Shown here: in pieces, positions 1-64,000 of the stretch
Layout of the letters: each line of letters starts with the position of its first letter
Numbering within the stretch: the stretch's first letter is position 1
Source of the DNA: Candidatus Latescibacterota bacterium
GTDB taxonomy: Bacteria > Latescibacterota > UBA2968 > UBA8231
NCBI GenBank assembly: GCA_965206595.1
Contig: OZ242214.1
Coordinates: 4,736,001 to 4,800,000 of the forward strand
Direction of reading: 5' to 3'
DNA length: 64,000 nt
Program-made: the position numbers and the translations under genes
Notes under the pieces: generated by a model
Told to the model about the DNA's origin: nothing
The model's input: only the letters and a program-made list of their open reading frames with translations
The model's database searches: none

Positions 1-1
1 G

Positions 2-3000
2 GCCGGCCACTGGTTCACACCCCAGGCGCCACTGGACAAGCTGCTTGAGTCCGGAGGGCGAGGAGACGGCAGCGGTGTCCGGCGCATTGACTTCCTCTTC
101 AACCACCCAAGTGGTCAGCCGTTTGCGATAGAGATCGACGGCCCGGAACACGAGGCAGCGGTGGATGTCGACGAGGAGCGTGATGAATCGTTGCGCTCGA
201 TCGGGATTGACGTTCTCCGAGTTACAAACGCGGAAGTGCTGCAAGGTCAGGGAGCCGTGCTCGAACGAATCCGCAGCCGGTGTGCGGGGGCGCTCACGGC
301 ATTCGACCAGGCTGCCGGTGAGGAGATGGCTTCGGCTTCGTTCGCAGTTGATTGCTCCACCGCTGCGAAGGTGCAGTTCGCAGTCGCCCGGGCCCTCGAG
401 TACGGATGGCTGACCGCAGGTGAGAATTGGGAAATCGACATCAGCGGTGCCGGAGCGCCGGTCGCCGCTGGTATTCTGGACGCCCTTCAATTACTTGCAG
501 GAATCGATGGTTTATATGGGGGTTGCTCGGTCCCTGCCAGATGTACGGTTCGTGCGGAGGAGGGGTTTGTAGTCAGGTGGATGCACACCGGAGGCGGCCA
601 GTGGGTGGAGACCACCAATTCCGAAGCGCCGAGTCAACAGCTGCGCATTGGCGTCGAGAACACGGTAGGTCCGTTCCACCGCGTCCCTGGTGAGAGGTGG
701 GACTTCATCATTCGCTCAGCGTGCATCCCGGCACGGATCGCAACTGAGCAAACGTTCGATTCTCGCCGCCGGCCCGTGGCTGCCTCGACCTGGGAGGAAG
801 TTCACCTACCGCTCCGGATGTTTCTCCAGAACATATTCCGCAAGCGCGGATTCCGCCCAAGGCAGGGCGAGGCTGTCTTCAACATGCTGCGACAGAACGA
901 CTGTGTCGTGCTGCTTCAGACCGGAGCTGGGAAGAGCATCATCTATCAACTCGCGGGACTGCTGATGCCTGGGGTGACGCTGGTCGTCGATCCGATCAAC
1001 GCGCTCATCGAAGACCAGGTCGAAGGTCTGAATTCTTATGGAATCGATCGCGCAGTTCCGATCAAGCGCGACCTCGCGACGCGTGAAGAGCGTAACCGCT
1101 TGCTCCGCCTGGTCGCACGCGGCGAGTACCAGTTCGTACTCCATTCACCTGAGCGGCTTCAGTCTCCTCAGTTTCGGGAGGCGCTCGAGGAGCTGAGGTG
1201 GAATTCATTGGTCAACATGGCGGTCATCGATGAAGCGCACTGCGTCTCGGAGTGGGGGCACGATTTTCGGCCCGCATATCTGAACCTCGCGAACAACCTG
1301 CGCCGGCTCTGCGAGGATCCCGAGGGCGCTCCACCACCGCTGCTTGCTCTAACGGGAACCGCCTCGCGTGCGGTCCTCCGGGACATGCTTGCGGATCTCG
1401 GTGTCGACAGGAAACGCTCGGACGCGCTGATTCGCCCCGAGTCTTTTGATCGTTCCGAAATCAGCTTCGAAATCGTGCGCACTTCCCCGAGGGAGAACCC
1501 CCAAGCAGCACTCCGTGGCGTGCTGCATTCCTTGCCGGGGAAATTTGGATTGCCTCGAACAGAGTTCTATCGATCCTCCGGGCGGGACACCGCCTCCGGG
1601 ATTGTATTCGTACCCACGGTCAGATCCCGGATGTACGGCCTGCAGGATACTCGCAACATCGTACGACAGGCGACGGGTTCGGAAGTTACCCTCTACAGTG
1701 GAAGCTCTCCCTGGCGCGGCGACTCGGGGAAATGGGACGTGGAGAAGCGCGACAACGCAGCGGCTTTCAAAACGAACCGCGTGCCCGTCCTCGTCGCGAC
1801 CAAGGCGTTCGGCATGGGCATCGATAAACCGAACATCCGGTACACGGTGCATTTCGGCATGCCGATGTCGCTCGAGAGTTTCTACCAGGAAGCTGGGCGC
1901 GCTGGCCGGGATCAAAAACCTGCCCGGTCGACCGTTGTGTTTTCCGAGTACGACAGGACCCGCTCGGACAAGCTGATCGACCCGGATCTCGCTCTCGAAG
2001 AGCTCCGTGAGCTTTTCACCAAAACAAGCCAGGACCGCAAAACCGCGGACGACGTGACACGGGCCCTCTGGTTCCACCTAGAGGGGTTCAGCGGGGCGGA
2101 CCGAGAGATCGAGGATGCGCGAAAGCTGATCGACGCGATCGGAGATCTGTCCGTCAGTCAACGGATGGAACGACCTTACGGCGACGAGGATCACAAGCGA
2201 GAGCAGGACAGTCGCAAACGCCAGGAGAAGGCCATATACCGTCTACTTAAGCTTGGTGTGATTCGCGACTATGAAGTCGATTTTGGAGCCAATAGATTCG
2301 TTGTCCACGTCGAGACGTTCGACTTCGACCGCTGTAAAGAACGACTGCTTGATTACGTACGGGCCGCCAACCCCGGGAGGAGTCAGTCTTTCGGACGGCG
2401 AGTAAATGAGATCGACGCTGAGGGGCCGCGTGACGCCGCGCTGGGGCTGGTCAAGGTGTTGATCGAGTTTACGTACGACGAAATCGAACGTTCCCGCCGC
2501 CGGTCGATTCAGGAGGCCGTTCTGCTGGCTCGTCAAGCTGGGAATGACGCGGAAATCCGCAGACGTCTGCTCGACTATCTTCAGGAGGGTCTTGGTGCCG
2601 AGTGCATCGAGGAACTGCTGGAGCGAGAAACGGTCGAGTTGTTCGAATGGTGGGATCTCGTCACCAAAATGCAGACTGAGATGGATGCGGGAGAGCTGCG
2701 TGGGCTGTGCATCCGCGCGCTAGAATCCTATCCGGATCACCCGGGGCTTCTTCTGACGCGCTCTTTGGCCGAATCCATGTGCTCCGATCACGATGAGATG
2801 GTCAGTTCGAGGGGGATCGGAACGGCGATTCGCACTGGAGTTGAGAAGTACGAGATCTCGGGAACAGACATCGAGTCGACCATTGACGAGATGTTCGAAT
2901 TCGCGTCAACTCGTGCGCGTGACCTCGGACCGCCCCTTACCACTGCGCTGTTCGATCTTGCCGATGAGCAGGCGGACTTTGCATTCGTCGAGAGCAGGGT

Positions 3001-3154
3001 TTCCAAACGTGCGGTCGAACTCGATGACCCTCGCGTGCGCGCTGTGATTGCGACGCGAAGGGTTCGAAACGTCGTCGATCAGTTGAAAGAGGTGGCTGAC
3101 CGAGTGGTTGCCCAATATGATGCACCGGGCGTAGTGGAGGCCTTAAGAGCATAA
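2..3154 (+). CDS. RecQ-family ATP-dependent DNA helicase with N-terminal DUF559/Vsr-like endonuclease domain (5' end outside window)
   Basis: Frame is open from base 2: RRIDFLF..FAIEIDGPEH..DEERDESLRSIGIDVLRVTNAEV is DUF559-like. RecQ motifs QTGAGKS, VIDEAHCVSEWGHDFRPAY, LTGTA, ATKAFGMGIDK and YQEAGRAGRD follow, then a long helical C-terminus with no obvious HRDC domain. Confidence 0.88.
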   Translation, partial: AGHWFTPQAPLDKLLESGGRGDGSGVRRIDFLFNHPSGQPFAIEIDGPEHEAAVDVDEERDESLRSIGIDVLRVTNAEVLQGQGAVLERIRSRCAGALTAFDQAAGEEMASASFAVDCSTAAKVQFAVARALEYGWLTAGENWEIDISGAGAPVAAGILDALQLLAGIDGLYGGCSVPARCTVRAEEGFVVRWMHTGGGQWVETTNSEAPSQQLRIGVENTVGPFHRVPGERWDFIIRSACIPARIATEQTFDSRRRPVAASTWEEVHLPLRMFLQNIFRKRGFRPRQGEAVFNMLRQNDCVVLLQTGAGKSIIYQLAGLLMPGVTLVVDPINALIEDQVEGLNSYGIDRAVPIKRDLATREERNRLLRLVARGEYQFVLHSPERLQSPQFREALEELRWNSLVNMAVIDEAHCVSEWGHDFRPAYLNLANNLRRLCEDPEGAPPPLLALTGTASRAVLRDMLADLGVDRKRSDALIRPESFDRSEISFEIVRTSPRENPQAALRGVLHSLPGKFGLPRTEFYRSSGRDTASGIVFVPTVRSRMYGLQDTRNIVRQATGSEVTLYSGSSPWRGDSGKWDVEKRDNAAAFKTNRVPVLVATKAFGMGIDKPNIRYTVHFGMPMSLESFYQEAGRAGRDQKPARSTVVFSEYDRTRSDKLIDPDLALEELRELFTKTSQDRKTADDVTRALWFHLEGFSGADREIEDARKLIDAIGDLSVSQRMERPYGDEDHKREQDSRKRQEKAIYRLLKLGVIRDYEVDFGANRFVVHVETFDFDRCKERLLDYVRAANPGRSQSFGRRVNEIDAEGPRDAALGLVKVLIEFTYDEIERSRRRSIQEAVLLARQAGNDAEIRRRLLDYLQEGLGAECIEELLERETVELFEWWDLVTKMQTEMDAGELRGLCIRALESYPDHPGLLLTRSLAESMCSDHDEMVSSRGIGTAIRTGVEKYEISGTDIESTIDEMFEFASTRARDLGPPLTTALFDLADEQADFAFVESRVSKRAVELDDPRVRAVIATRRVRNVVDQLKEVADRVVAQYDAPGVVEALRA

Positions 3155-3577
3155 ATGGACATTATGGAAGATTTACAGGAACGGCTCAATGAAACCGAGC
3201 GCCGAGCCATCGAGGTTGTCCGGCGACTGGAAGAGCTCGATGCGCTCCAGCAGTCACTTGCCATCGCAGGACGAGGGCTTGGCGAAGCAAGCGACAACGT
3301 CTCCGCACTTGCGGCTGCCACCCGAACTGCGATTGAATCACTGAACAGCACCCTTATTACGTTTCGGGAAGCAGTTGAGGTTTTCCAGCGCTCCGACCCA
3401 GGGCTAGTCAGAGAAAAGCTGGCAGGGATTGAGGAAGAACTCGGCCGCATCACCGAGAAGCTCCTCATCCTTGACGAGCTTTCACCGGAAATCCGGAGCA
3501 CTCGAAACGCTGTAGAACGCCTTTCGCAAAGGTCGATTTTCAACCAAATCTTCGGCGGGACCCGGAAGGCTGAGTGA
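3155..3577 (+). CDS. Small coiled-coil hypothetical protein, probably coupled to the RecQ gene
   Basis: ATG directly follows the RecQ TAA; 140 aa with heptad-like L/E/R-rich helices. Confidence 0.7.
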   Translation: MDIMEDLQERLNETERRAIEVVRRLEELDALQQSLAIAGRGLGEASDNVSALAAATRTAIESLNSTLITFREAVEVFQRSDPGLVREKLAGIEEELGRITEKLLILDELSPEIRSTRNAVERLSQRSIFNQIFGGTRKAE

Positions 3578-3654
3578 GACTATAGCCCGAGCCTTTCTTC
3601 CATCCACATAGTGGTCGGTCAATGTAGCATTGCGGAGTAAAGATCTGTACACCT

Positions 3655-3987
3655 GAGGCCGCCCTCCAACGCAAGGAGCAAAGGAACCGTAAGGCGAAGA
3701 CGGTCGACGGGGAAGCGGAGGCCCGTCTCGTAGCTCTGGGCAGTAGCCCGCCGCCGGAGGGGAGGAAGTGCTGGACCCTCAGATTGTTAGTAGAGCGCCT
3801 CCTCACATTGCAGGATACCCTGCGCCAGCAACAGCGCAACGTCCTCGACTATCTCAGGATGGCCTGCACCGCCGCCGTGCGTCAACAACCAGCGCCCTCG
3901 CTGCTGCCTTCAACCCATTCCGCCATTCGCTAATATCAGCCCGCGACCATTCCGTCCCCGGCCCCATCAGCAGGGAACTGAACGGTT
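3655..3987 (+). mobile_element. Chimeric IS scar: IS630-type transposase HTH fragment fused to the 3' end of the local IS66
   Basis: Translates as ..KTVDGEAEARLVALGSSPPPEGRKCWTLRLL (IS630-like), then VERLLTLQDTLRQQQRNVLDYLRMAC..PSTHSAIR* (matches the IS66 transposase C-terminus in this window). Ends with the IR GGGAACTGAACGGTT, missing the final AC. Confidence 0.8.
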
Positions 3988-4670
3988 GGTGTACCTTCAG
4001 ACTCTATCTATTGACTCCCATCGATATTTCCAGGAGAAACCCACGATGACCGACGACTACAGTGAGGCGCGTGAGCACGAGTATGCTGTCATCCGCCGCC
4101 GCGATCTCCTGGACTGCCTCGAAAAGCACACAATGCCTCGGCGGGAGAGCGATGTTCTTGACGGATTTCTGCGACGCCTGCGTAGTACCGAGGACGATGT
4201 GCAGAGTTGGAAATCAACCGAACCAAAGGAATGGTTATGGAATGCCTGGAAGGGCTTCTACATGGAACTGCAGAGACAGCCATCGCTGAAAGGGTGGTGG
4301 GGATATGTACCAAATCAGAGGGGTGGATTTCTCTCTTTCCGGCCGGAGTTCGAGACAACTGTCGGCGGGGTGAAACTGTATATCCACATCGAGAACGCAA
4401 AAAAGCTGTGCTTCCGAATTGAAATCGTTTCAAACAACGTCAACCGGAAGACGTTGAGATCATTGGTATGACTCCATTATCGGTCGATGCAACCAGGTGG
4501 GAATTCCGGCAAGAAAACCCGCCCGCTTCGGGTCCGGCTTGAACATGACCATCGCAGAAGTTGAGCAGGATGACTGGCTCGTAGTCCGGGACGGCCGTGT
4601 GGATGTTGCCATGACAGTGGCACGACTCCAGGAGTGTCTTGGGGTCGTCAGGGCCTTCCCGGCTGGGTAG
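3988..4670 (+). pseudogene. PD-(D/E)XK nuclease-family gene remnant, 5'-truncated and frameshifted
   Basis: VYLQT..WKGFYMELQ..WWGYVPNQRGGFLSF. After a frameshift near 4457 it continues DHWYDSII..KPARFGSGLNMTIAEV to TAG at 4668-4670. Family assigned from recalled motif similarity. Confidence 0.55.
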
Positions 4671-4863
4671 CTTCCTCCCACGAGGATTGGATTGCATCCA
4701 TTCCCTCCCCTGCGAGGGACCGAGGGCATCCGTCATCCGGAGGATGGTCCCTGGGGCCTGCTGCCCCAGGCCGTTGAAATGCAGGGCTGACCAGTGATAA
4801 CGGCGAAGAATCCAGCCCCCTAACCGGCCTCGGAAATAGAACCCCACCCGTAAAAAGTCCTGC

Positions 4864-4898
4864 CTGCGACGCGATCTGTCGCAGCTGTAGGCCATAAT
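4864..4898 (+). promoter_or_regulatory. Palindrome CTGCGAC-N7-GTCGCAG plus -10 (CATAAT) upstream of the DnaB paralogue; candidate WYL-regulator site
   Basis: Perfect 7-bp arms at 4864-4870 and 4878-4884; TGTCGC-N10-CATAAT spacing. Confidence 0.6.
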
Positions 4899-4930
4899 CC
4901 TGGGATACATCCAATGACCCAGGATTCCAA

Positions 4931-6271
4931 ATGGCCGGCAATCAGCACATTCCGCCCCAGGCGATAGAAATAGAGCAGGCCGTATTGGGGGCGATGATGC
5001 TAGACCCTGGCGCCATCGACCGCGCCAGCGCAACCCTCGATCCGGACTGTTTTTTCCACGTCCCGCACAAATGGATTTACGCCGCAATAATCGACCTCCA
5101 CGAGCGCGGGGTGGCGATCGATCAGCTCACCTTGTCCGAGGAGCTCAAGCTCCGCGATCAGTTCCATGAGGCTGGCGGATCCGTCTACCTGGCCAGGCTG
5201 GCCATCGAGTTCGCCTCCGCGGCAAACATTGACGACCACGCGCGGATCATCCTCGACAAGGCACTCAGGCGCAAGGTGATCGAAACTGCCGGCGACATCA
5301 TCGAGCAGGCCAACGAAGGCAGCAGGGAGTTGGATGTTCTGCTTGAAAGCGCCGCGCAAGGTCTTGACAGGATCCGCCAAAACCAAATCGTCGATGGGCT
5401 TGAGCCGCTTGCTTCGCAAATCGGCGACGCCGTAAAACAGATTGAGCAATCCTGCAGCAGGGTAGGCTCCCTCTCCGGGATCGGGACGGGGTTCATCGAC
5501 CTCGATGATATAACCTGCGGCTTACAAAAAGGAGACCTTATCCTGCTTGCGGCTGCCCCGGGCGCCGGCAAAACGTCTCTGGCCTTTGCCCTGGCGCGCA
5601 ACGCCGCGGTAGAAACGGGGGTCGGGGTTGCAATCTTCAGCCCGAGAACTTCCAGAATGGAGCTGGCCCGGCGACTGCTCAGCGCGGAGGCGCAGGTGGA
5701 TCTGCACAAGCTTTGCAGCGGCCGGCTCCGCGACGACCAATTGGTTCACCTGAGGAGCGCCGCAGAACGTCTGGCCGGAATACCTGTCTATATAGACGAT
5801 ACCCCCCGAATTTCAATAACCGAAATCCGGACCAAGGCGCGCCGGTTGCATCGGGAGCACGGGATCGGCCTGATTTTCGTTAACTCTCTGGAAATGATGG
5901 GTCGACAGACGAAGGCCTACACCTGCAAGCAGGAAATCTCCCGGGGCCTCAAGGGCCTTGCCCAGGAGCTGAACGTACCAGTACTCGCCCTGTCGGAACT
6001 GGAATGCACCCAGGAAAGGCCGAGGTTGGAAGACTTGTGGGAGTCGGGAAATCTCGATCAGGAAGCCGACATGGTGATGTTCATCTACCACCCGGATATG
6101 CACGGCATCGAAGACCACGAAGACACCAGCTTCGAAGGCACTGCCGAAATCATCATCGCCAAACAGCGCAACGGCCCGCTTGGCTCGGTGAAGCTGCAAT
6201 GGAACGCCGAGAGCGCGACTTTCAGGAATTTGGCGCCGGAGTGGCGGACTGAGACCGAGGAAGAATATTAA
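4931..6271 (+). CDS. DnaB-like helicase paralogue with degenerate catalytic motifs (probable pseudo-enzyme)
   Basis: Full DnaB architecture (PPQAIEIEQAVLG N-domain, GIGTGFIDLD, APGAGKT, IIIAKQRNGP). However FSLEM is FSPRT, DYLQ is NSLE, LSQLxR is LSELEC and DLRESG is DLWESG. Confidence 0.9.
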   Translation: MAGNQHIPPQAIEIEQAVLGAMMLDPGAIDRASATLDPDCFFHVPHKWIYAAIIDLHERGVAIDQLTLSEELKLRDQFHEAGGSVYLARLAIEFASAANIDDHARIILDKALRRKVIETAGDIIEQANEGSRELDVLLESAAQGLDRIRQNQIVDGLEPLASQIGDAVKQIEQSCSRVGSLSGIGTGFIDLDDITCGLQKGDLILLAAAPGAGKTSLAFALARNAAVETGVGVAIFSPRTSRMELARRLLSAEAQVDLHKLCSGRLRDDQLVHLRSAAERLAGIPVYIDDTPRISITEIRTKARRLHREHGIGLIFVNSLEMMGRQTKAYTCKQEISRGLKGLAQELNVPVLALSELECTQERPRLEDLWESGNLDQEADMVMFIYHPDMHGIEDHEDTSFEGTAEIIIAKQRNGPLGSVKLQWNAESATFRNLAPEWRTETEEEY

Positions 6272-6427
6272 CTTCAGTCCGGCCGACACCGGCGAAGCCG
6301 CTGGCTTGGTGCTTTCAGGATACCTTTCCCACATAGCTCGCTTCCTCCCCTTGGCCTGACCCTCCCGTAGTCCGGGAACTTCGGGGCGAATGCCTCCCTG
6401 CATAACCCCCCCAAAAGTCGCCCACCC

Positions 6428-6444
6428 GCGACATGATCCGTCGC
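6428..6444 (+). promoter_or_regulatory. Second GCGAC-N7-GTCGC palindrome, upstream of the winged-helix ORF
   Basis: GCGAC ATGATCC GTCGC; same core and spacing as the site at 4864-4884. Confidence 0.5.
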
Positions 6445-6509
6445 ACCCCCTGGAAAACAGGTTCGCTTTTTGCTGTACGAGAGCGAACCCATTCTCCCGG
6501 AGGAACGAC

Positions 6510-7271
6510 ATGCCTACCCAAAGAACCCGCGACCCGCGCACCCTCGACGACCACGGTCTTATTGGGGGCGGGACAATGACGGCGGCCGAGCAACCCCTTC
6601 TCCGGGTTCAGGGCTACAAGTCCAACCCCGAGTTTCTGGACGCGATGTTGAAAGAGGCAATTCTGCAGCTGGAGTGCGGCGGGCTGCGGCGCCTCGTGCG
6701 CCAGCGGAGCCGGCGGCGCTGGTGCGCCGGCCTGTGGATCGACCCGGAGGGGGCCATCCCGACGGGAAAGCTGCGGCAGCGGCTCGATATCTCGGAGCGT
6801 GAGTCGCTGCGCCTCGGAGGGGTTTCCGAGGCTCGACTGGAGGCGAGCGATCCGCAGGTGGTCCCGTTCCTCGACCTCGTCAGGCGTTGCCGCCTGACCC
6901 CCTTCGACCGGCAGGTGCTCTTGCTGCTGTTCTTCAGGGCGGTGTCGCCTGAGTTCCTTGACCACTACAAAGAGCTGGAATACGAACAGTTTGAACCGGG
7001 AACCCGGGGCCAAGGGGGTGGGCAGGAGGTGCGCATCCGCAGCCTGCTGGAGATACTCTGTTCGAGCAGAACCGGTGTGACCATACAGGCAATTAGCCGG
7101 TTCAGGGCCGACGCCCCCCTGATGGACTGCCACCTGCTGCGCATGGGCAGCGTCAACGAGCAGCGACCCTCGGTTCTCGACGTCGAGGTGCATCTACGCC
7201 GGCGGGTCCTGCCCTGGATCGGCGGGGAAACCCTCAGCTTCCCGGGGGACGATCCTTGTCCAGAGGAATAA
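6510..7271 (+). CDS. Hypothetical protein resembling the winged-helix N-terminal region of AAA+ ATPases, with no ATPase domain
   Basis: ATG at 6510 follows GGAGGA (alternative start 6576). Motifs RLTPFDRQVLLLLF, FRADAPLMDCHLL and VHLRRRVLPWIGG; no Walker A. Confidence 0.6.
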   Translation: MPTQRTRDPRTLDDHGLIGGGTMTAAEQPLLRVQGYKSNPEFLDAMLKEAILQLECGGLRRLVRQRSRRRWCAGLWIDPEGAIPTGKLRQRLDISERESLRLGGVSEARLEASDPQVVPFLDLVRRCRLTPFDRQVLLLLFFRAVSPEFLDHYKELEYEQFEPGTRGQGGGQEVRIRSLLEILCSSRTGVTIQAISRFRADAPLMDCHLLRMGSVNEQRPSVLDVEVHLRRRVLPWIGGETLSFPGDDPCPEE

Positions 7272-9354
7272 CCGGCTCGAGGACTCAGGTTACGAGGCGG
7301 CTGACAAACGAATCGATTTCGTAAGCGGAGGGGATTCTGGGATAGGGGGACATCGCGGCCGCCGGTCCCGAGTACCTTCGGGTCCTGCAGATGGCCGAGA
7401 ATCTCCGCTTTTCGTCGAACCACTGCGAAATCCCCCGGGGTGAGGTTGGTCAGGGTTTCGACTTCAGCCGGAGCCTCGGACTCGAAGTAGTTACGAAACC
7501 CCGCCATGGACTGACTTGGGGTGAGATAGTCCAGGGCGATCTTGAAAGTGAATCGCCGCAGGGTTGCCGGGTCTAGGGTTTCCCCGAAGTTGGTTGTACA
7601 CGCAAACGGCAGGGGATGGCTCTCCATCCAGGTCAGCATTTCGTTGACCTGGCTGACCTCCCAGGAGCGCACGGCGCCGCGGCGGTCGGCGAGCAGGGAG
7701 TCGGCCTCGTCGAAGACGAGGATGGAGCCTTCGGCGCGCGCCTCTGCGAAGGCGTCGGCAATAAGCCGTTCGGTTTGGCCGACCCACATAGACATCAGGT
7801 CGGAGGCCCGCTTCTGGGTTACCTGAAGGCCGAGGCGCTCGGCCAGATAGCGGACGAAGGCGCTCTTTCCGGTGCCGGGCGGACCTTGCAGACAGAGGGA
7901 GAAATGCTTTCCCCCGGTCTTTTCCAAGCGTTCCGTGAATCCCACCGGGTCGACGTCTGCCCGGATCAGGGCGGGATCGAATCTCTCCGGTGCCCCCTGC
8001 TGCATCGGCTTCTCTCCTGAAATCACCCGGGACAGGTTTTGCACGCCAAGGCGTACTGCAGCGAGGTCTTCACCACAAAGGCTCGCCGCGGCGATGGCCC
8101 CGGAAGCAACCCCGGGGGCCACGTCGAACTCCTTTGCAAGGGATTGGCCATCTTCCTCCGTCGCTTCGATGCCGTGGCGCGCCAGCTCCCGGCTCCATAT
8201 TCGTGCCCGGGTCCGGCGCGTGGGCCGGCGCAGCTCCAAGGCGCACGTCATACGGCGCAGGACGGTGGGACAGGTCTCCCTGGCGGAGTTCGATGTCCAG
8301 AGCGTCGGCACCGGTGTGCGTTCGAGCAGCCGGTTGAGAAACACCTTGGAGCCGCCGGAGCGGAGCGGGGAAAAGCCGTGTGAAGAGAAGGGTATCCAGC
8401 CAGAACCCGGGTCCGAGAGCAGGTCCTCCATCTCGTCGAAGAGCAGCATCGACCCGCCGCCCGGAGCCAGCAAATTCTGGGCGACCTGAAGCTCCTGGAG
8501 CCGTTCCCCCCGACGGGGTTCGTCGCCGCTATCGTCCGCTTCGCCCACACTGTAGAGGTTCGCCTGCAGCCGGGCGGCCAGGGTCTTGCAGAACTCCGTC
8601 TTTCCGGTGCCCGGCGGTCCATACACCAGGATGTTAACCCCCTTGGCGCGGGAACTCAGGGCGCCCTTGAGCACCTTTTCGATATGGTCGCGCTGTTCCG
8701 CGACATGGTCGAAGTCTTCCCACTCCAGCTCCCCCGGGGGCGCCGTATCGAGCAGCGGGCGGCGCATGTCGAGTTCGCCCTCGTCCGTGACGGTGACCAG
8801 CCGGTTCAGCCGCTTGACGATTTCGATGTCCCCGTCGTCGTCTATGGACACCAACCCGGACCTAAGGAGAGGAGCATCGGTCGCCAATCGGGCGCGGAGA
8901 ACACCGCCCGACACGCCGAGGACCCGGGGAAGCAAGGGGTTCGTAACATTGAATAAACTGGGTCGGATATGGCGAGAGGTGGTGAATTCGAAAACAGACT
9001 CGATCAGCGATTCGAAAATCGGCTGGGTGCGACTCCACATCAGGATTTCAAGGATGGCGACATCATCCGAAGCGAAGTCCATCGCCTTTCCGAGCTGCCT
9101 CAGCCGCTTCGCCGTGAGGTCTTCCCAGGCACCCTCGCCGGAAGACAACGTCGAGGACCTGTCCTCAAGGGTCTTCAGGAGACCCTGCCAATCCTTCTTT
9201 GAAAGGTCTTTCCCGAGGTACTTCCCCGCCCGGCGCTCGTACTGTTCCAACTCTTCCGATTCATCATTTTCGCATTCCAGGCCCAGCACCTTCCGGTTTT
9301 CGGCGACCCACACGGCCAGGTCCCTTGCTTCCGGACTGGCGCGGTGAATTCGCG
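6965..9354 (-). pseudogene. Double-domain AAA+ ATPase, 5' end cut by IS66, natural 3' end apparently lost near 7370
   Basis: Two GPPGTGK Walker A motifs and Walker B motifs LLFDEMED and LVFDEADS. The predicted start lies inside IS66, and the tail after ..HLQDPKVL reads antisense through the neighbouring gene. Confidence 0.8.
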
Positions 9355-10975
9355 GTAACCGTTCAGTTCCCCTGGCAGGTTGGGGGCGGGGGCGGAATGG
9401 TAGCAGAATATTAGCGAATGGCGGAGTGGGTTGAAGGCAGCAGCGAGGGCGCCGGCTGCTGAGACACGGCCGCGTCACAGGCCATCCTGAGATAGTCGAG
9501 GACGTTGCGCTGCTGCTGGCGCAGGGTATCGCGTACCGTGAGCAGGCGCTCTACGAAACGGCTGCCTTCGGCACTGTGGGTACCGAAGCTGGTGTGACGC
9601 CACAACACGCCATGGCGAAGGGCTCGTTCGGCTTCGTTGTTGGTCGGCTCGACGCCGGGCCGGCGTGCGCAGGTCCACAGGGCCGGCCCGAGGTCGAGGA
9701 GATTGGCGCAGGTGGCCGCCGTCTTGGCGTCGGCGAACTGCTGCCCATAGCACAAATGAAAACGAAAGCGCAGACACAAATCGTCGATATAGTCCTGGAA
9801 GCGGGCGCGGGACAGGGTACCGTCGCGGACTTGATGCCACCAGGTAAACAGCTGCTCGCTGCGGTCCAACAGGTGTTGACCGACGCGCCCGGCCTCTCCG
9901 CCCCGGGCCACGAACTCCTCGAAGGCGCGCCGCAGATGAGCCCAGCACACGTGCCGGCGTCGTAGCGGCAGATGCGCGTAGGCCGAATAGCGATCGGAGC
10001 CGACCACCGCCCGGTTGTCCGCACCCAGCACCTCATCGACCCCGTCCCGTCCCCGGCTTGGGCGAATGGCGAACACGGTGACGCCGGCCGTCACCGCGGT
10101 CCACAACCAGGCCTTGGCGCGGCGCTGGCGCCAGCCGGTCTCGTCGACGTTGACGAGGCCCTGTCGGCGAACGAAGGCGCGCGCCTCCTCGACCGCACCC
10201 GCCAGGGCCCGCGGCCACTTCCCGTTCCAGTCGGCTGACCGTACCCAGCGACACCTCGAGGCCGAAGGCGTCGGACAACAACGCCCGGATGTTGCGCTTG
10301 CTCAGCCGGTAGGCCCCGGCCAGCAGGCCGACCCAGGCTTGCACGCTGGGACCGAAGGTGTGGCGCGACACGCCCTCGGGCCAACCGGCTGCGGTCAGGC
10401 GGTCGCAGTGACCGCAGCGCAGGGTGTGCAACTGATACTCGATGACCTCGGCCCGCAGCGGCGGGATGACGACTTCCTGGTGACGCTGCGGATGAGGATC
10501 GTCTCCCGTCAACGGGTGCCCGCATCCGTGGCACGTACTCGGCTTGACCGGGATCCGTTCGTCCACCTGCTCCACCGATACCCACGAGCGGCCGTGTCCT
10601 TCGTGCCCGGGCTGTCCGCCCGGCGAGCGCCCCGAGGATCGGCGTCGGGAGGTGTCGGTGCGCGGCGAGGAGGAAGCGCCCGATTGCGACGAGGCGGCCC
10701 GGGCACCGCGGCGGGAGCGCCCCTTGCGGCGGGCCAATTCCCGCTCCAGCTCCCCGATGCGCGCCGTCTGTTGTTCCACGATCTGCTCAAGCTGGACAAT
10801 GCGCTGGCGCAGGTCGCCTTCGGAAATCGTACTCTCAGGAGGTCTCTTCATGGGGTCGCCGTATCCAGGGAAATCTGCAACACACAACCGATCCCGAAGA
10901 TACCGACGAACCCGAAAACCCGCTTAGGTATTTCTTTATATGCTCAAACTACTGCAGGGGGGACTGAACGGTTAC
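9355..10975 (-). mobile_element. IS66-family element (single-ORF type), copy 1, transposase frameshifted
   Basis: Terminal IRs GTAACCGTTCAG..CTGAACGGTTAC. Transposase is split (10033-10887 and 9411-10106) with motifs NVDETGW, CWAHLRR and EPTNNEAERALR. Flanks AATTCGCG and CTTTTCGG do not match. Confidence 0.93.
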
Positions 10976-11017
10976 CTTTTCGGAAAGCTCCAGCTCTAAT
11001 TTTTGCCGCTTGGTCAT
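10976..11017 (-). pseudogene. 5' stub of the next phage gene (MTKRQKLELELSEK), possibly the major capsid protein, cut by IS66
   Basis: ATGA overlap with the HNH stop and GGAGA RBS upstream; open frame until the IS66 IR. The capsid call is inferred from position and a helical N-terminus only. Confidence 0.4.
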
Positions 11018-11331
11018 CGGTCTTCTCCGGTTGTGTTGGTGCATGTAGGTGAGGGGGTTTCGCTATGACTGGAGAGCCGCTCAACGAACCTTAACCACTC
11101 CAGCCGCGCGGGGGATAGCTTTGCCGTTTTCTCCGCTGCGAAATGACAGCGCCGGCAAAGCGTTCTCAGATTGCGCAAATCGTAGGGCGCGCCGCCAGTG
11201 CGCGGGGGGTCCGTATGGTGTACTTCCAGCCGCCAGCGGGCGCCGCATTCTGTACATTTTTCCCCGTCCCGCTGTAGGACTTTGGAGCGGGTTAGCTCCC
11301 ATTGCTTGCCCTTCAAACTGTGCTTACTCAT
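11014..11331 (-). CDS. Phage-type HNH endonuclease (terminase-associated)
   Basis: WELTRSKVLQRDGEKCTECG..LEVHH..GGAPYDLRNLRTLCRRCH; start overlaps the reconstructed TerL stop. Confidence 0.88.
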   Translation of the reverse strand: MSKHSLKGKQWELTRSKVLQRDGEKCTECGARWRLEVHHTDPPRTGGAPYDLRNLRTLCRRCHFAAEKTAKLSPARLEWLRFVERLSSHSETPSPTCTNTTGEDR

Positions 11332-11343
11332 ACCAGTGCACTA

Positions 11344-12510
11344 GTGTCATGTCGTGTAATTAACTGTACAAACAATTGAAAGTGCCGTAGGTTTCCCTTA
11401 TCCCCCTTCTGAAAGGAGAGACCTATGGTGACGGGGCGTCCATTAACGCCGTTAGAGCTGAGTCCGTCGGACCGGGAACGACTGGAATCGATGGCCAAAT
11501 CACGAAGTCTTCCCCACGGATTGGTGCGGCGAGCCGAGATGGTGCTGCTGGCCGCCGATGGCTGGCCCAATGAAGCGGTCGCTTCCGCGGTGGGTGTGAC
11601 GCGAGCTACGGTGGGCAAATGGCGCCGGCGTTTTCTCGACAACGGACTCAATGGCTTGTATGATGAACTACGTTCAGGGGCGCCGCGATCGATCACGGAC
11701 GAGCAGGTAGCCGAGGTGGTATACAAGACCCTGAAGACCAAGCCCAAAGACGAAACACAGTGGTCGGTGCGCTCCATGGGCGAAGAAACCGGCCTGACCA
11801 AGGACGCGGTTCATCGCATTTGGCGCACGTATGGTTTGCAGCCCCATCGACACAAGCGCTTCAAGCTTTCCACCGATCCTTTCTTTGTCGACAAAGTACG
11901 GGATATCGTCGGCTTGTACCTGAATCCCCCCGAGCACGCCCTGGTGCTGTGCGTGGACGAGAAGAGCCAGATCCAGGCGTTGGAACGAAGTCAGCCCATG
12001 CTGCCCCTGGGACTGGGATACGTGGAAGGGATTACGCACGACTACAAGCGGCACGGCACCACCACCCTGTTTGCCGCCCTGGACATCGCCACCGGGGAAG
12101 TGATGACCCAGTGCAAGCCCCGTCATCGTCACCAGGAGTTCCTCCAGTTCCTGCGCCACATCGAGGCCAACGTGCCCGCTGACCTCGATATTCATCTCGT
12201 CGTCGACAACTACGCCACGCATAAGCATGCCAAGGTCAAGCGATGGCTGGCACGGCGTCCCCGATTTCACCTTCACTACACTCCCACGTATGCTTCGTGG
12301 CTCAATCAGGTGGAGATCTGGTTCAATATCCTCACCCGCCAGGCGGTTCGGCGCGATTCGTTCCGCAAGGTGTCGGAGCTCATCGAGCGAATCGAACGCT
12401 ACACGGCCAAATGGAACGCCAACGCACACCCTTTCGTCTGGACGGCTACGGCGGATTCCATCCTCGCCAAAATCAAGAGACTTTGTGAACGAATCTCTGC
12501 GACAGGACAC
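11344..12510 (+). mobile_element. IS630-family insertion sequence, intact
   Basis: IRs GTGTCATGTCG / CGACAGGACAC, each flanked by a duplicated TA within CTAG; inserted in the last codons of terL. Confidence 0.93.
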
Positions 12511-12513
12511 TAG
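11425..12513 (+). CDS. IS630 transposase
   Basis: HTH N-terminus; DDE motifs [22 protein letters not shown] and [10 protein letters not shown]. Confidence 0.95.
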
Positions 12514-13851
12514 CTCGACTTCGACGGGGAGCGGGAGCGGGTAGGGTCTCGCCTAGGCCAGCGGCAATAGTCGCGGCTGCAAGGGCGTCTATCCTGCCGC
12601 TGTTGTTTTGTTTGCATAATGCGGGGTTTCCGCCGGGGTCACGGCGGATCTTGCTATCCTTTACGGCGCTGGCCAGTAGCCGGGCGCCAGTAGCGAGGGA
12701 CAAGCCGCCCGCGATCGCCAGCCGTTCAAAACTTCGCACGTCGGCGCTACCGTCAGCCGTCTTACTGGCACCGGTCCCCCGCCATACCGGGCGCCAGCGG
12801 AGGCCCGCGTCTTTTATCGCCTGCTCCGCTTCTTTCTGCCGGTAGCGGTCGGCTCCAACCTCCGCCACGTCGACCCCGTGCAGCTCGCGGGAAACCCGCT
12901 TAAAAAACTGGGGTATGTCTGAAACGAGGTCGCCACATTGCCACAACTCGCCTTGTGCGTGAAGGACCGTATAGAGCGGTCCTACGCCGTCGCTTTTCCC
13001 CCGGTCCGCCAGCGGGGGAAAAGCCGGGACAGCCGCGTATACCTCAAGGCGCCCGGTAGCTGGCCATAGAGCCGCCGCCGCCGTCATCGCGCGGCTCCCG
13101 CCAAGGTCCAACCCCACCACGCAGCGGCCACGGCGCGGGGCAACCTCGCGCGCCATGCACCGTTGCATCTCGACAGCGGAGATTATAGGATCGGTCCCGG
13201 CTCCTATCGGTGCGTTAAGCTCCAAACGTCGAAAATCCGCTTCGTCGCCGGGGGTTTGTGCGGCTGAAGCTGCGAGCTTGCGGAGCTTTTTCAGGCTCTT
13301 AACCCCGTACGAAACTGCGGGGTTTGCGGCTAGCAACGCCGCCTCGTCATCGAGACTGCAATCGACGGGCGCCGCATGTACGGATACCTCCCCCCGCTCG
13401 ATCATCTCGGCGAACATTGGCCCGATATCTCTTATTGAAATGGCTAGCAATTTTCCATCTTTTGCCGTCGTACTTGTGCGGAAACTGTTATAGAGCGGGC
13501 GCTTTCTTTCAGGTAGTTGTCCCGCCTCATCGAGAATCGCTAGATCGGAACCAACGGCGTGACCGGAGGATTTTTCAGAGTTCCAGAATGTCGCCCTTGC
13601 GTCAAAATCCTTCGCCTCGATCCAACCGGGATAAGGCGCTTTCCGCTCGCTTATGGGCAACCCGCTAGCCTCCGCGATTGCTACAATTTGCTGTTTCAGT
13701 TCGACGGATAGCTGGCCAGTCAACGAAACCGCATTTGCCCGCCAGCCCGGGCGCCGTAGCGGTCCGCAAAGGTGCGCTAGTATCAAGGCCGCAACCGTCG
13801 CGGTTTTCCCGTTCTTTCTCCCGGTACTTAAGGCTGATTCGCTTGTTTCAG

Positions 13852-16572
13852 CCCTTGTTATTCATGGAATTTCAGTAAAAGGAGCTGTACTGGGGTGCCT
13901 CCCATGCTTAGGTTTCAGAGGGAAACACAAGGCAGTATCACCCTTTGACCCAACCACACAGGAGGACACCCAATGGGTGAATTACCGTCCCCCACCCCGT
14001 CCCCGCAAGCCGGGCCGATTCAGCCGTCTTTCAACCGCTCCATTCACATTGAAGCTCGCCCCACTCACCTCAGCGGCGACCCCGGTTCGCTGGTGTTGCG
14101 GCAACTGCTCGAACACAGCCAGGTCCTGGATTGGGTGGATGCCCACTTCGAGGATCGCCGTAGCCCGGACCAGATCACGCACCCGCTGTCGGAACTTTTG
14201 CGCACGCAGATCGTGCTGATGGCGCAGGGCTTGCCCCACGCCGACGACGCCGACGCCGACGCGCTGCGGCAGGATCCGATCCTGCGTCTGGCGGTCAGCG
14301 ATCGCAAAGGGCAGTCGCCGTTGCGCCCAGCCGACGAAGGCCGGCCGCAGGGACTGGCCAGTCAGCCGACGCTGTCGCTGATCGGGCAAGCCTCCAGCGC
14401 CTACAACCGCGCGCTGTTGGAGGAAGCGGTGCTGCGCAGCGCCTGGTCCCGGTGCCAGTTGCTGGAACGACGGCTGCGCTACGAGGAGTTGGCCGTCGAC
14501 ATGGATGCCTTGCCGATGCCGGTGCACGGACACCCGCAGGGGGTGGAGTACAACGGCTACTTCCACGCCTCGGGGTTCCATCCTCTGATCATCGGCTCGG
14601 CGCAGACGGGCGACTTCTTCGGCGCCGTGTTGCGGCCGGGCAACGTGCACGCGCATGAGGGCGCCGAAGCGGCTATCCTGGAGCGCCTGGACTGGATTCT
14701 AATCGCACTTGGCCGGCCGCGTCCTCCTGCGCTTCGACGCGGCCTCGGTGAGCGGGCCCTTCCTGAGCCGGCTGGAAGCGCGGGACAACACCTGAACCTA
14801 TCTCAAAATAGGCAAACTTAAACTTGTTTTCGAAATGACAGTGATGTACCATTGGTGTATGGTCAATCTGACCGACATGCAATGGCAACGAATCCGGCAT
14901 CACTTTCCTGAAGAACTTCGTCCCAAGAGCCATCCGGGGTCGCAAACCGGTTTGCACCCGCGATGTTTTTGAAGCCGTTCTTTGGATTCTAAACACCGGG
15001 GCTCAATGGCCTATGTTGCCGCAGTGCTATCCGAACTACAAAACCGTGCATCGCCGTTTTCAAAACGGGTGTCGTCAAGGGGTTTTACGCGAAGTTCTCA
15101 TGGACCTGGCCCAGACCCTTCACGAGCAAGGGGGCCTGGACGAATCGGAGGCTTTCATCGATGGCATGTTCTCGGCGGCCAAGGGGGGAGGTGCCGATAT
15201 CGGCCACACCAAGCGAGGTAAGGGGGTGCGGGTCATGGGGATCGTGGACGGCAATGGGCTTCCCTTGTCGGTGAGCACGCATGCAGCGAACCATCATGAA
15301 GTGACGCTGGTTCAGTTGACCTTTGACTTTTACCTGATCGAAGACCAACCTGACAACTTGATCGGCGATAAAGCGTACGACAGCGATTCGTTGGATGAAG
15401 AGCTTAAGAAAGACGGGATCGAGATGATCGCCCCGCATCGCCAGAATCGGACCAAGAAAAAAACTCAGGACGGACGGCGATTGCGGCGTTATGTGCGGCG
15501 TTGGATGGTTGAGAGATTCTTTGCTTGGCTTCAATGGCAGCGTCGAGTGATCACTCGCTGGGAATTGTATCCGGAGAATTTTCTTGGCTTCGTCCAACTT
15601 GCATCCATTTTGATTTTACTTAAACAATTTCAATTTTGAGATAGGTTCCTCGTACGGGTCGCGCATCAAGAAGAATGCGCGCCTGGAGGACGTGGCTCGT
15701 CCCTGGGTGGAAGCCTATCAGCAGGAGCTGGCGCAGCACCCGGAGCGGTTGCGCGAAGAGGGTTTTCGCTGTCGCGAGCTGCGCTATCAAGCCAAGTCCT
15801 GGGCGCAGCCCCGACGGGTGGTATTGGTATGGGTCCCCTCCGAGACGGAGGAGTTGCCCATCGCCCGCCACTTTTTCCTGATCACCGACCAAAGTCCCCA
15901 GACGATGGGCGCCCGCGACGTGGTCGCCTTCTACCGTCAGCGCGGCCTCTTCGAGCGCATGCTCGGAGAGCTGAGCTCCACCCTTCAGCCCCAGCTCTCC
16001 TCGACCACCCGTCGCAAACAGCACTACCGCGGTCGTCCACCGGGTCAGCGCACCCCGTCCCGGGATGCCTTCGCCGCCAACCAGGCGATCCTGACCCTGA
16101 ACCTGCTGGCCTACAACCTGCTGCACCTGGGCCGCCAGGCCGCCGAACGCGCCGAGGCCCGACGCGGGCGGCCCCGCACATACGGACGCTCGACGACGGC
16201 CCTGAGCCTGGACAGCTTTCGACGGCGCTACCTGCGCCTGCCGTCCCGCGTCACCTTGCACGGACGCAGGGTGGGCGTCATCCTGACCCAAGGGATGGCG
16301 GCTCCCTGGGACCGTCTGTGGAGATTTCTGGCCACGCTCAGACCCGTGGATATGGGGATGGCGTAACCCCGGGCCGGGTCGGTTGGGGTAATCGGCTCGC
16401 AAGCGAAGTGTCTCCACGGAGGCGCGTACAATTTCAACAAGGTCGGTAGAGATAGGGGGACGGCTCTACCCAAAAAGGCAACTATAGAAGGGAGGCAGGC
16501 CTTGGAGGCTATGCAGTGGGGTCTCGGAAGCGCCTATACCCGCTTAGGCGCTGGTTGTATGAATAACAAGGG
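13852..16572 (+). mobile_element. IS1380-family element, copy 1, degraded and interrupted by IS5
   Basis: IRs CCCTTGTTATTCAT / ATGAATAACAAGGG with 5-bp target duplication TTCAG (13847-13851 and 16573-16577). Transposase pieces 13973-14793 and about 15649-16366 match copy 2. Confidence 0.93.
14794..15648 (+). mobile_element. IS5-family element, 855 bp, copy A
   Basis: IRs GAACCTATCTCAAAAT / ATTTTGAGATAGGTTC with CT duplication. Transposase motifs LTDMQW, GRKP, FIDG, IGDKAYDSD and RWMVERFFAWL span 14859-15639, with a frameshift near 14936. Confidence 0.93.
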
Positions 16573-16751
16573 TTCAGGGTCCAAAGCCACGGACAACCAA
16601 TCCTGCACAAAAGGGAGAATCCGGAGCGGCTCGCCGGCCAACGGATGCCCCTGCGGTACGACAAGGGTCTTTTCCGCCCAATCCGTAAGCGTAGCCGCTC
16701 GCTCCGCTCCGCTGGCGGTTGCCGGCAAGGGGAATCCCCCGGGGTACCGCG

Positions 16752-16786
16752 GGCGCTGTACGGCGCTGTACGGCGCTGTACGGCGC
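16752..16786. repeat. 10-bp tandem repeat (CGGCGCTGTA, about 3.5 units) in the 5' end of terL
   Basis: gggcgctgta cggcgctgta cggcgctgta cggcgc seen directly. Confidence 0.9.
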
Positions 16787-16972
16787 GCCTGCGCCGTTGA
16801 GACTCCCGGCAACACTTCCGCCGCTTCTCAGGGTCCTTGTACGGCACTTAGGAAAGCCTCTCAGAGAAACGTGACACCCTCCAGCCGGTGCCGCTGCAAG
16901 GGGTTCGGCCGGGGGGGACAGGGGTCCCCGGGCGGGGGGCAGGGGGCAGGGGGTAGGGTCTGGGGGCGATCA

Positions 16973-17377
16973 TCAAAAGCCAAATTCGCTGATGGGCTCG
17001 ATCAACCCGCGGGCGCGCAGCCTGTCGTACGCCGTTTGCTCTTCAATGTCCAAGCGAATCAGGAGGTTGGCGTAGTCGTCGAAAGCTGCGCGCAACCGCC
17101 CTTCCACGCGCGGAAGTTGCGCGGGGGGATAGCCGTGCACTCTCGCGGATTTTGTCGCGTATGCGCTTTGAATTCCCGGGGTAGTCATACGCAAGTAGAG
17201 CCGCCCTTGCTCGTCGCGTAGGAACTTCCTGCGCTTCCATAGGTTGCGATACAAGGCGCCGCTCCGTCGGTCCCGGCCGTGGTAGGCGCGACGCTGGCGC
17301 CTCGCCACGGTCGCGGCAAGGCTCAATAGGCGCCTTTCCGCGCGGCTGACATCGCGCCGCCGTACGCGTTCAGGCAC
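16973..17377 (-). CDS. Hypothetical basic phage protein
   Basis: 134 aa, Arg-rich, overlaps the stop of the upstream gene, co-oriented with terL. Confidence 0.6.
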   Translation of the reverse strand: MPERVRRRDVSRAERRLLSLAATVARRQRRAYHGRDRRSGALYRNLWKRRKFLRDEQGRLYLRMTTPGIQSAYATKSARVHGYPPAQLPRVEGRLRAAFDDYANLLIRLDIEEQTAYDRLRARGLIEPISEFGF

Positions 17378-17810
17378 TGGCGCCGCTCCGTCTGGAAAAC
17401 TGCACGGCTAGTCGCAACTCCCAGCGGGTGTATTGCACTGCGTCTGCATTTATGCCCGTGCGCCGCAACGCCGCCTCTCCCACCCTTACGGTTCCCCCGC
17501 CAGCAGTTTGTAGGTCCGTCGCCTCAAGGCTGTTGGTGAGGCTGTCAGCCGTCCTTAGCGCCTCGCTTTCGTCGCGGTCGCGGGGTAGGTAAATCCCGAT
17601 CAAGAGATCGGCGTCAACGTCTACCCGGGCGCGCTTGCCTATGCTGGCTTTGGTCGCGTCAACTGGGGAATAAATGGCGCGCAACCATGGCGCCCCCACT
17701 GGCGGGGTGAAGTTCCGATTGCCCCGGGCTACCGGGATAGCCGGGGATAGCTCGCCGGCCAGCCGTTCAACTTCGGCGATTAGGGCAGTATTGACGCTTT
17801 CGTGATTCAT
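17370..17810 (-). CDS. Phage tail-terminator-like protein (DUF4128-like)
   Basis: NRNFTPPVGAPWLRA..ASIG..LLIGIYLP..ALRTADSLTNSL pattern; start taken at MNHES. Confidence 0.65.
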   Translation of the reverse strand: MNHESVNTALIAEVERLAGELSPAIPVARGNRNFTPPVGAPWLRAIYSPVDATKASIGKRARVDVDADLLIGIYLPRDRDESEALRTADSLTNSLEATDLQTAGGGTVRVGEAALRRTGINADAVQYTRWELRLAVQFSRRSGASA

Positions 17811-17845
17811 TCGGCGGGGGTCCGGGAGTTCGGGGGGATCAAAGG

Positions 17846-17865
17846 TTATCCACAAGTTATCAACA
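17846..17865 (+). promoter_or_regulatory. Tandem DnaA boxes
   Basis: TTATCCACA (17846-17854, perfect consensus) and TTATCAACA (17857-17865, one mismatch), next to an AT-rich tract at about 17894-17932. Confidence 0.65.
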
Positions 17866-17944
17866 GCCGGGGTCAGTGTCAACCCGTAACCCCTTTATTT
17901 ATATGCCTTTATGCTATGTTAGTATAGGAAATAGCAAGGGGTTT

Positions 17945-18064
17945 CCTTGCGTTGCCTTGCCCCGCCTCGCCACACCTAGCGCCGCCCTACCTAGCCAAGG
18001 GTTCCCCGGCTCGCCTAGCCGCGCCGCTCCCTACGGAGCCTTGCCACGCCCAAACCTTGCCTTG
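17945..18064. repeat. Two arrays of degenerate pentamers (consensus CCTNG)
   Basis: ccttg cgttg ccttg ccccg cctcg ccaca cctag cgccg cccta cctag ccaag, then ccccg gctcg cctag ccgcg ccgct cccta cggag ccttg ccacg. Confidence 0.75.
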
Positions 18065-18617
18065 AATCCCCGAAGCTGTACCAGCCTCAAGGGGAAAGCA
18101 GAACATCCATCTAGGTACGAACGGCTGTACTATAGCCTGAACGGTACCCCTAGATCGCTAGGCCTTTTCTAAGTACCTGGTACTCAGTACCCGCGGTACT
18201 ACAACAACCCAACTACTAACAACTCTAGGCCTTGTCGTTTGTCTGATTTCTTAGGAAACGGGCGCAGTAGGCCCTAGAGGCTAGAGGCTATGAAAAAAAC
18301 AGCCTCCAGCCGTAGGGGCCTACTGCGTTGACCCTCGATTTCTTGAGGTATCCGGTATGCAGGACAGCCTTATATCTCAGGGTGACCACAACCCCTTGAG
18401 ACCCCAGCCCGTCAGCTGCCGTTAGGCTCCGGTGCGGATATGCTGGATCCTCTTGTACCGCTTTTCCCTGAATCGACGCCAACAGAGACGCAGACAGATA
18501 TCGTCGGCAGAAATAGAGAGGGGGAAAAACACGTAGGGCCTGGGGAGTCCGAAATCGAATGTACCTTCGGCGGAGGACTAGGGCAAGGACTAAATCGCTG
18601 TCTCACATAGGGTTACA

Positions 18618-19778
18618 CTATGATACTTCTAAGTTTGCCCCCATTGCTTTGGCAACCTCCGCCGCAACCTGTTCCCGAGCCTCTCGAACGGGATTCCCGA
18701 CAAAGCGGATGTAGCGGTCCGCCATCGCTGTTGTCTTATGACCTAGTAGGTCCCGCAGTACATGTACTCCGATTCCCGAAGCTGCGGCCATTGTCATAAT
18801 CGTCCGTCGCAAGTCGTGAATCTTCACCCCTTCGATGCCGGCAAGGGTGCATATATGCTGAAAGTGAAACCGGATGTTGCGATAGGTGGAAGGAACCCCG
18901 CGACGAGCGGAGAATACCCAATCACAACAGCGGGGGAGTTGGCGCAGTACGTCGAGTGCGGGAGCCGGTAAATCGTGTTGGCGCCTTCCGGTTTTCGTCG
19001 CCGGTAACACTAACCTTCCCGACTCGAAGTCGATATGTTCCCACTTCATCGCCAAAATCTCGCCAATCCGCAGCCCGGTAAGTGCGGTTACCCGGATTGC
19101 CGCGACGGCAACCGGGTTTCCCTCGTACTGATTCAGCGCCAAAGCCAGCGCCGCCAGTTCGGACGGCGATAACACGCGGTCGCGCGGTTCCTCCCGCCCT
19201 CGCTCGACACCTCGGGCGGGGTTGGTATGCTGCTCCCGCCATTCCCAATGCTCGAACAAGGAGAAAAGCCGCGAGACCAAGGCGATCAACCTGTTTCTCG
19301 TAACGGTCGGGGTACCGTCAATCGCTCTTTCGACGTGTCGGCGCTGGACCTCGGCAATCTTGCGCTTGCCCAGCTTCGGAGCCAGATAGCACCGCCATTG
19401 CTTGCGATACTCGGATGCGGTTTTCGGGGACATCCGCCCGAGTTTGATACGCTCGGGTACGAACTCATCGAAGAACCGGGACACTCCATCATTGACCGTC
19501 GGCGCTTCCCGTCGCTGCTGCCTTTCGTCCAACGGATCGGCTCCCTCGCGAACACGAACCAGTTGCTCGCCGGCCATCTGGCGGGCGGTCTTCAAGGAGA
19601 CTTCCCCGACTCGGGCCAAAGTCGCCCGGCGTTCGCGACCGCCAGAGCGATAATTGAGGATGAACGCCTTCGTACCACCGGGGGCGATTCTGAGCCCCAA
19701 ACCCTTCAGCTTCTCATCCCACAAAATGCGGGTTTTCGCCTCGGGTTGTGCGTCCCTGATTGCGGCTGCTGTCAGCAT
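18618..19778 (-). CDS. Tyrosine integrase with N-terminal arm-binding domain (P4-like)
   Basis: LWDEKLKGLGLRIAPGGTKAF arm domain; catalytic motifs TGLRIGE, KT, HDLRR, LGH and RY. Confidence 0.95.
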   Translation of the reverse strand: MLTAAAIRDAQPEAKTRILWDEKLKGLGLRIAPGGTKAFILNYRSGGRERRATLARVGEVSLKTARQMAGEQLVRVREGADPLDERQQRREAPTVNDGVSRFFDEFVPERIKLGRMSPKTASEYRKQWRCYLAPKLGKRKIAEVQRRHVERAIDGTPTVTRNRLIALVSRLFSLFEHWEWREQHTNPARGVERGREEPRDRVLSPSELAALALALNQYEGNPVAVAAIRVTALTGLRIGEILAMKWEHIDFESGRLVLPATKTGRRQHDLPAPALDVLRQLPRCCDWVFSARRGVPSTYRNIRFHFQHICTLAGIEGVKIHDLRRTIMTMAAASGIGVHVLRDLLGHKTTAMADRYIRFVGNPVREAREQVAAEVAKAMGANLEVS

Positions 19779-19812
19779 GGCTTTTCCCTCCGTGTCAGCA
19801 ATTTGTCAGCAA
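19770..19812. repeat. Three TGTCAGCA direct repeats, candidate integrase arm-type sites
   Basis: Copies at 19770 (overlapping the integrase start codon), 19793 and 19804. Confidence 0.6.
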
Positions 19813-19944
19813 AATGAACGGTACGGATGGGCGCGGGTCAATGCCAAAGCAATGAGATTTATTCCCCTAACCTGCTATTTATCATAGGCTTATACTATAA
19901 AAGCATGATAAAACGGGGGGTTTTGTGAATGCGGAAAAAAGTGC

Positions 19945-19989
19945 CTCTTAATCAGCGGGTCCGGGGTTCGAGTCCCTGTGGGCGCACCA
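19945..19989 (+). other. Attachment-site copy: 3' half of tRNA-Lys(CUU), not an intact tRNA
   Basis: CTCTTAA anticodon loop, T-arm GGGGTTCGAGTCCC and CCA end are present. The 5' half and the 5' anticodon-stem strand are absent. Lies next to the integrase. Confidence 0.85.
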
Positions 19990-19993
19990 AAAT

Positions 19994-20082
19994 CCAGCCG
20001 CTAACTTTGGCGGTTGGCGTTAACTTTGGCGGTTGGTTGGTTTAACGCGAGTCCCCGAGGAGCGGCTTCTCGGGGGCTTGTT
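19994..20082 (+). terminator. Terminator-like hairpins downstream of the tRNA 3' end
   Basis: CCAGCCGCTA/TGGCGGTTGG stem, with TAACTTTGGCGGTTGG duplicated at 20002 and 20021. Second stem AGTCCCCGAG..CTCGGGGGCT is followed by a T-rich tail. Confidence 0.55.
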
Positions 20083-20639
20083 GTATTTGACGCTTTTTCA
20101 ATCACTTGCACCTCCCCCACACATCCTCCCCGATACTCCGTTTTGAAGCGAGCTTTCCGTCCCGGCGGCATCCATGACAAGTCCTCCCCAGCCTGTCTGC
20201 CTAAGTCGCGGCAGACCGCCGCCAAGGAGGAATGGATCCCCACAGAGCCAACGCCGACGAACGAGGCGAGCCTATGAGAACGGCCTCCAGCGGTAAACGA
20301 ATGACCGGGAGAAGCCTGGACAAGGTCGTCAGATGTGATCCCGAAACTTCTGCACTCGCTGCGTGCCGCGCTGATTGAGAAGCTCTACCCGCGATTGGAA
20401 CTACCTGGGGCAAGGTGGCAGCACCCCCCTCACCTCGGTGAACGGCTTCACTGATCTGGAGTATGTCGCCGCGTTTGGGCCGGGCCAATCGCAGGTGGCG
20501 GATTCGACCTTGGTGAACCTGGCCTTGATCCAGCTGCTTCGGCAGGTGGCCGAAGCGCCCGAGCGGAAGACGGGTTTACCGCTGTTTGATGACTGGAGTC
20601 CTCAAACAGAAGACGCCTGTGTGGCCACCTCGGGCGGAC

Positions 20640-21409
20640 GTGGCCACACAGGCGCGCCTGGCCGAGCGGGTGGGTGCAATCCGGATGGCGCCGATGAAGG
20701 TCTCGCTCAGATCGCAGCAGACCCAGCGGATACGAGCCTTCTGGAAGGCGCTCAGCCGGTCCCGGAAGAACGCGTCGATGGTCTCCCGTGCCTTGTCCTT
20801 GCCGACCCGGACGACACAGGAACGTTCCAGGTCATAGACCAGGGTGGCGTATTTGTGGCACCTGGCGTAGGAGGCCTCGTCGATGCCGAGGGGTCTTCAG
20901 CCCGCGGATGCGGTGCCCAGTACGCCGATGCGCGATGAGCCGATGCAACTGGCAGTACTTCAGCAGCAGATATTCGAAGCGGTAGCTGACCCGGGCCGAG
21001 GGAGCCGCCCAGGGCACCTTCTCGACGTGCCGGCCGTGGGTCGGACAGCGGATCTCTCGAGGGGTGTGGTGCAACCAGAGGGTACGGCCGCAAACGCGGA
21101 CATCGCGCCAGCGGCGGGGCTCCATGACCCGTACGATCTTGCTCCGGCGCCCACACTGAGGACACCGGCACCCGTTCTTGTGGGGCTTCACCGAGACCAC
21201 GACGGCCGCTTCCTGCCCGCATCCTTCGAACCACACGTCGACAGCGCGAAATCCCTTGAATTGGAACAGCTTGGAGAGGAACTTCATAGCGGTCATAGGT
21301 CGCCTTCCCTTTCCTGGGGAGTGCTTGATGGGGATACACCAAGCACAGGGAACGACCTATGGCCTTGTCATGTACTCAGGTTTCGCCGTTGAAAAACCCG
21401 GATAGAACC
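20640..21409 (-). mobile_element. ISL3-family remnant (left end plus truncated, frameshifted transposase)
   Basis: CRCPQCG and IRCPTHG..EKVPWA zinc finger, then GIDEASY..KYATLVYDL in another frame. Terminus GGTTCT at 21409 on the minus strand. Confidence 0.8.
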
Positions 21410-21548
21410 AGAAAAAACACCGTGCCGTAAAGTCGCTGACCGGCGACAGGAATTGTTTTTCAACGGACGAGGAGCATCGAGAGCAGTAGACCCCGACAGG
21501 TCCGGTCCGGGCATCTGCTCCTTGCCTTGAAGGAGATCTGAAAACAGG

Positions 21549-22737
21549 ATGTACGGAATTCCATCGATACTGGTTCCGCTACTTGCCCTGACCCTCGCAC
21601 GTTGTAGCGGAGAGGATCCGGCTGCGCCCAGCCAGTCGGAAACCGTCAGGATCGGTTTTCTCGCCGCGGGGGACCGCGTGACCTATGCGGACGCCGCAGG
21701 GATAGCCGTGGCCGAGGCAAACGAGCGCGCGGGCGTGCTCGGCATGCCGGTCGAGCTGCTTTCCCGCATCGAAATAGAGGAAGCCTCCGTCTCGGTCGAG
21801 ACCGCCGAAAGGATGATTCTCGAGGACGACGTCGTCGCTCTCGTCGGGCCCAACCGCTCTTCCCATGCCATTGCATGCAGTCGGAGAACTCGCGCAACGG
21901 CACCGCCTGCCGATGGTGACCACATCGGCGACCAACCCGGAGGTGACAAAGGCGGGGGATTTGGTCTTCATGGCGGCTTTCACCGACATGTTCCAGGGGC
22001 AAGTGATGGCGCAGTTCGCCAGGGAAGAGCTCGGCCTGGCCAGGGTTGCGATCCTGACGCAAAGCGGCGAGGTCTATACCGAGGGGATTTCCGAATTCTT
22101 CCGGTCTGTTTTCATGGCCTCAGGCGGCGAGGTAGTCGCCGACGAGTTCTACGACAGCGGAGAGACGGATTTTTCCGGGCAGCTGGGACGCATTGCCGAG
22201 GCGCAGCCAGAGGCGCTCTTCATATCCGGGCTTGCGCAGGAAATCGCCCTGGCGACGCAGCAGGCGAGAGCTAGGTCTTTACAAGACGCAGCAGGCGAAC
22301 CGGCGCTTTTCCTCGGAGCCGATTCGTGGGACAACCCGAATCTGCTGGGCAACGAGGCCGCCGAGCTCGAAGGCAGCTTCTACACTACCCACTTTTCGCC
22401 CGATACCGATGAACCGGGTGCGCGCCGGTTCGTCGACACATATCAATCGCTGTACGGGAGCACTCCCAGCGGCGACGCGGTGAGCTACGATGCGGTCCGG
22501 CTGCTTCTCGAAGCCATCGAGCGGGCAGGGAGCCTGGAGCCGGAGGCAGTCCGGGGTCAACTTGCGGCGACCGAGAACTATGTCGGCGCCACCCGTATCG
22601 CCCGTTACGACGAAAACAGGCACCCGGTCAAAAGCGCGGTCATCATGATCATCAAGGACGGGATCGGAAGATTCCACACGCAGATCGACCCTGGCCAGCG
22701 AGCACAGGCCGGAGTGCCGGCGGTTCTGCCGCACTGA
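21549..22737 (+). pseudogene. LivK-like ABC transporter substrate-binding lipoprotein, frameshifted
   Basis: Lipobox-like LARC; motifs VVALVGPNRSS, TTSATNPEVT, FLGADSWD and YDAV. A TGCA duplication at 21872-21879 breaks the frame. Confidence 0.85.
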
Positions 22738-22799
22738 AAAGCCCAGTCGATCGATTGAGAATCTGTTTTCAGCAGATTCAGAAAGCGTAGTCACTCCGG

Positions 22800-23064
22800 G
22801 TGCGCCCGGCACCGGATGGCGCTCAGGGCGAGGGCCGACCGAGAGGCGGCGGTTCATGTCGCGGTAATCCTCCCAGGTCATCTCCTCCGGTATCGGCACC
22901 AGCGGCGGCTCGGTCAGAACGTCCTGCGCGTTGGCGGGCTGGACAGGTGAAAAGACAAAGGCAAGCACTGCCATACAGCAGGACAACTTTCTCACGGTTT
23001 CAAGCCTTCCTGTTGATACATGATCTTTCCATCCCGCCGAAAGGGACGGCGGAATATCCGGCAT
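22800..23064 (-). pseudogene. Truncated secreted or membrane protein fragment
   Basis: Signal-peptide-like MAVLAFVFSPVQPANA, then QDVLTEPPL..MTWEDYRDMNRRLSVG, after which coding character is lost. Confidence 0.35.
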
Positions 23065-23237
23065 GTCCTGTTCTGTGATTGTGGGCTTCAGGCCTGGCCG
23101 TCGCCTTCGACCGATTTTCCGGCAGGCGTGTTTCGATGCAATCGCACCTCTGCATTGCGAGCCGCGGAACCTTGTTGACGCCCTGTCGGGTGCGGTTTAC
23201 CCTGAACGGCTTCCCGTCACCGAAGGAAAAAGCATCC

Positions 23238-24497
23238 ATGCAGGAGAATCTCTCGCGGCACTCCCGTCCCTCGGCTCTGGCCATAACCGACCTGCGGGTC
23301 GCCAATCTGCGCGGCGCTCCGTTCCACAGCTGCCTGATTCGCATCGACACCAACCAGGGGCTGAGCGGCTACGGCGAGGTGCGCGACGGCGCCAGCGCGA
23401 CCTACGCCCTGATGCTCAAGACACGCCTGCTGGGTCAGAATCCCTGCGACGTCGACCGGCTGTTCCGGCGCATCAGGCAATTCGGCCATCACGGCAGGCA
23501 GGGGGGCGGGATCAGCGCCGTCGAGATGGCGCTGATCGATCTCGCCGGCAAGGCCTACGGAGTGCCTGCGTACGCACTGGCGGGGGGCAGGTTCCGCGAC
23601 CGCGTGCTCTGCTACTGCGACACCGCGACCACTGCCTGCGGCCGCGAGATGGGGCAGCGGCTGAAGGAGCGTATGGATATGGGGTTCGGATTCCTGAAGA
23701 TGGATGTCGGGATCGGTCTGCTCCGGGACCGCTCTGGCTGCGTCATCTCACCCCCGGGAATGCTCGACAGCCCCACGGTGATGCACCCTTTCACCGGCAT
23801 CCAGCTCAGCGACAAGGGAATCGGCCTGCTCTGCGAGTACGTCGCCGCGGTGCGCGAGGAGATCGGCTACGAGGTTCCCCTCGCCGCCGACCACTTCGGC
23901 CACCTCGGGCTGGAGTCCTGCATCCGGCTCGGGAAGGCCCTCGACCCGTTCTCCCTGGCCTGGTACGAGGACATGATCCCCTGGCAGTTCACCGACCAGT
24001 ACGTGCGTCTGTCCGAGGCGGTCGAGACGCCGGTCTGCACCGGCGAGGACATCTACCTGAAGGAGGGGTTCGCCGACCTGTTCCGGGAGCGGGCGATCGC
24101 CGTTGCCCATCCCGACCCGGCTACCTCCGGGGGCATCCTGGAGACCAAGAAGATCGGCGACGCCGCCCAGGACCGCGGCATCGCCATGGCCCTGCACATG
24201 GCGATGTCTCCGGTCGCCGCCCTGGCCGCGGTCCATTGCGCCGCGGCCACGGAGAACTTCCTCGCCCTCGAGAACCACTCGGTCGACGACCTCGAGCGCT
24301 GGAGCAGCCTCGTCGAGGGGCTGCCGAACCCCCTGATCCAGGACGGGCACATCGCCGTGCCGGAAGGGCCGGGTCTGGGGTTCGCCGACCTGAACCGGGA
24401 GGTGCTGCGGGAATTCGCCGACCCCGGGGCCCCCGGGATCTTCGAGCCCACGGAGGAGTGGGACCACGAACGGGCGAACGACCGCCTGTGGAGCTGA
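23238..24497 (+). CDS. Mandelate racemase/muconate lactonizing enzyme family protein (enolase superfamily)
   Basis: IDTNQGLSGYGEVRD, SAVEMALIDLAGKA, FLKMD, AADH, WYED, TGED and ALENH; AAGGA RBS before MQEN. Confidence 0.9.
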   Translation: MQENLSRHSRPSALAITDLRVANLRGAPFHSCLIRIDTNQGLSGYGEVRDGASATYALMLKTRLLGQNPCDVDRLFRRIRQFGHHGRQGGGISAVEMALIDLAGKAYGVPAYALAGGRFRDRVLCYCDTATTACGREMGQRLKERMDMGFGFLKMDVGIGLLRDRSGCVISPPGMLDSPTVMHPFTGIQLSDKGIGLLCEYVAAVREEIGYEVPLAADHFGHLGLESCIRLGKALDPFSLAWYEDMIPWQFTDQYVRLSEAVETPVCTGEDIYLKEGFADLFRERAIAVAHPDPATSGGILETKKIGDAAQDRGIAMALHMAMSPVAALAAVHCAAATENFLALENHSVDDLERWSSLVEGLPNPLIQDGHIAVPEGPGLGFADLNREVLREFADPGAPGIFEPTEEWDHERANDRLWS

Positions 24498-25594
24498 TGG
24501 GCAGCTCCTACGAAATCGCCGTTCTCCCAAGGGACGGCGTCGGCCCCGAGGTGGTCGGCGCCACACTGGGACTGCTTGAGGGGCTTGGCCTCGATCTCGA
24601 GCTGCGCGACTACCCCTGCGGTGCGGGCTGCTACCTCGAACGCGGGACCCCGCTTCCCGACGAGACCCTGGAGGCCTGCCGCAGCGCCGACGCCACCCTG
24701 CTCGGCGCCATGGGCGACCCCCGGGTGCGCTGGCCGGACGGGACCGAGCTGCGGCCTCAGGTCGACCTGCGCTTCAAGCTCGACCTCTACGCCGGGGTGC
24801 GGCCGATCTATCTGTACGCCGGGCATCACACGCCGCTGCGCGGCATCGCTGCCGGGGAGGTCGATTTTGTCCTCCTGCGGGAGAACGTCGAGGGACTGTT
24901 CGCCTCGATGGACGCCGGGATCGACCTGCGCGGCGAGACCGCCATCGACACCATGGTGATCACCCGCACCGGCACGGAACGGGTGGCGCGCTTCGCCTTC
25001 GAGTTGGCCCGGGAACGCCTGCGCCAGCGAGGCGACGGCGGTTCGCTTCCGCCGCGGGAGGCCTGCGTGACCTGCGTCGACAAGGCGAACATCCTGAGAT
25101 CGATGGCCTTTTTCCGCCGCGTCTTCGACGAGGTGGCCGCCGGCTACCCCGACGTCGGCAGCGGCCACGCCTACGTCGACGCCATGGCGCTGTACCTGGT
25201 GCAACGGCCCCGGGATTTCGACGTGCTGGTGATGGAGAACATGTACGGAGACATTCTCTCCGATCTGGCCGCAGGGCTCGTCGGAGGCATGGGCATGGCC
25301 CCGTCGGGCGACATCGGCGAGGAAGCTGCGGTTTTCCAGCCCTCCCACGGGACCGCGCCCGACATAGCCGGACAGGGGGTGGCCAACCCGGTGGCGACGA
25401 TCCTGTCGGCGGCCATGATGCTGCGCTGGCTCGGGCACCGGCACGAGGACGAGCAGGCGCTTGCCGCTGCGGAGCGCGTCGGCCGCGCCGTGGAGGAGGT
25501 GCTGGCCGACCCGAAGGCGGGAACACCCGACCTCGGGGACGGGATGACGACAGGCGAGCTGGCACGCGAGATCGGCGCCGCGACAGCTCGCTGA
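24497..25594 (+). CDS. Isocitrate/isopropylmalate dehydrogenase family protein (LeuB or tartrate dehydrogenase-like)
   Basis: [31 protein letters not shown] and [17 protein letters not shown]; TGATG overlap with the upstream gene. Confidence 0.92.
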
Positions 25595-25608
25595 CAACCA
25601 GACCAGGA

Positions 25609-26475
25609 ATGGGCGAACGCATGGTTGCGGAGATACGGGACAGCGACGTCGAGTTCTACCGGGAGAACGGGTACCTGGTCGTTCCCGGTCTCGCCGCCGG
25701 CGAGGTCGAGGCGCTCAGGGCGGACGCCCTCCGCCTCTGCCGGGGGGAGTACGTGCACGAGAACCTGCCGCCGGTCGGCAACGGCTGCAGCGATAACGAG
25801 GCCCTGGGGCGCTACCTGTGCATCCACCACCCTCACAAGATCAGCCCGGTTGCGCTCGAGGCCGGCGTCAAGCATCCCGGCATGGCGAAGGTGCTGGCGC
25901 GTCTGATCGGACCGGACGTCAAGTGCATGCAGTCGATGCTGTTCATCAAACCTCCCGGATTCCAGGGGCAGGCCTGGCACCAGGACGAGATCTTCATTCC
26001 GACGCGCGACCACAGCCTGACCGGGGGCTGGATCGCCCTCGACGAGGCCACCGTCGACAACGGCTGCATCTGGGTGCTGCCAGGCTCTCACAGGGGCGTG
26101 CTCTACGAGCAGCGGGCCCACGACGACGACGAGGAGTTCGACCGCTCCGGTGAATCGCACGGCTTCGACGAAAGCGGCGAAACTCCTGTCGAGGCGAAAG
26201 CCGGGGACGTCGTCTTCTTCGACGGCTACCTCCTGCATCGGTCGCGGCGCAACCGCAGCAGCTTCTACCGCCGGGTGCTCGTCAACCACTACATGAGCGC
26301 CAATTCCCTGCTTCCCTGGCAGCCGCGCGAGGGGGAACGCCCGGCGAACGCTGACTACCGCGACATCGTCATGGTGCACGGCCGCGACCCCTATGCCTGG
26401 AAGGGGACGGAGGATCGCGCCCGCGTAAGCATCCGCACCTGCAAGGCAGCCGAAGAGCTGCGCGCCCGGGGCTAG
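25609..26475 (+). CDS. Phytanoyl-CoA dioxygenase (PhyH) family Fe(II)/2-oxoglutarate oxygenase
   Basis: [29 protein letters not shown] and LLHRSRRN. Confidence 0.92.
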
Positions 26476-26484
26476 CGTCCTGCG

Positions 26485-27660
26485 ATGGATCGGCGCAGGT
26501 TTCTGGCCCGGGCCGGGGCGGCGTTGGCGACCCTGCCGCTGGCCGCCGCGGCCTCGGCTCCGGTCGGGAAAACTCCACTGCCCCCGGGGCGTGCCCGCCT
26601 GCGCGACCTCGGCATCGCCATCGGCTGTCTGTCGCCCGGGCCCCACAACGCCATAACCGACGTCGCCGGCGTCGCCGTCGGCCACACGACCCTGATCTCG
26701 GGGGAGGGCCCCCTGGTGGTTGGCCGCGGTCCGGTGCGCACCGGGGTCACCGCGGTGCTCGCCCGCGAAGGGGACTTGGGGCGCACCCCCGTGCCCGCGG
26801 CCGATCTGACCCTCAACGGCAACGGCGAGCTGACCGGTGTCGGCGCCGTGCGCCGCAGCGGCCGCCTGGGGGCGCCGATTCTGTTCACCGACACCGGCAG
26901 CATCGGTCCGGTGTACGAAGGCTGTCTCGACTACATGCTGCAACGCGACCCCGGGCTGTTCGGTTATCCGGGGCGGCCGGAGCCGGTTGTAGGCGAGACC
27001 TGGGCGGACTTCCTGCACGACACTGCCGGCAGGCACGTTGTTCCCGGGCACGCAATCGCCGCCATACAGTCGGCGCGCCCCGGCCCAGTTGCGGAAGGGT
27101 GCGTGGGCGGCGGCACCGGCATGAGGGCGTACTCGTTCAAGGCAGGGATCGGCACCGCCTCGCGGCTGGTGCCGGTCGCAGAGTCCGGCTACATCGTCGG
27201 GGTGCTCCTGCAGGCGAACCACGGCCGCCGGCCGCAGCTGCGGGTCGACGGGGTTCCGGTCGGCCGCGAGATCCCCGACCTGTTGCCGGAGCGCGGCCGC
27301 CCCGTGGCCCCCGGGAATTCGCTGCTGATCGCCGTCGCCACCGACGCCCCGCTTCTGCCCCTGCAGCTGCGGAGGCTGTGCAAGCGGGCGGCCCTCGGCA
27401 TGGCGCGAACCGGCGGTATCTCCACCCACGGAAGCGGCGATCTCATCATCGCTTTCTCCACCGCGGCGGAGAGCGGCCGGGTGCTGCATTTCTCCCGCCT
27501 GTCGGCGCTCTACCAGGGGGTCGTCGAGGCGACGGAGGAAGCGATCCTCAACTCGCTGACCGCGGCGACGACCACGGTGGGCGGCGACGGCAACACGATC
27601 CACGCCCTGCCGCTCGACCGGTTCGCCGCGGTCATGCGCGAGCACGGCCGCCTCAAATGA
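26485..27660 (+). CDS. DmpA/P1-family aminopeptidase with Tat signal
   Basis: MDRRRFL Tat motif; [40 protein letters not shown] and HGSGD. Confidence 0.92.
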
Positions 27661-28805
27661 GACTGCGCGATCTCGGGCTGACCATTGGTGCCGCGTCGCC
27701 CGGCCCCCGCAACAGCATAGCCGACGTCTCAGGGGTGCGGATCGGCCACGCGACGATAACCGCCCCGTCCGCGGCGACAGGGGTGACCGTCGTGGTCGCC
27801 GGCAGCGCCGCAGGACGGCTCTTCGTCGGCCGCTACAGCGTCGACGGCGGGGACGGTCTGACCGGGCTCGGGGTCGCCGAGGACTTCGGGGCCATTTCGG
27901 CCCCGGTCGCCCTCGTTCCGGCGGCTGCGGTAGGCAGGATCTACGACGCCCTGATCCAGCGCGGGCTCGGCGCCGACCCCGGCCTGTCGGAAGACACCGG
28001 TTGGCCGCCGGTTGTGATCGGAGTGAACGACAGCGAGGTGAACCTGCCTGCCGGCATCCGCGCCGCGGTGCGCGAGGAGCACCTGGCCGAGGCGCTGGGA
28101 AACGCCCCTCCACCGTTTCAGGGGAACGGCGAGGATGTTCCCGACGCGGGTCCATCGGGGACGCCCTCTGTCGGCGCTGTCTCGCAGGTGCGCGAAGGTT
28201 CGGCCGGAATCGGCGCCGGGCTGGCGGCGTTCGGGTTTCGCGGCGGCCTGGGAACCTCTTCCCGCCTCCAGGGGGTTCATGTGGTTGGCGCACTCGTTGT
28301 TGCCAATGGCGGCACCCGGTCCCGATTGGCAGTGGACGGCTGGCCTGTGATTCTTCCCGGAGCCGCGGCGGAATCGCCCCCCCGGGGCAGCGGTAGTTTT
28401 GCCGCCGTGCTGGCGACCGACGCGCCGCTGACACCGCGCCAGCTCGACCATCTCGCCGGGCGCGCCGCCTTCGGCCTGGTGCGTGTGGGGCTGCTCGATG
28501 AACGGACCCGCGAAGGCCTGGTGCTGGCCCTGTCGACGACCGGGCTCGTCGATGGCGAGCCACGCTCCGACGACGGCACCGTCGGGATGCGCTCCCTTGC
28601 AGACACCGAGCTGCCTCCCCTTTTCGCCGCGGCCGCCGATGCCTGCGAGGAGGCGGTTCTCAACGGGCTGCTGCAGGCCGACCCCCTTGCGCCGGAACAT
28701 GCCCCCGGCCTGGCGCCGTTGCGGCAGCAGGGGCTGGAGGCACTGCCTTCGGAGGGCTGGCCGGACGAGATTCGCCGGCAACAGCAACTGCATGGCCGCT
28801 TCTGA
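27657..28805 (+). CDS. Second, divergent DmpA/P1-family protein
   Basis: ATGA overlap; [41 protein letters not shown] and EEAVLNGL. Confidence 0.85.
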
Positions 28806-29943
28806 GCTGCTGGCCGACGCCGCGCGGATTCGGCGGCTGCGGGCGCGGCTGCTCGCGTGGTACGGCCTCCACAAGCGCCAGCTGCCGTGGCGCGACGTCG
28901 GCGACCCCTACCAGGTCTGGATCTCCGAGATCATGCTGCAGCAGACCCGCGTCGAGCAGATGCGGGGCTACTTCGAGCGCTTCGTGGCGGCCTTTCCGAC
29001 GCTCGAGTCCCTGGCCGAGGCTCCCGAAGGGGCGGTGCTCAAAGCATGGGAAGGTCTCGGTTACTACGCCCGCGCCCGCAACCTGCAGGCCGCCGCAAGG
29101 AAAGTGTTGGCCGAGTTCGACGGGCAGCTGCCGCAGAACCTCGAGCAGCTGCTCGAGTTGCCGGGGATCGGTCCCTACACCGCGGCCGCGGTCAGCAGCA
29201 TCGCCTTCGACTGCGACCACCCCGTGCTCGACGGCAACGTCACCCGCGTCCTCTGCCGGCTGCTGCTCGTCGAGGAGGATCCCCGCAGGGCCGCAGTCAG
29301 GACGCGGCTGATCGCCGCGGGGGAACGCCTGTTGGCGCCCGGCAGGGCCGGCGATTTCAACCAGGCGCTGATGGAGCTCGGGGCCCGCGTCTGTACGCCG
29401 TCGCGGCCCCGTTGCGGCGACTGTCCGCTTGCGGAGTTCTGCTCCGGCCGCAGGGAGCTCGACGACCCGGCCTGTCTGCCGGTGAAGGCCGGCAGGAAAA
29501 AGCGTCCGCATTACGAGGTGGCTGCGGGCCTGATATGGAAGGGGGGCCGCCTGTTGATCGCGCGGCGGCCGGCGGGCGGCATGCTCGGCGGCCTGTGGGA
29601 ATTCCCCGGCGGCAAGAAAGAGGAGGGCGAATCCTGCGCCGACTGTCTGCGGCGCGAGATAAGGGAGGAGCTCGATTTCGACATCGAGGTGGGGGATCAT
29701 CTGCTCAGCGTCGACCACGGGTACAGCCATTTCACCATCACCCTGCACGCCTTCGAAGCGCGCTACGCCGGAGGTCGGCCGCGCGCCGTCGGCTGCGACG
29801 AGTGGAAGTGGGTCAGTCCCGGGCAGCTGGGTGACTACGCCATGCCGCGGGCCGACCGCCGCGTGCTCGAACGGCTGGCAGGCTGCCCGGAGCAGGGGCG
29901 CCTGTACTCGTCACTCACCGAGGAGAGGATTCGTGGCGGCTGA
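28792..29943 (+). CDS. mutY: A/G-specific adenine glycosylase with C-terminal Nudix domain
   Basis: LPWR..PYQVWISEIMLQQT, WEGLGYYARARNL, HhH motif LPGIGPYTA, FeS motif CTPSRPRCGDCPLAEFC and GLWEFPGG. Confidence 0.95.
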   Translation: MAASELLADAARIRRLRARLLAWYGLHKRQLPWRDVGDPYQVWISEIMLQQTRVEQMRGYFERFVAAFPTLESLAEAPEGAVLKAWEGLGYYARARNLQAAARKVLAEFDGQLPQNLEQLLELPGIGPYTAAAVSSIAFDCDHPVLDGNVTRVLCRLLLVEEDPRRAAVRTRLIAAGERLLAPGRAGDFNQALMELGARVCTPSRPRCGDCPLAEFCSGRRELDDPACLPVKAGRKKRPHYEVAAGLIWKGGRLLIARRPAGGMLGGLWEFPGGKKEEGESCADCLRREIREELDFDIEVGDHLLSVDHGYSHFTITLHAFEARYAGGRPRAVGCDEWKWVSPGQLGDYAMPRADRRVLERLAGCPEQGRLYSSLTEERIRGG

Positions 29944-30847
29944 GCAATCGCAGGGAAAGAGAAGGCATCGTGCGCCGGGCCTCGTGCTGCGGGGGGTCTG
30001 CATGGGGATCGCCGACGTCATTCCCGGTGTGTCGGGAGGGACCGTCGCCCTGATCACGGGGATTTACGACGATCTCGTCGGCTCCCTGGCCGCAGTCGAC
30101 GCGCGCCTCCTGAGCAGCCTGTTCCGCGGCCGCTTGGAGGAGGTCTGGAGGCTGATCAACGGCAGCTTCCTGCTGCCCCTTGGCGCCGGCATCGGCATGG
30201 CCATCCTCAGTCTGGCGCGGCTTATCACCTACCTGCTCTCCAATCATCCGGTCCCTGTCTGGGGGTTTCTCACCGGGCTGATCGCCGCTAGCGCCGTTGC
30301 CGTCGGCCGGCGCGCCGGCAGGTGGCACTTCGGCCTGCTGATCGCCGCCTGCTGCGGGGTGGCGGCAGGATACGGCATCAGTACCGCCATCCCGCAGCAG
30401 ACGGGAGAAGGCTCGGTCGAGTTTCTGCTGTCCGGTGCGGTGGCGAGCGTGGCGATGATCCTGCCCGGCATCAGCGGCAGCTTCATCCTTCTTCTTCTAG
30501 GCAAGTACCGGCAGGTCTTTCAGGCGGTCGCCAATCTCGACCTCGAGATTCTCGTCGTCTTCGGGGTGGGTTTCGCTTTCGGGATTCTGCTGTTCGCCAA
30601 GATTCTAAAACGCCTGCTCGCCCGCCTGCACGGGCCGACCATGGCGTTCCTGGTGGGACTGATGGCTGGGTCGCTGCGCCGCGTCTGGCCGTTCCGCGCA
30701 CCCGCGGCCGGTGCCGACGAAGATCCCTACACCTGCGTGCTTCCGGCGGAGCTGGACACGGGAACAGTAGCGGTGCTGGGGCTGATGGTTGCCGGGGTCC
30801 TTCTCGTGGTGGCTATCGAAGCGGTCGCGCGCGGTCCGCGACGGTAA
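29933..30847 (+). CDS. DUF368 family membrane protein
   Basis: MGIADVIPGVSGGTVALITGIY and AMILPGISGSFILLLLG; GTG start after GAGAGG. Confidence 0.92.
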   Translation: MAAEQSQGKRRHRAPGLVLRGVCMGIADVIPGVSGGTVALITGIYDDLVGSLAAVDARLLSSLFRGRLEEVWRLINGSFLLPLGAGIGMAILSLARLITYLLSNHPVPVWGFLTGLIAASAVAVGRRAGRWHFGLLIAACCGVAAGYGISTAIPQQTGEGSVEFLLSGAVASVAMILPGISGSFILLLLGKYRQVFQAVANLDLEILVVFGVGFAFGILLFAKILKRLLARLHGPTMAFLVGLMAGSLRRVWPFRAPAAGADEDPYTCVLPAELDTGTVAVLGLMVAGVLLVVAIEAVARGPRR

Positions 30848-30850
30848 CCG

Positions 30851-31102
30851 CTATTGAGGTGGGTCTGTATCGTTCAACTCCCGCTCGGCGGCGCGAAAGC
30901 GATTGATCCGGCGCACGAAAATGAAAACCAGGCCGGCGAGAGCCGCGTACAAGACGTACCGGTAAATCGCTTCCTCCCACCCCAGAACGACCGGCCACAA
31001 GGTGAGGATGCACAGGAGGATGAACAGATCCTCGAGCAGGCGGGCCCTTTTGGAGCGGTGCGCGCGCTCTGCTTCCGATTGGGGCGAAGCCATGCCGGTC
31101 AT
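30851..31102 (-). CDS. Small two-TM membrane protein
   Basis: ATGA overlap with the slt stop; two hydrophobic segments. Confidence 0.65.
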   Translation of the reverse strand: MTGMASPQSEAERAHRSKRARLLEDLFILLCILTLWPVVLGWEEAIYRYVLYAALAGLVFIFVRRINRFRAAERELNDTDPPQ

Positions 31103-33306
31103 GCGCTCGAGAGGGCTTTGTAGATATTGTAGCTCTTCAACACCTTTTTTACGTACAACCGCGTCTCCTTGTAGGGAATGCGCTCGACGAAGGCGTCGGG
31201 ATCGTCCAGCGGAAAGCGCCGGACCCACCTGTGCGCGGCGCTGGGACCGGCGTTGTAGGCGGCGAGGCCAAGCTCGAAACCTACTTCACGGGTCCGGCCG
31301 GATGCAAATGTGCGTATCTGTTCCCCGAGGTACTGGGAGCCCATTCGGATCGAAATCGCCGGATCGAGCAGCATGCGCTTCTCGAACCGTCCCATTCCGG
31401 CGGAGCGAGCCAGGGTGCGCCCGGTTTTCGGCATGATCTGCATCAGGCCGACGGCTCCCGCGCGCGACACAGCGTCGTCGTCGAAGTAGCTCTCCTGCCT
31501 GATGACCGCCAGCACCAGGAAAGAATCCAGCCCGGCTTCGCGGGCGGCCGTTTTTACCTGTTCCCAGTAGTAGTCCGGGTAGAGGTAGGGAATCTCTTCC
31601 TCTCCGGACCCGGCGAAGATTTTCGTGGACACAAGCAGGGCGCGGTCGAGGCTGCCGAGATCCTCGAAACAGTCACGGATCAGCTTGAGAGCCTCGGGGT
31701 CGTCAAGGTTTTCGCCCTCCGCCTCGGAGAGCTCCTGCTCGGCGAGCGCCACCAGTCCGATCCGGTCGAGCAGCTGGGCCCGCTGCAGGGTCTCCAACTC
31801 TTCGACTGCCACCCCGTACGCTTCCTCGACCGCCTTCGCTGCCACCGCGTTCAAAGCGGATCGCTGATCGCGCTGCTTGCGCTTTGGCAGTTGCTTCTTC
31901 TTGTCTCCTTCGTATCCCATGCTGACCGCCCGCGCCGAGTAATAGGAGCGAGGGAAGTTGGCCGCCGCCCGCTGAAACATCGCCCCTGCCTCGCGCTTGA
32001 GCCCGAGGTTCTCGGCGCTCTTTCCTGCCCAGAAGAAGCTCTGGTCGATGATGTGCGGTTCCGATGCCTTGGCCCCTGCCGTCTGGAATGAATGGAGCGA
32101 CTCGCGGTAGCGCTCGGCGCAGTACAGCATGAAAGCGGCGCTCCACCTCGCTTCGTCGCTCTTCGGGCTGTCGGGATAGCGCTCCGCGAGGCGGGTGAAA
32201 AGATTGCGCGCGCGCATGAAGTCGCTGCCGCGCTCTGTCGCCTTGGCCGCCTGCCACAGGGCATCGTCGGCGAGGCTGTGCCCGGGGTGTTCGGCGACGA
32301 GCCGCTCGTAGGTGACGATGGCGTCGTCGTCGCGGTTGCGGCGCACCTGGATCCCGCCGATGCGGTAAAGGGCATCCGGCCTCAGGTGTTTCCTGTACAG
32401 CTCCTCGAAGGTTTTGCTGGCGAGCTCGAGTTCCCCGTTTCGCATGTAGGAACGGCCGAGCAGGTAATGGGCTTCGTTGACGCGGTTGTGTTCCGGGTGT
32501 TTCTCGATGAACTCGTCGAAGGCCTCGGCGCCGCGACCGTGCCGGTAGAGAACGAAAGCGCGGGCGAAGGACTCTGCGGAAGTGCCCGGGTGCAGGCCGA
32601 GGGCCATGTCCAGGGCCTTGCGATGGCCGGCGTGCTCCGTCATCAGCCGGAGCCGGGTCTCGCCGGCGCCGCGGCTGTTGCCCGCCCGCTGCTGGATGAC
32701 CGCCATGTCGTAGAGCAGTTCGGCTGCTGCGGGCGGAGTCGCCCGCAGCAGTTGTTGATCGTACAGCGTGACCGCCTTGTCGAACTCGCCGGCTTCTGTG
32801 AGAATCGCCGCGAGGTAGAGACGCGCCGAATCGGCCACCACGCCCTCGAAGGTCGACAGCAGATCCTGGTAGCCGAGCCGGGCGCACTGCAGCTCTCCCA
32901 TCTCCTCAAGGGCTCGCGCCATCCAGAGTCGGCGGTAGGACTCGAGCTCGGGAATTCCGTCCACGAGCAACTGCAGGCGGTCGTGGGCCTTGCGCGGCTT
33001 TCCCAGACGCCGCTCGCAAACGGCTCGCTGGTAGGCGAGCAGGGGTAGGTCGCCGTCGGTGAGCGACTCCGCATCGACCTCCTGCAGCAGGCGGTAGGCT
33101 GCGTCGAAGTCGCCGCCGGCGATGAGATTCCGCACCGTGCCCGAGACATCGGTCATTTTCGGTGGCTCTTCCTGCTCCTGTCGTAGCGCCATACGGGGGG
33201 CGAAAAGCAACAGCGCCACCGTTGCGGCGAGAGCAAGGCCGGCGAGGACGATTACGGCCCGGAGTCCGTGCCGTTTCTCCTGGTTGGTCGGTCGTGCCCT
33301 GGACAT
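31099..33306 (-). CDS. TPR-containing soluble lytic transglycosylase (Slt70-like)
   Basis: N-terminal TM anchor and TPR repeats; AVIRQESYF, AVGLMQIMP, AAYNAG and ETRLYVKKV. Confidence 0.92.
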   Translation of the reverse strand: MSRARPTNQEKRHGLRAVIVLAGLALAATVALLLFAPRMALRQEQEEPPKMTDVSGTVRNLIAGGDFDAAYRLLQEVDAESLTDGDLPLLAYQRAVCERRLGKPRKAHDRLQLLVDGIPELESYRRLWMARALEEMGELQCARLGYQDLLSTFEGVVADSARLYLAAILTEAGEFDKAVTLYDQQLLRATPPAAAELLYDMAVIQQRAGNSRGAGETRLRLMTEHAGHRKALDMALGLHPGTSAESFARAFVLYRHGRGAEAFDEFIEKHPEHNRVNEAHYLLGRSYMRNGELELASKTFEELYRKHLRPDALYRIGGIQVRRNRDDDAIVTYERLVAEHPGHSLADDALWQAAKATERGSDFMRARNLFTRLAERYPDSPKSDEARWSAAFMLYCAERYRESLHSFQTAGAKASEPHIIDQSFFWAGKSAENLGLKREAGAMFQRAAANFPRSYYSARAVSMGYEGDKKKQLPKRKQRDQRSALNAVAAKAVEEAYGVAVEELETLQRAQLLDRIGLVALAEQELSEAEGENLDDPEALKLIRDCFEDLGSLDRALLVSTKIFAGSGEEEIPYLYPDYYWEQVKTAAREAGLDSFLVLAVIRQESYFDDDAVSRAGAVGLMQIMPKTGRTLARSAGMGRFEKRMLLDPAISIRMGSQYLGEQIRTFASGRTREVGFELGLAAYNAGPSAAHRWVRRFPLDDPDAFVERIPYKETRLYVKKVLKSYNIYKALSSA

Positions 33307-33983
33307 GTGCTCATCTCTCTGTTTCACTGCTCGAGGACCTGCTTCAAGGCTGCGACGGATTGCCGGGCTTTTTTTCCCCCGACTCCTCGAGCTCGCGTAG
33401 GTTTCTGCGAATATCCTCGAGGCAATCGCGGATCTCGCGATCGAGCTCCTCGAGCCGGCGCCGGACCCAGTGTCGCGTCCCGGGAATTCCACATGCTTTC
33501 CGGCACCGATTCATCCTGTGTTGCCGCGCTGCCTTCGCTCGCCGTACTCGGCTGATACGACGCCTTCGGGCGCCGTGCGAGCCGCGAGTCCGGGGACCCG
33601 CATTCCACGGGTCTTTCCAGGAGGGCGGCACGGGCAGGCATTCGCACAGGATTGAGGATTCGCTTTCATGTTCACGCTGTTGGGCCCGCTTTCGACCGGC
33701 AGATGATTTCCACCGTGAAACAGCGTTGACCCAAGCCGGCTAATGCAATTGGCATGCCTGACCGCGTTCCCAGGGGAGAACCGTTCAGGGATATTGTTGT
33801 AACGCCCTGTTTTACAGGGAATTATGAATATTATCGAGGATGCTTCGAGAGCGTGGCGACGCCCGGTGGAGTGGAACTTTTTTCCGGCCGGTTGCAGATC
33901 CTGCCGGGAAAAAGCTGCCGCCGGGACTTTGCCTTGGAGCTTCGGGGGGGCCGTGTCAGGCCGACGCGGCCGTGTGGCGGGGT

Positions 33984-34835
33984 TTAGTGCCCTTCCGTCC
34001 CGTGGAGGGCACTGGATTCGATGAAAAACAGTGCGTAGGCGAGGCCGATTCCCACGAGGAGAGACAGGATGAGTTTGCCGCGGTCGTGGCTGTGGAAATG
34101 TATCTCCGGCAGCAGGTCGCTCAGGGCAATGCAGAGGAAGGCACCGGCGGCGAAGGCCAGGGCATAGCCGACTACCACCCCTCCCTCGGAACCGAGCAGT
34201 CCCACACCGAGGAAACTCGCCATGCCCACCAGGGGGCAGAGCAGGGCAAATGCGAGATTGGCTGCGGTTCGCGTGCGCCGGCTGTGACCGGCGGACTTCA
34301 TCATGCCGATAATGGAGTAGGCATCGAGCGGCTTGTGCAGCACAATGGCGAGGAATACCCCCAGTGCCGGCAGCACACTTTCGTCTTCGTGCGGCAAACT
34401 CGCCTGCATGCTGGTACCGAGGGCGACTCCTTCGGTAACGGTGTGCACCCCCAGGCCGAGGGCGACCCCAATCAGACTACGCGAGTGTATGCCGGAATCG
34501 CCGTGGTCGTGATCGTCGTAGAGATCGCTCGCTTCGTGGCTGAAGTCGTGCTGATGAAAGTGGAAGATACGCAGCAGAAAAATCATCAGGACCATGCCGT
34601 ATACAACCCATGCCACGGCTGTTTCGACAACTTCGGGCCCGCCAATGCGCTCGAGGCTGTGGGGAAAAAGATGGTACATGGCGATGCCGAGGATGAAGCC
34701 GGCCACGAGACTCATCAGAACCTGTGTCCGCGTGTGGGTCATGGTACCCAGGGCCGCCAGTCTTCCGCCGAGAAAGGAAGCGGCAAAGATAGCGGCTGAG
34801 TAGGCCGACAAAACTAGTAGAGCGTTTGCATCCAT
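33984..34835 (-). CDS. ZIP-family metal transporter
   Basis: His-rich loop HFHQHD..HDH, VHTVTEGVAL, VLHKPLD and SDLLPE. Confidence 0.92.
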   Translation of the reverse strand: MDANALLVLSAYSAAIFAASFLGGRLAALGTMTHTRTQVLMSLVAGFILGIAMYHLFPHSLERIGGPEVVETAVAWVVYGMVLMIFLLRIFHFHQHDFSHEASDLYDDHDHGDSGIHSRSLIGVALGLGVHTVTEGVALGTSMQASLPHEDESVLPALGVFLAIVLHKPLDAYSIIGMMKSAGHSRRTRTAANLAFALLCPLVGMASFLGVGLLGSEGGVVVGYALAFAAGAFLCIALSDLLPEIHFHSHDRGKLILSLLVGIGLAYALFFIESSALHGTEGH

Positions 34836-34901
34836 GATGGCTATAGCCGGAAACTAGCTGGGCAGCCGGCGATCGCGGTGTCTGCTGGGGTCAATTTCTT
34901 C

Positions 34902-34935
34902 TTGTATAGCAGGACCTTATCGAGGTATTATACAA
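34902..34935. promoter_or_regulatory. Inverted repeat overlapping a TATAAT upstream of the ZIP gene; candidate metalloregulator operator
   Basis: TTGTATA..TATACAA arms with an inner ACCT..AGGT; TATAAT on the minus strand at 34932-34927. Confidence 0.4.
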
Positions 34936-35410
34936 AAGGTCGCTATCGAGTTCAGTCTTGGCCACCACTGCGGGCACACCCTGACGGGACGCGGTGCCAC
35001 CAGGCAGGGTGTCATTCATTTGTAATCTCCTTGGACTTTTGCAAAACGCTCAATTATAGGGTGATTTTCGGATGGCTGAGGTAGCACGAACCCGATCGAA
35101 TCTTGGTATTTTGGTAGAAACGAAGGCATCCCCCGCCTTCGTCTCCCCTGGCCATGAGAGAGGTCGTCATGCCAGGCATTATTGCATTTCCCACCGTGGC
35201 CGAAGAGGCGCTGGAGGAGTTTGGCGGGCTGTTTGCCAACGCCCCGGAGCGCCGGCATTTTGGCGAATACCTGACCGGGCTTCTAGTGACGGCGCGTAAA
35301 AACGTATCGGCGATCAACGCTTTGTTTGTCGACACCACGGACCAGTCCTGGCTGGATCGCTGGATTACGCAGGTGTCTTGGGATGAAAAGCAGCTCAACG
35401 AACATCGGTT

Positions 35411-37021
35411 GTAACCGTTCAGTTCCCTGGCAGATTGGGGCCGGGGGCGGAATGGTAGCAGAATATTAACGAATGGCGGAGTGGGTTGAAGGCAGCAGCG
35501 AGGGCGCCGGCTGCTGAGACACGGCCGCGTCACAGGCCATCCTGAGATAGTCGAGGACGTTGCGCTGCTGCTGGCGCAGGGTATCGCGTACCGTGAGCAG
35601 GCGCTCTACGAAACGGCTGCCTTCGGCACTGTGGGTACCGAAGCTGGTGTGACGCCACAACACGCCATGGCGAAGGGCTCGTTCGGCGTCGTTGTTGGTC
35701 GGCTCGACGCCGGGCCGGCGTGCGAAGGTCCACAGGGCCGGCCCGAGGTCGAGGAGATTGGCGCAGGTGGCCGCCGTCTTGGCGTCGGCGAACCGCTGCC
35801 CATAGCACAAATGAAAACGAAAGCGCAGACACAAATCGTCGATATAGTCCTGGAAGCGGGCGCGGGACAGGGTGCCGTCGCGGACTTGATGCCACCAGGT
35901 AAACAGCTGCTCGCTGCGGTCCAACAGGTGGTGACCGACGCGCTCGGCCTCTCCGCCCCGGGCCACGAACTCCTCGAAGGCGCGCCGCAGATGAGCCCAG
36001 CAGACGTGCCGGCGTCGCAGCGGCAGATGCGCGTAGGCCGAATAGCGATCGGAGCCGACCACCGCCGTGTTATCCGCACCCAGCATCTCATCGACGCCGT
36101 CGCGGTTGCGTCTTTTGCGGACGGAGAACACGGTGACGCCGTCCGTCACCGCGGTCCACAACCAAGCCTTGGCGCGGCGCTGGCGCCAGCCGGTCTCGTC
36201 GACGTTGACGAGGCCCTGTCGGCGAACGAAGGCGCGCGCCTCCTCGACCGGAGCCGCCAGGGCCGCGGCCACCTCCCGTTCCAGTCGGCTGACCGTACCC
36301 AGCGACACCTCGAGGCCGAAGGCGTCGGACAACAACGCCCGGATGTTGCGCTTGCTCAGCCGGTAGGCCCCGGCCAGCAGGCCGACCCAGGCTTGCACGC
36401 TGGGACCGAAGGTGTGGCGCGACACGCCCTCGGGCCAACCGGCTGCGGTCAGGCGGTCGCAGTGAGCGCAGCGCAGGGTGTGCAACTGATACTCGATGAC
36501 CTCGGCCCGCAGCGGCGGGATGACGACTTCCTGGTGACGCTGCGGATGAGGATCGTCTCCCGTCAACCGGTGCCCGCATCCGTGGCAATGGCTGGGCTTG
36601 ACCGGGATCCGTTCGTCCACCTGCTCGACCGATACCCACGAGCGGCCGGGTCCTTCGTGCCCGGGCTGTCCGCCCGGCGAGCGCCCCGAGGACCGGCGAC
36701 GGCCGGAGGCATCGGTACGCCGCGTGGAGGAACCCGACGAGGAGGTTTGAGCGCCACGGCGGGATCGCCCCTTGCGACGGGCCAATTCCTGCTCCAGCTC
36801 GGCGATGCGGGACGTCTGTTGTTCCACGATCCGCTCGAGCTGGACAATGCGCTGACGCAAGTCGCCTTCGGAAATCGCACCCTCAGGAGGTCTTTTCATG
36901 GGGGTCGCCGTATCCGGAGAATCTGCAACACACAACCAATCCCGAAAATACCGACGAACCCGAAAACTCGCTGGGTATTTCTTTACATGCGCAAACTACT
37001 GCAGGGAGACTGAACGGTTAC
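35411..37021 (-). mobile_element. IS66-family element, copy 2, intact
   Basis: IRs GTAACCGTTCAG / CTGAACGGTTAC with 8-bp target duplication CATCGGTT. Confidence 0.95.
35466..36935 (-). CDS. IS66 transposase (single ORF)
   Basis: Coiled coil, GGQPGHEG, zinc finger CHGCG..CAHC, VDETGW and TNNDAERALR. Confidence 0.95.
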   Translation of the reverse strand: MCVADSPDTATPMKRPPEGAISEGDLRQRIVQLERIVEQQTSRIAELEQELARRKGRSRRGAQTSSSGSSTRRTDASGRRRSSGRSPGGQPGHEGPGRSWVSVEQVDERIPVKPSHCHGCGHRLTGDDPHPQRHQEVVIPPLRAEVIEYQLHTLRCAHCDRLTAAGWPEGVSRHTFGPSVQAWVGLLAGAYRLSKRNIRALLSDAFGLEVSLGTVSRLEREVAAALAAPVEEARAFVRRQGLVNVDETGWRQRRAKAWLWTAVTDGVTVFSVRKRRNRDGVDEMLGADNTAVVGSDRYSAYAHLPLRRRHVCWAHLRRAFEEFVARGGEAERVGHHLLDRSEQLFTWWHQVRDGTLSRARFQDYIDDLCLRFRFHLCYGQRFADAKTAATCANLLDLGPALWTFARRPGVEPTNNDAERALRHGVLWRHTSFGTHSAEGSRFVERLLTVRDTLRQQQRNVLDYLRMACDAAVSQQPAPSLLPSTHSAIR

Positions 37022-37751
37022 CATCGGTTGGACTGGTTGCAGAGCACCCCTCGACGCGCTATTCGGCGCGCGGGGTGATCGCCATCGACACCTTGGTCGG
37101 ACACAGCGGAGCGAAGATCGAGGATGCGGGTTGGATTTGGGATCACTCCGACAAGCGCCATATGATTGCCCACGACTACGTGATCGCCAACTACGTGTGT
37201 ACGTCAGGGAAACACTATCCGTTGGAGTTCCGTCGCTTTCGCAAGCGCTAAGAGGGCGAGACGGCCACGTTTTTCAAGAACCATACCGAGCTGTTCAAAG
37301 AGCTGGCGGATTGGGTCGTGTGCCGACAGATCCCGGGCGATTACGCCTTTGACTGCTACTTCAGCAGTGTCGACAGTCTTGATCATATCCACCTTAATGG
37401 GCGCGGCTACGTAGGGGCCCCGAAGAGCAACCGCAAGGTCACGTTCCAGGGCCGCGTGATGACGACCGCGCAAGTGGCTGCGAATATCCCACCCGAGGAT
37501 CGCAAACGGGTCTGCATCGGCGAGCGCAAACAATGGTATTTCACCCGCACCATGAGTCTGCCCAAGCTCGAGCACCGGGTTCGCTTGGTGATCCTGGGGG
37601 ATCGAAAAGAACGGCAAGGAAGCGGTCAAGTTTCTACTCACCAATCGGGTGCACTGGGAGATCAGTCGTATACTGAACGTCTATCGCAAACGCTGGACAG
37701 GCACCGAGACCCTTCATCGGGACGGCAAGCACTATCTGGGCATGGAGGACT

Positions 37752-38606
37752 GAACCTATCTCAAAATTGAAATTGTTTAAGTAAAATCAAAATGGATGCA
37801 AGTTGGACGAAGCCAAGAAAATTCTCCGGATACAATTCCCAGCGAGTGATCACTCGACGCTGCCATTGAAGCCAAGCAAAGAATCTCTCAACCATCCAAC
37901 GCCGCACATAACGCCGCAATCGCCGTCCGTCCTGAGTCTTTTTCTTGGTCCGATTCTGGCGATGCGAGGCGATCATCTCGATCCCGTCTTTCTTACGTTC
38001 TTCATCCAACGAATCGCTGTCGTACGCCTTGTCACCGATCAAGTTGTCAGGTTGGTCTTCGATCAGGTAAAAGTCAAAGGTCAACTGAACCAGCGTCACT
38101 TCATGATGGTTCGCTGCATGCGTGCTCACCGACAAGGGAAGCCCATTGCCGTCCACGATCCCCATGACCCGCACCCCCTTACCTCGCTTGGTGTGGCCGA
38201 TATCGGCACCTCCACCCTTGGCCGCCGAGAACATGCCGTCGATGAAAGCCTCCGATTCGTCCAGGCCCCCTTGCTCGTGAAGGGTCTGGGCCAGGTCCAT
38301 GAGAACTTCGCGCACCACCCCTTGACGACACCCGTTTTGAAAACGGCGATGCACGGTTTTGTAGTTCGGATAGCACGGCGGCAACATAGGCCATTGAGCC
38401 CCGGTGTTTAGAATCCAAAGAACGGCTTCAAAAACATCACGGGTGCAAACCGGTTTGCGACCCCGGATGGCTCTTGGGACGAAGTTCTTCAGGAAAGTGA
38501 TGCCGGATTCGTTGCCATTGCATGTCGGTCAGATTGACCATACACCAATGGTACATCACTGTCATTTCGAAAACAAGTTTAAGTTTGCCTATTTTGAGAT
38601 AGGTTC
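37752..38606 (-). mobile_element. IS5-family element, 855 bp, copy B
   Basis: Same IRs and CT duplication as copy A, opposite orientation; removal restores GMEDCQLR of the host IS. Confidence 0.93.
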
Positions 38607-38919
38607 CTGTCAGTTACGCAGCGGCGAGGGCTAGACCCGGCATATGTACCTCGTGATGCTGACGCACAGTCTGCTGACGGCACAGATGCGGCAGGGCCGT
38701 GCGAGTGACTGGGCTCATACCGTGCTGACGACCATCGGCGAAGCCTGTCGAGCCGTGTCGCGAGAAACGCTCAGTAAAACCAACTCCTGGGCAGTCGACC
38801 AAGCCACAACAGTAGGGTGGACTGAGCAGAGAATTGTCGTATATATGAAACTTGGGTAAAAAAAGTGGAGTTTGCAAAAGTCCAGATCTCCCACGGCATC
38901 CCACAGGAGGGCAAGCGGT

Positions 38920-39140
38920 ATGCATATGCACGCAGAACCCAATGAAAAAATGAGACTTCGGGAAGCCACGGCCATCATCGCTGCAGGTGGCGTCACAAAC
39001 AGCGTACTGGGAGTCGTAAAAATCGTCCTCGGCAGCGTTACCGGGTACCTTCCACTGACTGCTTCGGGGGTCCATTCGCTGTCGGACATTGTATCCGATG
39101 TCATCGCTTGGGTCGCCGTGCGGATAGGATCGCACGCTGA
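38920..39140 (+). pseudogene. Cation diffusion facilitator (FieF/CzcD-like) 5' fragment
   Basis: NSVLGVVKIVLG..LTASGVHSLSDIVSD matches CDF TM1-2, and the similarity then stops. Confidence 0.75.
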
Positions 39141-39298
39141 GAAACGGGGGTATATCCGGGTTTTTCAAAGGACAATTTATAGCATGTAACAGAGAGAGAT
39201 ATCGAGTGATTCACACGGTACGGAATCGGGTCGGGATCTGCGCAGGGATATCGAGGTCTCCGACGCACAGGTAAATGAGGTCGGCAAGGGCGTCTTAA

Positions 39299-41158
39299 CC
39301 CTTGTTATTCATGGAATTTTAGTGGAGAGGGCTGTACTGGGTGCCTCCCATGCTTAGATTTCAGAGGGAAACACAAGGCAGTATCGCCCTTTGAACCCAT
39401 CACACAGTAGGACACCCAATGGGTGAATTACCGTCACACACCGAGTCCGAGCAAGCCGGGCCGATTCAGCCGTCTTTCAACCGCTCCATCCACATCGAAG
39501 CCCGCCCCACCCACCTTGGCAGCGACACCGGTGCGCTGATGTTGCGTCAACTGCTCGAACACAGCCGGGTTCTGGATTGGCTCGACGCCCACTTCGAGGA
39601 TCTCCGTACCCAAGACCAGATCACGCACCCGCTGCCGGAGCTGCTGCGCACACAGATCGTGCTGCTGGCACAGGGCTGGACCCACGCCGCCGACGCCGAC
39701 GCGTTGCGCCAAGATCCGATCCTGCGTCTGGCGGTCAGCGATCGCAAAGGGCAGGCGCCGTTGCGCAGCGGCGACGAAGACCGGCCGCAGGGACTGGCCA
39801 GTCAGCCGACGCTGTCGCGCCTGCTCGAGCAAGCCTCGACTGCCTATAACCGCGAGGTGTTGGAGGAAGCCGTCCTGCGCAGCGCCCGGTCTCGTTGCCG
39901 GCTGCTGGAAGGACGGATGAAATACGAGGAGTTGGCCGTCGACATGGATGCCCTGCCGATGCCGGCGCACGGGCACCAGGCGGGGGTCGAATACAACGGC
40001 TACTTCCACGCCTCGGGGTACCATCCCCTGCTCCTCGGCTCGGCGCAGACGGGCGATTTCTTCGGTGCCGTGCTGCGGCCGGGCAACGTGCACGCCCATG
40101 AGGGCGCCTCAGAGGCTCTCGGCAAGCGCTTGGACTGGATTCAGTCGCATCTGGCCCGGCGCCTCATCCTGCGCTTCGACGCGGCCTCGGTGAGCGGGTC
40201 TTTCCTGAGTGAGCTGGAAGCGCGGGCCGACACCTCGTACGTGGCGCGCATCAAGAAGAATGCGCGCCTGGAGGAGCTGGCTCGTGCCTGGGTGGAAGGC
40301 TATCAGCAGGAGCTGGCGCAGCACCCGGAAGAGCTGCGGGAAGAGGGTTTTCGCTGTCGCGAGCTGCGCTATCAAGCCAGGTCCTGGGCGCAGCCCCGGC
40401 GGGTGGTGTTGGTCCTGGTCCCTTCCGAGACGGAAGAGCTGCCCATCGCCCGCCACTTCTTCCTGATCACCGACCAGAGTCCCCAGACGATGAGCGGCCG
40501 CGACCTGGTCGCCTTTTATCGTCAGCGCGGCCTTTTCGAGCGCATGCTCGGCGAGTTGAGCTCCACCCTCCAGCCTCAGCTCTCCTCTACCACCCGTCGC
40601 AAGCAACACTACCGGGGTCGAGAGCCGCGTCAGCGCACCCCGTCCCGGGATGCCTTCGCTGCCAACCAGGCGCTTCTGACCTTGAACCTGCTGGCCTACA
40701 ACCTGCTTCACCTGGGCCGCCAGGCCGCCGAACGCGCCGAGGCCCGACGCGGGCGGCCCCGCACATACGGACGCTCGACGACGGCCCTGAGCCTGGACAG
40801 TTTTCGACGGCGCTACCTGCGCCTGCCGTCCCGCGTCACCTTGCATGGGCGCAGGGTGGGCGTCATCCTGACCCAAGGGACGGCGGCTGCCTGGGATCGT
40901 CTGTGGAGATTTCTGGCCACGCTCAAACCGGTGGACGCGGCGATGGCGTAAGCGCAGGCCGGGTCGGTCGGGATGATGGGCTCGCAAAGGCAAGCGTCTT
41001 CGAGAAGGCGTGTACAATTTCAACAAGGTCGGTAGAGATAAGGAGACGGCTCTACCCAAAAAGCCGACTATAGAAGGGACGCAAGCCTCTGAGGCTAAGC
41101 AAAGGGGTCTCGGAAGCGCCTATGTCCGCTTATGCGCGGGTTGAATGAATAACAAAGG
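39299..41158 (+). mobile_element. IS1380-family element, copy 2
   Basis: IRs CCCTTGTTATTCAT / ATGAATAACAAAGG; flanks CTTAA and ATGAC do not match. Confidence 0.93.
39419..40951 (+). CDS. IS1380 transposase, intact
   Basis: LASQPTLSR, VDMD, YNGYF..YHPL, LRPGNVH, LRFDA and FYRQRGLFE. Confidence 0.95.
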   Translation: MGELPSHTESEQAGPIQPSFNRSIHIEARPTHLGSDTGALMLRQLLEHSRVLDWLDAHFEDLRTQDQITHPLPELLRTQIVLLAQGWTHAADADALRQDPILRLAVSDRKGQAPLRSGDEDRPQGLASQPTLSRLLEQASTAYNREVLEEAVLRSARSRCRLLEGRMKYEELAVDMDALPMPAHGHQAGVEYNGYFHASGYHPLLLGSAQTGDFFGAVLRPGNVHAHEGASEALGKRLDWIQSHLARRLILRFDAASVSGSFLSELEARADTSYVARIKKNARLEELARAWVEGYQQELAQHPEELREEGFRCRELRYQARSWAQPRRVVLVLVPSETEELPIARHFFLITDQSPQTMSGRDLVAFYRQRGLFERMLGELSSTLQPQLSSTTRRKQHYRGREPRQRTPSRDAFAANQALLTLNLLAYNLLHLGRQAAERAEARRGRPRTYGRSTTALSLDSFRRRYLRLPSRVTLHGRRVGVILTQGTAAAWDRLWRFLATLKPVDAAMA

Positions 41159-41169
41159 ATGACAGAGCC

Positions 41170-42105
41170 ATGTCTGAAGAGAACCCCCACCGCATCGTAA
41201 TAATCGGATCGGGGCCGGCGGGATTCACCGCGGCCCTGTACGCCGCCAGGGCGGACCTCGCCCCTCTCGTATTGGAGGGAGCCCAGCCCGGCGGACAGCT
41301 GACGATCACCACCGACGTCGAGAACTATCCCGGCTTTCCCGAAGGCATCATGGGGCCGGAGATGATGGACAAGTTCCGGGCCCAAGCGGCGCGCTTCGGG
41401 GCGCAGTGCCTCTTCAAGACCGCCACCGCGGTCGATTTCTCCGGGACCCCGTTCCGCGTCGACGCCGAGGGCACCGTCTTTACCGCCGACGCCGTCATCG
41501 TCGCCACCGGCGCTTCCGCGCGGCTCCTCGAAATCGAATCGGAAACCCGGCTGATGGGCCACGGGGTATCCGCCTGCGCCACCTGCGACGGCTTCTTCTT
41601 CCGCGGCAAGGAGCTGATCGTCGTCGGGGGAGGCGATTCGGCCATGGAAGAGGCGACGTTCCTGACCAAGTTCGCCACCAGGGTCGACATCGTGCACCGG
41701 CGCTCCGAGTTCCGCGCCTCGCGGATCATGCTCCAGCGGGCAATGGACAACCCGAAGATCGACTTCATCACCCCCGCGGTGGTCGAGGAGATTCTGTCGC
41801 CGAGCGGCGAGCTCGCCGTGAACGGGGTGCGCCTCAAGAACCCGGATACCGGGAAGACCTGGGAGCGGGAATGCGGGGGGGTGTTCATGGCGATCGGCCA
41901 CGTCCCGAACACGCAGCTGTTCGAAGGCCTGCTCGACATGGACGAGAACGGCTACGTCATCACCGCGCCGGACTCGACGGCGACCAACATCCCCGGGGTT
42001 TTCGTCTGCGGCGACGCCCAGGACCACGTGTACCGCCAGGCCGTGACCGCGGCCGGCACCGGCTGTATGGCGGCGATCGAGGCGGAACGGTTCCTGTCAC
42101 ACTGA
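41170..42105 (+). CDS. trxB: Thioredoxin reductase
   Basis: [43 protein letters not shown] and [12 protein letters not shown]. Confidence 0.97.
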
Positions 42106-42316
42106 AGCGGCCTGCGCGCCGCGATGCTGTCCGTCCACTCAGAAGGCCCTTCGGCCGTAATGGTGATTGCCGCATGTGGCGCGGAAATCCAGTTTGCAGA
42201 ATCACAGCGGGTGGGAAAGTCGCCTGCAGGTTTGGCGGCGGGACCTTGGAGGGAACGGTCCGGGCGGCCAGGCAGCCGGAAACCCACCAGACAAGGCAGG
42301 CCCCTGCCCCTGGATG

Positions 42317-43765
42317 TTACGGCCGGGACAGGTTCTCGAAAGCCTCGAGGCCCCTGCGGAACAGCTCCTTCACCTCGTTGCGTTGGCGGTCGTTGTTGTA
42401 GCGGCCGACCGTGTCGATCCAGGATAGCGACTGGTGTATGCCGTCGGCGAAGAACTCGGCGGCAGACTCGCGCTCGAGTTGAAAGCGCCCGCACTCTATG
42501 TAGGTGGGGCTGGTGTGGGCGTAGATCGACTGGTCGAAGCTGTCGCGCGAGTTCCCCCAGAGCCGGGCGGCGACCCAACCGTCCGCCTTTACCGCGGCTT
42601 CACCTCTCAGCGAGCCCTCGCGGGCGCCGCCGGCTAACTCGCACCGCTCCACGACGCGGCCGTTGACCACGATCTCCACTGAGTCGACCGGGTAACAGCT
42701 GCGGAAGGGAACCTCGACCTCGACGCGGCCTCCCTGGGCGCAGGCAACGGTGGAACCGATCGGCTCGCCGTTGACCTTCATGTCGATGGCCGGCCCGTTG
42801 GTGATGTAGGTGCGCCCCGCCTTCATGCCGTCGATCCAGGCGGCGTAGGAGAACGTCTCCGCGGTCTGCACGTAGACGCGGTTGTTCGAGCAGACGAACC
42901 AGTCCGTCCCGGTGGAGGCCGGCAGGCGGATGCCGCAGTTGAGCAGCTTGTACCACAGGTCGTACTCCGGGTCCATCCAGAACGGGTCGAAGAGATTGAA
43001 GGCGTCGAGCTTGCCCAGGGCCGCGGCGACCGGCGCCTCCATGCCGCGGCCGTTGTGGCACCAGATCACCAAGCCCCCCTGCCCGCGGGCGTCGTCGCAG
43101 CAGAAGATGAGCGGAGGATAGTCGGGGTCGAACTGCGCCGTCAGGGTGTGGCCGCGGCTCACCGGCTGCACGAGGTTGCGGATGTTGAGGAACATCACGT
43201 GTCCGTAGCCCATGCCCCAGGGGGACTTTTCGCCGTAGTGGCGGTTCTCCTCGCCGATGTCGAGGACGTGATGGGCGGTGGTGAACTCATTCATCACCCC
43301 GATCGGGTACTTGTTGCTCGCATACGGCAGCTGGCGGCGGTCGAGGATGCTGACCACCGTGACGTTGTACCCTTCGATGCTGCAGTCGACGGCGAGGCGG
43401 TCGTCGGGGCGCGTCTCCTTCTCGTCGTAGTGGATGTGGGTGTTGCCGGGGTACCAGTTGTCCTCCTGCGGGTGATGCCAGCGGCGCAGGGGGACCTCGA
43501 CCTCGACGACTCCCTTCTCCGGGGCCTCGACCACAACACGGGCAGGCTCGTACTCGGTGCCCCGCTCGACGAGCACGTCGGTGCGGCCTCGGGGGACCTC
43601 GATTTCGAAGGCGCCGGCGGCGAAGAAGAACGGCGTCCCGGGACCCCGCTTCAGGAGGGCGTCCGCGGGATGCCGGAACTTCCCGTTCGAGCTCAGGACG
43701 TGGACCTTGGCATCGATCGCCTCGCCCGTGGCTGCGTCTACCGTTCTCCCATGCAGGGTCGCCAT
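42317..43765 (-). CDS. CehA/McbA-family (PHP-like) metallohydrolase
   Basis: VERGTEY, GNTHIH, GEENRH, WYKLLNCGIRLPASTGTD, GRTYITNGP and YAHTSP. Confidence 0.8.
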   Translation of the reverse strand: MATLHGRTVDAATGEAIDAKVHVLSSNGKFRHPADALLKRGPGTPFFFAAGAFEIEVPRGRTDVLVERGTEYEPARVVVEAPEKGVVEVEVPLRRWHHPQEDNWYPGNTHIHYDEKETRPDDRLAVDCSIEGYNVTVVSILDRRQLPYASNKYPIGVMNEFTTAHHVLDIGEENRHYGEKSPWGMGYGHVMFLNIRNLVQPVSRGHTLTAQFDPDYPPLIFCCDDARGQGGLVIWCHNGRGMEAPVAAALGKLDAFNLFDPFWMDPEYDLWYKLLNCGIRLPASTGTDWFVCSNNRVYVQTAETFSYAAWIDGMKAGRTYITNGPAIDMKVNGEPIGSTVACAQGGRVEVEVPFRSCYPVDSVEIVVNGRVVERCELAGGAREGSLRGEAAVKADGWVAARLWGNSRDSFDQSIYAHTSPTYIECGRFQLERESAAEFFADGIHQSLSWIDTVGRYNNDRQRNEVKELFRRGLEAFENLSRP

Positions 43766-43787
43766 TGCGGTACCCTTTCCGCTCAGT

Positions 43788-44843
43788 TCAGTTCAGGTGG
43801 TAGGTTTCGTAGGGGCTTTTACACGGGTTGCCGCGGCTGACCTTCATCCGGCCAGCGCCGACGTCGATGATCACCGAGAAGACGGAGGTCCAGAAGCCGT
43901 TGTCGGGGTGGTCGTTGGCATGACGGCAGATCGAGTGCGGGTGACCGTCGTGATCGCTGAGGATCTCCCGGAGAGAGGCCTCGGTCAGGGGGCTCGGTGC
44001 CCGGCGCAACAGCTCGTCGACTCGGCACTTGCGCGGCCCCGACTGAATCAGCTCCGGGAAGTCGTTGTTGACCGGCGCCAGGTCGGGGTGAACGCAGTGG
44101 TTGGTATGGGTGACGATGCCGCTGCCGTCGTCGCGGATGACGTGGACGTCGCCGACGGTGATTTCGAAATCGGCCAGCCCGTCCGGCGCCGCCAGGATCA
44201 CGTTCGCGGGAATGGCCCGCTGCGCCCGGCGCACCGCCTCCAGCGCCGCGTCGAGGGTTCCCGTCCGGTACATCCCGCGAACCGTGAAGTAGTGGGGAAC
44301 CCCGAGCGGACGGCTGGGGGCCGGCAGGGTGTTCATGCAGATGCCGACCCCGGCTTCGCTCACCCCGATGTAGGCGACCAGCCCGGCCTGGGTGATGCTC
44401 ATGAAGGCCGGCTCCCCTTCGGGCCTGCGGGTCAGCACGATGGTGAACGGATCCAGCGCCGGGTCGTTGTCCCAGTTCTGGCCGACGAAGGCGCCGATCG
44501 CGGCCGGCCGCGAGAGGGCGAACGAGGTGCAGCCGCCGCCGTCGGGACACAGCTGATTGCGGATCTGCAGCAGCATCAGGCGCTCGGCCGGCACCCCGGA
44601 AGAGGCGGCCATGCCGTTGAGCTCCTCGAGCATTTCCGGAGCGTACCCGGCGACGCGCTCGATACTGTCGGCGGCGACGGCGAGAGCACGTTCCTCGGAG
44701 ACCGCCATGGTCAGGTTGACGCGCTCCAGCGCCACGGCGTCGAAGCCGCGGATCTCCTCGCGCGCCCCCTCTCCGAGCTGCTCCCCCATCTGCCGCGGGG
44801 AGCCGTCTACTTCGATCTCCCGGTAGCGGGTCGATGCACTCAT
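43788..44843 (-). CDS. C45-family peptidase/acyltransferase (Ntn hydrolase)
   Basis: GG/CTSFA autocleavage site, GQNWD, HTNH and SICRH. Confidence 0.9.
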   Translation of the reverse strand: MSASTRYREIEVDGSPRQMGEQLGEGAREEIRGFDAVALERVNLTMAVSEERALAVAADSIERVAGYAPEMLEELNGMAASSGVPAERLMLLQIRNQLCPDGGGCTSFALSRPAAIGAFVGQNWDNDPALDPFTIVLTRRPEGEPAFMSITQAGLVAYIGVSEAGVGICMNTLPAPSRPLGVPHYFTVRGMYRTGTLDAALEAVRRAQRAIPANVILAAPDGLADFEITVGDVHVIRDDGSGIVTHTNHCVHPDLAPVNNDFPELIQSGPRKCRVDELLRRAPSPLTEASLREILSDHDGHPHSICRHANDHPDNGFWTSVFSVIIDVGAGRMKVSRGNPCKSPYETYHLN

Positions 44844-44848
44844 GGTTT

Positions 44849-45818
44849 CTACTCCCTCACGGCAAGCACGACCTTGCCGATGTTGCTGTTTGCGGCGAGC
44901 CTGCGGTGCGCCTCCCCGGCCTCGGTGACCGGCAGGACGCTGTCGATCACCGCTTCGATGCGGCCGTCCTCGAGCCTTGCCCACAGGCGCTCTTCGAGCT
45001 TCTCCTTGATCGCCGCCTTCTCGGCGACCGCACGGCTGCGCAGCAGCGAGCCGGCGATGCGCAGCCGCTTGCGCAGGAGGGCCCCGACGTCGAGGGGTCC
45101 CTCGGTGCCCCCGAGAACGGAGATGACCACCAGCCTGCCCTTGTGCTTGAGAACCTCGACGTTCCCGGGCAGCGAGCTGGCGCCGGCGATGTCGAGGATG
45201 ACGTCGACGCCGTCGCAGTGGGCGAGGACCGCGGCGGCGAAATTCTCTTCCTTGTAGTTGACGGCCAGCTCCGCCCCCAGGCGCCGGCAGCACTCCAGCT
45301 TGCGTTCGCTGCCGGCGGTCGCCAGGACGCGGCAGCCGGACTGCTTCGCCAGCTGAATCGCCGCCGTCCCTACGCCGCTGGCGCCCCCGTGGACGAGGGC
45401 GGTTTCCCCGGGCTGAAGGCCGGCTTCGAGAAACAGGTTGACGAACGCCGTGTAGAAGACCTCGGGAACGGCGGCACCGTAAGTGAAGTCCCAGTTGTCG
45501 GGCATGCGGTGCAGGAGGCTCAGCGGCACCGCCACCCGCTCGGCGTAGCCGCCGCCGCTGAGCAGGGCGCAGACCCGGTCCCCGGGCCGCCATTCGCCCC
45601 TACCCCCGACTTCCGACACAACCCCTGCCATCTCCAGGCCGAGGTACTCGGGCGCCCCGAATGGCGGCGGGTACTTCCCCGACCTCTGCAGCAGGTCGGC
45701 GCGGTTGACCGCGGTGGCGTGGATGTCGACGAGGACCTCGTCCGGGCCAGGTTGCGGGTCGGGCACGGTCTCCCCACGACAGGTCGCGGCTGCGGGGATC
45801 GACGACGATGGCTTTCAC
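44849..45818 (-). CDS. NAD(P)H-quinone oxidoreductase (PIG3/Qor family), apparent frameshift near 45773
   Basis: MKAIVV start in one frame and NRADLLQR, GLEMAG, GGGYAE, HGGASGVG, IGKVVL in another; removing one G from TGGGGAG joins them. Confidence 0.88.
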
Positions 45819-45860
45819 GGCGCAGGCATGCTCCGTTGATCGGGACCAGTGCGGCTCGGG

Positions 45861-45900
45861 GTCAATACGTCAATACGTCAATACGTCAATACGTCAATAC
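45861..45900. repeat. Perfect tandem repeat (GTCAATAC)x5
   Basis: Exactly five 8-bp units between the divergent qor and zapA genes. Confidence 0.97.
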
Positions 45901-46046
45901 GGTGATCGATTCGGCGGGGTGTTGCAAGGACCGCCCCGGGACTGGATTCCCGCCGCCGCGGGGCTTGCTGTTTGCGCTGCAGCGACCTAGATTGGAACGC
46001 CTTGTGCCGGCAGGCGTTACGGAAAACCAGGAACGGATACGGTGCC

Positions 46047-46433
46047 ATGGGGGAACAAGAGAAGCAGTTCGAGGGGGTCGTCGTCGAGATTTTCGGCCAG
46101 AGCTACCGGATCGGTGGAGAGCCCGAGGAGATTCAACCGGCCGCGGAGCACATCGACAGCAAGATGCGTGAGATCTCTGAAGGCCACGGGGGCCGCCTGT
46201 CGACCTTGCAGGTCGCCATCCTCTCCGCCATGGAAGTAGCCGCAGAGTTCCTCCGCCTCGATAGAGAGCGCCAGGAGTTCGCCGACAAGGCCAACGAGAG
46301 CCTGGATCGCCTGACGCAACGGGTCGAAGAACGCGCCGACATTCCCGCCAGCGGAAGCGCCGACCAGGATCTTCCGGCCGAACGGCGGATTCGCGACATC
46401 CTCGGCGTGCAGGACTCCTCCTCCGCCTCGTAG
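46047..46433 (+). CDS. zapA: Cell division protein ZapA
   Basis: VVVEIFGQSYRI..AEHIDSKMREI..QVAILSAMEVAAE followed by a coiled coil. Confidence 0.88.
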   Translation: MGEQEKQFEGVVVEIFGQSYRIGGEPEEIQPAAEHIDSKMREISEGHGGRLSTLQVAILSAMEVAAEFLRLDRERQEFADKANESLDRLTQRVEERADIPASGSADQDLPAERRIRDILGVQDSSSAS

Positions 46434-46453
46434 CCGCAGCCGCGGCTGCGGCT
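46432..46453. terminator. Perfect 22-bp palindrome between convergent genes
   Basis: AGCCGCAGCCG/CGGCTGCGGCT; no T-tract. Confidence 0.5.
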
Positions 46454-46467
46454 CGCCGCCCCCTTCC

Positions 46468-47856
46468 CTACGCTGCCCCGCCGGGGGACTCCCCGGCCTC
46501 GTCCAGCAGCGACTCTGCCTCATCGCACAGCTGTTTCGCCTCGGCCGGGGTCTCCGCTTCGGCTATGATGCGCACGACCGGCTCGGTATTCGATGTCCGC
46601 AGGTGAATCCACGGACAGGAGAGTTCCCCGTCCATGTACAGCTTGACGCCGTCCGGCACAGGGTGGGCCCATGCCCCGGGGTGGCGGCCTCTCAAATCGG
46701 CGACGGCCCCCTGCAGCTGCCCGGAGCTGCAGGTGAGCTTGCGCTTCTCGATGGAGTACTTCGGCAGGGAGGCGACCAAGTCCGGAAGCGATGCACCGCT
46801 GACCGCCAGCGCCTCGAGCACGACGGCGACGGCGGCAGCGGCGTCCCGGCCGGGCCCGACCTCGGTCAGGATAACCCCGCCGTTTCCCTCGCCCCCAATC
46901 ACAGCCTGCTCCTCGAGCATCTTCTCGACGACGTGCACCTCGCCGACCGCGGTCAGGGTCACCGGGCAGTCGTTCCGCCCGGCCGCGTCGCTGACGATCT
47001 GCGAGGTCGAAAGGGTGGTGACCACCGGACCGGGGCGCCGGGCGGTGACCGCGGCGACCGCCAGCGCCAGAGTGTAATCCTCCCCCAGGGGGACGCCGTC
47101 TGGGCCCACCAAGGCGACGCGGTCGGCGTCCGGGTCGACGGCGAGACCGAGGTCTGCCCCTTTTTGGCGGACCGTCTCTCCGAGCTGCTCGAGGTTGGCG
47201 GGAAGGGGCTCCGGTTCATGGGCGAAGTTCCCGTCAGGGGTGGCGTTCACGAAATGCGCCTCGACCCCGAGCCGCGACAGCAACCCCGGCAGCTCCAGGC
47301 ATCCGGCGCCGTTGCAGGGATCGACCGCAACCCGCAAGGGGGCCTCCTGAATGGAAGCGGCGTCTATCTGTTCCAGAACACGGTTTACGTGCAGCTCGCT
47401 GACGGCGGCGGAATCGAGTGAGGTTTCCGACCCCCCGGGGAGCTGGCGCGATTCCCCGGCGCGGTAGCGGTCCTCGACCCCGGCGGCCTGGCCGGCGTTC
47501 AGGAAGATGCCGTCGGAACGGGCCAGCTTGAGGCCGTTCCAGGGAACCGGGTTGTGGCTCGCAGTGACCACGATCCCCCCGGACGCGGCCAGTTCGGTCA
47601 CCATCAGCTTCGCCGCCGGCGTCGAGCAGACGCCGCAATCGACGACCCGGCAGCCAGCCGCGCGCAGGGCCGCGGCCGCGGCCGCGGCGAAGCCGGCGCC
47701 CGAGGGGCGGGTGTCGCGCGCCAGGACGACGGCGGCACCCGGCTCGAGCGAGATGGCGAAGGCCGCGGCATAGCGGCGCACCACCTCCTCGGTGAAAGAC
47801 TCCCCGGCGATGCCGCGGATGCCGGAGATGCCGGAAATCAGGGGCGCCCCGGTCAC
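46468..47856 (-). CDS. Phosphohexomutase (phosphoglucosamine/phosphomannomutase family)
   Basis: ISGIRG, VTASHNP, DPDADR, GGEGNGG and RTSNTEP; GTGA overlap with the upstream gene. Confidence 0.92.
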   Translation of the reverse strand: MTGAPLISGISGIRGIAGESFTEEVVRRYAAAFAISLEPGAAVVLARDTRPSGAGFAAAAAAALRAAGCRVVDCGVCSTPAAKLMVTELAASGGIVVTASHNPVPWNGLKLARSDGIFLNAGQAAGVEDRYRAGESRQLPGGSETSLDSAAVSELHVNRVLEQIDAASIQEAPLRVAVDPCNGAGCLELPGLLSRLGVEAHFVNATPDGNFAHEPEPLPANLEQLGETVRQKGADLGLAVDPDADRVALVGPDGVPLGEDYTLALAVAAVTARRPGPVVTTLSTSQIVSDAAGRNDCPVTLTAVGEVHVVEKMLEEQAVIGGEGNGGVILTEVGPGRDAAAAVAVVLEALAVSGASLPDLVASLPKYSIEKRKLTCSSGQLQGAVADLRGRHPGAWAHPVPDGVKLYMDGELSCPWIHLRTSNTEPVVRIIAEAETPAEAKQLCDEAESLLDEAGESPGGAA

Positions 47857-48653
47857 GGTCTCTCCCGTTCGACGACGACGGAAGCCCGCCGCTGCAGCTG
47901 CAGAACCTTCGACCCGTTCCCCCCATTTACCGCCAGCTCCAGCAGACCGCAGCTGCCGACCACGGCCACTGGCGCTCCTCTCTCGACGTCCGCATAGGTT
48001 GCGGCAACGGGGACCTGCCGGGACCCGGCCAGAGCCTTCAGGCCGCGGCGGCTCCCCGCGGTTTCTGCGAGCCGGTCGAGATCCTCGCCGGCTATGTTCG
48101 TGATAGCATTGCCGAAGTGGTCGACATGGATCACCTGCCCGGCGACGCAGCCGCTGTCGACGGCGGGCTGCGTCTCCGACAGGATTTCGGCGCCGGATAT
48201 CCGCGGGCCGACGCCCGCAAAGGGAAACCCCGCGGCCAGGCGCGCGGCACAGGGGGCGAACAGGTCGCGGCCGTGGAAGGTCGCGCTCAACCTCCGGCCG
48301 CGCAGGGCCGCGGCTGTTATTTCGCGGGTCACGGCTTCCGGATCCTCGAGGGGGAAGCTGAGCAGCCCGTTGTCGGGGCCCACCCACAGGGATCCTCTGC
48401 TGCTCACCGCGATCGCGCGACGGCTCGAGCCCACCCCCGGGTCGGCGACCGCGAGATGGATCGACCCCGGCGGAAACTCGGCCGCGGCGTTGCGCAGCAC
48501 GAAAGCGCCGGCGAGCACGTCGCCGGGCGGGATGGCGTGGCTGATGTCGACGATGGTGAGCCCCGGATGGATGGACAACAGCACCCCCTTGACGGCGCCG
48601 ACGTAGTAGTCGCGCTCGCCGAAGTCGGTGGTGAGTGTGATCACGGGTGTCAA
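47853..48653 (-). CDS. SAM hydroxide adenosyltransferase (DUF62, chlorinase/fluorinase-like)
   Basis: ITLTTDFG, DPGVGS, GPDNG, SATFHGRDLFAP and DHFGN. Confidence 0.93.
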   Translation of the reverse strand: MTPVITLTTDFGERDYYVGAVKGVLLSIHPGLTIVDISHAIPPGDVLAGAFVLRNAAAEFPPGSIHLAVADPGVGSSRRAIAVSSRGSLWVGPDNGLLSFPLEDPEAVTREITAAALRGRRLSATFHGRDLFAPCAARLAAGFPFAGVGPRISGAEILSETQPAVDSGCVAGQVIHVDHFGNAITNIAGEDLDRLAETAGSRRGLKALAGSRQVPVAATYADVERGAPVAVVGSCGLLELAVNGGNGSKVLQLQRRASVVVERERP

Positions 48654-48797
48654 AATCGCAGGGCAGGGTGAGGCGATTCCGCGGGCGGGGGTGCGCCATT
48701 TTTTCCCGTTCCCGGAAACGCGGGGAATGTACGTCCGCCTTCCTCAGGCATCCACATAACTCCAGCTTTGCGAGGGGGTTCGTGCGATTCTCGGAAA

Positions 48798-48826
48798 TTG
48801 ACACTCCCCGGACCGCCCTGTACCAT
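48798..48826 (+). promoter_or_regulatory. Sigma70-type promoter, very short or absent leader
   Basis: TTGACA-17bp-TACCAT; ATG begins 10 bp after the -10 element. Confidence 0.7.
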
Positions 48827-48835
48827 ACTCGATGG

Positions 48836-50137
48836 ATGCCATCGATCGTTCTGTTTGCGTGCGCATGGGTGCTAGGCTCGTGCGCATTACCATTTTTCAG
48901 CAGCAAACCGCCCGTGGTGCCGCCTCCCCGCCTGACGGTCGGATTCCACAGCGTCTCCGCGGCGGCCGACCTGGCCTGGGACGCCAGCCCGCAGCAGCGC
49001 TTTCTTCAGTACAGCATCCAGCGCTCCCGCGCCGGGCGGGAGTTCCAGACCATCGCCGCGATCGCCAGCCGCCTCGACACCACCTACCGGGACAGCGGCC
49101 TGCTCGCCAACACCACCTACCGCTATCGCGTCGTCGCCGAACGCATCGGCAAGCCCGGGGCTGACGGGAAGCCCCCCTCCGTCGCCAGCGAGCCGGCCGC
49201 CGGTGGAATTCACCGCCTCGTCAACTCCTGGAGCCTTTCGGGCGATTTCCAGCCCACCCGCATCGCCATCGACCAGCTGGGCATTCTCAACGTCGTCGGC
49301 GCCGGCGCCGGCTGGGTCGAGCGCTTCGACCGCGGCGGCCATTCCCAGGGGCGCTGGCAGTTCGCCGATCTGCCGAACGCCTGCCTCGAAACCGGAACCC
49401 TCGACGGGCCGGCCATCGCCCTCGACGCCGACGGGAACCTGTTCGTCACCTTCAACACTCTTCCCGCGGTGGGGGCGCCGCGCCCGGCTTGGGCGAAGTT
49501 CGACTCCAACGGGAAGCTGTTGTGGACGCGCCCCCTCGAGGGGGTGTTCGCGCGCCACATCGCCGTCGACGGGGAGCGCGTCTTCATCGAGAGCATCAGC
49601 CGGCTGCACCAGTTCTCCACCGACGGCACCCCGGTCATCGAGTACCGCGTGCCGGCTCTCCTGGTCTCGAGCCTGCGCTTCTGGCGCGGCTGGTTCGCCG
49701 CCCTGGTCGAGCCCCTCGACGTCGTCGAAACCGGCTGGCGAGCCCCGCGCCTCGTCCTCTACAGAAGCGCCGAACGAGAGGAGATCGACCTCGTGCTGGG
49801 ACGAGACCCGCTTTCCGACGAGGATCGCGGCGCCGGCCTGCTCTCCCGCCCGAGCGACTTCGCCTTCGACGAAAAGAACAACAGGGTCTACGTCGTCAAC
49901 GCGGGGTTCGGCCGCATCGAGGTCTTCCGGGAAGGGGAGTACCTGACGCGCTGGGCCTCCGGCGGCGAGGACGGGGAGGCCTTCCGCTTCGGCGGCACGG
50001 TCACGGTGGTCGACGATCTCGGCCTCGGCTCGACCACGGGCCGCAAGGTCCTGGCCGGCGGCGTAGCCCTCGACTCCGAGGGCTACATCTACGTCGCCGA
50101 CACCTTCAACAACCGCATCCGGAAGTTCCACCCGTGA
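48836..50137 (+). CDS. Putative lipoprotein with FN3 domain and NHL/beta-propeller repeats
   Basis: LGSC lipobox, YRDSGLLANTTYRYRV (FN3) and GVALDSEGYIYVADTFNNRIRKF (NHL). Confidence 0.8.
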   Translation: MPSIVLFACAWVLGSCALPFFSSKPPVVPPPRLTVGFHSVSAAADLAWDASPQQRFLQYSIQRSRAGREFQTIAAIASRLDTTYRDSGLLANTTYRYRVVAERIGKPGADGKPPSVASEPAAGGIHRLVNSWSLSGDFQPTRIAIDQLGILNVVGAGAGWVERFDRGGHSQGRWQFADLPNACLETGTLDGPAIALDADGNLFVTFNTLPAVGAPRPAWAKFDSNGKLLWTRPLEGVFARHIAVDGERVFIESISRLHQFSTDGTPVIEYRVPALLVSSLRFWRGWFAALVEPLDVVETGWRAPRLVLYRSAEREEIDLVLGRDPLSDEDRGAGLLSRPSDFAFDEKNNRVYVVNAGFGRIEVFREGEYLTRWASGGEDGEAFRFGGTVTVVDDLGLGSTTGRKVLAGGVALDSEGYIYVADTFNNRIRKFHP

Positions 50138-51078
50138 CCCCCCTCCCCCTTGTCGTCGTTGCTGCGGTCTCGGTCTCCTCGCTGGCGCTCCGCGAGCTCG
50201 CCGCCGAGGGCAAGGAGCGCTACGACATGTGGGCGAAGGAAAAGGTCCGCTACTTGGCGGACCGCGTCCGCATGGACCCCCGCAACGCTCAGCTCCGCGT
50301 CCTGCTCGGAAACGCCCTCTACGAGGACGGCCACCATTACGAGGCGGAGTCGCATCTCCAAAAGGCGCTCGAGCTGCAGCCCCGCTATGCCGAGGCCCAC
50401 TGCAATCTCGCGGTGATCCTGCACTCCGAGTCCCGGCTCGGAGAAGCGGAGAGCCATTACCAGGCAGCTCTCGATGTCGACACCTCTCTGGTCGAGGCCA
50501 AGGCAGGCCTGGGGGCGCTGTGGTGCCGGACCAAGCGCCACAACGAGGGGATCGCCCTGCTCGAAATGGTGGTCGCCCTCGATCCGAGCCGCATCAACGC
50601 CCGCTACAACCTCGCGGTGGCGTACCACAAGGTCGGCGACTACGCCAAGGCGATCGCCCACCTCGAGGCGGTCCTGGAGCAGAGTCCCACCTATCCCGGC
50701 GCACGCCGCGGGCTTGCCCAGGCCCGGTTCAGCAGAGGGCTGATCCTCCTCACCGGCAAAAAGCTGCAGGACGCCCTGGTCCAATTCGACGCCGCGGTCG
50801 GCCTGGTGAAGGACGACGCCGACATCTACTACGCCCTGGGGATCGCCCACATGCGGCTCGACCAGCTCGAGCCCGCGGAGCGCGCCTTCACTGCCGCGGT
50901 CGAGCTCGAGGAGGACCACGTTCCGGCGCTGCACAACCTCGGCACGGTGATGGAAAAGGCGGGCCGCAAGACGGAAGCGGAGTACTACTTCATTCAGGTA
51001 CAGGCGCTGACCCCGCACCTGCACACCATCGAGGCGGCGCGCGATGCGACCTACAACGAGGAGTACCTGATGCACTGA
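50134..51078 (+). CDS. Tetratricopeptide repeat protein
   Basis: GTGA overlap; repeated TPR units such as ALELQPRYAEAHCNLA and ARYNLAVAYHKVGDYAKA. Confidence 0.88.
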   Translation: MTPLPLVVVAAVSVSSLALRELAAEGKERYDMWAKEKVRYLADRVRMDPRNAQLRVLLGNALYEDGHHYEAESHLQKALELQPRYAEAHCNLAVILHSESRLGEAESHYQAALDVDTSLVEAKAGLGALWCRTKRHNEGIALLEMVVALDPSRINARYNLAVAYHKVGDYAKAIAHLEAVLEQSPTYPGARRGLAQARFSRGLILLTGKKLQDALVQFDAAVGLVKDDADIYYALGIAHMRLDQLEPAERAFTAAVELEEDHVPALHNLGTVMEKAGRKTEAEYYFIQVQALTPHLHTIEAARDATYNEEYLMH

Positions 51079-51103
51079 GGCGGATCCGGCTGCAACAGGT
51101 TCG

Positions 51104-51132
51104 TTGACTTCGCGATAGGCATTCCGTAACCT
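51104..51132 (+). promoter_or_regulatory. Sigma70-type promoter upstream of the infA leader
   Basis: TTGACT-17bp-TAACCT. Confidence 0.65.
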
Positions 51133-51210
51133 TAACCGGTCTTGAAAAACAGGATCGACAAGCAAGGCATTTTATGACTCTCTGAGATTCCGGCGGGCTG
51201 TGGGAAACGC

Positions 51211-51262
51211 AAGCGAGCGAAGCTTCCGGGAAAGGAAGCCTCGGCTCGCTTTTTTTATTTTT
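51211..51262 (+). terminator. Intrinsic-terminator-like hairpin with T-tract in the infA leader
   Basis: AAGCGAGC..GCTTCC-GGGAAA-GGAAGC..GCTCGCTT followed by a T-rich tract. Confidence 0.75.
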
Positions 51263-51311
51263 GTGGACCGTCCCGAAATGGAATCTTCGAGTTACCGATC
51301 TGCGGGAGTTC

Positions 51312-51530
51312 ATGGCCAAGGAAGACGCGATAGAAGTCCAAGCCGTTGTCAAAAAGGCCCTGCCCAACGGCTTCTTCAAGGTCGAGATGGAGAACGGTCA
51401 CGAGATCCTGGCGCACATCTCGGGGAAGATGCGGAAGTACTACATTCGCGTCCTGCCCGGTGACCAGGTGACCGTCGCCCTGTCTCCCTACGACCTGACG
51501 CGGGGACGCATCACGTTTCGCAATCGCTGA
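51312..51530 (+). CDS. infA: Translation initiation factor IF-1
   Basis: [37 protein letters not shown]. Confidence 0.98.
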
Positions 51531-51547
51531 GCCTCCCAGGAGCTGCG

Positions 51548-53104
51548 ATGGGCGAATACAAGGCTTGGCCGTTCCGGGAAGCGGGCCGGATCGCCCGCCG
51601 CGACCCCTGGAAGCCGGGTGCGGTTTTCCAGACCGGGTTCGGGCCCAGCGGCTTTCCCCATGTGGGCCACTTCTCCGAGGTCGCCCGCACCACCTGGGTC
51701 CGCAACGCCTACCAACATCAGTACGAAAAACCGACCATCCTGATCTGCTTCAGCGACGACATGGACGGGCTGCGCAAGGTTCCGCCCAACCTGCCGCAGC
51801 CCGACATGCTGGCCGCCAACCTCGGGCGGCCGCTGCACGCGGTACCGGATCCCTTCGGCTGCTGCTCGAGCTTCAGCGACCACATGAACCTGAAGCTGCG
51901 CGAGTTCCTCCACTCGTACGGCTTCGACTACGATATCCGAAGCTCGCGCGACGCCTACGCCAGCGGGGTGTTCGACAAAGGGCTCTCGGTGCTGCTCGCA
52001 AAGGTCGACGAAGTCAAAGAGGTGATACTCCCCACCCTCCGCGAGGAGAACCGCGAGCACTGGTCCCCCTTCTTCCCGGTCTGCCCCGGCTGCGGCTCGA
52101 TCAACGCGACGCGGGTGACCTCCTACCGTCCGGACCGCGACAGCGTCGGTTTCGCCTGCGACATCCGCACCGACAGGTACCGCGGCTGCGGCGAGAGCGG
52201 CGAGCAGTCGGTTCTCGGGGGCCTGGCGAAGGTCGGCTGGAAGGTCGACTGGGCCCTGCGTTGGTACGCCTACGAGGTCGACTACGAGATGTCGGGAAAG
52301 GACCTGGTCGACTCGGTGAGGCTGTCCGGGCGCATAGTGCGCATCATGGGGAAGCAGCCGCCCGCGGGAATGACGATCGAGATGTTCCTCGACGAGGAGG
52401 GACGCCGGATCTCCAGCAGCGCCGGAAGGATGGGGGTCACCGTCGACGAGTGGTCGCAGTACGCGCCGCTCGAATCCCTGCTCTTCTTCCTGTACCAGAA
52501 TCCCCAGCGCGCCAAACGCCTGCACTGGGGCATCGTGCCCAAGTGCGTCGACGACTACCTCGCCGCCCTGCGCTCCTACCCGGAGATCCCCGGGGAGGAG
52601 CGCCCCGAGAGCGAGTTGTGGCACATCCACGGCAAGGGGGAAGGCGTGCCGCGGTACGGCTCCGGCGTCGACTCGACAACGGTCAACAACCTGATATCGG
52701 CGCTGGGGATCGACTCGACCGGGCTGCTCAAGGAGTACCTGCGGCGCTACGACTCCACCGTCGCCGACAACGAAGCGGTAGTCGAGGAATTGATCGACAA
52801 GGGGATGAACTACTACAAGGACCGCGTCCTTCCCGGCAAGAAGTACCGGGCGCCGTCGCCGGAGGAGCGGGGGCTGCTGGCCGAAATCCGGGTGCAGCTA
52901 TCCCGCTGCGAGAACGGGGACGAGGAAACCTGGCAGGCGATCCCCTTCGAGGTGGCTCGCGCCGCCGGCAAGGAGCCGAAGGAGCTGTTCCGCGCCTTCT
53001 ACGAGGTCCTGCTCGGGCAGGAGCGGGGGCCGCGGTTCGGGTCCTTCGTCAGCCTGGTCGGGAAAGAGCGCGTCCTCGAGATGCTGGCGGAGAAGACCGT
53101 CTGA
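51548..53104 (+). CDS. lysS: Class I lysyl-tRNA synthetase
   Basis: AWPFREA, TGFGPSGFPHVG, SDDMDGLRKVP, WKVDWALRW and GQERGPRFGSF. Confidence 0.95.
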   Translation: MGEYKAWPFREAGRIARRDPWKPGAVFQTGFGPSGFPHVGHFSEVARTTWVRNAYQHQYEKPTILICFSDDMDGLRKVPPNLPQPDMLAANLGRPLHAVPDPFGCCSSFSDHMNLKLREFLHSYGFDYDIRSSRDAYASGVFDKGLSVLLAKVDEVKEVILPTLREENREHWSPFFPVCPGCGSINATRVTSYRPDRDSVGFACDIRTDRYRGCGESGEQSVLGGLAKVGWKVDWALRWYAYEVDYEMSGKDLVDSVRLSGRIVRIMGKQPPAGMTIEMFLDEEGRRISSSAGRMGVTVDEWSQYAPLESLLFFLYQNPQRAKRLHWGIVPKCVDDYLAALRSYPEIPGEERPESELWHIHGKGEGVPRYGSGVDSTTVNNLISALGIDSTGLLKEYLRRYDSTVADNEAVVEELIDKGMNYYKDRVLPGKKYRAPSPEERGLLAEIRVQLSRCENGDEETWQAIPFEVARAAGKEPKELFRAFYEVLLGQERGPRFGSFVSLVGKERVLEMLAEKTV

Positions 53105-53127
53105 CCCCGGGGGCCGGCCGCAAGCGG

Positions 53128-53508
53128 TCAGACGGAGCGGACGCGCCGCATGCGCCGGCGCACCTGCCGCCGGACGATCTCCTTGAGAACGCCGCGCGTG
53201 CCGGGCAGAAGGGCGGCGAAGCCGATGATGTCGGTTAGGAAGCCGGGCGTCAGCAGCAGCAGTCCCCCCATCAGGATCAGCACCCCATCGAAGATCTCGT
53301 CTCCGGGAAAGGCGGCGCCGGAGGCGGCACGCATCAGGCGGCGCAGGGCCAGCAGACCCTGGCTGCGGGCCAGCAGCGCCCCGGCGGCCCCGGTCGCGAC
53401 GACGATGGCGATCGTCGGCAGGACGCCGAGGCTCTGTCCGACCCGGATCAACAGGGCCAGCTCGACGACCGGGGTCACCGTGAAAACCAGGAAGAGCCGC
53501 CACCACAT
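53128..53508 (-). CDS. fxsA: FxsA-family membrane protein
   Basis: PVVELALLI..ARSQG..GGLLLLTPGFLTDIIG. Confidence 0.9.
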   Translation of the reverse strand: MWWRLFLVFTVTPVVELALLIRVGQSLGVLPTIAIVVATGAAGALLARSQGLLALRRLMRAASGAAFPGDEIFDGVLILMGGLLLLTPGFLTDIIGFAALLPGTRGVLKEIVRRQVRRRMRRVRSV

Positions 53509-53568
53509 GGGGCGGGCAATATACCCGGAGGTCGGAACCCTGTCGACGGCCGCTTCCCCGGTTACGGA

Positions 53569-53737
53569 CAGGTTATGAAGTTGCCCTGAAGCCGGGCCTA
53601 GCCATCCCGTAGGATCGGAACGCTCTTCGAGCGCTTCAGGGAAACGGCGAAGCCGTTCCCGACACGAACCCTTCGGGTTCGCGGCATCGAGGGCCGACCA
53701 CGGCCTGGGTGGACCATTTCAACGGGCTGAAATGTCC
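53569..53737. other. Highly structured intergenic element (MITE/REP-like or ncRNA)
   Basis: Consecutive stems: CCCTGAAGC/GCTTCAGGG, GCTC-TTC-GAGC, AACGGC-GAA-GCCGTT, CGAACCC-TTC-GGGTTCG and CATTTCA/TGAAATG. Confidence 0.5.
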
Positions 53738-53777
53738 TGCCCCGGACAGGTGGAACGGGTTTTGCCTCTGACCCGGG

Positions 53778-56180
53778 GTGCTGACAGCCATCTTCCGGGG
53801 CCGGCGCCCGGCCCTGTGGGCAGCGTTGGCCTGCGCCGCGGGTATCCTCGCCGGCTCCGAAGCTCCCTTCTCCTGCGAACACTGGACGGTCGCCGCGGCC
53901 GCTGCCTTCGCCGCCGTCCTCCTGGCCCGGTACACCGGTTGGGCGGAAACGGCCCCCTGCGTCTGCTGCTGCCTGCTGCTGACGGCCTGTCTCGGGGCTG
54001 CGCGTTACCGCGCCGCTACGGAACTGTTACCGGCCGACCACGTTTCGAGATCGGAGCTGTTCGGCGAGCGCCTCCGACTGCGCGGGGCCCTGGCATCCGA
54101 TCCCGAGGTCGGCGGCGAGCGCACCCGCTTCGCCGTCGACCTGTCCGCAGTCGAGCTCGATAAGGGGCGGGTGCGGGCCTCGGGGCGGGTGCTGATCGTG
54201 TCCGCCGTCCCCGTTGCCGCCGACTACGCCGACAGTGTGGTCCTGGACCTGCGCCTGCGGCGTCCCTCGCCGGCGCGCAATCCCGCGGCCTTCGACTACC
54301 GCGCCTTTCTGCAGCAGCGGGATATCCATGCTGTCGCCTCGGTTCGGCGCCGGGACCAGGTGCTGGAGACCGCCCCCCGCACCGGGGCCTGGCTCCAGGA
54401 GCGGGTGCTGCGGCCCGCACGCACCGCCATCAGGGAGGCGATCGAGGCCAACCTGTCCGGGGCCCCCGCCGGCCTGCTCCTCGGCATGCTGCTCGGCGAG
54501 AAATACCGCATACCGGCCGAACTCAAAGACCTGTTCCGCAGCACCGGACTGGCGCACGCCCTGGTGGTCAGCGGGCTCCACGTCGGCCTGATCGCGCTGT
54601 TCTTCCTCTTCGGCCTGCGCACCTGCCGCCTGCCCGACCGGGCCGCCGCGCTCGCCACCACCGCGGTCCTGGCCCTCTACGCCCTGATTACCGATCTGCA
54701 GCCCCCGGTAGTGCGCGCCGCGATCATGGCCGGGGTGGTGCTCGTCGGGCGCGCCCTCGACCGCCAGGGGGACGTCTACAACTCTCTCGGTCTGGCAGCC
54801 CTCATCATCCTGCTGGCGTGGCCCGCCAGCCTGCTCTCCCTCAGCTTCCAGCTTTCGTTCGCCGCGACCCTGTCGATCGTCGGCCTGCACGGGAACCTCA
54901 CCGCCCTCTTCCCCTCCCGCTGGCGCTCGGAGGAGAGCGCCGCCGGCAAGTGGCTCGTCGCCCCTCTCTGCGTCTCCATCGCCGCCCAGGCCGGCACGAG
55001 CCCGTTGATCGCCTACCACTTCCAGCACTTCGCGCCGGTGTCGCTGCTGGCCAATCTCGCCGTCGTGCCGCTGCTGACCGCGGCCCTCGCCATGGGGGTC
55101 GCCGCCGCCCTGACCGGCTGGTGGCTGCCGGCCGCGGCCACCGCGTTCAACGCCTGCGGCTATCTCGCCCTGAAAGGGATGATGGGAGCGGTCGAGCTGT
55201 TCGCCAGCCTGCCGTACGCCTCGGTGACGACGCCGAGACCCTCCCTGCCGGCGCTGGTGACCGCCGCCTTCCTGACCTTTCTCCTCACTCACTGGCGGGA
55301 CCACGCCGGGGCCCGCAAGCTGATCCTCTTCACCCTCCTGATCGCCGCCAACGCCGCGGCCTGGGGAGCCGCTCTCGAACGCCGCGAGGTCGAGATCTGC
55401 TTCCTCGACGTCGGCCAGGGGGACGCCGCCTTCCTGCGCTTCCCGAACGGCCGCTCCATGCTCATCGACGGCGGCAGCCGCAGCTTCCGTTTCGACTACG
55501 GGCAGCGGGTGCTGTTGCCGTTTCTCAAGGCCCACAACGTCGGCACTGTCGACGCGATGGTGGTGTCGCATCCGCACCTCGACCATATCGGCGGCCTGGT
55601 CACGGTGCTGGAGCAGCTAGAAGTGCGCCACCTGCTGGACGCCGGCCAGAGCTACGACTCGTGGGCGGCGCAGCGGCTGCGCGAGCTCGCCGCCGCGAAG
55701 GGGACCCGCTATCACCGCGTCGCCGCCGGCGACAGCATCGCAGGACTGGGCGGAGCCGGCATGCTGGTCCTGCACCCGACGCCGGAGTTCGTCGACGCCG
55801 GGGGGGCCTCTCCGCACGGACTGAACAACGGCTCGGTGGTGCTGCTCCTGACCTACGGAGGGCACCGCTTCCTGTTCACCGGCGACGCCGAACGCGCCGC
55901 GGATCTGGCGCTGGCGAGGTGGGGGGAGCGGCTGCAGGCGGACCTCCTGAAGGTCGGACACCACGGTTCCGACACCTCGACCCACCCGGCGCTGCTCGCC
56001 TGGGTCAGCCCCGAGGTGGCAGTGATCTCCGCCGGGGAGTTCAACAAGTTCGGCCACCCGTCGGAAGAGGTGCTGGCGCTCCTGACAAGCCGCGGGACGA
56101 CGGTGCTGCGCACCGATCTTCGGGGCGCAGCCATCGTCACCTCGGACGGCAGACGGCTCCGCTTGCGGACCATGATGTGA
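53778..56180 (+). CDS. comEC: DNA uptake protein ComEC/Rec2
   Basis: RNPAAFDY, GLAHALVVSGLHVG, SFQLSF, FLDVGQGDA, SHPHLDHIGG, LKVGHHGS and NKFGHP. Confidence 0.95.
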   Translation: MLTAIFRGRRPALWAALACAAGILAGSEAPFSCEHWTVAAAAAFAAVLLARYTGWAETAPCVCCCLLLTACLGAARYRAATELLPADHVSRSELFGERLRLRGALASDPEVGGERTRFAVDLSAVELDKGRVRASGRVLIVSAVPVAADYADSVVLDLRLRRPSPARNPAAFDYRAFLQQRDIHAVASVRRRDQVLETAPRTGAWLQERVLRPARTAIREAIEANLSGAPAGLLLGMLLGEKYRIPAELKDLFRSTGLAHALVVSGLHVGLIALFFLFGLRTCRLPDRAAALATTAVLALYALITDLQPPVVRAAIMAGVVLVGRALDRQGDVYNSLGLAALIILLAWPASLLSLSFQLSFAATLSIVGLHGNLTALFPSRWRSEESAAGKWLVAPLCVSIAAQAGTSPLIAYHFQHFAPVSLLANLAVVPLLTAALAMGVAAALTGWWLPAAATAFNACGYLALKGMMGAVELFASLPYASVTTPRPSLPALVTAAFLTFLLTHWRDHAGARKLILFTLLIAANAAAWGAALERREVEICFLDVGQGDAAFLRFPNGRSMLIDGGSRSFRFDYGQRVLLPFLKAHNVGTVDAMVVSHPHLDHIGGLVTVLEQLEVRHLLDAGQSYDSWAAQRLRELAAAKGTRYHRVAAGDSIAGLGGAGMLVLHPTPEFVDAGGASPHGLNNGSVVLLLTYGGHRFLFTGDAERAADLALARWGERLQADLLKVGHHGSDTSTHPALLAWVSPEVAVISAGEFNKFGHPSEEVLALLTSRGTTVLRTDLRGAAIVTSDGRRLRLRTMM

Positions 56181-56509
56181 GGCGACCGCCCGGTGTTGTG
56201 CGGCGAACGAGAAGCAACCCCGGGAGTCCGGGGAAAGTGGAGCGCGAGCCGGGAGCACCTCGCCGGCAGTCTCCCTCTCTCCCGAGCGTTCAGGCGCCCC
56301 GGCGCTTGCGCCGAGGCCGCTTCCTTCGGCGTTCATCCCTCCCAGGTGATGACCAGCAGACAAGGGAGCTGCTGACGACGAACGACCGCCGGTGGCGGTG
56401 CAGCTTTCGCTGACACGGACAGACCGCGGAGAACCCGCGATTCCATGCACACCTGGCACCCGGCGCGGTAATCGGGAACATCCGCGATGCCCCCGGCCAA
56501 CCGCGGCTG

Positions 56510-57697
56510 CTACCGGTCCCTGCGTTCCAGCACGTAGACGCGCGGATAGATACCCCCGGTCTCGACGACGCGGACGTGAACTTTTCTGAACAGCCGCAGG
56601 CCGCGGTTGGCGCGGTCGATGGCGCCGCGCTTCCAGGCAATCAGGACGAGCCGCCCTCCCGGGAGCAGCACCTCGGCCGCCTGCTCGAGGAAGCGCCGGT
56701 AGAACCGGACGAAGTCCATGCCGCGGCCCTGGCGCACTCCGTACGGCGGGTTTGTGACGATCGCCTGGAAGCGGGTGCTGCCGTACTCCTCCCCCATTGT
56801 GCACGCGTCGCACCGGCGCAGTCTCAACCTGCCGGAGGCGACCAGGGCTCCGAGGTTGTCCGCGGCCCCGGCGATCACCTTCTCGGAGTAGTCGCTGCCG
56901 AACAGCTTCATCCCCGGGAAACACCGGGAGGCCTCCCACAGGATGGTGCCGGAACCGCAGAACGGATCGAGCAGCGGTCCTCCGTCCCCCCGCAGGCGGG
57001 CTAGATGAATCAGGGCGAAGGCGACGTTGGGCCGCAGCGAGGTACGCGCGGAGAAGGGGCGCAGGCGCCGGTCGCTCAGGGGGCTCCGCGTGAGCTGCAG
57101 CCCGACGACGCAGATCGACCCGAAAAGGTCGACGCGCACGTTGCAGTCGAACCCGGTCAGGTCGACCATGGCCCCGTAGCGCTCGACCAGGGCCGCCCCT
57201 GCCCGCCGCTGCACGTCGAGGCGCGTGAAGGGGTGGTCGCCGCTGCGTTTCGTGGTCACGCGAAAGGAGCGGGATTTCTCCATCCCGGGAATCCCGCGGC
57301 CGGCTACCTGCGAGTAGATCTCCTCGAGACCGCGCTCGCCTGCGGCCGGCTCCTCCTGCGTCGGGACCCCTGCCGGGATTTCGAAGCTGTAGAGAGGTTG
57401 CACCACGTGATGGGCGGAACGGGACTCCAGGACCAGGTCCCACAGGCCGGCGCCGGAACCGCCTTGCGCTTCCCCCTGCCCGCGTTCGCCATCCGGCACC
57501 AGGGCGAGGACGTGCCCGCCGAACCCGAACGGCTCGAGGTCGAACCGAGGCGCCGGAAAGCCGGCTGCCGCAAGGAGGCCGGCAAACTCGTCGGCGACGA
57601 TGTCTTCCAGGCCGGGGTTGGTGGTGAACAGGACCGCGGTTTCGCCGCCGTCCGGGTCCATCCCGTTCCCTTCGAGACGGGGGCGCGCCTCGGGCAT
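56510..57697 (-). CDS. THUMP-domain SAM-dependent RNA methyltransferase (TrmN/Trm14-like)
   Basis: TTNPGLED, SFRVTTKRSGDH, LLDPFCGSGTI and IVTNPPYG. Confidence 0.88.
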   Translation of the reverse strand: MPEARPRLEGNGMDPDGGETAVLFTTNPGLEDIVADEFAGLLAAAGFPAPRFDLEPFGFGGHVLALVPDGERGQGEAQGGSGAGLWDLVLESRSAHHVVQPLYSFEIPAGVPTQEEPAAGERGLEEIYSQVAGRGIPGMEKSRSFRVTTKRSGDHPFTRLDVQRRAGAALVERYGAMVDLTGFDCNVRVDLFGSICVVGLQLTRSPLSDRRLRPFSARTSLRPNVAFALIHLARLRGDGGPLLDPFCGSGTILWEASRCFPGMKLFGSDYSEKVIAGAADNLGALVASGRLRLRRCDACTMGEEYGSTRFQAIVTNPPYGVRQGRGMDFVRFYRRFLEQAAEVLLPGGRLVLIAWKRGAIDRANRGLRLFRKVHVRVVETGGIYPRVYVLERRDR

Positions 57698-57704
57698 GCG
57701 AGGA

Positions 57705-58901
57705 TCACCAGGCGGCGGCCGGCACCGCGAGCAGCGGCACCAGCATCTCCTCGGCCGTCATCCCCCCGTGAGAGCCGCGCTGGGTGTGAATTCCCGACCC
57801 GAAGTCGTAGACAAGCTGGATGGTGTCCCCCGGCAGCGAGACGACGTCGCCGAGGCGGGAACGGAACCTGCCGCAATCTCCCCCGAACCAGCCGCGGGCG
57901 ACCGCCTCGTCACTGTACACCCAGTCGACGTCCGGGTGCGCCAGGAAGTCGCTGCCCACCAGCTTCCCCAAGTCGTCGGCGGCAAGGTACCAGGCCCTGC
58001 GGCCGCCGCCCGGGGGGTAGCGCAGCGCCTCCGCCGCGGGCCCTTCCAGGAGCAAGGCATTCTCCGGGTCGAGCAGCACCTGGCCGTGATCGGCGGTAAC
58101 TACCAGCGAGCAGCCGTGGCCTCGGCAGACCTCGGCGATGTGGCCGATCATCAGGTCGATGAACTCGAACTCCAGCAGGCAGGCGCGCGATTCTTCCCTC
58201 GTCGAGACCGGGCCGTACTGGTGGGCGAGGGTGTCGATCATCGGCCAGTAGAGGAAGTGGAAGCTGCGGCCGACGCTCTTCTCCAGGCAGGTTTCAAGCA
58301 GGTGCGGGAGCTCGGACTGCGCGCGGTATCCCAGGTAGGTGGCGCCCCTGCTCAGAAGCCCGGTGAACGCCGTTCCTTCGTAGTCCGCGGAGCTGATGAG
58401 GTTCGAGGAGACGCCCGCGGCGGCGAGCAGCTCGTAGACCGTCGGCACGGCGCGAACCACCTCTTCGTCGAACGCCTCCGGCGGCTCCGAGCCGCTGGTG
58501 AACCGCAGCATGTTGCAAAGGCTTCCCCGCTCCTCGAGCCAGAGCCGGTGGCCGAGCATCCCGTGATCGCAGGGAGCCCGCGCGTTGCTGAGCGAGGTCA
58601 GGGCGGCCGTCGTCGTCGAGGGAAAGACCGAGGTGAGCTGCCGCAGACCTCCCGGAGCGGCCTCGGCGAGGCGGCAGAGATTCGGGGTGCGCCCCGCCTC
58701 CATGGCGCGCTGCAGCTGGTGCAGGCCGGCGGCGTCGCAGACCACCAGCGCGACATCCCCCCCGGCGGCAAGCGCTTCCGCGGGAAGCAGGCCGTCCCGG
58801 CAACAGGGGGCCGGAGGCTCGACTCCGAAAGCGGCCACCAGCGACGCGGCCAGGTTGACTATGCTGCCGCCGCCGTAGTCGGGTGCGACCCGCTCACTCA
58901 C
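57705..58901 (-). CDS. Alkaline phosphatase superfamily / nucleotide pyrophosphatase-like protein
   Basis: LTSVFPSTT, DTLAHQYG, VTADHG and GSHGGMTAEEMLVP. Confidence 0.9.
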   Translation of the reverse strand: MSERVAPDYGGGSIVNLAASLVAAFGVEPPAPCCRDGLLPAEALAAGGDVALVVCDAAGLHQLQRAMEAGRTPNLCRLAEAAPGGLRQLTSVFPSTTTAALTSLSNARAPCDHGMLGHRLWLEERGSLCNMLRFTSGSEPPEAFDEEVVRAVPTVYELLAAAGVSSNLISSADYEGTAFTGLLSRGATYLGYRAQSELPHLLETCLEKSVGRSFHFLYWPMIDTLAHQYGPVSTREESRACLLEFEFIDLMIGHIAEVCRGHGCSLVVTADHGQVLLDPENALLLEGPAAEALRYPPGGGRRAWYLAADDLGKLVGSDFLAHPDVDWVYSDEAVARGWFGGDCGRFRSRLGDVVSLPGDTIQLVYDFGSGIHTQRGSHGGMTAEEMLVPLLAVPAAAW

Positions 58902-59512
58902 TCGGCGGCTCCTTCCTCCACGGCCCCGAGATCGATCCAGTAGCGCAGCTTGCGCACCAACTCGCCGCGGCCGCGCCCTTCATCCTTGAGGGCCCGGCCG
59001 TTCATTTTCATGGCGCTCTCGAACTCGCCGCCGTTGCGCTCGATGATCTTCTTCGAGGCAAGGTTGTCCGAATCGCAGGTAACCAGCAGGCGCGCCAGTC
59101 CCATGGCGCTGCATTCCCTCAAGGCCAGGGAGAGGATGATCTGCCCGTACCCGCGGCGGCGAAGCCCCGGGCGAATGCTGTAGCCCACGTGCCCGCCGTA
59201 GGTCACCAGGTATGGGGTGCCCAGCTCCGGGCGCACCGACAGCTGGCCCACGTACTCATCCCGGTCGATCAGCCAGAAGACGCGGTCCTGGTAGCCGGAA
59301 TAGCTGCCGGGGCGTTTCTCGCCGAGCTTGCGCAGGTCCCACACGAAGGAGGAGAAACGCCTTTCGAGCTTCCGCAGGTCGTAGCCGAGGAGCGCCGCGT
59401 ACGTCGAGTCCAGCCTGCCTTCGCGGAGGAACTCCGCAGCGCCGGCCAGGAAGCTGTTGCGGTAACGTTCGGAGGGCCGGTCGAGAAAACAGGAGTGCGT
59501 CCTGCCGTTCAT
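58898..59512 (-). CDS. GNAT-family acetyltransferase
   Basis: GGHVGYSIRPGLRRRGYG and LVTCDSDNLASKKIIERNGG; start at MNGRT. Confidence 0.9.
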   Translation of the reverse strand: MNGRTHSCFLDRPSERYRNSFLAGAAEFLREGRLDSTYAALLGYDLRKLERRFSSFVWDLRKLGEKRPGSYSGYQDRVFWLIDRDEYVGQLSVRPELGTPYLVTYGGHVGYSIRPGLRRRGYGQIILSLALRECSAMGLARLLVTCDSDNLASKKIIERNGGEFESAMKMNGRALKDEGRGRGELVRKLRYWIDLGAVEEGAAE

Positions 59513-59833
59513 TGGCACGGGTCTCGCTCGCGGAATGCTCTTCTGCAGATCGGCAGCAGCCTGGGTGAAAAGGCGCCCGCAGGCGAGGCGGGCGAATCGG
59601 GAAGTTTGCCCGGCTGCGGGCAGATAGGGGTAGCGCCGAGGCAGCCCGGTGTCAAGCCGCCGGGACCCACGGTCCCGAGTTGATGCGGCGCGGGAGGGCC
59701 GCCATATTCTGCCCCTCGCCGCCCTCTCCTTCCCCCCCGAATCCTCAGAATAGTCAAAAAAATGGACAAAGTAACTCTTCCCGGAATCGGCGGTAGTCGT
59801 TCTCGAAGCCTGAATCCGCAGATTCGTCAGTAA

Positions 59834-61291
59834 ATGGACAAAGTAACGGTACCGCCTCTCAAAGGAGTCTACGCCGAGCCCTGGTCCCTCAGGCGGGTCC
59901 TCGCCATGCTCTCCGCGTTCGGTCCGGCGGCGATAGTCGCATCGGTGAGCATCGGCGCCGGAGAGACCATCGTCGTGGTGCGCCTCGGCGCCTGGTCGGG
60001 GTACGACCTGTTGTGGCTGATCCTGCTCAGCGTGCTGGCGAAAAGCATTTTCGTCACCTATCTCGTCGGCCGCTACACGGCGATCAGCGGCGAGTACATC
60101 GGCCACCGCCTCGTCCACCTGCCCGGTCCGCGCGGCTGGCTCCTGATAACGCTGATCGTCCTCGAGCTGTCGGTGGCGCCGCTGGCCTGGGTGGCGATCT
60201 CCAAACCGTGCGGCGACCTCGTCCACCACCTGTTCATCGCCTCCGCCGGAAGCGTCGACGCCGCCGAGAAGTTCTGGGAAAACGGCATCTCCACCTTCTT
60301 CATCGCCGTGGCGATGCTGTTCGGCATCCGGCTTTCTTTCGAGCGTCTCGAGAAACAGCAGTTGGCGATCTGCGGCATTCTCGTCATCGGAACGGTGATC
60401 GGCACTCTGATGGTGCGGCCCGACTTCGTCCAGGCCCTTCTCGGCAGCTTCGGCATAAACGGAATTCCGGACTTCCCGTCCTGGGCACCGGCCGACGCCA
60501 TCGAGTATCCGCTGCTGACCTTGGCCACCGCCTTCGGCTACGTCGGCGGCGGCGTCTTCACCTACCTCGCCTATTCCAACTGGGTCGGCCTGCATCGCTG
60601 GGGCATGACCGGACACGACGACATCGACCGCATCCGCGAGCACGCCTTCGCCAGCAGGGAGATCGACTACCTCCCGGAGGACGACGAGCAGGTGAGCCGC
60701 CTGCGGCAGTTGGTGGCGCCGCTGCGCTGGGACGTCGGCATGGGCGCCATCGTCCTGTTCATCGTCAGCGCCGCTTTCCTGATATCCGGCGCCGCGGTGC
60801 TGATGCCGCTGCAGACCCACTTCCAGGGCTGGAGCCTGCTGACCAACCAGGCGCACGTCTGGGCGAACATTCACCCGACGCTGGTGTGGATCTACTACGT
60901 GTGCATAGTCGCCGCCCTGTGGGGGACGCTGCAGGCGCTCCCCGAGATGTACGCCCGCGTCGTTCAGGGATTCACCTCGGCCGTATGGCCGGACCGGACA
61001 TGGAACTTCGACAGCCTGAAGCGGTACATCTGCCTGTACATGTTCGCAGTCGCCACCACCATCATCTGGCTCGACATCCCTTTCAACACTCTCATCCAGA
61101 TAGCCGGCTTCATCCTCGCCAACCTGGCGATCGCGCTGCTGATGCCGGCAGCCATCTACCTGAACTTCATGCTTCCGCCCCGCTACCGGACCCGCCCCGC
61201 GGTGCTGATCGGCGCCCTGCTTTCGGGTGTGGTCCTCTTCGTTTTCGCCTGCATCAGCGGCTGGGGCCTGTCGCTCAAGCTGTTCGGATAG
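59834..61291 (+). CDS. Nramp-like (APC superfamily) membrane transporter
   Basis: FGPAAIVASVSIGAGE..GAWSGYDLLW..GRYTAISGE and about 11 hydrophobic segments; substrate unknown. Confidence 0.8.
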   Translation: MDKVTVPPLKGVYAEPWSLRRVLAMLSAFGPAAIVASVSIGAGETIVVVRLGAWSGYDLLWLILLSVLAKSIFVTYLVGRYTAISGEYIGHRLVHLPGPRGWLLITLIVLELSVAPLAWVAISKPCGDLVHHLFIASAGSVDAAEKFWENGISTFFIAVAMLFGIRLSFERLEKQQLAICGILVIGTVIGTLMVRPDFVQALLGSFGINGIPDFPSWAPADAIEYPLLTLATAFGYVGGGVFTYLAYSNWVGLHRWGMTGHDDIDRIREHAFASREIDYLPEDDEQVSRLRQLVAPLRWDVGMGAIVLFIVSAAFLISGAAVLMPLQTHFQGWSLLTNQAHVWANIHPTLVWIYYVCIVAALWGTLQALPEMYARVVQGFTSAVWPDRTWNFDSLKRYICLYMFAVATTIIWLDIPFNTLIQIAGFILANLAIALLMPAAIYLNFMLPPRYRTRPAVLIGALLSGVVLFVFACISGWGLSLKLFG

Positions 61292-61406
61292 GACCGAGCC
61301 GGGCCTTCTCGTTCTCCGGGAAGGGGTGCCGTAGAAGAGCTTGACCTGATGCGGCCCGTGCCCGAACCCCTATTCGCTGGTGTCGGTGGTCATAAAGCGC
61401 TTCCAG

Positions 61407-61499
61407 TCAATTACCCGTCAATTTAGCAACTACAGCAAAATCAGCTAGTTACGGAATTCCAAGGACTGTCCGACGGTTCTCGATCAATTACCTGTCAAT
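61407..61499. repeat. 16-bp direct repeat pair TCAATTACCYGTCAAT
   Basis: Copies at 61407-61422 and 61484-61499, 15 of 16 bases identical. Confidence 0.75.
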
Positions 61500-61574
61500 C
61501 AGGTCGGAGACTCGACACCGATTGCGCGTCACGTTTTGTGACGATCTCCGCGAGGCGTTCTCCGGCCCGGGACG

Positions 61575-63041
61575 TCAGGCCCAGAATGGGACGTATTTCA
61601 TGAATTTCCGGCCGGCATTCTCGTCAAACGGCTTGATCATGCCGGCGTCCACGGCCTCACGAATGCGGCGAGAAGCGATCGCCTTGTTGTTCTGCCTGAT
61701 GCCGAACCTTTCCCGAAGTGATGCGTTGGTCAGGAAATCCCGCATCACATATTTCAGGCAGGCGTGCAGGTAACAAGCCCGCAGGCGCTCCGCTCCATCC
61801 ATGTCGGCCAAATCCTTGTAGGCAAACAGAACCGCACGGGTAAACCCAGGCGGAGCTTCGAAGAGCGGGGCCGGCAAGTGGAGCAACTCGACCTGCAAGA
61901 CAACCTTGTCGACCCCACTGCCTCGTTCCTCAAAAATGCGAGCTCGGCGCATCAGGGAAGCCAGGGTCTCGTTTCGGGACTTGGGCGGTGTGTCGAGAAA
62001 GCGTTGCGTATCCACAAGCGGCTCACCGGGGTTGGTGATCTCAATGCGGTCATCGAAGATCTCGATCATCGGTCCCGCACCGGTGACGGAGAAGTCCTGA
62101 TGGATGAGCGCGTTGGCTACGAGCTCGCGGATGGCCAGGTCGGGGAACATCGGCACTGTCCTTCGCAAGGCCTTCCCGATCATCTCGTTAGCCGGTAGTA
62201 TGCCATCTATGTATCCGATCAAACCTTCAAAGCCGCAGGCGTATCCTTTGCCACCCTCCTGTTCTCTGAACGTCTCCGTCCGACCCTTGCCGCGGTACTG
62301 GATGACCCTTACGGACTTGCGCTTCAGATGCGGGAAGTCACCGAGCTTTTTGGCGAACAGAATGGCGCCCAGGTTCGTGATGTCGAAGCCGCCCGCTACG
62401 CTGGGGGAAATGAGCCGATCGCTCTGCAATGCGTGCAGTATGGCGTCACGACCGTCAGGAAGCGGCATTTCAAGCAGGTCGAAGTACGCCGGGTAATCGA
62501 GCTTCAACAGGATATCCTCGTCACTTACCCGTTCGGCGGCGATACCGTCCTCGAAGCTCACCCGGTCGAACACGCGCCAAAGTGCCCGTTCCTTCTCTTT
62601 GTAGTCTTTGAGCTTTCTCTTGCTGCTGCCTACCCGGATAAACTCGACGCCTTCGAACGCGACGGGGTGCTGGGACGCACGGTCAATCTCCATGATTACG
62701 ACCCGCTTCCCGTCAATCATTACTTCGTGAAAACGGAAGTCGATGCGCGGATTCATGAGCCGGAGCAACCAGGTCTCGAGCGGCTCGTTTCCCTTCTTCG
62801 AGAGCGCGGGCGAGAAGTCTGTTCCGACAACGGCGTGCGTCCCGTTCTCGATACCCCACAGGATGTATGCGTGAACCTTGTCGTGCAGGGCGGCCGCGTT
62901 GGAAAGCGCCGAGACGTACTCACCGACGGTTTGCGGATTGCGGTGATTGACTTTGAACTCAACCCACTCGGTCTCATGTGGCAGGTTGCACAGCTCACGT
63001 ACCAGGCCGAGAAGGTAGTCCTGGCTTTTATCAGTTGTCAT
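61575..63041 (-). CDS. AlbA/Schlafen-like domain plus RecG-C (HATPase_c_4) and HTH protein
   Basis: ETEWVEFK, ALSN..WGI, AIRELVANALIHQDF, RIEITNPG, SRN, EERGSGVDK and YVPFWA; alternative start 63074. Confidence 0.88.
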   Translation of the reverse strand: MTTDKSQDYLLGLVRELCNLPHETEWVEFKVNHRNPQTVGEYVSALSNAAALHDKVHAYILWGIENGTHAVVGTDFSPALSKKGNEPLETWLLRLMNPRIDFRFHEVMIDGKRVVIMEIDRASQHPVAFEGVEFIRVGSSKRKLKDYKEKERALWRVFDRVSFEDGIAAERVSDEDILLKLDYPAYFDLLEMPLPDGRDAILHALQSDRLISPSVAGGFDITNLGAILFAKKLGDFPHLKRKSVRVIQYRGKGRTETFREQEGGKGYACGFEGLIGYIDGILPANEMIGKALRRTVPMFPDLAIRELVANALIHQDFSVTGAGPMIEIFDDRIEITNPGEPLVDTQRFLDTPPKSRNETLASLMRRARIFEERGSGVDKVVLQVELLHLPAPLFEAPPGFTRAVLFAYKDLADMDGAERLRACYLHACLKYVMRDFLTNASLRERFGIRQNNKAIASRRIREAVDAGMIKPFDENAGRKFMKYVPFWA

Positions 63042-63175
63042 GAAACCCTCCGGCGCGTCGAATTCATTGTTCATCTACGTCTCTCAACGCATTCAACCGA
63101 ATGGGCGCAAGGCCCCGCGGCATCATACCGGTTATGAAGACTTTCGAACAATCCTTTATTGCGACAATACCGGCC

Positions 63176-64000
63176 TCAAGTCGCCTCGGTTCCTTCGCCG
63201 AGTGTGGACAGGTAGCGGTCGTAGACGAACAGCCGGTCCCGGCGCTTGCCGGTGATCTCCCGGGCGATTCCCTCGTTGGCCAGCAGTTCCATTGCCGAGG
63301 CGGCCGTTCGAAAGGAGAGCCTGGTCAGGCGGGACGCAGCGGGAACAGACAGGATCGGCTGCGACATGAGAGCCTCGTGTACCCGCAGCGCCGAACCTGC
63401 CCTGCGTCCCCCGGCTTCCTCAATTCGATCCGCGTCGCTATCGAACATCCCGGAGAGGCGTTCAGCGGTCTCTACGGCGCCATCTGCCGTCTGGGTCACG
63501 CCTTCGAGGAAGAAGGCGAGCCAGGCTTCCCAATCGCCCGTTCGGCGAATCTGGTTCAACAGGTCGTAGTAGGTCTCCCGGTGTTGCTTCAAATACAGAC
63601 TCAGATACAGGAGCGGCTGGCGCAGCACCCCGGCGTGGAACAGGAGCAGGGTTATGAGCAGCCTGCCCACGCGCCCGTTACCGTCGAGGAAGGGGTGGAT
63701 GGTCTCGAACTGCTCGTGCGCGACCCCTGCCTTCAGCAGCGCGGACTGCTCCTCCGAGTGGAGGAAACGCTCGAGCGCCGTCATGCAGTCGGGCACCTCG
63801 GTGTGCGGCGGCGGCACGAAGACCGCGTTTCCGGGGCGGGTCCCTCCGATCCAGTTCTGCGAGCGCCGGAACTCGCCGGGGTTTTTTTCGCTGCCCCGCC
63901 CACTCGCCATCAACACGCCGTGGATCTCGCGGATCAGGCGATTCGACAGCGGAAACCCCTCCCGCAGGCGGCGCAGACCATGTTCGAGCGCGGCCACGTA
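63176..64000 (-). CDS. Fic-family protein (5' end outside window)
   Basis: PGEFRRSQNWIGG, canonical motif HPFLDGNGRVGR and C-terminal EITGKRRDRLF. Confidence 0.95.
   Translation of the reverse strand, partial: YVAALEHGLRRLREGFPLSNRLIREIHGVLMASGRGSEKNPGEFRRSQNWIGGTRPGNAVFVPPPHTEVPDCMTALERFLHSEEQSALLKAGVAHEQFETIHPFLDGNGRVGRLLITLLLFHAGVLRQPLLYLSLYLKQHRETYYDLLNQIRRTGDWEAWLAFFLEGVTQTADGAVETAERLSGMFDSDADRIEEAGGRRAGSALRVHEALMSQPILSVPAASRLTRLSFRTAASAMELLANEGIAREITGKRRDRLFVYDRYLSTLGEGTEAT

Follow-up and report, generated by a model that had tools for sequence, protein, structure and literature searches.

Genes and broken elements around a two-gene block

The window, by which we mean the whole 64,000-nucleotide stretch that was analysed, carries on its plus strand a gene for a 446-aa DnaB-derived protein, referred to here as the pseudo-helicase (4931..6271), followed by a stand-alone winged-helix gene (6576..7271). 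The pseudo-helicase frame, open from 4898 when read from stop to stop, runs from an ATG at 4931 to a stop codon at 6269-6271 with no internal stops; the initial annotation rightly described a full-length, intact DnaB ORF of 446 aa, and its start at 4864 lies 67 nt upstream of the ATG. It had also described the neighbouring genes as broken, and this is borne out. At the left edge, a plus-strand gene that runs past the window start (2..3154; >1050 aa) combines DUF559 (Vsr-like) with a RecQ/DpdF/PsyrT-like SF2 helicase, as assigned by Pfam and PADLOC (DpdF 276.7 bits, PsyrT 209 bits). It is followed by a solo IS66-type end (3787..3987), found when the window was compared by blastn with the genome it comes from, and by a 161-aa plus-strand fragment of a PDDEXK_4 nuclease gene (3986..4471), recognised by clustering with the proteins of loci L034 and L040. 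The full PDDEXK_4 gene in relatives' islands encodes 350-367 aa, and PF14281 and PADLOC PDC-S26 are assigned on a full-length relative.

To the right, a minus-strand pseudogene fragment (7369..9352) derives from a Cdc48/VCP-like double-AAA ATPase (two Pfam AAA domains; Cdc48/VCP matches in the PDB). It covers residues ~20-674 of a 693-aa relative, having lost its 5′ end to an IS66 copy and ending on the 3′ side at the junction with the two-gene block. An intact copy is present in the same genome (G000:C1:2236863-2238953), and the fragment is 86.7% identical in nucleotides to G000:C1:2236922-2238902. A minus-strand ORF of 837 aa at 6965-9478 was rejected as a real gene, being a read-through of this truncated fragment into IS66 and the antisense of the winged-helix gene. 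The IS66-family element itself (9353..10980, minus; Pfam DDE_Tnp_IS66 and zf-IS66) has a transposase frame split in two and ~16 further copies in the genome; the solo IS66-type end is inverted with respect to it, and the two flank a 5.4-kb segment that contains the pseudo-helicase. Beyond lie the degraded remains of a prophage or integrative element into which IS copies have inserted (11014..19778; Pfam, IS copy numbers), holding an HNH gene, IS630, a TerL nuclease remnant, a tail terminator, an IS1380-like element interrupted by IS5, and a tyrosine integrase (18618-19778, minus). No tRNA marking an attachment site was found in 1-30000.

The pseudo-helicase and winged-helix genes form a plus-strand block (4834..7370) that is 92.8% identical by blastn over 2539 nt to G103, the genome of a sister species in the same genus, in which the flanks differ and the segment following the block matches 6.5 kb away. 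Near-identical copies of the block, with 5 differences, occur in contigs from two other sequencing studies. The two genes are thus found together in the window genome and in G103. Two metagenome pairs of winged-helix and pseudo-helicase sequences were also seen on contigs of equal size (71889; 170238). The connection with the winged-helix gene downstream that the initial annotation suggested is supported as conserved synteny only, by the shared block between differing flanks and a dN/dS of 0.32 for the winged-helix gene, which indicates purifying selection. A complex prediction for the two proteins, at a score of 0.01, speaks neither for nor against binding. Scanning 4400-7500 for sigma-70 promoters and terminators gave nothing above shuffled sequences, and no RNA run carrying the sequence was listed among 24 runs.

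The winged-helix protein of 231 aa is read from Met 6576. Starts at 6510, the choice of the initial annotation, or at 6390 would make it longer, but 6576 is more likely since a natural variant has frame-breaking indels at 6407-6529 and most relatives start at the corresponding position; the same variant has an in-frame 15-nt deletion within the gene. The protein contains the PF22977 WHD domain (E 1.5e-13) and lacks the AAA domain PF00004, and so is not itself a WHD-AAA protein. Its counterpart is the domain that opens a 742-aa WHD-AAA (Cdc48-like) protein, to whose N-terminus in genome G102 it is 60% identical, and it stops at the domain linker; full-length WHD-AAA proteins are present in G102, G167 and G159. 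Short forms fall into 14 clusters at 80-100% identity; their lengths are 154-266 aa, with ten in the range 226-266 aa. Ten of the 14 were aligned, and these finish within a few residues of ...SFPGDDPCPEE. AlphaFold2 modelled the protein as a helical hairpin and a MarR-like winged helix (pLDDT 81.5), an earlier model from 12 sequences (pLDDT 41.5) having been unusable. With the better model, Foldseek returned no match at E <= 0.001 and VIA-align only generic MarR/SarS/TubR winged-helix matches (Z <= 6.0), while hhalign detected no similarity between the WHD profile and the N-terminus of the double-AAA protein (probability 2%). We found no description of PF22977 in the literature accessible without subscription, and PHROGs gave no match for the WHD, fam10 or fam6 proteins.

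Lost motifs, relatives and origin of the pseudo-helicase

The pseudo-helicase has both domains of the DnaB family, the N-terminal domain and the RecA-like DnaB_C domain, each at full length (PF00772, residues 8-108, E 1.4e-28; PF03796, residues 183-433, E 1.8e-73). It scores 402 bits against TIGR00665, slightly above the cut-off of 385, and matches Geobacillus DnaB 2vye with an E value of 4e-91. Residues were mapped by alignment to Geobacillus DnaB (2vye/2r6a) and to the canonical DnaB of the same genome, and both alignments contain every motif substitution listed in the initial annotation. The catalytic Glu (Geobacillus E241) is replaced by Arg239 (FSLEMS to FSPRTS), the Walker B Asp (D320) by Asn318 (IDYLQL to VNSLEM), and the H3 residues Q362 and R365 by Glu357 and Cys359 (LSQLSR to LSELEC); five residues are deleted from the loop after H3, and the Arg of the ssDNA loop (R381-E382-S-G384) has become Trp370 (DLRESG to DLWESG). 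The retentions proposed alongside these losses are equally evident: in addition to the full-length N-terminal domain, Walker A (GAGKTS, with Lys214 in GKT) and the trans-acting Lys/Arg finger (K418/R420 in Geobacillus; Lys411/Arg413 in KQRNGP) are kept. DnaB is among the most conserved bacterial enzymes, and the catalytic and DNA-loop positions were invariant in all 201 control DnaBs, comprising 117 canonical relatives, 80 viral DnaB relatives and 4 extra DnaB copies from another family of the phylum.

The substitutions are not private to the window. The catalytic Glu is absent from 62 of the 179 DnaB-family cluster representatives retrieved; these 62 span 54-97% identity, and the Glu is replaced in them by Lys (49), Arg (11) or Gln (2); the remaining 117 are fully canonical. 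The ssDNA-loop Arg is lost in 60 of these 62, the P-loop Lys is retained in all of them and the Lys-Arg finger in 59, and the Walker B position is Asp in 55 and Asn in 7, all of the latter belonging to the window's close group. Within the family, a subclade from genus g12 keeps the Walker B Asp and the H3 Gln, and the loop deletion, in the copies examined, amounts to 1-2 residues in that subclade and 5 in the window's. Homologues sharing the motif losses were one of the checks set for the original proposal, and they exist also at the genome level, as 12 intact copies distributed over 11 of the 76 family genomes. All genomic copies found fall within one Gemmatimonadota family of soil-type bacteria, and the gene is absent from the other 65 genomes, including G104 of the same genus. 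Truncated or broken copies in G141 and G102 indicate that the gene is dispensable and turns over. Stops that seemed to lie inside second copies proved to be the natural stop codons of the genes. JGI metagenome contigs scanned with the pseudo-helicase yielded no relative and thus no further neighbourhoods for the window's subclade, and no account of a Glu-less or dead DnaB paralogue was found in the literature open to non-subscribers. The family is at present annotated merely as "replicative DNA helicase", which is misleading.

A canonical dnaB, whose presence elsewhere was a further check on the proposal, lies in the same genome at G000:C1:1596596-1597903 (547 bits), and the pseudo-helicase is not the replicative helicase of the cell. 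It is ~52-53% identical to the resident DnaB overall and only 29% identical in the linker helix region, which docks neighbouring subunits, and its GC3 is 0.73 vs 0.88 for the resident gene; the paralogues of genus g12 are 63-71% identical to their resident DnaB. In the tree, the Glu-less copies placed there and one copy with intact motifs form a single clade (support 97/93), which is sister to the host DnaB of genus g12 (100/96) and far from the window genome's own DnaB. Phage DnaBs, canonical in 80 of 80 cases, are no more than 43% identical to the pseudo-helicase. The phylogeny thus shows that the clade arose from a host dnaB in a different genus within this bacterial family and has moved horizontally.

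Selection on the paralogues

Comparison of the pseudo-helicase with its orthologue in G103 gave a dN/dS of 0.29 (27 synonymous and 28 non-synonymous codon changes), and the pooled value for paralogues of the sister subclade was 0.28, vs 0.15 for host copies; both are far below 1, and all comparable paralogue pairs fall between 0.2 and 0.42. Constraint on the paralogues is about twofold looser than on host dnaB, and this relaxation is uneven. P-loop windows show host-level values (0.14-0.16), whereas the DNA-loop windows reach 0.33-0.39 in paralogues vs 0.02 in host copies; by domain, the paralogues show 0.28 in the N-terminal collar and 0.25 in the C-terminal domain. They retain 179 of 257 near-invariant DnaB columns, and 25 columns are systematically changed, among them ATP-hydrolysis and DNA-loop motif positions. 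No 30-codon window exceeded a dN/dS of 0.52, so this crude test gives no signal of diversifying selection or an arms race. In a divergent natural variant, several indels are listed in the flanking non-coding DNA and none within the pseudo-helicase ORF.

The initial annotation took the gene for a pseudo-enzyme kept by selection and not for a duplicate in decay, and the three tests set in advance, namely a canonical dnaB elsewhere, homologues with the same losses and a dN/dS well under 1, all came out in its favour. We conclude that the pseudo-helicase, one of a clade of at least 62 such paralogues, is very probably maintained by selection.

Possible roles and relation to known systems

The clade has shed residues precisely at catalytic and DNA-loop sites while its P-loop, arginine finger and most of its surface stay under selection, and in this respect it resembles a natural separation-of-function mutant whose job would be carried out purely through the protein-protein interactions of DnaB. 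From its motifs, the pseudo-helicase would be expected to fold, to bind nucleotide and DnaB partners, and probably to oligomerise, but it could not hydrolyse ATP or translocate on DNA. If so, it acts by binding rather than by unwinding, and we consider partner binding its probable mode of action.

DnaB is a target of phage proteins, lambda P being one. Another, Ped1 of phage PaoP5, binds the host DnaB hexamer and is neutralised by extra DnaB (PMC13728149). That DnaB is attacked by phages and that surplus DnaB can neutralise an attacker provides the logic for a decoy or sponge: a non-replicating DnaB mimic may intercept or titrate phage loaders, inhibitors and other proteins directed against the replicative helicase, or, in a less likely variant, interfere with replisomes. 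In the window's subclade the mimic would be paired with the truncated winged-helix protein. This role is suggested by context and by the single published precedent of Ped1; we know of no DnaB-targeting protein of the Ped1 or lambda P type in phages of Gemmatimonadota, and none was identified in the present analysis. The paralogue islands are variable and carry a WYL regulator, PDDEXK_4 (PDC-S26), DUF4143 (PDC-S01), AbiEi/Eii, ParE/Phd, HigB, a type III R-M system, a TIR protein and IS elements, a setting of defence, toxin-antitoxin and mobile genes that fits a role in conflict. The WYL/PDDEXK/double-AAA cassette also occurs without the paralogue, however, and L035, L039 and L041 have the paralogue but no double-AAA gene, so that residence in the same islands may reflect hotspot linkage only. 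Apart from fam10 and the winged-helix gene, no gene was constantly linked to the paralogue at the loci compared, and no model in PADLOC-DB 2.0 (2023) matched the pseudo-helicase beyond a weak P-loop match (mad8, 29.7 bits, residues 186-249). At ~53% identity to the resident DnaB, close mimicry or the formation of mixed hexamers is weakened for the window's copy. Our best overall explanation, a selected pseudo-helicase with a replication-linked conflict role in variable defence islands, is a serious candidate that we hold with somewhat less than even confidence, and a conflict or defence role as such stands at about the same level. A decoy or sponge function specifically is a more tentative suggestion. 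The two mechanisms offered in the initial annotation, poisoned mixed hexamers and bait for phage loaders, are plausible candidates. About as tentative as the decoy function is its fullest form, in which the clade as a whole would be a replisome decoy, an inert, ATP-locked copy of the helicase that baits phage hijackers or inhibitors of DnaB and either soaks them up or signals infection through the winged-helix partner or neighbouring effectors.

It is also conceivable, if unlikely, that the protein is a dominant-negative poison of the abortive-infection type, in which the dead subunit, once induced, assembles together with the DnaB of the host or caps the partners of that DnaB, bringing every fork to a standstill and halting phage and host replication together. 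The retained Lys/Arg finger, P-loop and most of the conserved columns that bear interfaces are what such a subunit would need, the g12 copies are 63-71% identical to their resident DnaB, and a WYL-type regulator and abortive-infection and toxin-antitoxin genes share the islands. The window's copy, with 53% identity to the host protein and 29% in the linker helix region, is a poor fit to this scheme; nor is a cognate antitoxin or tight regulator constantly adjacent, and the paralogue of genus g12 is coupled in translation to an outer-membrane-like gene, not to a regulator. We regard as similarly unlikely an accessory housekeeping factor of the replisome, an inert ATP-binding ring or subunit that would regulate how the helicase is loaded, whether primase or loader is available, or how forks restart. 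Purifying selection on both the collar and the C-terminal domain, with host-like constraint on the P-loop, would suit such a factor, and dead replication paralogues with a function are known, as the reported PriA pseudohelicase of D. radiodurans illustrates (PMC4504706). The patchy distribution (11 of 76 genomes, with the same-genus G104 lacking the gene), horizontal movement, lower GC3 and location among IS and defence genes argue instead for an accessory island gene and not a core one.

A less probable reading is that the pseudo-helicase serves the Cdc48/VCP-like AAA unfoldases encoded nearby, WHD-AAA and double-AAA, as an adaptor, a regulator or a mimic of their substrates; an ancestral set of DnaB paralogue, ClpP-like peptidase and WHD-AAA would have been reduced here to a dead helicase and a WHD recognition domain. 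Such a set is seen in G102, where the clade member with intact motifs is followed by a ClpP-like gene and the 742-aa WHD-AAA gene whose N-domain the window's WHD protein resembles. The pairing of WHD and pseudo-helicase in the window genome, in G103 and in the two metagenome pairs points the same way, as does a double-AAA gene within 10 kb of the paralogue at most loci. Against this, 24 of 76 genomes carry the double-AAA gene, frequently with no paralogue present; it is fragmented in the window and split in G103 while the pseudo-helicase is intact. The ClpP-like gene is a conserved neighbour on the chromosome in other places as well. That the pseudo-helicase gene is a relic without function, a dnaB that was duplicated or transferred and is decaying in an island riddled with IS elements, intact by chance alone, is largely refuted: broken surroundings, truncated copies and looser constraint would suit decay, but the frame is intact in 12 genomic copies and 62 clusters, dN/dS is low in every comparable pair, the divergent variant has its listed indels outside the ORF, and the losses include known hydrolysis and DNA-loop positions rather than being scattered at random. 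Least credible of all is an active helicase with alternative catalytic residues, since against the retained P-loop and Arg finger, and the Walker B Asp and H3 Gln of the g12 subclade, stand a water-activating Glu replaced in 62 of 62 members, an ssDNA-contacting Arg lost in 60, a shortened loop, and, in the window's copy, a missing Walker B Asp, at positions that vary in none of the 201 controls.

If the selected pseudo-helicase does serve in defence, as decoy or as replisome poison, the replicative helicase would join the host hubs that are guarded against phages, and the protein would offer a tractable bait for finding phage anti-DnaB proteins. If its role is regulatory, bacteria that use neither DnaC nor DnaI would be shown to have a further, new level of helicase control.

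Among known systems, replicative DnaB (TIGR00665; 2R6A/2VYE) shares the PF00772 and PF03796 architecture, the P-loop and the Lys/Arg finger with the pseudo-helicase; the latter differs in its replaced catalytic Glu, Walker B Asp, H3 Gln and Arg and loop Arg, in its shortened loop, and in being a second, island-borne copy of patchy distribution with constraint relaxed exactly over the DNA-binding loops. Like the DnaBs of mobile elements, it is a DnaB homologue in a variable or integrative island near an integrase and phage remnants, but its source is a host dnaB from within the same bacterial family and not a phage DnaB, and it falls far below the cut-offs of both phage_DnaB TIGR03600 (315.6 vs 498.65) and the SPI-7-type island DnaB NF040583 (307.2 vs 655). 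Parallels in kind are the D. radiodurans PriA pseudohelicase, a catalytically dead replication paralogue (PMC4504706), and ImuB, a dead Y-family polymerase (PMC6511836), which reportedly lost catalytic motifs, preserved their fold and the surfaces that bind partners, and were retained by selection. Both are single genes of the core or of an SOS module with a known set of partners, whereas the pseudo-helicase is duplicated, horizontally moving and island-borne, and coexists with an active DnaB. Ped1 and lambda P are attackers and not homologues of the pseudo-helicase. Were the proposed decoy to prove correct, a core replication enzyme would have supplied bacteria with a counterpart of the integrated decoys in plant immune receptors.

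Motif losses in the pseudo-helicase and its relatives

The pseudo-helicase, a DnaB homologue of 446 uninterrupted codons (4931-6271, plus strand), retains complete DnaB N-terminal and RecA-like DnaB_C domains and aligns at 52% identity with the canonical DnaB encoded elsewhere in the genome. It narrowly exceeds the TIGR00665 DnaB cut-off (402 versus 385 bits) and falls below the cut-offs of every lineage-specific equivalog model and of the phage-type and SPI-7-island-type DnaB models. In DnaB, using Geobacillus numbering, E241 is the water-activating glutamate, D320 is the Walker B aspartate, and R381 contacts ssDNA. With residues of the two proteins numbered from their mutual alignment, these positions correspond to Arg239, Asn318 and Trp370 of the pseudo-helicase, the H3 residues Q362 and R365 to Glu357 and Cys359, and the loop that follows H3 is five residues shorter; P-loop Lys214 and the Lys/Arg finger of the KQRNGP motif are unchanged. 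The initial annotation, which proposed a catalytically dead DnaB paralogue from sequence alone, listed these substitutions and retentions correctly in every detail, since all were found in alignments both to Geobacillus DnaB and to the genome's own canonical DnaB.

Two homologue searches, taking the best 120 matches of each, yielded 179 distinct DnaB-family proteins, including the window's own two. Among these listed matches, 62 lack the catalytic Glu and carry Lys (49), Arg (11) or Gln (2) instead; the P-loop Lys is kept in 62/62 and the Lys-Arg finger in 59/62, and the loop Arg is lost in 60/62. The other 117 have the canonical residue at each of the eight positions scored. When second dnaB copies were cut out across 168 genomes of the phylum, intact Glu-less genes numbered 12 in 11 genomes, all within the window's taxonomic family (76 genomes). 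In addition, G141 has one truncated Glu-less remnant, and G102 has two further copies, of which one is intact with all motifs canonical and the other is a broken canonical fragment. The substituted positions are invariant in controls, namely 80 of 80 DnaB relatives on viral contigs and all four additional DnaB genes from a different family of the phylum. Degeneration is deepest among the relatives closest to the window's copy (91-97% identity, with two more at 71% and 62%): they add the loop deletion as well as Asp-to-Asn and Gln-to-Glu changes. The larger subclade, from g12, another genus of the family, has kept Walker B and the H3 Gln. Source annotations name clade members "replicative DNA helicase".

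Two further architectures were observed. Seven protein clusters of 708-729 aa (P0148, P0158, P0164, P0170, P0172, P0173 and P0175; also L038 9410-11593 in G128) carry a PhzF-like domain (PF02567) fused to the C-terminal end of a Glu-less DnaB, and the presence of this fusion in a complete genome shows that it is no assembly artefact. The host dnaB of several relatives carries an intein-like insertion after about residue 376-394 (for example G102:C2:3883815-3885578 and P0023-P0049, 594-670 aa, with PF14890 annotated on the clusters).

Selection and origin

The pseudo-helicase is under purifying selection and is accessory, mobile and island-borne. Nei-Gojobori dN/dS against its orthologue in G103, a sister species of the same genus, is 0.29 (27 synonymous and 28 non-synonymous codon differences), and all pairs inside the g12 subclade fall at 0.20-0.42; pooled values are 0.28 for the paralogues (45 pairs) versus 0.15 (36 pairs) for the host dnaB genes found alongside them. 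Constraint extends to both paralogue domains (N-terminal 0.28, C-terminal 0.25). In 30-codon windows the P-loop region (196-240) gives 0.14-0.16 in paralogues versus 0.14 in hosts, and the H3/H4 DNA-loop region (346-390) gives 0.33-0.39 versus 0.02; no paralogue window exceeds 0.52, and none signals diversifying selection. Canonical DnaBs conserve 257 columns at 95% or more; the Glu-less clade preserves 179 of these, and 25 are systematically changed, including 209, 238-239, 355, 359, the loop, 370-374, 378 and 394. A divergent natural variant in public contigs has several indels in flanking non-coding DNA and none listed inside the ORF. Residues for hydrolysis and the DNA loop have been lost, with the P-loop, the finger and most conserved columns kept and constrained. 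Taken together, P-loop constraint, DNA-loop relaxation and the conserved columns are characteristic of a protein that no longer hydrolyses ATP or translocates on DNA yet is still required for a task involving its nucleotide pocket and remaining fold.

A maximum-likelihood tree of 66 rows (support given as ultrafast bootstrap/SH-aLRT) united all 20 included Glu-less sequences and the intact-motif G102 copy in a single clade (97/93), whose sister is the g12 host DnaB (100/96); those of the window's genome and two congeners lie elsewhere. GC3 is 0.73 for the pseudo-helicase, 0.88 for the resident dnaB and 0.69-0.79 for g12 genes. From tree position and GC3, the pseudo-helicase is therefore a duplicate of a host dnaB from in or near genus g12, acquired horizontally by the window's genus. 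The stem of the window subclade is long (0.47), and because the G102 copy joins it weakly (89/67), the tree is compatible with a single loss and with two parallel losses, although a neighbouring Leu-to-Pro change is common to both dead subclades. The nearly equal dS of the window and G103 orthologues (0.11) and of the host dnaB of the same two species (0.15) is consistent with arrival before these species split.

The winged-helix gene and the island setting

The locus is an IS-ridden remnant of an integrative element. Its features include a PDDEXK_4 fragment (3986-4471), a solo IS66 end (3787-3987) whose orientation is opposite to that of an IS66 copy (9353-10980), and a double-AAA fragment (7369-9352, minus strand), followed downstream by HNH, IS630, a TerL remnant, an IS1380-like element split by IS5, a tail terminator and a tyrosine integrase. 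Collinearity with G103 is confined to 4834-7370, the part holding the pseudo-helicase and the winged-helix gene (92.8% over 2539 nt); in G103 the next matching segment lies 6.5 kb away. Genome-wide, IS66-, IS630-, IS1380-like and IS5-family elements (window part 9353-16580) each have dozens of copies, many 94-100% identical. At the window's start, a large DUF559 (Vsr-like) and RecQ/DpdF/PsyrT-like helicase gene (2-3154; PADLOC DpdF 276.7 bits, PsyrT 209 bits) and the next ORF, of 140 aa (3155-3577; no family in Pfam, PADLOC or PHROGs), are possibly a separate defence or toxin gene pair.

The downstream gene encodes only a PF22977 winged-helix domain, which elsewhere stands at the N-terminus of larger Cdc48/VCP-like WHD-AAA proteins (583-798 aa). 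Such short forms make up 14 clusters (80-100% identity), and the 10 aligned end within a few residues of one point in the domain linker. The gene has a dN/dS of 0.32 against G103. Its start is more likely at 6576 than at 6510 or 6390, judging from the natural variant, where frame-breaking indels lie upstream of 6576 and a 15-nt deletion within the gene is in frame. A second winged-helix-only copy (G000:C1:3944504-3945324, in the window's own genome; 82.5% nucleotide identity) is broken by a stop or frameshift. The AF2 model (pLDDT 81.5, good) predicts a MarR-like winged helix preceded by a long helical hairpin, and its structural neighbours are all generic. Next to the intact-motif DnaB paralogue of G102, on its downstream side, come a ClpP-like gene and then a WHD-AAA gene of full length, so the pairing of a clade member with the winged-helix lineage is old. 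The metagenomic cluster pairs P0007/P0185 and P0013/P0192, with equally long longest contigs within each pair, suggest the same linkage. Directly upstream of the G102 paralogue lies a dense defence stretch (L044 755-9122) with an N6/N4 methylase, an AAA_15/AAA_21 ATPase, a CAP12/Pycsar-type TIR protein and a ResIII helicase.

In g12 the paralogue occupies one chromosomal hotspot flanked by peptidase C26 and radical-SAM/SPASM genes, whose counterparts in the window's genome lie 1.4-6.6 kb upstream of the window start. Only one neighbour there is tight, a protein of 212 aa that has a signal peptide and weakly resembles outer-membrane barrels (e.g. L035 8710-9348; L034-L039); it is 90-95% conserved, more so than the dead DnaB. 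Its gene, which ends 3-10 nt before the paralogue start codon or overlaps it by 4 nt (6 loci), is coupled in translation to that of the dead DnaB. In G102 only a 5' remnant of this gene is left, ahead of the intact-motif copy, and the window's genome lacks it. The remaining gene set shifts between loci: a WYL-WCX regulator, a ~190-aa protein, PDDEXK_4 (PADLOC PDC-S26), a collagen-repeat lipoprotein and a Cdc48-like double-AAA ATPase, and further ParE/Phd, HigB/HTH, AbiEi/AbiEii, ADP-ribosylglycohydrolase and DUF4143 (PDC-S01) genes. Since the WYL/PDDEXK/double-AAA cassette is also found without the paralogue, including at a second locus of the window's genome, and the double-AAA gene is missing beside the paralogue at three g12 loci, we treat the cassette genes as island co-residents rather than as established partners. 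The first five genes, from the WYL regulator through the PDDEXK_4 nuclease to the Cdc48/VCP-like double-AAA ATPase, recur on one strand with or without a dead DnaB (L061, G000:C1:2229000-2246000; L062 in G107; L038; L037), and are a candidate defence system in their own right; within the family, 24 of 76 genomes carry the double-AAA gene.

Possible functions and comparison with known systems

The pseudo-helicase may bind nucleotide without turnover and act through DnaB's interaction surfaces. We tentatively rank a conflict function first. In a published case, Ped1, a phage protein, attaches to hexameric DnaB and is neutralised when DnaB is in surplus (PMC13728149). A DnaB copy unable to load or unwind would be a cost-free sponge or bait. 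Against this stand the lack of a PADLOC defence-family match, of an obligate effector among the loci compared, and of a diversifying-selection signal in 30-codon windows, an identity of only 53% to the resident DnaB in the window's genome, and the existence of truncated paralogue copies. A dominant-negative poison of the abortive-infection type is unlikely, and we hold an accessory regulator of helicase loading to be just as improbable. An adaptor or substrate mimic for Cdc48-like unfoldases is the most doubtful of these alternatives.

In full-text literature searches, neither a DnaB paralogue without the Glu nor the winged-helix family of the downstream gene was found described. The pseudo-helicase is of interest as a conserved, mechanistically suggestive and directly testable protein. 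Homology makes it a DnaB, but its catalytic features set it apart from replicative helicases, since four of the defining features tested are lacking. In its mode of working it may be likened to other dead replication paralogues that survive as binding modules.
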